DNA from: Schmidtea polychroa
Taxonomy: Eukaryota
Assembly: GCA_044892525.1 (NCBI GenBank)
Contig: CM097885.1
Coordinates: 10,790,001-10,854,000 of the forward strand
Reading direction: 5' to 3'
Length of the DNA stretch: 64,000 bases
Part shown: piece by piece, positions 1-64,000 of the stretch
Layout: each line of letters opens with the position of its first letter
Numbering within the stretch: position 1 is the first letter of the stretch
The notes under the pieces: model-generated
Told to the model about the DNA's origin: nothing
What the model saw: only the letters and a program-made list of their open reading frames with translations
The model's database searches: none
Position numbers and translations under genes: made by a program

Positions 1-1133
<1,133 letters not shown>

Positions 1134-1135
<2 letters not shown>

Positions 1136-3260
1136 CACCTGAGAATAATATTGTTAAATTATCTCTGTGTTATTAAAATTATCTTTCAACTTTACGCTGC
1201 TTACCATTTTAGAATAAGATTTTTTATCAAAATTTGTGTTAATTTGACTGATTCAATTTGATGGAGTTATTGTTAATTCGTTTTATTATATATATACTCG
1301 GAGTTTATCCGACAAGATATTTTCTCCCTCTATGGGTACTGTTCAGAATTGGTACTGCTCGTAAGGGTTCTGGTCGTAAAGGTACTGTTGTGTATTATTT
1401 AGGCAAATTTTTGGTTATTATTTAGCATTAAATTCATTGGTAATTTTTAGAGTTAGCGGGATTTTACTAACATTATTACTAACTTTTTTGTGAATAATTG
1501 AAATATTTTGAAATTTAACGTTTTAGTGTTAATTCTAAGACAAATTTAATTAATTTCTTGATAATTTGCTATATTTTATTGACTTGTTTTTAAATTTACT
1601 TTTAAATAAAAATTATTTTTAATGACAGTTAGGTTAATAATTAGAGTTTTTACAATAATCAAGTGATTATTATTTAATTTTTGTAAAAATTATTGTAAAA
1701 TATACTGAAATTTGTGATTTGAAAGATATATCACGTTATAATTGCTATATAATTAGCTGAATCGATGAAGAATTATGATCAATCAATATATTTCATCTCT
1801 AGTTAGGTATTTGATGGTAAATGTGGTGAAATATTTGTAGAAAATATTGATTTTAGTAAATTTTGATTTTTTTAATGGGCTCTTTGAATTTAGCTACTAA
1901 ATTATTTCAATGGAAGGATGTCTGTAACAATTAAATAAAATTCATATTTTGAAGAGTTTTCTATGGATTTTAAGAGAATTGATATATTAAAGGTCTGAGA
2001 TATTAAAGTCGGTTGGTTAAGATGGTAATATATGATTTTTAAGGGGGTGTTTAAAATGATAGAAATATTTGGTGAGGGATCGGTTAAGGGGGAAATGTTT
2101 GAAATCTCTATTTAAATCGACAATGTTCTTATTGGTAAATTTTAAATGGAAATAGTCAGTATTTAGCTATGAATTAATAATAGTTCCTGTGAAATTATAT
2201 CGTTTTAGAGGTTTATTAGGTTGTGATGAATGTTATTGCACAGTAATTTAGATTTATGTTTTAGAACCAGTTTTTTATTAATTATCCAATGTTTTATTAA
2301 GTTGTTTAGAATAAATGATCAATTTACTTGGTTTTCACAATGAAATATTTGAAATCTTTAGAATTAATTGATATCAATGGTTATTGCTTTAAATTATTTT
2401 TATTTAAGAAGTTATTTTATTCATTTTGGGGATATCGTTGACAAAGCTTGAGAAATATTAACTTAAAAGAATTGGAAAACAACTAAAGAAAAGTGATCTT
2501 TGAAGGAAATTTATGATTTTAATTAGATTTCTAGAAATTAAATAGGTTGAATATCAGTTAATCTATTGAAGGAATATTGTTATCGGAGGGATAAATCTTT
2601 CAATGACATTTTCCTAAATTACATTATATTATTATTATTATTTTATATGACTAAATTAACCAATATTCATAAATTTATCGCACAAAATATCCATGTTTTG
2701 GTTACTCAAACATCTTAAATTTCTCGCAAAGATATATTACGTCTAATGATCATTTAATTAAATTAGAAAATAATTGTTACTTTATAATATATATATTTCT
2801 AACTAATAAGCCCCTTAATTGGTTAAATGATAACCATATTTCTATTATGACTCCTTTAATTATTTTTGCCTCAAAAAAATTTACTCCAAATGATAAAGAA
2901 TTTAAAATTATCAATGAATAATGACCATGTTTTTCTCATATTATTAACTAATATAACGAACATTAGATGAATAAATTAATTTTTGCTTTAAATGACTACA
3001 AAGTTAACCAATAAATTAGTCGCTCGACATAAGTGTAAAGTTACATTTAAAATATTCACGATCATCTCACTAAATTACCTAAGAATTTCTAAATGATTAA
3101 TATTGCGACATGTTGATTGTGAGTAGTACCCATATGAGCAATACCCATAGGGGGACAGAATATTTTGTCGGATAAACTCGGAGTATATGGTCTTTATTGA
3201 TATATCAAAATACTGTTATTTATAAATCAACTAAAAAAAACTCAAAAATACTATATTAAT
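1134..3260 (+). repeat. Non-coding unit U, copy 1, containing inward-facing M motifs at 1292 and 3188
   Basis: Colinear with 20660-22780 and 29977-32252; no ORF of 60 aa or more. Confidence 0.9.
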
Positions 3261-4992
3261 TTACTGAATGATACCGTAAATGTTTTTAATATATCTATTT
3301 CTAAAATAAATCGACAGCTCAGACCAACAATATGAATGGATTGTTAATTTATTTCCAGTGTCACGTCCCTCAAAAATACCGTGAGTGTTTTAACAAAACT
3401 GAGCTCAAAGAAACTTTCCAGATAACAACTCACCTGAATGTTTTGAAAATAAAATGAGAACAAACGATTAGATGGCGATTAACTTCTGGCCACAACCCTA
3501 ACAACATGAAAATTAAGATTTTAATTATTGAATTCGTTGTTTTCTGCCTGGAAATACTAACAGAATATTTTTTAATTCAAAGAATCTTCATTATAAATTT
3601 TTGAATTTAAAAAATTAAATGAAGGATATATAAGTGTACATAATATTATAATATTATATAAAATTATACTATATTTATTAATAAATTTAGAATACATAAT
3701 ATTATAATATTATATAAAATTATACTATATAATAATGTTTAAATATGCTTAAATAACTAAAGTGTTTAAATATGTTTAAATAACTAAATTTAAATTATTT
3801 AAATATAATTCTGATATAACGTTATTTCTTTCGTTTTAGTATCCATAAAGTAAGTAAATAAAGAATTTACTAAAATATTTTAATTATTTTACTTAGTAAT
3901 GAAGAAAATGAATTATATGATTATGAAGAAGATGAACCAGATAAAATGGTGAAACACTAAATGACTTATGTTCTGGATTTAGAGATTTCTTATTAAAACA
4001 TGAATTATTGGATTATGAGGAAGATGAACCAGACAAAATGGTGAAACACTAAAGGAGTTATAGTTCCGGATTTTTTAAATGAATTAGCTGATTGGGGGTG
4101 TCCTTCAACATGAATTATCAGATTTAAATTATGTAAACTTTCAACGAATGTCAAGAAAAAATGGGAAAAATCGACGTTTTAGCAATTAAGTAAAGTACTC
4201 GTCATACCTGAAGAATATTATTATTAATGTAAGACATGAATTAATTCTTTAATATATATATATATATTATATTTAGGTATCTGTGTTTTATGGTGGGAAA
4301 TGTCATTGAAAAAGTATACCACAAATAACAGTTGCCTAATAGTCAGACAGAATTTAATTTGTGACGATAAAATGCTAGATAATGTAAGTTAATTGCTTTT
4401 AAATCAATATAAATTTTAGCAATGATAGTTGACACCGCATCAGAAACTAAGAAATACGTCCAATTTGCAAGATGTATTCCAAATGGCCCGATGGAGATGA
4501 TAATTTTGAGATAGATTACCAGCAGAAGAGCGAGAAAAATTTGTAAATTAAATATAATAGGGTTGGGTGGGTCCTCTTTATCCCTTAATTAATATATATT
4601 TACAAGCTGATCGTCGTGGTGGGCGGTTGTAATCCAACTAGTGGGATGCCTCTGTAAATATATATATTTGTGTTAGTGAAAACATTAATTAATTTGGTTA
4701 TAGTGCCAATGACGCATGTATTTTGAAATTATACGTTTCGAATGTGCTGGTAGTTGACTACCCATGCTAGGTGTAATGTTCCGTACGGAAAACTATAATG
4801 CCCAGGTTCTTCTGACCCCACTTGAGGGAGGCACAGACGACCCTTGTGGACGCGAACAAATATCCACCGTGTCTTTCAGGCACAGATATTTGGTCACTGC
4901 TCATTAGGCCTGGCAATAATAAATGCATAAACTTTGCCTTGTCCTCTCTTGTCTTGATTTTTATCGTTTAAATATTAAAGTGTGTGTTATAA

Positions 4993-5292
4993 GTTTTATT
5001 TACTAACCTTAATAAACCATAATATGCTTTAAAATCGAAAACCCTTGCGACATGTTGAGTGTGAGTAGTACCCTTGCTAGCAATACCCATAGGGGGACAG
5101 AATATTTTGTCGGATAGACTAGGAGTATATACACCCATGTTAAACAAGGTGTGTGTATATAGAATGTATGTATAAAATTATCGCTCCTTATTGACAACTT
5201 CCTGTAAAGGCAAACACAGAATATTGCAAACATATAATAATTCTCTACCCCATAACTTAGTGTGTAAAAATTATTTTAAGTTTTTCACTAAT

Positions 5293-5328
<36 letters not shown>

Positions 5329-5370
5329 GTTTAATGGGTTGTGTGTGTGTAAAAAATATTTTAGGTTTTC

Positions 5371-5403
<33 letters not shown>

Positions 5404-5781
5404 TATAATAATAATACTTTGAAATTGTATTTGAAAATAATTTGCGACATTTTGATTGTGAGCAGTACCTTTGTGACCAATACCCATAGGGGGACAGAAT
5501 ATCTTGTCGGATAAACTCGGAGTATATATAATAATAATCATAATAATAATATTAATAATAATAATATTGATTAAAACTTTGAAAATAATTCTTTGAAATT
5601 AATACTTTGAACAATATTTGATGAAAAAGTTCCTGAAATAATCATGAAAATGTTGAAAATCGTGAAAATATTGAAAATGTAGAAAATTATGAAAATATTG
5701 ATAATTATTAAAAAATGCAAATGATGAAAATGTTGAAAATCGTGAAATTGATGTAGAAATTAAGTTTTATGAATAATTGCA

Positions 5782-5861
<80 letters not shown>

Positions 5862-6009
5862 TAATAATAATAATACTTTGAAATTGTATTTGAAAATAAT
5901 TTGCGACATGTTGATTGTGAAAAGTACTTTTGTGACCAATATCCATAGGGGGACAGAATATCTTGTCGGATAAACTCGGAGTATATATAATAATAATCAT
6001 AATAATAAT

Positions 6010-6084
<75 letters not shown>

Positions 6085-6133
6085 CAACGATTTAAACAAA
6101 TTAAATTATTAAGTAATCGATAATTAAAACAAA
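4993..6133 (-). repeat. Inverted repeat arm (pairs with 1-1135)
   Basis: Direct sequence comparison. Confidence 0.97.
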
Positions 6134-6139
6134 AATTAT

Positions 6140-8450
6140 TAGTTCTAAAAATATTAGGCATCGTTCTAAAAATATGATGAGTCATCGTTCTAAAAATATT
6201 AGGCATCGTTTTAAAAATATGATGTAATCATTCTAAAAATATTAGGCATCGTTCTAAAAATAAGAGGCATCGTTCTAAAAATATGATGTAATCATTCTAA
6301 AAATAAGAGGCATCGTTCTAAAAATATGATGAGTCATCGTTCTAAAAATATTAGGCATCGTTCTAAAAATATGATGTAATCATTCTAAAAATATTAGGCA
6401 TCGTTCTAAAAATAAGAGGCATCGTTCTAAAAATATGATGTAATCATTCTAAAAATATTAGGCATCATTCTAAAAATATTAGGCATCGTTCTAAAAAATA
6501 AGGTGAGTCATTGTCTTTGTTCTAAAAATGTGATGAGTCATTGTATGATAGGAATCTATAGCTCATCTTAAAGGTCTTGCATTGAGCTTTAAGATGAGGT
6601 ATCGTCCAATAAATTCAGATGATGAAAACAATAACTTTTGGGCAAACGAAAACCATGTCACCGCTAGATCACTAATAATATTTTGAAAAATAATTTAACT
6701 TTGAAAAGATGGTGGTCATCAATTGTTAATAACATTAAAACTATTAAAGATATATAAAATACCTATAGCACATCTTAAAGGTCTGGCACTGGGCTTTAAG
6801 ATGAGGTATCGTTCAATAAAATTTGTTGGCGGGAACATTAATATTTGGGAAGAAAAAAAAGTAGGTCACCGTTGGATCACTAATAATATTTTGAATAATA
6901 AGATGAGGCGTCGATTACATAATAGTTCTAAAAATATGTGGCATCGTTCTAAAAATATGAGGCACCGATTACACAATAGTTCTAAAAATATGAGGCATCG
7001 TTCTAAAAATATGACGTAATCGTTCTAAAAATATTAGGCATCGTTCTAAAAATATTAGGCATCATTCTAAAAATATTAGACATCGTTCTAAAAATATTAG
7101 GCACCATTCTAAAAGTATGACGTAATCGTTCTAAAAATATTAGGCATCGTTCTAAAAATATTAGGCATCATTCTAAAAATATTAGGCATCATTCTAAAAA
7201 TATTAGGCATCGTTCTAAAATTATGACGTAATCATTCTAAAAATAAGAGGCACCATTCTAAAAGTATGACGTAATCGTTCTAAAAATATTAGGCATCGTT
7301 CTAAAAATATTAGGCATCATTCTAAAAATATTAGGCATCGTTGGGTGAGTCATTGGGTGAGTCATTCTCTTTGTTAATATTAATGATGATGATACTTTCA
7401 ATAGCTCATTCGAAAGGTCTTGCACTAAGCTTTAAGATGAGGTATCGTTCAATAAATTCAGATGATGGAAACATTAATTTTTGGGATGAAAAAAGTAGGT
7501 CACCGCTGGACCAAATAATAATATTTTGAATAATAATAATTTAACGTTGAAAAGATGGTGGTCATCAATTGTTAATAACATTAAAACTATTAAAGATATA
7601 TAAAATACCTATAGCATATCTTAAAGGTCTGGCACTGGGCTTTAAGATGAGGTATCGTTCAATAAAATTTGTTGGCGGGAACATTACTTTTGGGAAGAAA
7701 AAAAGTAGGTCACCGCTGGATCAATTAATTTTAAAAAATTACGTAATAGTTCTAAAAATATTAGGCATCGTTCTAAAAATATTAGGCATCATTCTAAAAA
7801 TATTAGGCATCATTCTAAAAATATTAGGCATCGTTCTAAAATTATGACGTAATCATTCTAAAAATAAGAGGCACCATTCTAAAAGTATGACGTAATCGTT
7901 CTAAAAATATTAGGCATCGTTCTAAAAATATTAGGCATCATTCTAAAAATATTAGGCATCGTTGGGTGAGTCATTGGGTGAGTCATTCTCTTTGTTAATA
8001 TTAATGATGATGATACTTTCAATAGCTCATTCGAAAGGTCTTGCACTAAGCTTTAAGATGAGGTATCGTTCAATAAATTCAGATGATGGAAACATTAATT
8101 TTCGGGATGAAAAAAAGTAGGTCACCGCTGGACCAAATAATAATATTTTGAATAATAATAATTTAACGTTGAAAAGATGGTGGTCATCAATTGTTAATAA
8201 CATTAAAACTATTAAAGATATATAAAATACCTATAGCATATCTTAAAGGTCTGGCACTGGGCTTTAAGATGAGGTATCGTTCAATAAAATTTGTTGGCGG
8301 GAACATTACTTTTGGGAAGAAAAAAAGTAGGTCACCGCTGGACCAATTAATTTTAAAAAATTACGTAATAGTTCTAAAAATATTAGGCATCGTTCTAAAA
8401 ATATTAGGCATTGATTACGTAATAGTTCTAAAAATATGTGGTATCGTTCT
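6140..8450 (+). repeat. Sub-terminal minisatellite (~21-bp unit TTCTAAAAATATTAGGCATCG) interleaved with ~130-bp palindrome-containing blocks; ~620-bp higher-order duplication
   Basis: Dozens of unit copies visible; 7340-7790 is repeated at 7960-8410. Confidence 0.92.
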
Positions 8451-8532
8451 AAAAAAAATTTTTTTTTCCGGGGGGGGGGAAGGGGTATATGTGATGCGGG
8501 GAGCTCCTGATCTGGGGAGCCCCAATCATACT

Positions 8533-9075
8533 ATAATTATATTTAATTTTATATTTATTTACGTTTTTAATGTATTTTTTAAATTTATTAAGTAAATATT
8601 ATTTTTAAATTAATATTTATTTATTTTCCATAAAGACCTTCATTGCTATCGAACTATAAATCTCCTTTAAATTACAATGATAAAAATAACCTATAAAAGC
8701 TAAAAATTATCATAATTTAATTACTATCACTTACTATAATGTAAATTTTATTTACAATAAAAAGACAAATAATAAAATTCCATATAAATATATGATAAAT
8801 TATGATAAAAATAAACTGTCAAATGCTGAAATTAACTATAAATATCCCTTGACTTTAAATAAAAATTGCTTAAAATAATTTACAATAAATAGAGAAATAT
8901 TTCAATACTTTATTATTATAACATTGAAGGGCTTCCTATAGATAAACTCAACATTTGGAAATATTTGTCAAAGTAATAACGGAGCGTGAAATTTAGATTT
9001 TCTATGAAATTTTATCGATTTCCGATATTTCATAAGCTATTGATTTAATGATTTACGTTGCTGTTTCAAATGGTT
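8533..9075 (+). repeat. Dispersed repeat, direct copy at 56418-56957
   Basis: Near-identical ~540 bp (ATAATTATATTTAATTTT...GCTGTTTCAAATGGT). Confidence 0.92.
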
Positions 9076-10394
9076 GAAAATGAAATCATTTTTATACATT
9101 TTCTGCTTATCCTATTGGTTCAAAATTAGATTTATTTTATTTACCACATTTTCTATTTACCAAATAAAGCGGCCGTTTCAATAATAAAATGGCATCTCAA
9201 TTTTTTATAAGTTTTAGATTGGCTTTGTCTATTTTGACAGAATTTCAGATCTTTTCAGTTTCTAGATATTTATTTGATGGAAATTTATTTAAATGTTTTA
9301 AAATTTTCACATAAATTAAGCTATTTAGCAGGAAATATTAAAATAATTTAATTTAATTTAAATAATTTTTATTTTTATTCTCATTTTCATATTGAATAAA
9401 TCTCTATTCTCAAGAATTTTTATTTTTTCTCACTAAAATCCGAAATTTATTTTAATTACATAATATTATTGTGTGACAAAATATATTTTATTATTAATTG
9501 TTTTCAATAGTCATAATCAATTATTTTATATTCCTTTAGTCTTTATCTGATTGGTCAAATGAACAAATTTTACATTGGCTGTGCCCAGTAATATTAGTAG
9601 AATTGTCGCATTTATCTCCTTTTTGAATTTGGATGAATTTCGTGTCTGATTCCTTTCTAACAATAGCCTGAAATACAAAATAAAAATAATAATAAAAATT
9701 CAAATATAATGAAATCACCTTGATATTTTTTATCATCAGTCGATGTTTTATCAAATTCCTCGTCATGTTTATATTCAAGTAAATTTTTTTTTTTGAGACT
9801 TGAGATGTTCCGAAGGTTATAAATGTCTAAAATGCTACTAGTGTGTAATAAGGAGTATGGCCCGTGACATATTTGGCTTGAAGCATCCCTCGAAAATGTT
9901 TTGCGAGAGTTTAATTATTTTTTTCTTTAAATAAGTGAATTAATTTTAATTTTTGTTTAAATGAAGTGAATTATTTTTTATTTTAATTGGTTTTACACTA
10001 TAGGTGTGAGATGCGGATAAATCCGAATACTATTGAATAGACCTTTGTTTGGTTTTCGGGAAAATATTTTTTTTTAATATATAATTAATGTATTATGTTC
10101 ACTTGGTCATTCTACGCGTGTTTCAAATTTTCAAATCACAATTATATCTTTAACTTTCATTTTGACGGATAATTGACATATTTCCTGACTTTTTATGAAA
10201 TTTTATTCCGAACTTAAAGTGTTAAATGAATATAAAAAAAATATTAATATTTATTTGGTTCTCAAAACTTTTGGTCGAATAATTATGTCAATATGAAAAA
10301 GGTTTTTAGGCTGCCTTTTTGCACAGGAATTGAGGTCTCGATGAAAAGCCATTCTTCTATTAAGAGTTGGGAAATCATTTATCCGGTGAGAACA

Positions 10395-10882
10395 AGTAGT
10401 AGGATGTGTCACCACTGGCACATGTCACCTCTGACACACTACCCGGGGGGGGGTAAAATGAATTTTTTTTTTCAAGGTCAATTTTTAAACAAAGACATAT
10501 GACTCATCAAGGTCATTGAAACAAAGACCATGACTCATGCGATGACTCATCAAGGTCATTAGAACAAAGCCCATGACTCATTCAAGGTCATTGGATGACT
10601 CATCAAGGTCATTAGAACAAAGACCACGACTCATTCAAGGTCATTGGATGACTCATCAAGGTCATTGAAACAAAGACCATGACTCATTCAAGGTCATTGG
10701 ATGACTCATCAAGGTCATATTTTTAAAGGTCAAGGTCATATTTTTAAGGTCAAGGTCATATTTTCACCAAAGGGTATCATTCGAAAGGTATTTGAGAGAT
10801 AAGTATGATGGTCATACCCTCGAAGGTGAATGGTGGGTCCTCGGCCTTCAAAAGGTCAAAAACCTTCGAATTTTTTCAAACT

Positions 10883-10920
<38 letters not shown>

Positions 10921-10980
10921 TCGAAAGGTATTTGAGAGTTAAGTATGATGGTCATACCCTCGAAGGTGAATGGTGGGTCA
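10395..10980 (+). repeat. Outer left TIR, truncated after ~585 bp
   Basis: Matches the start of 13334-14180 and the reverse complement of the end at 34068. Confidence 0.92.
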
Positions 10981-13333
10981 TTGTGGTTTTCTGGCCACCT
11001 GGATGACCATTTACAAACTCTTTACAAACATTTGCTGAGTTTGTAAATGTGATTTAGAAAATAAATATAATAATTATATGTGTTCTTTTTTAATTTAATC
11101 TTGGGGGTTAAGATAACACGGAAGTACCAAAACTTTCAATGTTGTTTAGATCTTATTTGAATCCTAAAGGTTGTAACTTGTTATTATACAAACAACATTA
11201 TGTCTTGTGTAAAAATGTTAGTGTATTTTTAGGAAATAGTTTAAGCCATGATATATTTCCTTGTCTAAATTGTTTCTGTTCATTTCGTACAAACAATGCA
11301 TTAGAAACTCATCAAGTAATATGTGTACAACATAAAGAAGAAAAAGCTACTTTTCATCATGATGAATATAAATATTTCAAAGAGTATCATTACAAGAATA
11401 AAGTCCCATTTGTATGTTATGTAGATTTTGAATGTTGGAATTATAAGAGCAATACTGAAACTGGAGAAAAAACAGAACAATTCGGGTTTTGTTTTGGAAT
11501 ATATTTAAAGAGTAATTATCCAGAATTGATTGAATCAAAATATTTCAAGTATTATGGAGAGCATGCTGTTAAATAATTTGCTAAATTTATTAATAAGATG
11601 AATAAGAAATTAGGGAAAATATTAAAAACTAATTATCCAATAAATATTTCTACAGATGATGATGTTTCTATATTATATAATAGCGCATCTAGATGTTATT
11701 ATTGTAAAAAAGAATTCTCTGAAGGAGAAAATCCGAAGGTTTTGGATCATGATCATTTAAAACAAGAAAATAATTATAGAGGTGTGTAATTATTTTTCTG
11801 TGCTTTTTAGTATGTGCTGCTTTTGTGTGCAGTTTTTTATTTTTCTTCCACTTTTTAGTTTTCAATAATATAAGATGTATCTCACTGAGCTATAAATGAG
11901 AACATCAACGTGAAATTAAAGTAAGTATGTTTCTATAATGTTAAGATTATTGATTTTTTTGTTATATTATAGGAAACGGTTCTCAGTGGTGTTTGGTATA
12001 ATCATTTAATATTCAGAGAGTTGGCTCCGAAAATTAGAAAGGTTTTGACAAGTAGAAATGACAATTATATATCATTCAATGTTGGAGTTTGTAGATTTCT
12101 AGACTCGTATAGAATGATGGCTTTTGGATGAGACTATTTAGCTTCACTTTTCAAACCTGAAGAATGTAAAGTGTATAGTGAATATTATAGAAATATTCCA
12201 GTAAGAAAAGGGATATATCCTTATGAATACATTTCTGGGAAGGAGTTTAGAGATGTTGATGACAAAATGAACGAGGAAGAATAACCAAATATTAGAGAAT
12301 TCTATTCACATTTGAAACAATCTAATATTTCCACCCAAGATTATAATTATGCTCAAGGATCTTGGGAATTATTAAATTGTAGAACTATGAAAGATTACAC
12401 CATGAATTATTTAAAGATGGATGTATGTCTCTTGGTTGATGTATTATGCAATTGATCCATGTTATTGTTATTCATCTCCAGGATTGACATGGTTGGCAGG
12501 ATTGAAACATACTAAAGTAAAATTAAAATATTTTAAACATGAGACTTTTGGTCAATTATTATTTATAGGAATTGGAGTGAGAGGAGGAGCCTCTGGAGCA
12601 TATGGATCAGAGAATGAATTCAATGATGAAAAAACTAAATTCTGGAAAAATTTAGGATTACATAATTTGAATGCTGAACCAAATAATTATTTATATTATT
12701 TTGATGCAAATTCTTTCTATCCAACAGCAATGATTGAAGGGTTGCCAGCTGGAGAAATGAAATGGTGTAGAGACTTGAGTTGGCAACCTTCAGAGAATTC
12801 TGTAGAAGGGTTTATTTACAAAGTAGATTTAAAATATCCAGATAGTATAAAAGAAAAAACTAAACATTTCCAATTTTGTCCTGAGAAAATAAAAGTACCC
12901 GATCAATGGTTATCTCCTTGGGAAATTAAAAATAATTTGAATGTATACAAGACAACTGAAAAATTAATTCAAACTCAACTTGATAAAAAGAATTATGCTG
13001 TGGAAGGAAGGATGTTGGATTGGTATTTGATTAATGGAATGCTTTTGCAAAAAGTTTATTCAAAATTAATGTATAAAAAATCAAAATGGTTGAAATCTTT
13101 CGTTTTTATAGAAAATACAAAAGAAAACGCAATATCAGGCATCTAATGAGAATGATTTTTTCTTAATTTGAATTAAATCTTTCCAACTTCTTTTAAAACT
13201 TTTTGTCGAAATTCCACATCTTTTTCATTCTACCATGACTTGGATATAAGGAAGATTTTCAGTCTCAATATTGGATTTTCATTTAATTCCTAATACTTTA
13301 TTTCCTCTTCGCTTCGATATGCCAAACTGTTCT
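10979..13333 (+). repeat. Inverted duplicate of the right flank 34069-36423
   Basis: Reverse-complement match of 2355 bp including the TSD (TGTTCT at 13328-13333). Confidence 0.95.
11139..13146 (+). pseudogene. Duplicated fragment of decayed pPolB no. 2
   Basis: C2H2-like CLNC..H..C, VCYVDFE, DHDH, FLDSYRMM, RKGIYPYEY, GVRGG, YFDANSFYPTAM; stops and frameshifts. Confidence 0.9.
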
Positions 13334-15508
<2,175 letters not shown>

Positions 15509-16170
15509 AGTTGTGAATAGTAAGTACTCCAACGCACTTTCAAGGTCATGGAATATCAAGATCAAATATAGACCAATCGAATCATTTATTTTTTAAATTA
15601 ACATTTTATTTAATTACTTCTTTTTAATTTTATTAATTAATTATTTTATTATGTTTTATTTTAATTTATTACATTTAATTAATATTATTATTATTATTAT
15701 TATTATTATTTTTTTTTTAAATTAATTTATTTTTTTTTTAAATTTATTTTAATTTAATTACTTCTATTTATTTATTTATTTTTATTTTATTTATTTTTTT
15801 TCTTTTTAATTTTCTTAATTAATTATTTTATTGTTTTTATTTTACATTTACATTATATTCTAACAAGAGGTAAATTATAACAATAATATTTCAATTTGAA
15901 TAAAATTTTAATTAGTAATTATTCAATTTGAATAAAATTTTAATTAGAAATTATTTAATTTATTATAAAATAAAACCCTGAGTTAATTTTAGATAAACCG
16001 GATATTAATTTTTCGGAAAAAATAAATAAATAAATAAAATAAACACAAAAATAATATTTCTTACTTGAAACTAATTATCTAAATTAATGTGACAAATGAA
16101 TAATTAAATGATAAAACACTAAGTCAAACAATTCACAATATATATTTTATTATTCACATAAATTTAATTG

Positions 16171-19100
16171 TTAAAGTGCTTGTTTCGATTTGCATTCATT
16201 TCTAGACATAGCAGTTGCAATATGCATTTGACGAATCTTATAGTGACCGTAGGCATAACTTTCATTACAATTGTACCAATACCTTTTATCGTCCAAACAT
16301 TGGAGAGCTCGTTTTTCTGTCATGAAAGTATACAACTGATGATTGACACTTCCTATTCTTTTTTGTGGGATGCTCACTGTTCCACCATCAGTATACACTT
16401 TTTTATAGGCTTCATGTGTAAGATTAGAGTTTGTAAGTCTTATTCCTTTGGCTTTTAGAGTGTTTTTATCGCCTTGGAGTGAGTAGCACTTGGGTCGAAG
16501 AAACACCCATTCTTTATATTGATTTCCTTTATTCTCATCCTTAACTTTCCCGATTACAGAACAAATTTTATCAGAGAACAATGGATCAGTCACTGGATAA
16601 TTTGAAGTATCTAGGAGCCCATCTTCAATCATTTTTGGATATAGTTGTAAGCGTAAATCAACATTTTTACACTCTAAAAAGAAGGAATCTGTGTCACCGG
16701 CTACGATATTAATTTGACAATTGAATTCTTCTCTATAACTCTGTAGTTCTTTATATTGAAACTGATACATGCGAAGTTTAGATAAATCAAGTACGGTTTT
16801 TCCAATATACATTGGTCTATCTAAACACACCATTTCCTTATCAAGTATAACAGCAATGAGATCATCCGCAATCTTGATGCTACGACGAAACATAGGATTA
16901 CTACAATAAGTTATCAATCTTTTGCTTTTGCTGCATAATCTCAAATTTATACGTTTCTTAAGGTTTTCCACGGTTTTACCGTATAAACTATTGTTCTTTA
17001 ACTTATAATAATCTCGCTGAAATGAATCTGTACTAGCTGCTCTCATTTGAGTATTGTAATCAATATAGCCTTTGAAAATAGCCACTTGCTTGAATTCTAC
17101 AGCACGATTAACTTTTGTGACTTTTGCGCCATAACTCAACCATTCAGTCAAAACTCTACTATTAATAACATAATTGGTCTTCGATTCGTGTGTTAATAAC
17201 AGCTTTTCAACTTTACTACCAGGTGGATAACAAAGCTCAGAAGCTATAGGTAAATCATCTAGCTTATCTTGTATACTATCAGGAATGACGATGTCAACCT
17301 CTAGAACATATCCACGATCTCCATCAAACTCATCCCCATTTGCACATCTTTCAACAATACCATTCATTTCAGTCTGATCATTTATCCATCTAAATTCACC
17401 AACAGGAAGTTTTTGCGACAGCGCCCATCCATATAAATTATTAACATCTAGGTATGACATTTGTGTTGATTCATCAGCTTCAACATGATGTTTGTTGATA
17501 AATGTCATTCCACCACGAATACCAGCTTCAAATAAACGGTAAAGCTCTGGATCTTGAATAAGTTCTACCGGTTCAGGTAACTGTTTAATAGCTGATGCCC
17601 AACTTAATCCGGGTATGGAAACAAACGATAGAGCCTCAAGTCCATCTTCGTCAAATGTTTTTTCTCTGAAAGCTTCAAAAACATCGGCCAACAGAAAAAC
17701 ATCCAACTTGAGATATACGAGCATGTAATATAGCAGTGTCTCACAGTTGTATTGTCGCCAGATTTGATTTGCATGTATATAATTTTCTTGACTAACTCCC
17801 TCCCAAATCGGTGGCAATTCCGTTATTGACTGTAAAACATCCATTGACGTAGCAATATCATAAGGAAATATGCCTTTACCAGTTATTAGATGCGAATTGA
17901 AAATCTTTGAAGTAAGTGGAAGACGTGGCAAGTTTTTTGTTAAATTTGTCAAGCTGCTATTTAAAAATTGTAAAGAATCAATGAATCTAATTCTTCTGCC
18001 TTTCGATGTCGCTGTAAGTGTGAGAAACTTTTCTGTTGATTGAGGAATAACATTTAAATTCCAATCGGGGAATTTTCCAATTGCATATTTTAATATATGA
18101 TGAATGTCATATCCACGAAGATTGTGAAATACAACAGGTAAAGACGGATTGATTCTTCTAGCCAAATTACAATCTTGACACGCTGCTCCGAGATATTGAC
18201 CGGTAAAATGATCATGATCCCGAACAGGTATATTGATAATCTTTTTACAAAGGTAGCAATGAGTTTGATTCGTAAATTCTTCCTGCTGTTCCCAAGTGAG
18301 TTCCATCATTTCCTTCGATCCATTAATTTTATACCACGGATAAACTATGTCTGTAGCTATATCATCCAATGCTTGTATAAACTGAATGATACAGTTTTTC
18401 CCAACAAATGTTTCATTTCGAATCGGACAACCTTGATGAAGAAGCACAAATTCAGATGCAATCGGCTCATGTTTTTGGAAGTGCTTGTCATCTAGAGGTA
18501 ATATTGATTCAAAGTCCGCGTAGACAACAAACTGCTGTTTTATAGTTTTACTCCAGTCTTTAAATTCGATATATTTATTCTCTGGCATTGAGTATAGAGT
18601 CGTCCGCTCCACATTCTTCCTACAAAGACCTATATGTCTTTCAAAAGCAGGACGTTTTCGAAACCCATGAAGACATGTATGACACCATTGTGATTGGATT
18701 TTGACTCCTTCTACTTTATCTCTGTAATTCAGCAGTCGATCGAGATTGGTTACAGCCAAAAAATGATAATTTAATTCTAAAATTTAGTTAATATTTTTAA
18801 TGATTAAAAGAAATATTACCTTCTTCAATCAATAGGAGATATATCTGAGATCCCGTCGAAGTACTTCTATATACCAAGTCAACGAACGGATTCTTGAAAA
18901 TATCATTAGTTTTTTGTTTAATTGGATCTTTATTATATTTGAGAACATTGATCGCTAGATTTGGATTCATTGCTTCAAATTGGCAAATGTTAACCAACTT
19001 CATCGGAAACCATTCAAATTTCCATTTTAAGTCTTAAAAACAAAATTCAATGATTTATGACATTTATAAATATATATATTACCACTTAAGTTATATTTTG

Positions 19101-20157
19101 TTGTTCTTTCTCTATCCCGACGTATATCATCATAACGTAACACGGCTAGTATACTATATAAAAAACAGAATTGATCATTGTTTTGAACATTAAATAAAGC
19201 CTGACAGTTTTTCAGGTAATTTGGCGTTTTAATGTAACTTGAACCTAAGTAAATATCTTGATTTATATATATAATAATGTAAATAAACTTACCAGATACA
19301 TGTATTATGTCTGATAATTTAGTTAAAATCATAGTAACTTCTAATATTTTATGAATTCTCCACCCACTACTTTGTTGAGTGTATTTCTCCAACTTTTCTT
19401 TTAATTTTTCAATTCCATCATTAATAAATGAAGATGACATTGTAATTGCTTTATTCGACAAACACCATTTTTTAATTTCACCATCCTCTTTGATAAACTC
19501 TGCACAAAGTCCAAATTGGATTTTTACTGTCCCCATTCGTTGAATATGATCTTCTATTTCTTTGATGAGACAATCTGGAACAACAATGTCAGGAGAATTA
19601 ATTGCAGATACATCGCTTGTCAATTCAACACGAGAACCATTTAAGTCAGACTCCCGACGTGGACACAATTGTATGTTAGAGTGTCCATTTCCGTAAAATA
19701 TTGACTTTCGTTTTGTGGTGCCAGAGTTTTGTCTAACTATATTTATAATTAATATTAAACAACTTAAATAACATAACTTGTAACATATTCTTTAATCTGC
19801 TTAGGATCGTATGATGTGTTCATTTTCGATTGTACTATAAAAAAAATTAATAATTGTTAATAGTAGAAAGAGTATTACTTTTAGTGATCATCCTGCTCTT
19901 CGTTTCTTCGAATCTTCTAAGATGGTGTCCGTGTTGTCGTACAAACATTAACCACCTACCTGGTGATATAATGAGACATTCCTGACATATGTAACCCGAT
20001 AAGGTAGAGTCATTTATCTTGAAATATGATGATGTAACTGATTTACAGTTCTCCACATCTTCATGACTTTCGGCCATACAAAATTTATATAAACTGCATC
20101 CGTTCACTAAAAGAAAATAATCATAAATATTAGATAGAGAATAAAAAATTATTCACT
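16171..20157 (-). CDS. polB: Spliced protein-primed family B DNA polymerase (Polinton type), ~1236 aa. Exons: 20157, 20106-19879, 19834-19778, 19736-19293, 19244-19083, 19032-18820, 18776-16171
   Basis: Motifs SSGW, GSSYIKTP, CFLYSILA, ExoI YADFES, EndoVII-like DHDH..G.Y.GAACQDCNL, ExoII HNLRGYD, FIDS, KGIFPY, ExoIII YLKLDV, GIRGG, DVNNLYG, KLKNNSLYGK, GDTDS, PKCY, KAKG. GT-AG introns of 43, 50, 48, 41, 44 and 50 nt restore one 3711-nt frame. The 5'-most exons are less certain. Confidence 0.9.
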
Positions 20158-20659
20158 TATATAAGTTAAATTAAAAGTTTAAATGACAAACATTTGAAAA
20201 GTTACTGCTTATATATTACACATGATTATATTCTGGTCAATCAAAATCAAGGAAGGGGTAGGAAAAATAAATGCATTACGTTGCAGTATTTTAAAAGTTC
20301 AATATATTTTAAAACACATTTTGATGCTAAAGTTGACTTATTTAACATTTTCATAATAATTTAATAAAAAATAATGTGATGAACCCACAAAGTAATATCA
20401 TTTTTCATCAAATTGCAAAACAGTAATAACGTTTTCATAAAATTGTAACAAAGTAATAACATATTTCAGATAAATTTTCAACAGTTGTAAAATATTTAAG
20501 CAAATTGTAACAAGATTAGAAAATATTACAACAAAGTAGTAACATATTTCAGAAAATTTCAACAAAGTTGTAAAATATTTATCAAATTGTAACTAAAATA
20601 ATAAAAATATTGCAACAAAGTAATAAAATAATGATGTTAATTGGGACAAATCAATACAT

Positions 20660-22780
20660 TATTGTTAATTTTATCTCTGTGTTATTAAAATTATCTTTCG
20701 ATTTTACGCTGCTTACCATTTTAGAATAAGATTTTTTATCAAAATTTGTGATAATTTACTGATTCAATTTGATGGAGTTATTGTTAATTCGTTTTATTAT
20801 ATATACTCTGAGTTTATCCGACAAGATATTTTGACCCCCTAAGGGTACTATTCGTAAGGGTACTGGTCGTAAGGTACTGGTCGTAAGGGTACTGGTATGT
20901 TTTAATGATTTTATTTAGGCAAATCTTTGGTTATTATTTGGCACTAAATTCATTGGTAATTTTTTAGAGTTGATGTTAGTGGGATTTAGTAAATATTCAA
21001 GTGAATTACTATAATTTTGTGAATTTCATGTTAATTGAAAGAATATTTAAGAATTTAAGGTTTTATTGTTAATTCTAAGACAAATTTAATTAATTTCTTG
21101 ATAATTTGCTATATTTTATTGACTTGTTTTTAAATAAAAATTATTTTTTATGACAGTTAGGTTAATAATTAGAGCTTTTACAATAATCAAGTGATAGGAT
21201 AAATAATTTTTTCATATATTTTCTAAGAATATTTCCATTTACGCATTGATGAACTTTTAAATATTGAAAATCTAAGTTGAAACCAGCTAATTTTATCACG
21301 AATTTTATTTGAAATCTACTTGAAAATTATTGTAAATTATACTGAAATTTGTGATTTAGTTTGGAAGATAATAATTGGCTGAATCGATGAAGAATTATGA
21401 TCAATCAATGAGAAATTATCATCCCTAGTTAGATATTTGATGGTAAATGTGGTGAAATATTTGTAGAAAATATTGATTTTAGTGAATTTTGATCTTTTAG
21501 TGGGCTCTTACTACATGAATTTAGCTACTAAATTATTTCAATGGAAAAAATGTTTGGTATCTGTAACAATTAAATAAAATTCATATTTTGAAGAATTTTC
21601 TATGGATTTTAAAAGAATTGATATATTAAAGGGCTCAAGTGGCTGAACTTAATGGATATAGTCGGTTGGATTTAGTGATGGTTTGGTTAAGATGGGAATA
21701 TATGATTTTTATGGAATATATTCGGTTGGATGTTTAAAGGGGTAGAAATATTTGGTGAGGGATCGGTTAAGGTGGAAATGTTTTGAATATCTCTATTTAA
21801 TTCGACAATTTTCTTAATGGTAAAATATCAATGTTTCAAGAGAAATAGTCAGTATTTAGCTATGAGTCAATAATAGTTCCTGTGAAATTATATCGTTTTA
21901 GGTTTATTAGGTTGTAATGAATGTAATTGCACAGTAATTTAGATTTATGTTTTACTTTAGAACCAGTTTTTATTAATTATCCACGGTTTTATTAAGTCGT
22001 TTAGGGTTAATGGTCAATTAGGTGTTTATTTACTTGGTTTTGACAATGAAATATCTGAAATCTTTAGAATTAATTGGGAATGATATCAAAGATTATTGCT
22101 TTAAATTATTTACCTTTATTTAACATGTTATAGACGGATATTCATTGTGGAGATATCGGTGACAAAACTTGAGAAATATTGACTTAAAAGAGTTGGACAT
22201 CGACAGCAACTAAAGAAAATTGAACATTATTGAAGGAAATTTATGATTTTAATTAGAAATTAAATCGGTTGAATATCAGTTAAGGGTAAAATATGGTCAT
22301 TTGAAGGAATATTGTTATCGAGTGGATAAATCTTTCAATGATATTTTGCTAAATTACCTTTTGCTAAATATTATTTTAAATGACAAAGTTAACCAATAAA
22401 TTAGTCGATCGAAATAAGAATTCAGTAAAAGTTACATTTAAAATATTCCAATTATTCACGAATTTCTGATAAAGATATATTTGAGCATCTATTTTTCACT
22501 AAATTACCTAGGAATTTCTAACTGATATACATGTACCTTAATTTACTAATTAATATTCCCTTGCGACATGTTGAATGTGAGTAGTACCCTTACGACTAAT
22601 ACCCATAGGGGGACAGAATATTTTGTCGGATAAATTCAGACTATATATTTAAAAATTTACAATATGCTATGGTTTTTATTGATTAATTTGTTGTATATTG
22701 CATTGATACATCAAAATGTCAGATAATATTTATAAATTAACTTAAAAAAAATACACAAAAATACACAAAATACTATATTA
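20660..22780 (+). repeat. Non-coding unit U, copy 2
   Basis: Colinear with 1150-3260; M motifs at 20799(+) and 22647(-). Confidence 0.9.
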
Positions 22781-23094
22781 CCTAAGAATTCTGTTATGTT
22801 TCTAGTTAAATAATTTATATCAATGTATCAACTATATCAAAATAATAACCAAGACCATTGTAACACATAATGTCAACTTTAAAATATTGGTTAGTGTTTC
22901 TTCTACTTTTCGAGCATCTTCATGGTTCTTGCGAAGATCTTTTTTCCATTTTGATGAACTCATGGGTATTCCTTCAACATACCATTACCATTTGGTAGTG
23001 GCGCCCAATATATTTAATTACCAAGATTATTTCATATTATTCAATGTTTGAAAATTTTCTACATTATAGTACCGTCATTATGTATGGTAATAAT

Positions 23095-23335
23095 TCATTT
23101 GACTTTGATATTGTATTGATTTGTATTGAGAACTTTCATGTATATAGTATGATATTCATTAATCAGTGTTGAACAGGCTTGACAATTGTGAACATTCTTC
23201 TCGTGACACTTAGAACAAACAATTACGTGACCACACGGTAAATACAAAACCGAAACTTGATTTTCTTTACAAATTGAACAAGTTAAATACCTTTTCTTAA
23301 CATCGTTCAGTTTTTTCCGTTAGCTTATTTTCAAT
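23095..23335 (-). pseudogene. IAP-type C3HC4 RING finger remnant
   Basis: Manual translation LTCSICKENQVSVLYLPCGHVIVCSKCHEKNVHNCQACSTLI; frameshift in the A-run just upstream. Confidence 0.8.
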
Positions 23336-24869
23336 CAGTGTAAAATTTTTATGAAATAATTTTCCAAGTCAAAATTAAATACAAATTTATATTAAATTAA
23401 TTTCAAAGACAGATTTCAATTTACCACTACTAATAAAAATAATAGTAAATGAAAAGGGTAAATTTTAAAACTAACTAATAAATTTAGAAAGAGAATGAGA
23501 ATTGATAGTAATAATTAAATTAAAGTAAATTATGGACATAAATTTTTAATTAAAGTAATAATTTTTAATCTATTATTAAAAAGTTTGAATGATAGTCAGG
23601 TTTTGAGAAATGAAAATTTTAATGAAATAGTTTTTAAAGAAAATTTAGATGCAAATTTTACAAATAATAATAATGATAATAATGATAATAAAATAATATT
23701 AATAAAAATAATAATAATAATAATAATAAAAATAATACTTTACATTGCTAAGCATTAATAATGTAATTATATTTGAATATTTTTTATTCACGTATAACAA
23801 TTAATTAAAACAAATATAAATAATATTAATAGATTAAATTAATTAAAATGGAATTGAGAAATGATGCAGTATATCAAATTATTGATCCAAGGGCTGTGGG
23901 AAAACATTATTTGTTTGTAAATTATTACAAACAAATATGTTTAAGTCAAAATTTAAAAGGTCAACTAAATACTTACAATCAAATACTTACAACAATGTAT
24001 TTCTAACAAACAGCTAGATACCAAATACTTTCAACATGATACCACGTACTAACTAACTCTCAAACAACCAGATACTTGCAACTAACTACTTACAATCAAC
24101 TAAATATTCTTCATTGTATTTTATCAAATGCTTTTTAAATTAATTTTTTTATCTGTCTTCAAAATATGTTTAATTACAATCAGTAGAAAAACCTTTTCAA
24201 AATTTAACAAAAATGATGATTTTCATCAAAAAATGAATAATTTTCAACTCATCACTACGTGGGATTGATGATAATTTAAATTAAAATGAAAGACTATAGA
24301 ATTCTAATTTACAAAACATTCTTCTTTTAATTGATTACTACTGACTTATTATTGCAATGTAAAAATCGCATTCAATAAATACTTATTGTTGATCAGTTTT
24401 ATTATATATACTCTGAGTTTATCCGACAGGATGTTTTGACCCCCTAAGGGTACTGGTCGTAAGGGTATTGCTAACACTCAACCCCCACCTACCCATTTAC
24501 TAGATACTAGATACCAACAACCAACTAACAACTAGATACTAAGTACTTACAACCGACAACAACCAGGTACTAAGCATTATCAACCTACAACAATCAGTAA
24601 ACATTGTATAGATCATGTTGTTGAAAATGTTATGAACTGTGGAGATAATGAATGTGAATGTGGTAATAAATTATAGTGTATATTTAAAGTATAATTTCTT
24701 TGTTAAAGTTTTGTCTTGAATATTTTTACCAGTAACTTTGTGAACAGTACCCTGTGACTTGTTGAGTGTGAGCAGTACCCTGGTGAGCAGTACCCATAGG
24801 GGGACAAAATATTTTGTCGGATAGACTAGGAGTATATATATTAATACTAATAATAATAATAATAATAAT

Positions 24870-26189
24870 AATATATGGCTCATTCGAAAGGTCTTGGATC
24901 GGGCTTTAAAATGAGCTATCGTTGAATAATTCTCGTTGTCGGGAACTCTGTAAATTTAAATTTTAAAATTTGACCTTGAAAAAATAAATGACCTTGAAAA
25001 AAAAGACCTTGAAAATAATAATTGACCTTGAAAAAATAAATGACCTTGAAAAATAATAAATGACCTTGAAAATAATAAATGACCTTGAAAAATAATATTT
25101 TGAAAAAATAAATGACCTTGAAATTGGTCTCGGGAAAACTTTAATAACTTTGCCAATAATAATGATAATAATAATATTTATATATCCATAGATAGATCTT
25201 GTACTGGGCTTCAAAATAATCTATCGATTAATAAATTCGGATAATGGGAACGATAACGTTTGGGCAAACGAAAACCATGAGCCCGCCAGATCACTAATAA
25301 TATTTTTGAATAATTATATGACCTTGAAAATGATTTTTGGTAAAATGTTAATAACTTTGTCAATATTAATGATGATGATACCTTCAATAGCTCATTCGAA
25401 AGGCCTTGCACTAAGCTTTAAATTAAGCTATCGATTAATAAATTCGGATAATGGGAACGATAACTTTTAGGCAAACGAAAACCAGGAGCCCGTCAGATCA
25501 CTAATAATATTTTGAATAATTATATGACCTTGAAAAAATAATATTTTGAAAAATAATAATATGACCTTGAAAAATAATAATATGACCTTGACAAAATAAA
25601 TGACGTTGAAAAATTAAATGACCTTGAAAAAAAAATAAATAACCTTGAAAAAATAAATGACCTTGAAAAAATAATATTTTGAAAAATAATAATAGTCAAA
25701 TGACCTTGAAAATGGTCTCGGGAAAACTTTAATAACTTTGCCAATATTAATGATGATGATACCTTCAATAGCTCATTCGAAAGGTCTTGCACTAAGCTTC
25801 AAATTAAGCTATCGATGAAATAAAATGATGGGAACGATAGATTTTGGGCAAACGAAAACCAGGAGCCCGCCAGATCACTTAATAATGTTTTTGAAAAATA
25901 ATAATAATATTTTAAAAAATAATAATATGACCTTGATGATTCATCCTAATGAGTCCTATGACCTTGGGAATGACCTTGGATAAGTCACGCGACCTTGAAA
26001 TGACCTTGAAACGATCTGGATGAGTCATGGTCTTTGTTTAAATGACCTTGATGAGTCATATGTCTTTGTTTAAAATTTGACCTTGAAAAAAATGACCTTG
26101 ACCTTTTTAAAAAAAAATTCCCGGGGGAGGGGGGAGGGGGGTATGTGATCTGGCGGGCTCCTGATCTGGCGGGCTCCCTTCCATCTACT
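24870..26189 (-). repeat. Orphan Polinton-like terminus inside the main element
   Basis: TGACCTTGA array, palindromic blocks, G-tract, ends ...CCCTTCCATCTACT (5'-AGTAGATGG on minus); similar to the ends at 8532 and 47119. Confidence 0.8.
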
Positions 26190-26494
26190 ATTATTATAAC
26201 ATTATTATAACTTCATTATTTTCAACGTCATATTATTATTTTTCAAAATATTATTATTTTCAAGGTCATATTATTATTTTTTCAAAATATTATTATTTTC
26301 AAGGTCATATCATTATTTTTCAAATATTATTATTTTCAAGGTCATATTATTATTTTTCAAACTATTATTATTTTCAAGGTCATATCATTATTTGTTCCAT
26401 ATGTTTGAAAAACTGTAGTAGATGTCAGAGTTGTGGTGTCATAATCGATGAATCTCAATCAGTGTATTTTGTGAAATTAATGTTGTAAAACTCC

Positions 26495-26656
<162 letters not shown>

Positions 26657-27366
26657 GTATTAGTATTATTACTATTATTATTATTATTATTATTTGCGAA
26701 GTTCTTATTATTTTATTTTCTGCATCAATTTACGATTTTCAATATTTGATGATTATTTTTAGGAACATTTTCATAATTTTTAACGTTTTCATCCTTTTCA
26801 ATATTTTTATCATTTTCAAAATTTTCATCATTTTCAATATTTTCACGATTTTCAACATTTTCAGGAACATTTTCATAATTTTCAACGTTTTCATCATTTT
26901 CATCATTTGCATGATTATTTTAATAATTTTCTACATTTTCAATATTTTCACGATTTTCAACATTTTCATGATTATTTCAGAAACTTTTCATCGAATATTT
27001 TTCAAAGTATTATTTTCAAAGAATTATTTTCAAATTATTTTCAAACTTTATTATTATTATTATTATTATTATAATTATTACTATTATTATTATTTTTTGC
27101 GAAGTTCTTATTATTTTATTTTCGATGTTTTATTATTATTTACTTCATAATTCATAATTCATAATTTTTAACGTTTTCATAATTTTCAACGTTTTTATCA
27201 TTTTCAACATTTTCATCATTTTCATGATTTTTAACAGTTTCATAATTTTCACGATTTTCAATATTTTCATGATTATTTTCTTCAAAATTCTTATTTTATT
27301 TATAAAATATTATTATTATCATTTTCAAAATTATTTTCAAATTTCTTATTATTTATTTTCAAAGTA

Positions 27367-27442
<76 letters not shown>

Positions 27443-27639
27443 GCTCCTAGTCTATCCGACAAAATATTTTGTCCCCCTATGGGTACTGCTCACACTCAAC
27501 ATGTTGCAAGGGTACTAGTTATGCTTATTGTTATACAATATGATGTTACTTAGACATTTGAAGGTTCAACCATGGTTACAATTTCTACATTTTGAAAACA
27601 CTAATTTGATTTATGAATGGATAGCAAAAACCGATTTGA

Positions 27640-27840
27640 TTGAAAATAAGCTAACGAAAAAAAACTGAACGATGTTAAGAAAAGGTATTTAACTTGTTCA
27701 ATTTGTAAAGAAAATCAAGTTTCGGTTTTGAATTTACCGTGTGGTCACGTAATTGTTTATTCTAAGTGTCACGAGAAGAATGTTCACAATTGTCAAACCT
27801 GTTCAACACTGATTAATGAATATCATACTATATACATGTA
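27640..27840 (+). pseudogene. Second, inverted copy of the RING finger remnant
   Basis: Reverse complement of ~23140-23335; one ligand Cys changed to Tyr (VIVYSKC) and an earlier stop; homology continues to ~28190. Confidence 0.8.
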
Positions 27841-28315
27841 AGTTCTCAATACAAATCAATACAATATCAAAGTCAAATGAAATATTACCATACATAATGA
27901 CGGTACTATAATGTAGGAAATTTTCAAACATTGAATAATATGAAATCATCTTGGTAATTAAATATATTGGGCGCAACTACCAAATGTTGATGATATGATG
28001 TTGATGATATATGAATGGTTTGGTATTTATGATATTATTTTAGATTATTCAGAATGAAATATACCCATGAGTTCATCAAAATGGGAAAAAGATCTTCGCA
28101 AGAACCATGAAGATGCTGGAAAAGCTGAAGAAACCCTAACCAATATTTTAAAGTTGACATTATGTGTTACAGTAGTATTGGTTATTATTGTTTCGTAAAT
28201 AAATGTTTTAATTTGTTTTTATAAATTTATTGTTTTATTTCAATACTTTTTGATTAAAACATATTCATTATTAATTCATTTTGTTTTAATATTTGTATTA
28301 ATTTTTTAAATAGTG

Positions 28316-28353
<38 letters not shown>

Positions 28354-28819
28354 AAATTTACAATTATATATACAATTATATATTATATACAATTATATTT
28401 ACAATTATTATAAATCATAATGATGCTTTCTGTTCATTGATTCTCCTCTGATATTACTGCCATAATTATCTTCGACAAAATGCAAAGATAATATTTCTAG
28501 TGTCTTTGTTAATCATGCCCATTTATTGCAAAGTCTTTGTTAATTATGCATTTGTATTGCAAATTTATTAGTCATACAATTATATTATTTTTTTCATGCC
28601 CTGACATAATATTATTATTTATTATTATTATGATTATTTTATTTAACAACACCATATAGCAAATTTTTAGGCAATTTAGTGAAAGGTTATTTTAAATATA
28701 TAGCGATTTCTTAAGTAAAATATTTTCCAGATAAATTTACCAATTTAGTTAGAAATCCCTGGTTTTTGGCTGTAACATTTAATTAAAATATTCTAGGATT
28801 CATAACAAATATTTTGATA

Positions 28820-29965
28820 TAGTTGATACATATACCAATTATTTCAATTATTTAACTAGAAACATAACAGAATTCTTAGGTAATATAGTATTTTTTAGTT
28901 AATTTATAAATATTATCTGACATTTTGATGTATTTGACAACAAATTAATCAATAAAAACCATAGCATTTTGTAAGTTTTTATATATAGTCTGAATTTATC
29001 CGACAAAATATTCTGTCCCCCTATGTGTATTTGTCGTAAGGGTACTGGTCACATTCAACATGTCGTAAGGGTATATTAATTAAGGCCTATGTATATTAGT
29101 TAAAAATTCTTAGGTAATTTAGTGAGAAATGGATGATCATGGATATCAGAAATTAGTGAATAATTTGAATAAAACTTACCGAATTCTTATTTCGAGCGAC
29201 TAATTTATTGGTTAACTTTGTCATGTTTAGTCATTTAATATTTAGCAAAAGGTAATATATGCATATTAAGCATTTCATAGGTAATTTATTCATCTAGTGC
29301 TCATTACAATAATCTATATAAATTCCTGAGAAATACATGGTCATTAATATATTTATTGATAATTTTGGTAGAAATTCTTTATCATTTGGAGTAAATTTCT
29401 ATCTTTGTTCGAGGCAAAAAGAAGTCATAATAGAAACATTTGGTTATCATTTAACCAATTAAAGTGGTTATTAGTTAGAAATACAGGGTTACAATTGTTT
29501 TCTAATTTAATGAGATGATCATTGTGCATAATATATCTTTGTGAGAAATACGTGGTCGTATAGGTTAAGATGTTTGAGTAACTTTTACCAAAACATGGAT
29601 ATTTTGTGTGAATAATTTAAGAATATTGGTTAATTTTCTCTTTTTTAGTCATTTAAAATAATATTTAACAAAGGTAATTTAGCAAAATATCATTGAAAGA
29701 TTTGTCCATCCGATAACAATATTCCTTCAATAGATTTTACCTTTATTCAACCGATTTAATTTCTAGAAATCTAATTAAAATCATAAATTTTCTTCACTGA
29801 TATCGCCACAATGAATAAAATAACTTCTTAAATAAAATAATTTAAAGAAATAACCTTTGATATCAATCCCAATTAATTCTAAAGATTTCAAATATTTCAT
29901 TGTCAAAACCAAGTAAATAGATCATTCACCCTAAGCGACTTAATAAAACATTGGATAATTAATAA
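28820..29965 (-). repeat. Inverted partial copy of unit U
   Basis: 28982-29965 is near-identical to the reverse complement of 31270-32252; 28820-28980 mirrors 22650-22840. Confidence 0.9.
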
Positions 29966-29976
29966 TGAAGATTCTT

Positions 29977-32252
29977 ACCACCTGAGAATAATATTGTTAA
30001 TTTATCTTGGTGTTATTAAAATTATCTTTCGACTTTACGCTTCTTACCATTTAGAATAATATTTTTTATCAAATTTGTGTTAATTTGACTGATTCAATTT
30101 GATGGAGTTATTGTTAATTCGTTTTATTATATATACTCTGAGTTTATCCGACAAGATATTTTCTCCCTCTATGGGTACTGTTCACAATAAGTACTGGTCG
30201 TAAGGGTACTGGTCGTAAAGGTACTGGTGTGTTTTAATGATTTTATTTAGTCAAATATTTGGTTATTATTTCGCATTAAATTCATTGGTAAATTTTTAGA
30301 GTTAGCGGGATTTTACTAACATCATTACTAACATGTTTTGTGAATAATTGAAAGAATATTTAAAAAATTAAGGTTTTAGTGTTAATTCTAAGACAAATTT
30401 AATTAATTTCTTGATAATTTGCTATATTTTATTGACTTGTTTTTAAATTTACTTTTAAATAAAAATTATTTTTAATGACAGTTAGGTTAATAATTAGAGT
30501 TTTTACAATAATCAAGTGATTATTATTTAATTTTTATGATGACTTTGTAGTGATATTGAATTTGACAAAATAATTTTTTCATATATTTTCTAAAAATATT
30601 GATGAACTTTTAAATATTGAAAATCTAAAGTTGAAACCAGCTAATTTTATCATGATGATATATTTGAAATCTACTTGAAAATTATTGTAAAATATACTGA
30701 AATTCGTGATTTTGAAAGATATATCACGTTATAATTGCTATATAATTGGCTGAATCGATGAAGAATTATGATCAATATTTCATCTCTAGTTAGGTATTTG
30801 ATGGTAAATGTGGTGAAATATTTGTAGAAAATATTGATTTTAGTGAATTTTGATCTTTTAGTGGGCTCTTACTACATGAATTTAGATACTAAATTATTTC
30901 AATGGAAGGATGTCTGTAACAATTAAATAAAATTCATATTTTGAAGAATTTTGTAGGAATTTTAAGAGAATTGATATATTAAAGGGCTGATATATTAAAG
31001 TCGGTTGGATTTAGTAAAGGTTCAGTTAAGATGGTAATATATGATTTTTAAGGGGGTATTTAAAGGGTAGAAATCTGTGGTGAGAGATCGTTTAAGGTGG
31101 AAATGTTTGAAATCTCTATTTAAATCGATAATGTTCTTATTGGTAAAATTTTAAAGGGAAATAGTCAGCTATGAATTAATAATAGTTCCTGTGAAATTAT
31201 ATCGTTTCAGAGGTTTATTAGGTCGTGATGAATGTTATTGCACAGTAATTTATGTTTCAGAACAAGTTTTTATTAATTATCCAATGTTTTATTAAGTCGT
31301 TTAGGGTGAATGATCTATTTACTTGGTTTTGACAATGAAATATTTGAAATCTTTAGAATTAATTGGGATTGATATCAAAGGTTATTTCTTTAAATTATTT
31401 TATTTAAGAAGTTATTTTATTCATTGTGGCGATATCAGTGAAGAAAATTTATGATTTTAATTAGATTTCTAGAAATTAAATCAGTTGAATAAAGGTAAAA
31501 TCTATTGAAGGAATATTGTTATCGAATGGACAAATCTTTCAATGATATTTTGCTAAATTACCTTTGTTAAATATTATTTTAAATGACTAAAAAAGAGAAA
31601 ATTAACCAATATTCTTAAATTATTCACACAAAATATCCATGTTTTGGTAATAGTTACTCAAACATCTTAACCTATACGACCATGTATTTCTCACAAAGAT
31701 ATATTACGCACAATGATCATCTCATTAAATTAGAAAACAATTGTAACCCTATATTTCTAACTAATAACCACTTTAATTGGTTAAATGATAACCAAATGTT
31801 TCTATTATGACTCCTTTTTGCTTCGAACAAAGATAGAAATTTACTCCAAATGATAAAGAATTTCTACCAAAATTATCAATAAATATATTAATGACCATGT
31901 ATTTCTCAGGAATTTATATAGATTATTGTAATGAGCACTAGATGAATAAATTACCTATGAAATGCTTAATATGCATATCTTACCTTTTGCTAAATATTAA
32001 ATGACTAAACATGACAAAGTTAACCAATAAATTAGTCGCTCGAAATAAGAATTCGGTAAGTTTTATTCAAATTATTCACTAATTTCTGATATCCATGATC
32101 ATCCATTTCTCACTAAATTACCTAAGAATTTTTAACTAATATACATAGGCCTTAATTAATATACCCTTACGACATGTTGAATGTGACCAGTACCCTTACG
32201 ACAAATACACATAGGGGGACAGAATATTTTGTCGGATAAACTCGGACTATAT
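29977..32252 (+). repeat. Non-coding unit U, copy 3
   Basis: Begins ACCACCTGAGAATAATATTG like copy 1; M motifs at 30129(+) and 32252(-). Confidence 0.9.
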
Positions 32253-32255
32253 AAT

Positions 32256-32322
<67 letters not shown>

Positions 32323-32965
32323 TTGATTAAAACTTCGAAAATAATAATTTTAAAAATAACATCTTCCGCGCGGGCGTTAATATCTTTCCCAATAATAATG
32401 ATAAATTAAATTATTACGTAATCAACAATTAAAACAAAAAAATATTATATAATCAACGATTTAAACAAAATTAAATTTTTATGTATTCGATAATTAAAAC
32501 AAAAAATTAAAATATTATTATATAATAAACAATTTAAACAAAATTAAATTATTTCGTATTCGATAATTAAAACAAAAAATAAAAATATTATTACATAATC
32601 AACAATTTAAACAAAATTAAATTATTATGTATTCGATAATTAAAACAAAAAATAAAAATATTATTATATAATTAACAATTTAAACAAAATTAAATTATAA
32701 CGTTATCGATAATTAAAACAAATATAAACCGCTGGAACAAAAATAGATGTCTTTGTTACTAAAAATAGAACGACCTTGGCGAGTCATCGGATCAATAATC
32801 GGATAAAAAATGTTACTAAAAATAGATGTCTTTGTTACTAAAAATAGAACGACCTTGATGATTCAGCGACTGAGGTATGGTCTTTGTTTAAATTACCTTG
32901 GTAATTAAAACTTGATGATAATAATAATAATAATATTAATAATAAATTTTGAAAATATCTTCGAA

Positions 32966-33019
<54 letters not shown>

Positions 33020-34068
33020 TATACTATTGATAGTAATAAATAATATATCCCATGGGCGCGTCATTGTCTTTGTTCAAAAATAAATGAGTCATCGATGAGT
33101 ACTTTTGTATTGCCGTTTGTTTGATATGTATATTATAAGGTTTGAAAAATTTAAACCTTGGATCCTTAGACTCTTTGACTTTCAAACTTGGATCATGATA
33201 CTTACATCTCAAATACCTTTTGTTTGATATGTATATTATAAGGTTTTAAAATTTTTGAACATTGGACACTTTCGGTGGTATAACCTTTGAGGGTATGACC
33301 ATCATACTCACCTTTGTATTACCTTTTATTTGACATGTATATATCTATATGTATAATTTTTAAAGGTTTTGGACCCTTTGAAGGTTTGAAGGTTCAGGAC
33401 CATTCATAAACCTTTGAAAGTATGACCATGATACTTAGATCTCAAATACCTTTTGTTTGATATGTATATTATAAGGTTTTAAAATTTTTGAACCTTGAAC
33501 CCTTGGACCTTCGAACTCACCATCAAAAGTCCTTTTGAAAGATATATATATATATTATATGATTTGAAAAATATTTAATTTTGGATACCCTTTGAAGGTT
33601 ATTGACCCACCATTCACCTTCGAGGGTATGACCATCATACTTACCTCTCAAATACCTTTCGAATGATACCCTTTGGTGAAGGTCTGACCTTAAAAATATG
33701 ACCTTGACCTTAAAAAATATGACCTTTACCTTAAAATATGACCTTGACCTTTAAAAATATGACCTTGATGAGTCATCCAATGACCTTGAATGAGTCATTG
33801 TCTTTGTTTCAATGACCTTGATGAGTCATCCAATGACCTTGAATGAGTCATGGTCTTTGTTTCAATGACCTTGATGATTCATCCAATGACCTTGAATGAG
33901 TCATGGGCTTTGTTCTAATGACCTTGATGAGTCATCGCATGAGCCATGGTCTTTGTTTCAATGACCTTGATGAGCCATATGTCTTGTTTTAAAATTTGAC
34001 CTTGAAAAAAATTTCATTTTACCCCCCCCCCGGGGGGTAGTGTGCCAGTGGTGACACATCCTACTACT
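32245..34068 (-). repeat. Right TIR of the main Polinton
   Basis: Reverse complement of 13334-15508, with an internal deletion between direct repeats. Confidence 0.93.
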
Positions 34069-34255
34069 AGAACAGTTTGGCATATCGAAGCGAAGAGGAA
34101 ATAAAGTATTAGGAATTAAATGAAAATCCAATATTGAGACTGAAAATCTTCCTTATATCCAAGTCATGGTAGAATGAAAAAGATGTGGAATTTCGACAAA
34201 AAGTTTTAAAAGAAGTTGGAAAGATTTAATTCAAATTAAGAAAAAATCATTCTCA

Positions 34256-37200
34256 TTAGATGCCTGATATTGCGTTTTCTTTTGTATTTTCTATAAAAAC
34301 GAAAGATTTCAACCATTTTGATTTTTTATACATTAATTTTGAATAAACTTTTTGCAAAAGCATTCCATTAATCAAATACCAATCCAACATCCTTCCTTCC
34401 ACAGCATAATTCTTTTTATCAAGTTGAGTTTGAATTAATTTTTCAGTTGTCTTGTATCCATTCAAATTATTTTTAATTTCCCAAGGAGATAACCATTGAT
34501 CGGGTACTTTTATTTTCTCAGGACAAAATTGGAAATGTTTAGTTTTTTCTTTTATACTATCTGGATATTTTAAATCTACTTTGTAAATAAACCCTTCTAC
34601 AGAATTCTCTGAAGGTTGCCAACTCAAGTCTCTACACCATTTCATTTCTCCAGCTGGCAACCCTTCAATCATTGCTGTTGGATAGAAAGAATTTGCATCA
34701 AAATAATATAAATAATTATTTGGTTCAGCATTCAAATTATGTAATCCTAAATTTTTCCAGAATTTAGTTTTTTCATCATTGAATTCATTCTCTAATCCAT
34801 ATGCTCCAGAGGCTCCTCCTCTCACTCCAATTCCTATAAATAATAATTGACCAAAAGTCTCATGTTTAAAATATTTTAATTTTACTTTAGTATGTTTCAA
34901 TCCTGCCAACCATGTCAATCCTGGAGATGAATAACAATAACATGGATCAATTGCATAATACATCAACCAAGAGACATACATCCATCTTTAAATAATTCAT
35001 GGTGTAATCTTTCATAGTTCTACAATTTAATAATTCCCAAGATCCTTGAGCATAATTATAATCTTGGGTGGAAATATTAGATTGTTTCAAATGTGAATAG
35101 AATTCTCTAATATTTGGTAATTCTTCCTCGTTCATTTTGTCATCAACATCTCTAAACTCCTTCCCAGAAATGTATTCATAAGGATATATCCCTTTTCTTA
35201 CTGGAATATTTCTATAATATTCACTATACACTTTACATTCTTCAGGTTTGAAAAGTGAAGCTAAATAGTCTCATCCAAAAGCCATCATTCTATACGAGTC
35301 TAGAAATCTACAAACTCCAACATTGAATGATATATAATTGTCATTTCTACTTGTCAAAACCTTTCTAATTTTCGGAGCCAACTCTCTGAATATTAAATGA
35401 TTATACCAAACACCACTGAGAACCGTTTCCTATAATATAACAAAAAAATCAATAATCTTAACATTATAGAAACATACTTACTTTAATTTCACGTTGATGT
35501 TCTCATTTATAGCTCAGTGAGATACATCTTATATTATTGAAAACTAAAAAGTGGAAGAAAAATAAAAAACTGCACACAAAAGAAGCACATACTAAAAAGC
35601 ACAGAAAAATAATTACACACCTCTATAATTATTTTCTTGTTTTAAATGATCATGATCCAAAACCTTCGGATTTTCTCCTTCAGAGAATTCTTTTTTACAA
35701 TAATAACATCTAGATGCGCCATTATATAATATAGAAACATCATCATCTGTAGAAATATTTATTGGATAATTAGTTTTTAATATTTTCCCTAATTTCTTAT
35801 TCATCTTATTAATAAATTTAGCAAATTATTTAACAGCATGCTCTCCATAATACTTGAAATATTTTGATTCAATCAATTCTGGATAATTACTCTTTAAATA
35901 TATTCCAAAACAAAACCCGAATTGTTCTGTTTTTTCTCCAGTTTCAGTATTGCTCTTATAATTCCAACATTCAAAATCTGCATAACATACAAATGGGACT
36001 TTATTCTTGTAATGATACTCTTTGAAATATTTATATTCATCATGATGAAAAGTAGCTTTTTCTTCTTTATGTTGTACACATATTACTTGATGAGTTTCTA
36101 ATGCATTGTTTGAACGAAATGAACAGAAACAATTTAGACAAGGAAATATATCATGGCTTGAACTATTTCCTAAAAATACACTAACACTTTTACACAAGAC
36201 ATAATGTTGTTTGTATAATAACAAGTTACAACCTTTAGGATTCAAATAAGATCTAAACAACATTGAAAGATTTGGTACTTCCGTGTTATCTTAACCCCCA
36301 AGATTAAATTAAAAAAGAACACATATAATTATTATATTTATTTTCTAAATCACATTTACAAACTCAGCAAATGTTTGTAAAGAGTTTGTAAATGGTCATC
36401 CAGGTGGCCAGAAAATCACAATGTCGTTGAGAATAGTGTCGAACACATCGGCACTGTTGCTTAGAACACGCTTGCGCCACATAAACTCACATAATCACAT
36501 AAATCACATAAATCACAGATCGCTTAAATTCATGGTAAATAATGTTCAATAACGTCATCAATAATTTATTCTCTCATTTTTTATACTGGTATTTTAATTG
36601 TATTTTATAATTTAATTTTTGGGGGTAAGATAACACGGAAGTTCCAAAGCTTTTTCTCATCATTTATTTTAAATACACTGATTAAAATTTCAAGATTTTG
36701 TTTTTGGAATTTCTTTATCCCATCAATTGTAATTGGAAAATCTATCCCATTTAAATTCAATTCATTTTCAAAAGGTTTAAATTTTCCAACTCTATATGAA
36801 TGTTCAGTTGTAGAGATTGGATGTAAAAATGCTAAAATACTCCAAACAAAACATTTGTTGCCATCATTTTGAATATTTAAAATGACATTTGATTTAAATC
36901 GAAGTTTTACAAATGTTCCCCCTATTGGTGATTTGTATTGGTTAATATTCAAAGATATTTGTTTATTATATTAAAATGACCAACCACTTCCAGTAAGTTC
37001 TTCACTTTCAATTCTCCACTCTAATTCTCTGACTTGTTCATCTATTCCTTCTTGTATTTTTTCAGTATTTATAGCAAAAGATGTTGTAGATGTATAAAAT
37101 CTTTGTAAATCATTAGGATCATAATCATAGTCTCGTCTTCTTCTTCTTATTCTCTGCATTCTTCTTCTTTGCATTCTTTGAACATAATTTAAATGCGCAT

Positions 37201-37711
37201 CTCTATGAGGTATTTCAACTATTTCTTCTTGTATGGGTTTCACATTTTCAACTCCATGTCTAAAGGATTTTGTGTATACAACGTTTATTCCAATATAAAA
37301 TGTTATAGGACAATTAAAATGATTATAATATGCATTTAAAATCTCAAAGAATCCATCAACATTTATTACTTGTGTTTTTTCATATCTTGTAAATTTCACA
37401 GCAGTCAACCTTTCAAAACTTTCTTGTTGAATTATTCCGGGGTATGAATATATAAAACTAGCAGATAAATTTACAGGTTGAGACCTTATGGGTGATGCAT
37501 GTTCAATACCTCGTTGTCTGTTACGCTGATGCAGTTTAGTTTTCAAATGAGCCTCCCAATATGTATTTTTATAATAATTATTGCAAAATTTACAGAAAGT
37601 TTCAATATTTAAATTCTTTCGGCTTTGGCTTGCCATTTTTTTAATATTTGTTTTGGTAATATAATTATATTTTCGCACTTTCGCACTTTCATACTCTATA
37701 AAATTTTTCAT
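34256..37711 (-). pseudogene. Decayed pPolB no. 2 from a different Polinton family, truncated before motif B
   Basis: N-terminal zinc finger CKFC..HLKTKLH, GSGW, CFVWSILA, FPITI, YADFE, DHDH, KGIYPYEY, GVRGG, DANSFYP; stops, frameshifts and insertions at ~35405-35612 and 36271-36648. Confidence 0.9.
36271..36648. mobile_element. MITE-like insertion with ~40-bp TIRs
   Basis: TTTGGTACTTCCGTGTTATCTTAACCCCCAAGATTAAATTA ... TAATTTAATTTTTGGGGGTAAGATAACACGGAAGTTCCAAA interrupts the pPolB frame; TSD not resolved. Confidence 0.8.
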
Positions 37712-37895
37712 CAGATAAAAATTCAGTGCATTAATGTATAAATTATTTCAAGATGCCCACCTAAATTAAAAATTTCAAAATTTAACCATTCAAAAATTCA
37801 ATCAAACCTGAAAAGCACAAAATGTTGTTAATTAAATTCATTAGATGATAAAATATTTAGTTGCTACCCAACCATTTCTCTCGTTTATCTTTTTT

Positions 37896-38442
37896 TTAAT
37901 ATCCTTGGGTTATTACATTTGCATTTTTTAACTTTCTAACTTGATCTTTTATGTCTTGAATTATTTTATTAGATTTTAAAATTTCGTCATTCGTCAAGAC
38001 TCCATCTTCCAAGGCTTTTAATTGAAATAAATATACTTTTGATATTCCAATTTCTATTGATGAACAAACATCACGATATAAATTTTTCTTTTTTGAAGTG
38101 TATGATATAGACAACTTCAGTCAAGAATAAATCTCCAGCTGAAATGCTCCCAAGAATTATTGGTGCAAGTGTCAAGACTGGTAAAGTTGCTGGTAATACA
38201 ATTGTTAATATTGTTGTTGCAAAACCCAAAGAATAACCAACAATCTTTAAACAAGTATCAGCTCTATTCCATTTATTTTTAATTTTTTGATAATGTTTTA
38301 ACAAATCTTCTAAATGAAATTTTTCAGATTTGAATTCTTTTACTTTTAGGACTTCTAATTCAGAAGGTGCTGTAGGATATCTCAATTCTGGGTAAATTTT
38401 ATCTTCTTTGATCTCCTCCATTTTATATATTTCAATTTCCAT
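37896..38442 (-). pseudogene. Polinton-associated small membrane protein with YPxL and PTAP motifs (frameshifted)
   Basis: IYPELRYPTAP, helical region, long hydrophobic stretch, C-terminal KALEDGVLTNDE in the overlapping frame; directly upstream of pPolB no. 2. Confidence 0.7.
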
Positions 38443-40101
38443 TTCAAAGAATCAAGACTTTAATGTTTGGCACCAACGCTCTTATTTCACACGTTCTTGA
38501 TGTAAGCACATCTTTATACAACTCGGACAATGTTTTACGAACCTCAACACTATTAATCTTTACATCATAAAATATTAAATCTATATAATGTACTAGTGTT
38601 AGGTTCTGATCAGGTGGATTTGATTTGTCCTAACACAGATTATATCTGACTCCAAAGATATAAATACGAAATAGGCTTGTGTAATTATAAATAATTGAAT
38701 ATGAATTAAACAAGACTTGAGTAAAAGAAATTTATTAATTATGCACAAATATACAAATGTAAATAAATATGTTTTCCAAAAATGCCGCTGAAATACTATA
38801 AGGAAAGAATATCGGTTATACAAACAGTCCTCAGATAAAAGTGACAAATGCTGGATCTAATTGCTCACAGCACTGTTGGGGACAAGAAGGAGGGATTTCC
38901 CAAAGTTTGCGCGATCGACTAGATCAAGTTTGATCTAGCGTTACCTATATTAAACCCTCTGAAAATTTAATCTCCAACGAGTAAGAAAGGCACAAATGCT
39001 GCTTCTCGTGGCCGGGTTGTGCAATTAAATCTTTTATTGAAAATCAAATATTCAGATAACCTCACGGTTAAGAATATTGGTTGGATTCACTTTTCTGTGA
39101 CCAATTCACCAAAAAGCTTTATAGCTTTTAATTTCTCTTTGGGTTTGATGTTTTATTCTAAGCAAAATTGCTTGAACAAATGTTTTTGCTAAATGAATTT
39201 TGCTTCTCGCTTTTATAGTAAATTTCTGTAGCAGTGACTGGTTAATTGCCTTGGTAACTGCTGGTATTTCACTAACTGGTAGAAAAGAATTTTACTGTAA
39301 ATCGCTGCTTAATCGTTATTGATTTTATCAGCAGTGTTCAATATTTATTTCTCTCTTAGTTAAGAAATTCCAACTTATTTATATTAATTTAATAATTATA
39401 AATACTAATTTTAGTAATTATATATTTCTATTTATACATATATTTATTTATGAATTACTTATTATAGTATTCTATTTGTATTTATTATTTGTAGTAATTA
39501 ATTATTCCATATATAGTAATTATTTATTTATCTAAACTCTTTATAGTAATTTATTCTAAATTTAGTAATTATTTCATTAACAGACGAAAACGGGAGAAAA
39601 ATAACGAGGAATATAGAAAAGATAAAGCATTTTAAAGAAGGGAGGATGAAAGGAGTTAGTAAACCCCTATATAAAATTATTATGGTTAAATGGTAGAAGT
39701 GAAATCAGTTAGTAGAAATAATTATTTCTGTTAAATTTTTATATTAAAATTCTTTATTAAATTATATCATATTATATTAAATTATATTAAATTAAATCAA
39801 GTTTTGAAGTTGTTATAAAAAATAAATGCTTGAAGAAGATTTGAATTTAATTGCGTCTAACAAATTACTATTCTATTACAAAGTAATTCTTTGAAAACAT
39901 TATGGAGTATACTATTATAATTTTGAAGGAATCCAAATAAATATTTTAATTCAAAATAACCTTCAAATTTTTTAGAATTGTAAAGTTTAACACGTTTATA
40001 TTAACCATAATTTATATTTAAACCATCTTTATCTAAATCACCAATATTTACATCAGCGATCCAACCTGTTAATTCACCATATTCGGTTTTGTAATCAGAC
40101 A

Positions 40102-40175
40102 ACCCGGATAGCACAGTGGGAATCTACTCAATCAGCAGTAAGAATAGACAGTGGTTCAAATCCCAAGTCAAACTA
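40102..40175 (+). other. tRNA-derived (Pol III promoter) SINE-head-like sequence
   Basis: A-box TAGCACAGTGG and B-box GGTTCAAATCC at tRNA-like spacing; no convincing cloverleaf. Confidence 0.45.
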
Positions 40176-41164
40176 TTTTTTTTTATAAATCCATTTCTAT
40201 ATTTCTCTTTTATTTTCAATAACAACTGATTTAAAAATATGTATAAAATATATAATGTGTGTGTATTAATATATTTTTATGTATATTATTATTTTCTATA
40301 AAAATATGAAAAAATATTTAATATAAATGGGTGTGGTTGGCGAACCGGAGACTACCGCCAACAGTCTTTCGTACACCCATGGGAGCGATTTCCACCCGAG
40401 TCGACTATTTGTCTTTGGTTTCCTCTTTCGAATCTCTTTCAAATTTCGTTTCATACTTTCGGTAATGCGTGTAAAACACCGTTGAGATCGACTTTGTGAG
40501 CAAGAAGTGATAATAACACTCATTACAACTATCAAATTGATTCTGATGTATGACTCTGGCCAGCTTGTATATTGGAATTGATTTGATGAAAGAAAGAGGT
40601 GTAAATTAATATATAAAAAATTAAAAAATGATCCGGATCCAAAAAACAAAATGAAAAACAAACAAAAACTGCTGAGAAGAGTGGAAAAAAAATTACCACT
40701 GTCTTCTCAGCAGTTTTACTGTTTCATTTTTTTATTCTTTAAATTACAAGACATCAAGATAACAAATCACTGAAATCATCAAATGATTATTCAGAGTATT
40801 GTAAATGGCGGAAAATAGGATTTTTTCAAGTTTTTTACATCGCAATTTTTTGAATGTGTTGAATATGATAAATATGATTATTTTTTAAGGTGGATTTTTT
40901 CGAAGGTGAAAAATTTGAAAATTTGAAATTTGAATATTCAACTAACATGTTATGAAATTGTTGGTTATTTCGATAATGTAAATGTATCTATACTTGCATT
41001 TTGCGGTGAGTTGGTGCGTTGGCTTACAACGCTCATTTCACCACTATTTACCTTTTAAGCTATAGTATGTGGTAAAAAAATAAAATATATATTTTTTATA
41101 AAATAAGTCATTGTTGCCAAATGGCTACATTATGGATTTGTTTGCAGGAAAAAATAAAATTTTA

Positions 41165-42890
41165 CACTCAATGGAATGTGTTGAAGCAATTTCTGTTTGC
41201 TGTAATGTTAAGGGCCACTCCGCACTTCTCACACAGTATACTCGATTTCACAATTTATTTTGGACAGTGTCTTATTCCGTACTTTCTAACATCTTTAGGC
41301 AGAACATGTTGAACATGTCTCCTTTTCTTTTAAATAATTTTATTTTCAATAAGAGATGGATGCACACGTTTCCCTGCCTTCTTTTAGAAGTTACAGAATG
41401 CATCTGCCAGCTCAGTTTTGATTCTGCTAATGTCAATAATTTTTTTCTTGGGTTGGCTTTTTTATAGAGAACCCAGGAATTTATTATTGTCATGTCCAGT
41501 AAATAATAAAATAACCTCAGATACCATTTTTGGCTATTTACCCTTATTTTGTATTGTTCTATGAGATCTACACGACCCATGTGTGCATTGAATTCCTTTA
41601 CAATGTTGAGACACTCAATTTTGATTTTCTTCTTCAGTGTTCTGTCGTACCTGTTTATGCTATCCACACATGTAGACGCCAAAGTTACGATCTTGTTGTC
41701 TTTCCATGTAGGGACAGAAATGTCTACACCTTCATAATCGGTACATTGCTCTTCAAATGTACCTCTTGCAACATTTGTCCTCATCATTTCTGCCTTGGTA
41801 GATAAATTACACTCTTTACCGAGCCTGTTTTTTGTACTGTGCCTAAGCAAAAGATCCCCTTAGAAGCCAAGTAGTGCATCAATGAAATGGATGTATAAAG
41901 GTTATCAAAATACACTATGTGGTTCACCTGTCTAGGAACAACATTAGTCAAACGAACTGCCGTATTTCTTATAACTCCTAAATCAGGCTCATTAGATGAA
42001 TTACATGGATTTTCTTTCCCAAAATAAATTTCGAAATTGTAACCATAACACAGCAAAGAACATAAAACATAAAGCTTGAACCCCCATTTCTGAGGCTTGG
42101 TAGGCAAATATTGATTCTTGAAATGGGAAATCTTTGTGGCACACATTTGTTCATTTACAGAGAGCCTTTTGTCCAGAGGAACTTGCGAAAATGTTTTATT
42201 TAGATGAGATACTATAGGTCTTATTTTAGATAGCCTGTCGTGTTCTGCATATCCAATCAGTTTGTTGTTCAGATTATTGTTGAAATGTATAACACTCCTC
42301 AGTTTCTCGAATCTGTTCAGTGGCATTGTTTTTATTATTGTTGCGAAACCAAACCTAGGACACCAATAAGATCGTACATTTGGATAATGGTATACTGACA
42401 TAAATGTAAGAATACAAAAAAACAGCCTCAATTCAACAATATCCACAGGATTACAGTGTCCCACTACACTTTGCACGATATATAAATTGGTCTCTTCGAC
42501 AATATTTTGTAAAAAAGATTCGTCAAAGAAATAAGAAAACAAATTGAACAGCGTTTTTAATTCCAAAATGTTATTAGGAAACGTCATATTCCCATGAAAT
42601 GAAGTCTCATTCTCAGTGAGGACCAAATTTTATTTCCTCCATACTGTCTCTTGTCCTTTATACGCCCTGGTGCATTAACTATGAGAGGTGGATCATCATT
42701 TTGTTCATCTTCCTCAACAGGCTCAACTATCTCAACTTTGATATTCAACTTCAACATCAAGTTCGCACTCTTTCAAGAAGTCATCCAATATTTCTTCATC
42801 TTCAGACTTTATATCATTATCAGAAAGTCCCTCGTCTAATCTCCGAAATTATTCTTCGATTTCTTATGAATTTAGAGATGGTTTCCTTTT
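41165..42890 (-). pseudogene. piggyBac transposase remnant
   Basis: MPLNRFEKLRSVIHF, DRLSKIRP, LSVNEQM (catalytic D to N), QYLPTKPQKWGFK, YFDNLYTS, WKDNKIV, FNAHMGRVD, KWY.RLFYYLLD, Cys-rich tail; frameshift near 41800. Confidence 0.93.
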
Positions 42891-43735
42891 TGAATCTATA
42901 AAACAAAATAAAAGAATCGCTACATTTCTCAACAAGAATTTTATTCGTCACCCGATGGGCCATTTGGTAAGGTTATATTCATTGTAGCTCCGATTTTATA
43001 ACAATGTTATGATATATATTTATGATAAACTAATTTATTTTCTGTTAATTAAGAATACGTTGGGGTATCCACGTACGATCTTTGCAAATCTATCATCAGA
43101 CTTTCATAGGAACTGGTTATGTTATTTGTAACATCAAAAAGCGTGACTTTACCCTAACTGACGATGTACATGTAGACATGTGGCAGGTGGCAGCCCCTTG
43201 CAATATTTCTAAATGTAGTTGCCTTTTGACAGTTAATCGATCTCCTTGGAGTATACTGAATGCTATCTCGATAAATATGCTATTGGGCTCCCATAGGCAG
43301 CGGTTCGTCAATTATGTCTACATGAAGAATGAAGGTACACTTTATAGTAGGTAATCTTTCTACTGCAATAATTGATTTAATACAATAATTAGTAGATAAA
43401 TTAACTAATTTTCCCATTTTAAACAGGGGATTGCTCTTTGTGTTAATTTAGTATTACATATTAAAGTAATTTATATTGTTCCCTAATCATCCATTTGGGT
43501 TTCCGATTTCTCTTATCCTAATCTTCTTAATTTCCTAATCGGTTACATTAGTTTACTATAAACAATCATTGATCATCTACCAACAATATATAGATAGAAA
43601 TGAAATCTCTACAAAATGACATCATTATTTATTTCAAATTCACAATAATAACACCTTAAACAATACCTTTTTCATCCAACTTTTACATACACACACATTT
43701 TCAACTTTTATAAAATACAAATTATTTATCAATAC

Positions 43736-44095
43736 TTAAGAAAACTCATTATGATAGTAAAAAATTATATTAAAAGACACATTAAAAGATATATTAAAAA
43801 CTAAACATTTATTAAAACTTAGGTTCTTATTGATTTTCCCCGACACTTTATTCACTGCAACCACCTCTTCTTTTATTATATGAGCTATGAAACTTGAATA
43901 TTGCAACTTGATCAATTTGACTGAATTTGAAAATTTATATGGAATTTCATCTACCAAGAAATATATCTTATGGTTATGATTCATTTGTACTTGTTTCACA
44001 TCGTTCTTGACAGGTTTCGTCTCAGTTATTTTCTTAATTGGGCTTGTTTCTTTCAATAAATTAGAAAATGTTTTGTCATCAATAATGACTTTCAT
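43736..44095 (-). CDS. Hypothetical protein within a Polinton remnant
   Basis: ATG-initiated 119-aa ORF with no recognisable motif. Confidence 0.25.
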   Translation of the reverse strand: MKVIIDDKTFSNLLKETSPIKKITETKPVKNDVKQVQMNHNHKIYFLVDEIPYKFSNSVKLIKLQYSSFIAHIIKEEVVAVNKVSGKINKNLSFNKCLVFNISFNVSFNIIFYYHNEFS

Positions 44096-44868
44096 GTCAT
44101 TTCATCTCTCTTTTATACTTGTGTATTACCAATCAAATTAATGCATTTGTATTGCAAACAACACGCATGTGTGAATCATTGAACTTTGTGTGTGACCTTT
44201 ATATGTGAGTCATACATGGTTTGCAGATGTATTGCAGATGTAATGCAAATTAGTTAATTCTTTAATTAAAACGTGTACTAATTAGTGTGATATTAAAAAT
44301 ATTGTACTATTACAAGTAACATAAAAATACTATAACAACATAAAAATAGTGTACTATCACAAGTAACACTAACAAAATAAAAATTAGAAAACACTGCATT
44401 ATAATAACTAAACATTTTATAATAACTAAACATTTATTGATGTTCTACAATTAATGAAAAGTGAGCTTTTCTCAACTCTTTTCTTAATATCCATATATTA
44501 TACTTCTCTCGATCAACACATCCTTCGCATTTCTATGGGCATACTGATGGCTTGAATTATTTCAAGATGCAACCAAAATACCACATGGATATTTATTCTT
44601 TGATTTTACTCAGCAATACATGGATAATATACGTATTAAGACAGCTATTTTTAATAAAGATAGTTTATATAACAAAATTAAATCATGAATCTATTATAAT
44701 AAAAAATGGGGTTCAACAAAGGTTTTATTAAACTTGATAATCAATTAGTCAAAGTGAATAATGTCAAGAAGCGTGTAAAGAAACATGTAAAGAAATCTAT
44801 AAAAAAGATAGTAAAGAATTCTGTAAAAAAAATTATAAACAGAGTTATACGATAAAAATATTTCAATA

Positions 44869-45200
44869 TTGAAATTACAACGTAGTATACCATATTTCAA
44901 TGCTTTGATTAAAGTACAACTCATGAAAAGAACAAGTATTTTACAGTCATTCCCACAATTTGTTGTGGACAATTTGCTTGAAATTATTGTTAATGTTGTG
45001 CGTGGCTATGTTGATATTAGTAAAGCGAAAAAACTTGTATTGCAAAACCATAAACAATCACTTTTATCGTTAGTAAATACAAACAATAAACGGATAATGC
45101 GAAAAATTATATACAAACAGCGAGGGGGATTTATATCAACTTTGATAACAATCGCATTATCTTTATTAGATGGACTGGGATACAGTTTAAACAAACCAAT
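44869..45200 (+). pseudogene. Polinton small basic virion-type protein with a QxGG|F cleavage-like site and hydrophobic tail
   Basis: LLEIIVNVVRG...KRIMRKIIYKQRGGFISTLITIALSLL resembles Maverick small proteins and adenain-type GG|X sites. Confidence 0.65.
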
Positions 45201-45419
45201 GTTGAAACGGTTTTTCACAAGAGCATATAAAACATATGGTATTTTTGTTTATGTTTTTTTTATAATATGCTCATACGTTTTTCATCCTAAACTTTATTGT
45301 TCCCGCCAACGGAATTTATTAACCGATAGCTTATTTTAAAGCTCTGTGCAAGACCTTTAAACTTATCAATAAATATTCTTATAATCATTATTAATTTTAA
45401 AGATAATAACGCACGCAGA

Positions 45420-45495
<76 letters not shown>

Positions 45496-45543
45496 TTCAA
45501 AGACAAGTTCAAAATTTTATTATTATTATCATTATTATTATTA

Positions 45544-45747
45544 AGGTTTCTAGAATATAAGGGATGTGTTGGGTCATAGTTTGAAGTGTCTAAAAGATTG
45601 TCACGAATCGTTGCCGGCGACACTGACTCCTTTTTTCTTGAGGTTAGGCACTGTAAGCTTGAAACTCGTTTGCCGGCAATGATTTGTGACTATCTTTTAG
45701 ACACTTCAAACTATGACCTAGCACATCCCTTATACTCTAGAAACCTT
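45544..45747 (+). pseudogene. pPolB motif-C fragment forming a fold-back
   Basis: IVAGDTDSFFLEV...LLDTSNY..HPLYS is homologous to the 16-kb pPolB; 45544-45617 is the reverse complement of 45671-45747. Confidence 0.85.
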
Positions 45748-46224
45748 GATTCTGGTAATGAGGAAGTGGGTCCACTTTTCAATGGTTTAAGTCCAGATTT
45801 TGATTCTGGTGATGATACTAATGATGATGATGATATAGATATAGACGATATTTTATTGTCTGACTAAACTGTGATATATGTTAATATATCATTTTATTTT
45901 GAAAAATATTTCTTCTACATTGTTTTATTATCCAAAAATTTTTTATTGAAAATTCGTTATAGTTTTCACAATTCTTTCAATTGTTAAACACTTATATAAA
46001 TATATTTAATAATATTGATAAAGTTTTTATAAATCATGTAAATGTTTAGCTTTTAAAAGAATTTTGGTAGAAATTTTTAGTGTGAATAGTAATTTCATAT
46101 ATTGATTTGAAATGTATGTTGTAGTGGGCACACAAGTACATACACGAGTTGATAATATTTTTTAAAATTAAGAACTCTAAACTTGTATTTGAACTTTTAA
46201 TTGAAAAATAATAATAATAATTAT

Positions 46225-46259
46225 ATTAATAATAATAAATTTTTGAACTTGTCTTTGAA

Positions 46260-46308
<49 letters not shown>

Positions 46309-46323
46309 GTAATAATTATAATG

Positions 46324-46374
<51 letters not shown>

Positions 46375-46404
46375 GTAATAATTATAATGATAATAATAAT
46401 TGAA

Positions 46405-46438
<34 letters not shown>

Positions 46439-47119
46439 TCTGCGTGCTTTAATATCTTTAAAATTAATATTGTTTATAAGAATATCTATTGATAGATTTA
46501 AAGGTCTTGCAAAGAGCTGTACAATAAGCTATCGTTTAATAAATTCCATTGGCGGGAACAATAATTTTTGGGATGAAAAAAAGTATGAGCTCCCGCATAT
46601 TAAAAAAAACCTTGAAAAAAATGACCTTGAAAAGATAATATTTTCAAAAATAATAATATTTTCAAAGATAATAATATTTTGAAAAATAAAAATATTTTGA
46701 AAAAAATATATATATGACCTTGAAAAAGATGCTGTTGATCAATTGTTAATAACACTAAAACTACTAAAGATATGTAGGATATCTATAGCTCATATTAAAG
46801 GTCTTGCACTGGGCTTAAATATAAGCTATCTAAAATAAAATCATAAAATAAAATAATAAACTCCGTTGGTGGGAACATTAATTTTTGGATGAAAAAGTTT
46901 GAGCTCCCCGCATCAATTAATAATATTTTTAAAAAATAATAATAATGTGACTTTCATGAGTCTTTGTTTAAATGACTTTGATGAGTTACTGGATGAGTCA
47001 TGTGACATTGAATGAGTCATTGAATGAGTCAGAGTCTTTGTTGAAATTTTAAAACTTTTTTTCTGGAGGGGAGGTGAGGGGGGGTTATATGTGATGCGGG
47101 GAGCTCACATCCATCTACT
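46225..47119 (-). repeat. Polinton-like terminus; inner part mirrored at 45364-45540
   Basis: Palindromic blocks, TGACCTTGA and TGAGTCA sites, G-tract, ends ...CACATCCATCTACT at 47119. Confidence 0.8.
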
Positions 47120-47850
47120 TTTGCTCAAGCTATATCAATGAAAACCAAATCTGCTAGTGAAATGGCTGTTGCAATAAAAACAATGTTGAAAAATGGTAAA
47201 TCAAATAATTTACAAACTGATTTCCGGCAAAGAATTTTATAACAGCAAAGTTAAAGAAAACCTAAAGGGAATAAATCATTACTCTGTTTTTTTCTCAATT
47301 CAAAGCTGCTCATGTGGAAAGGTTTAATAGAACATTAAGAGATCGTTTGAAAAAAATATTTTGTACATCAAGGTAACAAAACTTGGATAAATGTTTTACC
47401 GAAAATAATTCATAGTTAAAATCATTCCGAACATGAAGGTCTAAAGAGAATGAGACCGATTGATGTAACATCTAAAAATACTATGAAAATAATATTAACA
47501 CAAGAAGATGTAACAAAAACTAAGAAACATAAATATAAAGTTGGTGATCATGTTAGAATAAGTAAAATATCGGCTTCACCCTTCATTAAAAATTTTGACA
47601 CAATTGAAGTGACGAAGTCTTTCAAATATTAAAGATTACGAAACAGAGTCGCGTTATGTATGTTATTAAAGATATTGATAATAATGAAATCCAGGGTAAA
47701 TTTTACGAACATACGAAGTTATTCCGACACCATCTGTCTTTAGAATTGAAAAAATTCTTAAATCAAAATATAAAGGTAAGGATAAACAATATTACGTCTA
47801 GTGGCATGGATATCAAAACCCAACTTGAATATCAGCATCTCAAATTGAAT
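47120..47850 (+). pseudogene. Polinton-type retroviral-like integrase (3' part) with chromodomain-like tail
   Basis: Manual translation across frameshifts: LQTD.GKEFYN, KAAHVERFNRTLR, W.NVLP, MRPIDVT, KYKVGDHVRISK, IQGKFYE, FRIEKILK, YYV*WHGY. Confidence 0.9.
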
Positions 47851-48789
47851 GAATAGAAACAGTTTTTTCAATATTTTACCAAGCAATAGCTGTACATAAA
47901 TTCATTTAAATAATGATGCTAGTAAATTTATCATTGAGTTGCAAAATCCCATCTACCTGCATGATATGTGGGAAGTTGCTTTACTTGATTACACATTTCT
48001 ATTTTACAGTAATTCTAAGATTGAATATAAAGAAATTGCACCGAAATCAGTCAGCAGCTTTTATGTTATTGAACCCGAAGATGATTAAATGCCAATATAA
48101 GAATAATATAATGATTGTTACATGTATATTACCAAGAGAGTTTTAAATATTTGTTGCGATTACCATCCAATCGAGATATCATTTGGAGTTCTAGAACCAA
48201 TTTTGTTAAAATATCTGAAATTCAGATTTTGTATAATTAAAAATTATAACAAAACAAATTTAGGACTTTTCATTTACAAAATGACCTAAACGACAATTTT
48301 CTTGCAGCTAACATTTAATAATGCAATCGAAATACAATAAATGTATTTTTGTATCATTTCAATTTCATTTTTAAAACATTAATAGTGCAACCGAAATACC
48401 AAAAAATCAAGAAATGCAATATAAATTTAATGTCGAAAAAAATTCTTGCAAAAGACTGAAACTTATATATTTGTTAATAAATATTTGTGTTATATGACGA
48501 ATATTTTCGTATCTCATATTGAAATAGACGATTTTGATAAGTAATTTTTTTTCTGATTCGTTTTTCCTATATGCAATTAAATGAAATTTTTATGTATTTT
48601 TCTAGTTTCAAATGTAATATATTAAATTATTCATGGATTTGTATTGTTTAAATATTCATAATATATTAAACTTTATGAGAAATCTTTTAAATATCTTAGA
48701 ATAAAGATGAAGAAATAAAATTTTATTTAAATGTAATCAGTAATAAATAACAATTTTTGTATATGAAATAATTTATATAATATTCACAA

Positions 48790-49216
48790 AATCATAGCTA
48801 AACGAGATATTTCTAAAAGACAGATTCTAACGCTGATGTAAATAACTGAGATAAACTTCTGATACAAATATATCTAGTAAAATTGAAGAAGATATGAAGA
48901 AAAGAGAAAGTGAAATGATACTAGATAACTTGAATGAATATCAGACAATTGATAATAAAACTTAATTGTAAAATGTGATGATATGCATGATGTGTTTATT
49001 GGATTCTAGTTACTCTGACAATGAACTAGTGGAATGTGATGGATGTGGAATTGTTGTCCATGGAGGTGTATAAATGTGATTATCGAGTGAATTGATACAG
49101 TTAGCATATAGATTGCTATAAGATATCTGACAGCGTGTTCATGTCCGATGATACTAGTGATTCCAGCACTGATCCTTGGTTTTGTGATGCATGATTATCA
49201 AATGTTTCTGATCCGG
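48790..49216 (+). pseudogene. PHF14: PHF14-like PHD finger exons with in-frame stops
   Basis: ICMMCLLDSSYSDNELVECDGCGIVVHG [short intron] CY...SSTDPWFCDA*; matches the PHF14 first PHD pattern as recalled. Confidence 0.7.
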
Positions 49217-49927
49217 TGAGAATTATTATTATTATTATCTGTTATTTCTATCTTTATAAGCTTTTGTAATGTTTTAATATTTATCAGCTTTTCTAATTAG
49301 CCAGTAAATTTAATTAATATTATAATGGCAATTGATATGAATATTGAGTGAGAGAGGGAGAGAAATCATTCTGCTTAACAGGGCGCCATTGTTCCCCCTC
49401 TGATATTGATATTGACTGATTGCTATATTTGCATGAGCAAATATCGATTTCATTTCAATGATTTCCTCATTCAATATTTGAAACTTTCATTTTTTCACCA
49501 GCAAAAATTTAATTTTGCTTAATTTAGAAAAATCTATAAATTTTTTCCTTTTCCGTATTTTTTGAATTTTATTTCTTTTCCATTAAAAAATTATATTTTA
49601 ATATTTTTATTATTTTAATTTTAATAAATTTTTTTAATTTTCGATTTAATATTTCTATTTATTTGATATTTAATTATTTATTGATATTTATTTTTTTATT
49701 AATTTTAATTTTTTAATTATTTTATTTTATTGATTTAATATTGAAATATAATTTTTGGTTTAATTGTTTATTATTTTAATTTTAATTTATTTTATATTTT
49801 AATTATTTTTTTAATATTTTAAATTTTGATTTAATTATTTTTATTTTCGAATTAATATTTCTATTTATTTGATATTTTATTATTTTTTTATTTTTTAATT
49901 TTGATTTAATATTTCAATTAATATTTC

Positions 49928-50109
49928 GGCGACCGTCAGATAAGACGAGGTACAAAATTAGAGCAAATTTTTATGATTTATCATATATCGGTTGTATTAG
50001 TATAAATACAACTACCTGTACTATAATACTTTCTTTTATATCGGTTGTATAAGACGACCCACAATTTTCAAGGGTGATTTTTTGACTTTAAGGATCGTCT
50101 TATACGGTA
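49928..50109 (+). mobile_element. pogo/Tigger-like terminal fragment
   Basis: TAAGACGA ... TATAAGACGACCC ... TCGTCTTATACGGTA pattern. Confidence 0.5.
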
Positions 50110-50574
50110 TTTATTATTTTTTGTAACGACAAACTGTCATATCCTTGTTTAAACACTGGTTTCAGCTGCTCATTTTCCAAGGGATTTCAACTGATGATTG
50201 GTTGTTATTATGGTGGATATATTTGGCCTTTTCCACGCACCCCTGAATAATCCCGGGCACCCCAGGGCGTCAGTAGGGACCAATTTGGGAACCATTGCTC
50301 CACATCATAATCAATCATTTCCTAAACTAATTGCTTTCACCCGAAAATCTCACCATCGATATGCTCAATAAAGATCTCGTGTTGCTGTTAGAGTTATGGA
50401 ATTTTCAAGAAAAATTAAAAGATTTGTAGCAAAAGAGTTTTTATTATTTTCATCAAAATACTTTATTAAATCATAAAAAATAAACAAAAATAAAATAATT
50501 ATTATTTAAAAATATCAGATCAATAATTCATTATTTAAAAATCAATATCAAAAATTAAATAAAAGTATTATAAA

Positions 50575-51360
50575 ATAATGCCTTAGAAAACATAAACAGT
50601 CCGCAGATTTATCTGCTAATCAGGTTCTGCTTATTGTTACACAATTTCCCGACACAGGAAAGTTGCGCTCATTTTGGGTTGATGTCGGTGCCATTGTAAA
50701 TAAAGCTGTCCTCAAGAGATTTGAGTTGGTGGTGAATTTTCCTGTTAATTCATAGAGATTAACTGCTGTGGCAAATGGTGAAAAATTATCATCAGGCACT
50801 GGCTGAGCTGGCTTTAAGCTATCTGGAATTGATTTTTCTGATAGTTGTTTTAATGTTCCATTTCCCGCTATTATTACATCATCAATATGGCTTCATTATT
50901 GTCAGCTGCTGCGATATCAATTTCAGCATTCACAGCATTATTTGCGCTGGCACTGAAATGCATTTTCATTAAAGCTTTTGCAGCTTTACCAATATCAGCT
51001 GTGTAGGTAAAACTGAATAAATCATCACCTTCACCCGGTGAAAAGTTGGCGCCTTGAAGGAATTTAACCAATGAAATTGAAGATTTATCCCTTCTTTTTA
51101 ATAATTGCACTTTTAGTTCAATTAGTAATTTTTGGCTCAAATTGGCAGGTTTAGTTCTTGGAGTATTGAACAAGGATTTGAGTATTCCTTCGCTTGTCAG
51201 GAGGTTTGCGTGTGCACGGCTGCTTAATGCTTCAATTGCAGCTCTGACGAGCAGCCGTAATGTGTCGAGCATCGATTTTGCTGCATTTGATTCTGAAATT
51301 GTCCATTTTGCTGAGCTAAACCGCTTTACATGCGTTTTATCAATTTATGCCCCATAAATA
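50575..51360 (-). pseudogene. hAT transposase C-terminal remnant
   Basis: PTSTQNERNFPVSG...RT*LADKSADCLCFLRHYF (dimerisation-domain pattern); upstream AIEALSSR.ANLLTSE. Confidence 0.75.
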
Positions 51361-53190
51361 TGCCCAAAAGAACTTATATGATTGCATTTAAAAAAGAAAT
51401 CTTATGATATATAGGTCAAGGGAACGCCCCCTACAAGGCATCGCAATACTTTTCATCCCGTGATAAATATAATTACGATCAATCGATGTTTTATCAATGC
51501 GCCTTGTATACTGTTTTGAACTTGATCTCGATCTGTCGCGATGATTTGGATCTTTATGGTTCATTCATTGTGTTGATATGATTTGAATCTTTGTAATTCA
51601 TTCATGTCGTTGTTAACAATAACTATAAATTTCTAGATTGAAATTTATAATAATTATTTGCTTGCATATTATAGTTAATTACTATGGTCGTTTTCAATGC
51701 ATATTTTCATTTGGTTAACTGGTTATTGGTCACTGATTACTATATATAACTATCACAAGCTGATTGATATTTTGCACTGAATGCATTTATCTTTTTCATT
51801 GAAATCAATAGTGATAGGTTCGTATATTGGGGCTAGATCTAGCACAGATTTAGCAATTAAAATTTATAAATAAAAAACAAAATAATTTAGCATTTTTTAC
51901 ACAGTTATTCATTTGATACAATTTCTACACAATTTTACTCTGTTTTCAAATTTTGATTTAAATAATTTTGAAAGATATTTAAAAATAATAATTTTGTTTT
52001 TTAACAAAAATTTTGGAAATTAAGTTACAAATAAATAAGGAAAATTTTGAAAAATGAACATTAGTCGAATTTCAAATCTCAATTTTTTCTAAAAAACAAT
52101 ATTTATAAAATGTTTGTTTATCTACATCAAAAAGCATATTTTAAATATTGAAATTTCAAAAGTAAGAGGAAATAATTATTATTTATAATTATAATTTATG
52201 AATGTTGAAAAACTTTGAAATATTTTAATAATTTCGTAATGAAATATTTAATTGATTTATTTTCATAATTATTGATTTGAACTTATTCAAATCTAACAAA
52301 ATATTTGGTTTTTTAAAATTTTCATAGATATTAGTATTTTATTTATTTAATTATTTTACTACAAATTTTCATTTTCCCGATTGACTTATTTTAATTATTT
52401 CATAAAATTCTTGATACAAGATTTAGATTAAATCTTCTGAGTGAATTATATTCTAATATTTGGATCAGTGAAATATCCTTATCCAATTGTGGATCATTCC
52501 CAATATTTATAACCATAACGAGATCATTAGATCAAATGCCAAAACCCCACAATTTATGAATACATTAATAACCCGTTTAGCATAAAATATTATTCAAATC
52601 TTAAACAATTTTTCCTTTAAAAATTATTGAATTGTTGAAAAGTATTCTAAAAAACAATATTGATTTTATTAAAAAGAGCTTGAAGACTATAAATGAGTAA
52701 ATATATCAAAAGCAATATCAATAGCTCTTTTTAATAAATTCAATGGAAAAAAATCGAAGGTGAAATTGGAAAAAAAATTCTCATAATTTTGAATTTCTAT
52801 TTTGCTCTGATGATTTTGAATTCCTTTTTAATCTGTTCAAATAAATTTTATTTTAATATTTTATGAAAAATATTTATTTTTATATTTTGATCTATTTTTA
52901 ATTTAGATTATCCCCTAAATGTTACTTAATTTCCCATCAAAATTTTACGTAGTTTTATCAAATTTTAATTTAAATAATTTTGTAAGATTTAAAATAAATG
53001 AGAAAAACACTGAAAATTAACATTAATAATATATCAAAAAGAGCTCGAAGCTACAATCCAATACTTATAAAATGTTTGTTTATCTACATCAAAATATAAA
53101 TTATAAATATTGAAATTGTCAACGTCAGCGGAAATAAGTATGATTGATGAATGTTGAAATATTTTGATAATTTTGTAAATTTTAGATAAA

Positions 53191-54714
53191 ATGTTTGCAA
53201 GCGTATGGGAAATAATGAGGAGAAATAAATTTGAATTTGATAATGAAATTAGCAGTAAATTGATATGCAAAATTTGCAAATGTTTAATGATAAAAGCTTG
53301 CCAAGCTCCTTGCGGTTGTCGCTTTTGTTCTGATTGCATTGAGCATTATTTGGATGGAAAAGATAAATTCTGTCCAGGAGCATCAAAATATTGTCAAGTT
53401 CAAATGTTTAATTTCAATGAAAATGTTTTCCAAGATCAGGCGATTAACTTAAGAATATCTGAAGTCATTGTAAAATGCCCAATGCAAAATTGTGAATTCA
53501 AAACCGAGTTGTGCATGATGGAGAGCCACATGAGAACATGCAACAAGCAGCCAATCAGATGTCCGTTCAATAGAATTGGATGCGAAATGAATGAGGTGGA
53601 GAAGGACGAAATGAAAGTCCATCTCAATGAGAACAATGAAGCCCATAGCAAATTATTGATCGATCAGATCAGTAATTTATGCAACGAGATGCAATCAATG
53701 AGAGAGGAGAATGTGAGATTGCGTAACGAAATTATCGAATTGAAAGGAGAAATGACGCAATTCAAACAACAATTTGATAATATCAATGTAAATTTTATTT
53801 GTAATTAATTTTATTGATATTTTGTGATTGAAGGTGAAATTGTGCAATGTTGAAAGGAAAGAGGCGGAGAACAGAGATGAAATAGAAGAATTGAATGAGG
53901 AAATGGTGGCATTGAAGAATGAGAATCGCTCATTGAGAATGGAGATGGAGACAAATATTGGATCAATCAATCAAGTTTGATTATTGATTTGATTTGTTAT
54001 TGATTTATTATTGATGGAAAGCAGATCAGACAGCAAATTGGGGTTATTGAATCAAAATGTCAACAGCAAATTGATGAGATGAAAGAGAAATGCGAGCAGC
54101 GGCTGCAACAGGAGAATGAAAAGGTGATTTATTGATTATTTGAAATATTTGAAATTGAGATTCAGTTGCAGCTTGAAATGGCGAAATGCGTCAATGAAAT
54201 TCGGCAGAATGAAACAAAATTAGCAAATGAAAAATATATAAATGACGAATTTTTTGAATGGCAAATCGATAAATTTTCACAAAAGAGAAATGAATATATT
54301 TACAGCAAGGCGTTTTATTCTGGGCCAATCGGTTACAAAATGTGCTTGTGGGTGAGCATTGGGGATGATTGGGTTTGGGCTGGTTTCTGTTTGATGCGTG
54401 GGGCAAATGATGAGCAATTGGATTGGCCGTTCAAACAATCTGTGACAATCGATGTGATCGATCCAGCAAATGGCAGCATTTATATGAGCAAGTCAAGGAA
54501 ATTTTCAGGTTGGCCTTATCATGATCCAGATGATGCAGATCCAGATGATGCCGAATGGAGGAAACCGTCAGATGACAGAAATGATCAAATTTTCATTTAT
54601 GATGATGATGAAGATGATGATGATGAAGATGATGATGGTGACGATGAATCAATCTATAAATTAGCAGCCAAAAGTGATAAATTGCTGCTCAGGTGCAGAA
54701 TTGAAAAATTATGA
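53191..54714 (+). CDS. TRAF-family protein (RING, TRAF zinc fingers, coiled coil, MATH), 461 aa. Exons: 53191-53787, 53834-53974, 54025-54123, 54166-54714
   Basis: CKIC..QAPCGCRFCSDC, CP...C...H...C, CPF..IGC, FEWQI, YSKAFYSGPIGYKMCL, LMRGANDEQLDWPF; three phase-0 GT-AG introns (46, 50, 42 nt) keep the frame. Confidence 0.93.
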
Positions 54715-56417
54715 AAAATTATAAAAACATTACAATAAAAAATTGATTTATTTTGGCTTTTGATCTGATTTATTATTTGCCTTGTGCTGGTGGATCAATT
54801 TGTCTGGATTAGTTATTGATGCATTTGCCCAATTATAAACTGATTGCAACATTATTGATGCTGTGGATCAGCTGTAACCGCATTTAATGCTGATTGGATC
54901 AAATTGGATCAGCATTTAATGAGCTTTGTGCAGATCCATTTATTGATCTGTTTTGAATCAATTTTTATTGTTGCTCGTGATTTTGAATTGAAATATTTTG
55001 AAATTTTTACTTTTTCATTTTATATTCAAAATATTTATTTTATATTTGGAAACATTTTTAATTTTTATTTTCTTTCCGATAAGTGAAATTTTTGCATTTT
55101 AATTTCCCCTCAATTGTTACGCTGCTTTGTTTACAAATTCAGATTTCAATTGCTATTTATATTTCTCAACCAATTTCCCTCAAATATCAATAATATCGGA
55201 ATTGCCGCCAGAAATAAATGAGAAAATCAATGAAAATTAGCATTATATTGATATGAAATTGAATTATTTATTGAACAGCTGTCATTATGAGCATGCAACA
55301 CACATCATCAGGGGATCTCACAATTGCTGTCATTATCTGATCTATTAAATCAATGCGGATCAGATATTATGGCAGCCATGTTAGATTTCTATCAGATCAT
55401 TTATTTGAATTTATTATAATAATATTGCAACTGAGCATTTCTTATAATTGAAGGTGAAAATGCATTTGATAGAATCCCTTGAGGCCAGCCATATTATCAT
55501 TATCATTATCGATAAATACAATTCCATATTTATAATAATGTTGCTAGGTTCAAGGCTGCAACCAAATTTACACCTTTAGGCGTTCCTTGAAATCTTCATC
55601 ACATTCCCAACAATAATATCCACAGAAACATTGAACATTTCGACATCAAAACGTTTTGTAAAGTCACAAAGTTTATCATTTTCACTGAGTTTATCAAATA
55701 TTTGAACGCTTTCATTTTACATTTCTTTATGTTTGTCTATTGTTCAAAATAAATGTTTTCTTTGTATTAGTTTATTTTTATATTTATTCAATTTTTTTTT
55801 TATTTTTTAATAAATATTTGTTAATTTCTTTTAACAAAATATGAAATAAATGCAATTTTGGCAACATTTATGTAGCAATAATAAAATATTTATTTTACAC
55901 CATTTCCAAATAAGATCTGTTATAAGCGGGAAATTTCTACGTGACATTTGCTTGTCACTCTTTCATTTTATATTTCTTTATGTTTTGTTTATTGTTTGTG
56001 AATTTTAGATAATTTTGTTTAAATGAAATCTCAAAACTCATGGATATTTGGCTTTTTTGTGAAACCCCCTTAAAGAATTTTGATTTTAACTGTGCATATC
56101 GATGTGAATGGTGTCAATGTGAAGCAATAAATTGACCTGCGGGATTTGGTTTGAAAGCCATTTTATATACTTGAAAATTCTTTATTTTTTTAGATCAACT
56201 ATTAAAACTACTTTTTTTTAAATTTAATTTTTAAATTAATATTTATTTATTTTGATTTATTTTTTTTTCGTTTTATATTTAGTACATTCTATTTTATTGT
56301 TTTCAAAATCTATTTATTTAAAAATATTTAAATTATTATTTATATTTTTTATTGAACCAAATATTTTCTTTAAAATACAATGATAAAAATTATATTATCA
56401 ATATATAAAGGACATGG

Positions 56418-56957
56418 ATAATTATATTTAATTTTATATTTATTTAAGTTTTTAAAGATTTTTAAATTTATTAAGTAAATATTATTTTTAAATTAATATT
56501 TATTTATTTTCTATAAAGACCTTCATTGCTATCGAACTATAAATCTCCATTAAATTACAATGATAAAAATAACCTATAAAAGCTAAATATTATCATAATT
56601 TAATTACTATCACTTACTATAATGTAAATTTTATTTACAATAAAAAGACAAATAATAAAATTCCATATAAATATATAATAAATTATGATAAAAATAAACT
56701 GTCAAATGCTGAAATTAACTATAAATATCCCTTGATATTAAATAAAAATTGCTTAAAATAATTTACAATAAATAGAGAAATATTTCAATACTTTATTATT
56801 ATAACATTGAAGGGCTTCCTATAGATAAACTCAACATTTGGAAATATTTGTCAAAGTAATAACGGAGCGTGAAATTTAGATTTTCTATGAAATTTTATCG
56901 ATTTCCGATATTTCATCCGCTATTGATTTAATGATTTACGTTGCTGTTTCAAATGGT
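56418..56957 (+). repeat. Dispersed repeat, copy of 8533-9075
   Basis: Direct sequence match. Confidence 0.92.
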
Positions 56958-59029
56958 CAATCACACGATCTCTTTCTTTAACTTTGAAGTTCCCTATTTC
57001 TAAAATATTGTACTGATATATTAACTAGTAGAGTTATATTTTTTCTTTTTCTTTTGTAATAATCCTGTGAAAGACTTTCTAATAGACGCTTGGCAGGACT
57101 TCCGACTGTATATATTCTGTATATATTTTTGTTTTTCTGCAATCTGAAAAACCTCCTTTGTTTTTACTTTTTAATTGACAATGACCTTTGTTTTAATTTC
57201 TTGTTTGTTTTTTTTTCTTTGATTTATCATTCTCATTTTTCGTTTCTTTTTACCTCCGTTTCTTCTCTGCGTTCCCATAAATCGTCCCTTTGTCAGGACA
57301 ATTTTCCCCAGGTAATTTATTTATTTATTATGCGAAATAAAACGAAAAAAAAGAATGCATTATAAACAAATATATTACACATAATAAAGTCGTCCTTAAT
57401 TCTAAAATTAACAATTCTTCAGAATCAATAAAAAGGGAAATATTGATTTTCGTGTGCGAGTAAGTGTGCGTTGACTCAGTAAAACAAATTTGAATTATTT
57501 AAATTCTAGTTAATTTTGAATCTTAATTTTTATCAATTTTAATGGCGAATTAGTATTAATTTTATTTTCTAATTTTGATTTTTGATTTATTTTTTATTCG
57601 ATTTGCCGCCATGATGGATATGGGCGTTTCCTGAAAATTCCATGATGTTTAATATATAATTCTTATTTTTGGTAAGTCTTCTGCTTTTCTTTTTACTTTT
57701 TATTAATTTTAATATTTAAATGCCTTCTTTTGTTAACTTTATAAAGTTTTTCGGCGCCTATGATAGTTTTCGCTATTTTCATAGATTGTTCTGGGTTTTT
57801 ACTTATTTTTTCTGATGTAATTTTGTTTCTCGCTTACTCTTTGTCGTTATTTCATGGAAATCTTTATTTTTTCTTTATCGCCGTTAACCCGAATCTGTTT
57901 ACTGGGTTATGTATTGATGTTGTGGTTGTGTGGGTTTTATGCGATAGTTCTTGCTTTTGTTTGATTTTTCTTTTAACTTGAGTTCATTATTTTTTTGTGA
58001 TGTGAGATCTATTACTTTTGTTTAGTTGGTGTTTAACTATTTTTTATTTTAACTTTACTTAGTGCTGGGTATGCATGTTGTGTACAGATACATTTTGTCA
58101 CGGTCTCTATACTTGGGCCTAAACTCAGTTTTTGTCTAACAATATTCTAATAAAGTTTTATACTAACGTTCGAATTGTGTCATCTAATGACCTTTTTTGG
58201 CAAGTTTCCTAATATAATTTTGTGACATAATTTTTAATTAAACTATATAGAATGTTTTATTTTACCTATTTATTATTAAAACTATATAACGCGTGAGTGT
58301 GTCTGTGACCTACTTATTTTACAATCCCAATGGTGACTATAGTTTTCAGTAGACTTGACCTACATAAAATTGAGTTTTTTTGATGTAAAATACGATCTTT
58401 AACGACTTATTAATAAATTCTTAAAAATATCCTCAAACACTTGGAGTTTTTATACCAATAATTGTTTCATAATCTGTCTAAGTCTAATATAAAATGTAAC
58501 AAATATTTCTTTCAAATCTTTTTTTCCTATTTTTTACATGAAATGTCAAAAAATTCAACAATTTAAACAAATAAATAGTAAGTGAGCCGTCATAATTTGA
58601 ATTGAATCCTTGAATTGAATCATTGAATCCGAAAATTAATGTGCAGAATGCAGTAAATACTTGTGTGTTGAGTGTTTTTAAATAAGCTTTTGTGTATTGT
58701 ATGTATTGATTGTTGTGTTAAATTAAATAATTAATAAAAAATTTTTAAATTATTAAATTAAATTTTAAATGTTAAAATTTTCAAAAAATAATATATTTTT
58801 TTATAAAATGAAAAAAACTTTTTATATATAATGAAATTTGTTTAAAATCCTTAATTTAATGAGTTATTATATCCCAACTGATGATGACAGGAAAACTGTC
58901 GAAATTAATCGTGAAAAGAATGTTTGATTGGCGTTATCTTATAATTTAAACAAAATTAAAATTGTTTCATTTTTCAATATTATTATCTGATGAAATTGAT
59001 AAATAATTTTTATTTAATTGCAGAAAAAA

Positions 59030-59529
59030 TTATTTTCTTATTACAATAAATGCCATAATAACATTCATAATTACTAAAAAATTATTTTTTGAATTTATTT
59101 TTGAAAATTGAGCTTCATTTATTATTCTTTTTGACATGTTAAAATTATTGCATAGATCTTCGTAACAGCAAATCAAGCGTAACATATACGCTTTCTGAAT
59201 GATGTGGAAAGCCTTTTCATCACAGTAGTAAATATTTTCATCAACGCACGAGAAATTCCAGCTAACGTCTTCGGGAAAGATAAACATTTGCAACTAAAAT
59301 AACGTATTTATAAAAGTTTAAAATTCCAAATCTTATACAAACCCCACAAGCCATGCAGGGCTGGAGGGTCTTCATTTTCTGTATATCTCCATGATAGCAT
59401 ATAATTGAATCGCCAACTAATCCGGGAGGTAAAATATTAAGACGTTTGTGATATAATAAGTAAATTATTCTCACCTAGCCTTTGTATTTTATATGAAATA
59501 TATAAATATAATAGAAATTTTTTTATCAT
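59030..59529 (-). CDS. Ly6/uPAR (three-finger)-like small surface protein, 130 aa. Exons: 59529-59475, 59416-59343, 59293-59030
   Basis: Short hydrophobic N-terminus, IICY, CMAC, C, C, CCYEDLCN, hydrophobic C-terminus; 58- and 49-nt GT-AG introns join two ORF-track fragments in frame. Confidence 0.75.
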
Positions 59530-59848
59530 TAAAAAATTGATTAAAATATTTAGTTTAATATTCAGAAACATTTTATTTCTTTATTGAACAATTAAGGGAT
59601 TTTTTCGTTAATTCAAGCTAGTAAATTAATTTTTGCAAACACCTGTAACACGTAAAAAAAGTTTAAAAAATTAATGATCATATTTTAAAAATGAAAATTA
59701 GAAATGAAAATATGCAAGTTGGAATTGAGAAAAAAAGTCTATAAGAAGTCTAATATATATATCACATTCCAACTTTCCATGAGTAGTAGAGAAGCAAAGA
59801 AGAGAAATTTAAATTATAATTTATTCCAACTAATACTTTTTTAGAAAT

Positions 59849-60145
59849 ATGGAAAACGATGATGATGAAAAATATATGAGAAAAACATCGTGGATTTTTA
59901 GATTCATGAGGAGAAATGGATTAGGTATGCGTTGTTCCACCAGTGTCAGACAAAAATTACCTTTGGACTGGAAAGCAATAGTTGCAAAAATTAGATTGTT
60001 CGTCAATGAAAGTCTTTGTGAAGTAGATCGCCAATATTTCGGAAACATGGACTAGGTTTCGGTTAGTTTGGATCTCCCTAATTCTAGGATTGTCAATCTT
60101 AAGGGAGACAAATATGTGCCGGTTGCAACAACTGAACAATGAAAA
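59849..60145 (+). pseudogene. pogo-family transposase fragment
   Basis: WIFRFMRRNGL.MR..TSVRQKLP, GNMD*V...DLP...VNLKGDK.V.V.TT. Confidence 0.8.
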
Positions 60146-60325
60146 ATTTAACTTTGGAGTGCAGTTGCAAGAATATGTGTCAGAAACGGTTTCCTGAAAT
60201 CACTAAGCGATTCCTTGATGTCTGTAAAAAAGCAGTTGTAGACAATAACAATTGTATTTTTGAAAATGAACACTTTGTACCCAATGAAGTACACCAAACA
60301 CCACTGAGAACCGTTTCCTATAATA

Positions 60326-60731
60326 CAGTGTTTCCCAACAGGTGCATCGCGACACAGTTGTGTGAGACGAGAGATCTACCGGTGTGTCGCAAGATAAAAA
60401 TTTAAAAAACGAACTCCTGCTCTTCAGGAGCTTGCAAAATATTAAGATACATTTACCTTTATCATTCGAAAGCTTATGCTTTTTATAATGGAAAGTTATT
60501 TTTTCTGCAATTTATTGACCGCATAAATTATAATTTTTTGAATACCTCTTGTATTTTTTTTCAATGTTTTCTCTTCAGTGATGGTTAAAAATATGAATTC
60601 AAAATTCAAAATGCGATAGTATAACATTCAAACTTTAGAAAGTGAACAACTACATAATTTTTTTTTTACGAATGCAAAAAAAAGATCTATTTTTTGGTGT
60701 GTCGTGGGCTAGAAAAGGTCGGGAATCAGTG
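60326..60731. mobile_element. Non-autonomous hAT-like element
   Basis: CAGTGTTTCCCAAC ... GTCGGGAATCAGTG imperfect TIRs and internal GTGTGTCG motifs; TSD degraded. Confidence 0.65.
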
Positions 60732-62025
60732 TTTTATATGTTAGTTTGATTTAACGGTGCTTGTGTGTTAACTCCATGACCCTTCTAGTCGTTTTATTCG
60801 TTTATTTTATAATAATAATAAGCGTAAAATAAACTAGCCAGTATGCTGAATTACGTTAAAACATTCAGTGATATTGTTTCATTTGTTGCTTTATAGACTG
60901 ATATATAGACGACCCCATGAATAATAATGAAAACTTAGTGAGGGGTCCCAAGGAAAAGTTATTAAGTAAAATCAAATTAATTAAAAGTTATTAATCAGCT
61001 AGTGAGAATCCCGAGCTAATGAAAACCCGATGCGTATAGACAGCTGAGAAGTAAGGGAAGCACAAAAGATTATCAAATAACCAGAATAAGTTTAGATAAA
61101 GAATCAAAGAATGGGCCGAGCATTTTACTTGTTGAGGTAATTAAATCCGAAATGAAGGAATAATTGTTGAATAGCAATCAAATTTTTTTGAAAGACAGAG
61201 TGTAAAATCAGAGCTGTTGAAAAGCGAATTGCCAGTGGCATAGTACAGCAATAAAAAATTTGTGAATGTTTGCGAAGCTCCGAGAGAAACGAAAGATAAA
61301 ATCTAAGTGAAGTTAAAGAAAATTACAAATTATCTTACCAGATAAAGTGATTATTCATTGGGCAACCTACCTTAGATTATTTCGAAAGGAAGGTGCAAAC
61401 ACAGTGACAAGTTGTAATTGTGATAAAGATTCAATAAAGTGTTTTGTGTTGGTTTTTAGCTATTCGATTGCAATAATAAAGGTCAGGTTAAATTAACTGA
61501 TCCACAATTCAGCTATTTCAATGTGGTTTATTTAATATGGGTTTTTAAGACATATAATCAACAGTGAGGTCGAACATGGCAAGCAAACTAACAATGAAAC
61601 GACCTATGCTAAAACTTTTCATTTTACTTTATATTTAAATAAAATTATTTTCTAGGAAACAATGAAATTATTAATATGGATCAGGCTCTAATTCGAAATG
61701 TCCAAGCATGCGATTATGCCCCAGAAACAATTTTGGTTGGGGATGATTCTGATGGTTCTGATGAAAGTCTATCAAATTATTCCAATGATAATGATCGATG
61801 TAAGTTTTTATTTTTATTATAATAATAATGTAAAATAGATATAAAAATTAATTTAAATATATTTTTATAATAATTTTAAATATGTGCCAGCTGGGACTAG
61901 GTTTTAAAGATTTTTTTATTTATTTATTAAATCTATATGACCTACTTATTTCTGTATTAAAATGAATTTTATAATTTGTACCAGAAGGGACTATGTTTTT
62001 TACGAGCATTTGTGTCTGTGACCTA

Positions 62026-62027
<2 letters not shown>

Positions 62028-62111
<84 letters not shown>
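62028..62111. repeat. (TA)n microsatellite
   Basis: Direct. Confidence 0.98.
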
Positions 62112-62114
<3 letters not shown>

Positions 62115-62670
62115 TCAGAACGGACTAGATTTTTACGAGATTTTGACCTACTTAAAATATGATTAATTTGACGTGAAATACATAAAAAAAATCATGAAAA
62201 ACATTGAAATTCTTTAAAAAACAGAAAAATTTCAATGAAAATCATGTGAAAACTTAAATGTTCCGTGACCTACATAAAAATACTAGTTGATCTACTTCTT
62301 CAACAGGAAGGGGGTAAGGTGTTAGAAGGGACCTGTGCCAGCGGTGACCAATCAATCTACTGAGGGGGGAAATTGCAGTAAAACATAAGCAATTTAATGT
62401 CAATATTAGTACAGGACATATAATATTAAATATATCATTAATTTGAACACATGAGTCAATTTTAAGATTTAATTGTAAATGATTAACATAACTGTAAAAT
62501 AGTAAAGTTAAAATAAATTTGTATTGTATTACGCAACGTTCAATTAAATTGATTGGCATTCGGTCTTTGACCTTAGAATAACTTCAGTAAAAGTGATAAG
62601 TACAATAGTTTTATTTGTACATTCCTGAATAATGATTCAAAAAAATGTTAAAACATCTTAGTTTAAAGGT

Positions 62671-63052
62671 TCAATTCAAGTTGTTCAATAAAGCATTTGT
62701 TAAATTATTGGTCAGACGTTTGTTTTCGTATTCTTTAATGGCTTTTTTGTTAAACTGATAAGTTCGTTGCTTTTTCTTGTTAATTTGTTTGAAAAATCCA
62801 ACCCGCCTTAAATATCTAAAATCGAAAATCAACAGAAAATCCCAAAACAGAAAGCTTTCTACCGAATGCCTCTAGCAAAATTCTCGAAATTGCACGTGTC
62901 GTTTTCTTTGACGACCATCCAGTAATACGCCACCAGTTTTGAATTGACAATTTTGAAGGTCAAAGAACTTTTTTCTTCCCATCTGACGCAACCTTTATAG
63001 TATGGATGATTTAGCAAATCCAGGAGAAATATTAATAATCCAATCTGGTTTC
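62671..63052 (-). CDS. ETS-domain protein, last two exons (63052-62863, 62815-62671); 5' exons unresolved
   Basis: LLIFLLDLL, VRW, FKIVNSKLVAYYW, NFENFARGIR|YLRRVGFFKQINKKKQRTYQF across a 47-nt GT-AG intron. Confidence 0.85.
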
Positions 63053-63362
63053 CTAAGTTTACAACAAATAAAATAGGAAAATTCATGATTTTCATCACAA
63101 TATTTAATAGTTTTTGGTTTATAATAAAATTTAGTTGAACAATTAAAAATTCTGACTCATTTTTCTTTTACATTAATTATTTGACACTCAAAATATTTTT
63201 ATTACTACAAAACGCTTTGTACAACTTAATTTAATCACAACTTTAGTAAATTACAAATTCAAAACAGAATTTTCAAATTTTGTAGGTCGTCCTTAGAAAA
63301 ACCATTGTTTAATACAATGGCAGATCTCAAATTTCGATGCACTTTTAATTATATTAATTCGT

Positions 63363-63561
<199 letters not shown>

Positions 63562-64000
63562 TTGGGTTTTAGTTAATTTAAGTCCGTAAACTCTGACTCC
63601 TCGTGTCCTTTTAATCAAAACAATAAACTACCAAACGTATATTTGAATCACAAAAATTGTATTCTTTTCTCAACAATAAACAATCAATAATCAAAGTTAA
63701 GTTTGACCGATTCTCCGCTCGGTGTTGATAATGATAATATTCACCTTTTATTTCCCTAGGTTCTCTGGATCAATGTTTCCTTTTTCCTCTTTGACTCGAT
63801 CCTTTTTCACTTTTTCGTATTCCTAATCTCTATCTTCTCTTTCCCTAATCTCCTTAATTCGTCTTTGTCTTCTCCTATCTAATCTTCTTCTCAAATCCTA
63901 GCTGAGGCAAAATGCCGATTTGCTCTGATTTTCCCATTCCTTATATAGTCTTCGAAATCGAGATGACAAATGGTTATTGCCGAGCCTATCTCTCACTTGA

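What the first reader, a model, noticed from the sequence alone, without database searches (positions are those of the whole stretch)
16171..20157. Intact Polinton DNA polymerase split by six host-sized, all phase-1 mini-introns
Seen: four apparently broken ORFs join into one 3711-nt frame after removing GT-AG introns at 18777-18819 (43 nt), 19033-19082 (50), 19245-19292 (48), 19737-19777 (41), 19835-19878 (44) and 20107-20156 (50). Splicing restores VSG|SSYIKTP, NLS|DLKWKFEWFPMKL and EE|ELNYHFLAVTNLDRLL. The 5'-most intron would create the start codon itself (A|TG). All introns lie in the N-terminal region that precedes the exonuclease domain; the catalytic core is one exon. Intron sizes match the host TRAF, ETS and Ly6 introns (42-58 nt), and the neighbouring pPolB no. 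2 has none at these positions. Knowledge: Polinton pPolB genes are usually described as single ORFs. Inference: a lineage that gained spliceosomal introns, with symmetric exons that allow in-frame skipping and splicing-gated expression. ORF-based screens would call it a pseudogene.
Basis: partly seen in the sequence, partly recalled or inferred. Interest (0 to 1): 0.88.

Follow-up and report, generated by a model that had tools for sequence, protein, structure and literature searches.

The report
Maverick polymerase gene with six mini-introns
A virus-like jumping gene present in hundreds of copies in this animal genome keeps a working-looking DNA polymerase gene that only reads through once six tiny host-style introns are removed, although such elements are usually assumed to have no introns.

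Summary
On the minus strand, six GT..AG segments (50, 44, 41, 48, 50 and 43 nt, all phase 1) join four ORFs into one 3711-nt frame.

Four junctions are backed by uninterrupted relatives, which align across them without a gap. This includes the A|TG start, which gives M-N-G-C like the relatives' N-termini.

Among 20 genomic copies, GT is kept 120/120 and AG 119/120. Seven of 8 indel events fall in the 276 intron bases. Shared variants in exons 2-6 give pN/pS 0.08, against 2.13 and 1.20 in shifted frames.

A contig from another species has introns at the positions and phase of introns 4 and 6.

RNA evidence is thin: one contig end matches the spliced intron-6 junction, and other contigs are unspliced. 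Introns 2 and 3 and the 57-nt exon 3 rest on frame logic only.

The gene is a Polinton/Maverick-type polymerase, but it does not sit in a full Polinton. It is the only gene of a 6.6-kb unit, usually a 13-kb palindromic pair, with AGTAGT..ACTACT ends and 6-bp target duplications, in at least about 480 copies. The window's copy lacks its 5' end.

Intron gain, exon skipping and splicing-gated expression are not shown.

The parts
20157..20215 (-). Putative promoter-proximal region and 5' UTR exon. It ends with the A (20157) of the split start codon. TATATAAG lies at 20215-20208. The transcription start is not mapped.
   Evidence: Sequence read. Of the 70 bases 20157-20226, only 1 site varies among 20 copies. 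All 11 full copies examined read M at the split codon.
20107..20156 (-). Intron 1, 50 nt, GTGAAT..TTTTAG, phase 1, inside the start codon (A|TG).
   Evidence: The donor is kept in 20/20 copies and the AG in 20/20; one copy has 53 nt. The spliced start M-N-G-C matches the relatives' N-termini MNTCKF and MNYLCKNF. An X1 contig crosses it unspliced.
19879..20106 (-). Exon 2, 228 nt. It encodes an N-terminal Cys/His-rich module (C-x5-C-x4-H-x5-C .. CxxC .. HxHH). An alternative in-frame ATG lies at 20077-20075.
   Evidence: tblastn with P0002 and P0010 matches 20107-19856 (E 1.5e-6 and 6.8e-5).
19835..19878 (-). Intron 2, 44 nt here (42 nt in 17 and 41 nt in 2 of 20 copies), GTAATA..TTATAG, phase 1.
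   Evidence: It lies in a variable linker, so homology cannot test it. Contigs of X2 and X3 cross it unspliced.
19778..19834 (-). Exon 3, 57 nt, a linker micro-exon. This is the least certain part: a single 142-nt intron 19878..19737 is also in frame.
   Evidence: It carries only 3 variants among 20 copies, which is uninformative.
19737..19777 (-). Intron 3, 41 nt, GTTATG..ATATAG, phase 1.
   Evidence: Length and splice sites are invariant in 20 copies. Contigs of X1, X2 and X3 cross it unspliced.
19293..19736 (-). Exon 4, 444 nt. It encodes a basic linker plus the first conserved N-terminal domain, the position of the terminal-protein domain in published Polinton polymerases.
   Evidence: In the model of the matching part of a relative, residues 12-123 resemble the little-finger domain of Y-family polymerases (Z 8.3). 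Shared variants are 5 synonymous to 1 non-synonymous.
19245..19292 (-). Intron 4, 48 nt, GTAAGT..ACTTAG, phase 1, in frame and stop-free. It sits in the Gly codon of ..HVS-G-SSYI.., at the boundary of the OTU-like domain.
   Evidence: Relatives have no 16-residue insert here (P0003 reads IIHVSGSSYI). Contig L052 from another species has an intron at the same codon and phase. An exact 25-mer over the donor occurs at 481 places in the genome.
19083..19244 (-). Exon 5, 162 nt. It encodes the start of the OTU-like cysteine protease domain, with the invariant Cys (..DQFCFLYSILA..).
   Evidence: Shared variants are 9 synonymous to 2 non-synonymous.
19033..19082 (-). Intron 5, 50 nt (48 or 51 in 3 of 20 copies), GTAATA..TTTAAG, phase 1.
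   Evidence: The junction KYNLS-D-LKWKFEWFPMKL is collinear with P0002 KYNLSDLEFDPAWFPIKV. The intron is absent from L052. One copy has a mutated acceptor.
18820..19032 (-). Exon 6, 213 nt, the middle of the OTU-like domain.
   Evidence: Of 150 scored genomic places, 135 are 100% identical in protein, and nearly all sit in a 78-codon open frame.
18777..18819 (-). Intron 6, 43 nt (42 in 7 of 20 copies), GTAATA..TTTTAG, phase 1, just before the invariant His of the OTU-like domain.
   Evidence: The junction is collinear with relatives. L052 has an intron at the same place and phase. An X1 contig end reads exactly the spliced junction (15 of 15 letters). The genome holds 0 copies of an intron-less junction against 329 of the exon6/intron6 donor 25-mer.
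16171..18776 (-). Exon 7, 2606 nt. It encodes the His motif of the OTU-like domain, a C2HC zinc finger, an Endonuclease VII/HNH-like insert, and the exonuclease and polymerase domains (..GDTDSFF..), and ends at stop TAA 16171-16173.
   Evidence: Pfam DNA_pol_B_2 at 6.3e-30 and Endonuclease_7 at 3.2e-4, the latter below its cut-off here but above it in relatives. There are 2882 homologues at E<=1e-10 among 8000 scored.
15505..16170 (-). 3' untranslated region and terminal inverted repeat of the element: A+T-rich repeats, then ..TTCCATGACCTTGAAAGTGCG... The very end is diverged in this copy.
   Evidence: Other copies end ..CTTACTACATACTACT, followed by unrelated flanks.
20216..20663 (-). Upstream non-coding region with about 30-nt and 83-nt repeats and a 45-bp duplication private to this copy. 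Homology of this copy to other copies stops at 20663, while the others continue upstream.
   Evidence: The other copies go on into 144-bp tandem arrays and a 5' inverted repeat or a second, divergent gene.

Best explanation
Window 16171-20157 (minus strand) is a protein-coding, recently active copy of a Polinton/Maverick-type protein-primed DNA polymerase gene. Its domain order is an N-terminal zinc module, a terminal-protein-position domain, an OTU-like cysteine protease, a zinc finger, an HNH-like insert, then the exonuclease and polymerase domains.

The reading frame is interrupted by ordinary U2-type spliceosomal mini-introns of the host's size class. The host spliceosome must remove them from a nuclear transcript before a 1236-residue protein can be made. 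The first intron splits the start codon.

Shown:
- the exon-intron arithmetic;
- collinearity of four junctions with uninterrupted relatives;
- purifying selection on the small exons in exactly these frames;
- tolerance of frame-breaking indels in the introns but not in the exons;
- conservation of two intron positions in another species;
- one RNA-type contig end with the spliced intron-6 junction.

Inferred:
- splicing of the other five introns;
- the reality of the 57-nt exon 3;
- use of the split ATG.

The gene is the only gene of a non-autonomous Maverick derivative. The unit is a 6.6-kb monomer or, more often, a 13-kb palindromic pair of divergent genes, with about 0.5-kb or gene-long inverted repeats, AGTAGT..ACTACT ends and a 6-bp target duplication. 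It is present in at least about 480 copies. It presumably replicates with its own polymerase and is integrated by an integrase supplied in trans. That last sentence is inference.
For: Anatomy: six of six segments are GT..AG, phase 1, 41-50 nt, and the exons total 3711 nt.

Homology: the big exon hits DNA_pol_B_2 at 6.3e-30 and has 2882 homologues, most 1150-1300 aa in one ORF. tblastn of about 40 of these changes frame exactly at introns 5 and 6. In an alignment of 20 relatives with the exons as separate rows, the junctions 4|5, 5|6 and 6|7 are gap-free and exon 2 aligns to the relatives' N-termini.

Copies, 20 compared:
- donors are kept 120/120 and acceptors 119/120;
- 7 of 8 indel events lie in 276 intron nt against 1 in 2679 exon nt;
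- pN/pS of shared variants is 0.22 overall (53N:63S) and 0.08 for exons 2-6 (7N:21S), against 2.13 and 1.20 in the shifted frames;
- all 11 full-length copies compared have exactly 3711 exon nt, and 8 of 11 are open from the split ATG to the stop.

Other species: L052 (54-56% identical) has GT-AG mini-introns at the codon and phase of introns 4 and 6. Its best DNA match in this genome is only 65-83% over short stretches. L057 has four mini-introns in its linker.

RNA: an X1 contig end reads 18776 joined to 18820 over 15 of 15 letters. The intron-less junction occurs 0 times in the genome, against 329 exon6/intron6 donor 25-mers.

Host introns of 46-50 nt are seen in the TRAF-like gene.

Element: 3 of 3 insertions examined have 6-bp target duplications (CAAGGC, ACCTTA, CCTGAT) and AGTAGT..ACTACT ends. 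This is the end motif reported for vertebrate Mavericks (PMC8097293, passages). More distant relatives sit beside rve integrase, A32-type ATPase and capsid genes.
Against: - No joint at any of the six sites was listed in the four runs laid.
- Contigs of X1, X2 and X3 cross introns 1, 2, 3 and part of 4 unspliced. These runs are labelled RNA only by guess and may be DNA.
- The spliced intron-6 reading rests on one contig with a 13-letter loose end.
- Introns 2 and 3 and exon 3 lie in a linker that does not align to relatives. Alternative in-frame GT-AG paths exist.
- Substitution density is the same in introns and exons (0.087 against 0.085 variable sites), so raw density gives no sign of exon constraint. 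Only the synonymous/non-synonymous split does.
- An internal ATG at 20077 could serve as the start without intron 1.
- This window's copy lacks the 5' part of the element, so this particular copy may not be mobile.
Confidence: 0.8

Rival explanations
1. The overall picture holds but some details are wrong. Only four or five of the six introns are real: exon 3 is skipped, or introns 2 and 3 plus exon 3 form one 142-nt intron. Alternatively or in addition, translation starts at the internal ATG (20077) and intron 1 is a 5' UTR intron or is not spliced.
For: The linker does not align to relatives. A single in-frame intron 19878..19737 and other paths exist. Exon 3 carries only 3 variants. An in-frame ATG lies in exon 2. 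Contigs cross introns 1-3 unspliced.
Against: The donors and acceptors of introns 1-3 are invariant in 20 of 20 copies. Intron 2 tolerates 41, 42 or 44 nt. The host-size class is 41-50 nt rather than 142. The split start reproduces the relatives' M-N-x-C start and keeps the first two Cys of a conserved motif. Relatives L052 and L057 also have micro-exons between mini-introns in this linker.
Confidence: 0.15
2. The gene is a dead pseudogene. On this reading the six segments are junk insertions or frameshifts, and GT..AG ends are easy to find in A+T-rich DNA.
For: Several in-frame GT-AG pairs exist by chance at each junction. No spliced joints were listed. No long protein in the database covers exon 4 (235 candidates, none scored).
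Against: pN/pS is 0.08 in exons 2-6 only in the proposed frames. There is no frameshifting indel in 11 x 3711 exon nt, while intron lengths vary. Junctions are exactly collinear with relatives. The same two positions are interrupted in another species. Hundreds of near-identical copies carry target duplications.
Confidence: 0.03
3. The frame changes are bridged without splicing, by ribosomal frameshifting, by read-through, or by separate translation of the pieces as independent proteins.
For: Intron 4 is in frame and stop-free, so it could be read through. The TP/OTU part and the polymerase part are thought to be separated by proteolysis in relatives anyway (PMC11161782, abstract and passages).
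Against: Introns 1, 2, 3, 5 and 6 carry stops in the incoming frame and would need five separate recoding events. The 78-codon exon 6 ORF and the exon 7 ORF have no start codon at their heads. The segments carry canonical splice signals that are conserved in all copies.
Confidence: 0.02

Closest known systems
Polinton/Maverick elements of animals (also described as adintoviruses), including their 'Alpha' OTU-pfam03175 PolB
   Same: The polymerase is the same family (PF03175) with an OTU-like N-terminal part (PMC8502044 and PMC11161782 passages). The element has inverted terminal repeats, a 5'-(AGT)2..(ACT)2-3' end motif and 6-bp target duplications (PMC8097293 passages). More distant relatives lie next to rve integrase, A32 ATPase and capsid genes.
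   Different: The unit has no integrase, capsid, ATPase or protease gene. The polymerase is its only gene, usually present twice in a palindrome. The gene carries spliceosomal introns, whereas intact vertebrate Mavericks are reported to be intronless (PMC8097293 passages) and endogenous PLV/virophage screens assume no introns (PMC10120064 passage).
Nematode/oomycete Polinton pPolB2 with an HNH endonuclease insert (Jeong et al. 2023, PMC10748475, passages read)
   Same: A His-Me/HNH-type motif sits in the polymerase ahead of the exonuclease domain. Pfam Endonuclease_7 scores 21 bits here and 24-32 bits in relatives.
   Different: I did not test whether this gene belongs to their pPolB1 or pPolB2 class. 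That paper treats the HNH domain as special to the oomycete and nematode group and reports no spliceosomal introns in the passages I read.
Introner-bearing eupolintoviral proviruses of dinoflagellates (PMC12166617, abstract and passages)
   Same: These are Polinton-like integrated elements that carry sequences able to act as spliceosomal introns.
   Different: Those introns are copies of recognisable transposon families (introners) in protists. Here the six introns show no clear likeness to each other (pairwise scores 3-17 against shuffled mean 2.3, sd 3.4, max 14). They are 41-50 nt, lie in an animal, and two of them are positionally conserved between species.
Intron-containing genes of other eukaryotic transposons and nuclear DNA viruses (P element, many hAT and Mutator transposases, Penelope, adenovirus transcripts). 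This comparison is recalled and comes from no call.
   Same: Mobile or viral genes transcribed in the nucleus and dependent on host splicing.
   Different: These are different element classes. For Polinton polymerases I found no report of introns in searches.

Membership tests
Polinton/Maverick self-synthesizing element | [quoted passage not shown] | tested here: met
   DNA_pol_B_2 at 6.3e-30 on the big exon, with the GDTDSFF motif. Relatives at 25-36% identity lie in 13-19 kb contigs with Polinton/PLV hallmark genes.
Polinton/Maverick self-synthesizing element | Retrovirus-like (rve) integrase encoded in the same element | tested here: not met
   The 6.6-kb and 13-kb units hold no ORF of 70 or more codons outside the polymerase, apart from 76-110-codon frames in A+T-rich repeats. 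In the window, the only rve-like remnant lies 27 kb away at 47114-47819. The unit is therefore a non-autonomous derivative, not a full member.
Polinton/Maverick self-synthesizing element | Terminal inverted repeats, 5'-(AGT)2..(ACT)2-3' ends and 6-bp target site duplication | tested here: met
   Three of 3 insertions examined (two dimers, one monomer) have AGTAGT..ACTACT ends and perfect 6-bp duplications. The motif is as quoted in PMC8097293 (passages). The window's own copy has only the 3' end, and that end is diverged.
Polinton/Maverick self-synthesizing element | Capsid (double jelly-roll major and minor), packaging ATPase and maturation protease genes | tested here: not met
   None is present in the unit. 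tblastn with neighbours of 21 related contigs found nothing next to this gene.
TP-vOTU-pPolB architecture of Polinton polymerases (PMC11161782) | OTU-fold cysteine protease domain with catalytic Cys and His ahead of the polymerase | tested here: met
   The test used the matching part of relative L050 (AlphaFold model, pLDDT 84.7). Residues 133-267 match about 20 OTU entries among the 50 listed, with Z 5-7. Cys154 and His257 are invariant in 27 sequences. The window has the same motifs in exons 5 and 7. Z values are middling, and Foldseek alone gave no hit at E<=0.001.
TP-vOTU-pPolB architecture of Polinton polymerases (PMC11161782) | N-terminal terminal-protein (TP) domain | tested here: inconclusive
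   The domain encoded by exon 4 is in the right place, but its best fold matches are little-finger domains of Y-family polymerases (Z 8.3, rmsd 2.5, 92 aligned). No TP structure appeared among the rows.
U2-type spliceosomal introns | GT..AG boundaries kept under selection | tested here: met
   Six of 6 in the window. In 20 copies, GT is kept 120/120 and AG 119/120.
U2-type spliceosomal introns | Removal restores a frame collinear with uninterrupted homologues | tested here: met
   Met for introns 1, 4, 5 and 6. Not testable for introns 2 and 3, which lie in a variable linker.
U2-type spliceosomal introns | Introns behave as non-coding sequence while exons behave as coding sequence | tested here: met
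   Seven of 8 indels fall in introns. All 11 full copies have exactly 3711 exon nt. Exons 2-6 give pN/pS 0.08, against 2.13 and 1.20 in the shifted frames.
U2-type spliceosomal introns | Spliced RNA observed | tested here: inconclusive
   One X1 contig end equals the intron-6 junction, and the genome holds 0 copies of that junction. No joint was listed for any site. Unspliced contigs are present. The nature of the runs is guessed.
Introners (transposon-derived intron families) | Introns are copies of one repeated sequence family | tested here: not met
   Pairwise global scores among the six introns are 3-17, against shuffled mean 2.3, sd 3.4, max 14. The likeness is limited to the splice-site ends. 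I did not search the genome for intron-like repeats.

The most novel reading that the evidence does not exclude
A flatworm-like host carries a lineage of Maverick/Polinton derivatives stripped down to the polymerase gene alone, amplified to hundreds of palindromic copies and still under purifying selection. Its polymerase gene has become a host-style split gene.

Every mini-intron seen in this clade is phase 1: 6 here, 4 in L052 and 4 in L057. Two positions are shared between species whose nearest relatives are intronless.

This would point to a specific, recurrent intron-generating or intron-erasing process tied to the element's own replication, such as site-directed insertion or cDNA-mediated loss, rather than to ordinary slow intron drift. 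It could also mean that splicing serves the element as a passport against host silencing of intronless foreign transcripts.
Probability: 0.15. Interest if true: 0.85.

Novelty: new variant of a known kind. Interest (0 to 1): 0.64.

Why it matters
Polintons/Mavericks are treated as virus-like elements with intronless genes. Surveys call their genes with prokaryotic gene finders or score any interruption as decay (passages of PMC10120064 and PMC8097293). A selected, high-copy polymerase gene that needs six splicing events shows that such screens can misfile active lineages as fossils, at least in hosts with tiny introns.

It also gives a tractable case of intron turnover in a virus-derived gene. 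The copies are dated, two positions are conserved across species, the intron phase is uniform, and intronless sister lineages are available for comparison.

Finally, a polymerase-only palindromic element with Maverick ends raises a question: why is a non-autonomous element selected to keep the replicase but not the integrase?

Tried and rejected
RNA evidence:
- The look-up of sequencing runs listed no holder on record as RNA.
- Read laying on X1, X2, X3 and X7 listed no joint at the six sites.

Database searches:
- A protein search with exon 4 among longer proteins found nothing (235 candidates, none scored). No database protein from a spliced transcript of this family turned up, which is weak evidence either way.
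- Earlier-findings look-ups by place and by sequence returned nothing.
- The Atlas look-up of the N-terminal part gave only unnamed eukaryotic clusters.
- Pfam found nothing in exons 2-6, nor in the N-terminal 400 residues of five relatives.
- Foldseek against the PDB gave no hit at E<=0.001.

Other attempts:
- Kapitonov and Jurka 2006 (PMC1450207) is not held. What I say about it comes from the passages of PMC8097293 that cite it.
- L123, at first taken for a second family, is just another copy at 96% identity. L121 and L122 are decayed other families and were uninformative.

Rejected ideas:
- Group I or II self-splicing introns: 41-50 nt is far too short (from general knowledge).
- An introner family.
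- That L052 comes from this same genome.
- That the 5.1-kb stretch shared with the window is the whole element. The other copies continue upstream.


Full report
**The observation.** The gene lies on the minus strand. Stop-to-stop ORFs at 19847-20152, 19027-19791, 18797-19033 and 16171-18783 are the four broken pieces. All six proposed segments begin GT and end AG and measure 50, 44, 41, 48, 50 and 43 nt. They are 84-88% A+T and each interrupts a codon after its first base. The exons add up to 3711 nt, ending at TAA 16171-16173, with no stop inside any exon.

An in-frame ATG also exists inside exon 2 (20077-20075), so the split A|TG is not the only conceivable start. In this A+T-rich DNA, chance offers 3-16 other in-frame GT-AG pairs per junction. 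The arithmetic alone therefore proves little, and the weight lies on the comparisons below.

**Identity of the gene.** The large exon matches Pfam DNA_pol_B_2 (6.3e-30) and, weakly, Endonuclease_7. It has 2882 database homologues at E<=1e-10 among 8000 scored. The best are 60-62% identical and typically 1150-1300 residues long in a single ORF.

More distant relatives (25-36% identical) sit in 13-19 kb viral or metagenome contigs beside rve integrases, A32-type packaging ATPases and, in one case, a virophage-type major capsid protein. The polymerase therefore belongs to the Polinton/Maverick and polinton-like virus family.

I modelled the matching N-terminal part of relative L050 (pLDDT 84.7). 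It shows two domains:
- residues 12-123 resemble the little-finger domain of Y-family polymerases (Z 8.3);
- residues 133-267 have an OTU fold (about 20 of the 50 listed rows, Z 5-7), with Cys154 and His257 invariant in 27 sequences.

This fits the published terminal-protein/vOTU/polymerase layout of Polinton polymerases (PMC11161782, abstract and passages) and the 'Alpha' OTU-pfam03175 PolB of adintoviruses (PMC8502044, passages). In the window, exon 4 encodes the first domain, exons 5, 6 and the head of exon 7 encode the OTU-like domain, and exon 7 encodes everything else.

**Are the introns real? Homology.** tblastn with about 40 full-length relatives changes frame exactly at 19083/19033 and 18821/18771. 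I aligned 20 relatives with the window's exons added as separate rows. The junctions are gap-free:
- IIHVS-G-SSYI matches P0003 IIHVSGSSYI;
- KYNLS-D-LKWKFEWFPMKL matches P0002 KYNLSDLEFDPAWFPIKV;
- LLLIEE-E-LNYHFLAV matches P0002 LLLLEESDKFHYVAV.

The 16 codons of the stop-free intron 4 have no counterpart in any relative. Exon 2 aligns with the very N-termini of relatives (MNTCKFF.., MNYLCKNFKTFC..). The split start codon therefore gives M-N-G-C-S-L-Y-K-F-C and keeps the first two cysteines of a conserved Cys/His motif, whereas the internal ATG would remove them. Introns 2 and 3 and the 57-nt exon 3 lie in a linker that varies in all relatives, so homology cannot test them.

**Are the introns real? 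Copies in the genome.** The stretch is repeated at 97-100% identity: 40 scored of 1057 candidates. Exact 25-mers over the exon 4/intron 4 and exon 6/intron 6 donors occur at 481 and 329 places, with 0 for the reversed controls.

In an alignment of 20 copies (19 distinct):
- GT is kept in 120 of 120 and AG in 119 of 120 sites;
- 7 of 8 indel events lie in the 276 intron bases, against 1 in 2679 exon bases;
- intron lengths vary (intron 2 is 44, 42 or 41 nt; intron 5 is 50, 48 or 51; intron 6 is 43 or 42; intron 1 is 50 or 53).

Read in the spliced frame, variants shared by two or more copies give pN/pS 0.22 (53 non-synonymous to 63 synonymous) and singletons give 0.65. For exons 2-6 alone, shared variants are 7 to 21, or pN/pS 0.08, against 2.13 and 1.20 when the frame is shifted by one or two bases.

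I compared eleven full-length copies: the window's plus 10 of the 12 fetched, two being dropped as truncated. All have exactly 3711 exon bases, and 8 of 11 are open from the split ATG to the stop.

Against this, the raw density of variable sites is the same in introns and exons (0.087 and 0.085). The introns change more slowly than synonymous sites. That may reflect the high share of signal positions in such short introns, or their extreme base composition. I did not test either explanation.

**Are the introns real? Another species.** Metagenome contig L052 (3472 nt, 32% G+C, 54-56% identical in protein) is interrupted by GT-AG mini-introns at two matching places:
- in the same Gly codon as intron 4 (..IIHRS-G-SSYIKSP);
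- in the second codon after the conserved LL[IL]E motif, as intron 6 is.

Both are in phase 1. L052 has none at the site of intron 5. Its best DNA match in this genome is only 65-83% over short coding stretches, so it comes from another organism. Contig L057 has four mini-introns of 46-50 nt separated by three 66-nt exons in its linker. Contigs L050, L051 and L056 are uninterrupted.

**RNA.** No listed run is on record as RNA. In three runs guessed to be RNA, contigs cross introns 1, 2, 3 and part of 4 unspliced, and no joint at the six sites was listed. One X1 contig ends at 18778 and runs on with 13 letters that equal 18822-18834. Allowing for the two ambiguous letters, this is exactly 18776 joined to 18820, the predicted intron-6 junction. 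The genome holds no copy of such a junction (0 matches) against 329 of the intron-bearing form. This is direct but thin support for one intron. Unspliced cover is expected in any case for a repeat of several hundred copies.

**The element.** The window's copy shares 20663 down to about 15505 with other copies. The others continue upstream with common sequence: about 200-bp and 144-bp tandem arrays, and then either an inverted copy of the 3' end or a whole second gene in divergent orientation.

Three insertions could be delimited, all with AGTAGT..ACTACT ends:
- a dimer of 13,229 bp flanked by CAAGGC;
- a dimer of 13,413 bp flanked by ACCTTA;
- a monomer of 6,643 bp flanked by CCTGAT.

This is the end motif and 6-bp duplication described for vertebrate Mavericks (PMC8097293, passages). 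The two arms of a dimer are 99.85% and 99.88% alike, against a mean of 97.9% between copies. Of the first 100 places listed, 58 form minus/plus pairs 1-7 kb apart. No other ORF of note lies in the unit.

The thing is therefore a non-autonomous Maverick derivative that keeps only the polymerase. The window's copy is a 5'-truncated half with a diverged 3' tip. Elsewhere the window holds:
- a distant second polymerase in a large inverted repeat;
- scraps of another Polinton with an rve-like remnant at 47114-47819.

**Gain or loss.** A quick maximum-likelihood tree of the large exon (48 rows, SH-aLRT support; the careful search did not finish) gives these groupings:
- the window groups with intronless P0001/P0002 (support 96);
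- L052 groups with intronless P0029 (support 99).

N-terminal identities show no special kinship of the window and L052 either. The two shared positions therefore need either three or four clean losses or parallel gains at identical sites. 'A lineage that gained introns' is not established.

All mini-introns seen in the clade are phase 1:
- six in the window;
- four in L052, of which the two linker introns I read by eye from the print;
- four in L057, inferred from its symmetric 66-nt exons and the ORF frame.

The first intron of the host's TRAF-like gene is phase 0, so this is not a host-wide rule. I have no mechanism for it. The six introns are not recognisably copies of one another.

**Literature.** In four searches I found no report of spliceosomal introns in a Polinton polymerase of an animal. 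What I read:
- passages of PMC8097293 state that intact vertebrate Mavericks are intronless, in agreement with Kapitonov and Jurka 2006;
- a passage of PMC10120064 states that endogenous viruses contain no introns, as the reason for using a prokaryotic gene finder;
- PMC12166617 (abstract and passages) reports introner transposons inside polinton-like proviruses of dinoflagellates;
- PMC10748475 (passages) reports an HNH insert in nematode and oomycete pPolB2.

Kapitonov and Jurka 2006 and Pritham et al. 2007 were not available to me, and an older note on introns there cannot be excluded.

**Verdict.** The reading 'intact Polinton polymerase with six host-sized phase-1 mini-introns' is well supported for four introns, plausible for two, and directly seen in RNA-type data for one. 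The reading 'Polinton' needs the qualifier that this is a polymerase-only derivative. The claims of gain, exon skipping and splicing-gated expression are open.

Noticed in passing
G000:C1:261743548-261756776 (L023/L024) and G000:C3:7726296-7739708 (L025/L026); monomer G000:C2:130131151-130137793 (L029): The polymerase-only element usually occurs as a 13-kb palindrome of two divergent genes. The arms are 99.85-99.88% alike, and there is one 6-bp target duplication per palindrome. The monomer keeps only about 0.5 kb of the partner as its 5' inverted repeat. How the palindromes arise is open.
   Followed up: partly
window introns 18777-20156; L052:180-1176; L057:80-469: Every mini-intron seen in this polymerase clade is phase 1 (6 + 4 + 4). 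The host's TRAF-like gene has a phase-0 intron, so this is not a host-wide rule. I have no explanation.
   Followed up: partly
window 10466-15502 and 32269-36423: A large inverted repeat (96-99% alike) flanks the studied gene. Each arm holds a distant, probably decayed second protein-primed polymerase (11127-13137 on plus, 37120-34265 on minus), and the two point towards each other.
   Followed up: partly
window 44551-48034 (+) and 45552-45753: Degraded pieces of another Polinton: an rve-integrase-like stretch at 47114-47819, matches to two unnamed neighbour proteins of related contigs, and a small palindromic scrap of a polymerase C-terminus.
   Followed up: no
window 41275-42629 (-): A piggyBac-type transposase (DDE_Tnp_1_7, 2.1e-53 and 2e-11) split over two overlapping ORFs. 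This is either a frameshift or an intron.
   Followed up: no
window 53179-54711 (+): A host TRAF-like gene (RING, zf-TRAF, coiled coil, MATH) in four exons, separated by GT-AG mini-introns of about 46-50 nt. I used it as the host yardstick.
   Followed up: partly
window 20157-20226: The 70 bases upstream of the split start codon have 1 variable site among 20 copies, against about 8.5% of sites elsewhere. A TATATAAG lies at 20215-20208. This is probably the promoter and 5' UTR under constraint.
   Followed up: no
window 18270-18160 (big exon residues 168-205) and relatives: An Endonuclease VII/HNH-like Cys/His motif (..CYLC..RDHDHFTG..C..CN..) is inserted ahead of the exonuclease domain across this whole clade. 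It resembles the HNH insert reported for nematode and oomycete pPolB2.
   Followed up: partly
window 6105-8032: Arrays of a 21-22-nt tandem repeat in three blocks about 600-850 bp apart.
   Followed up: no
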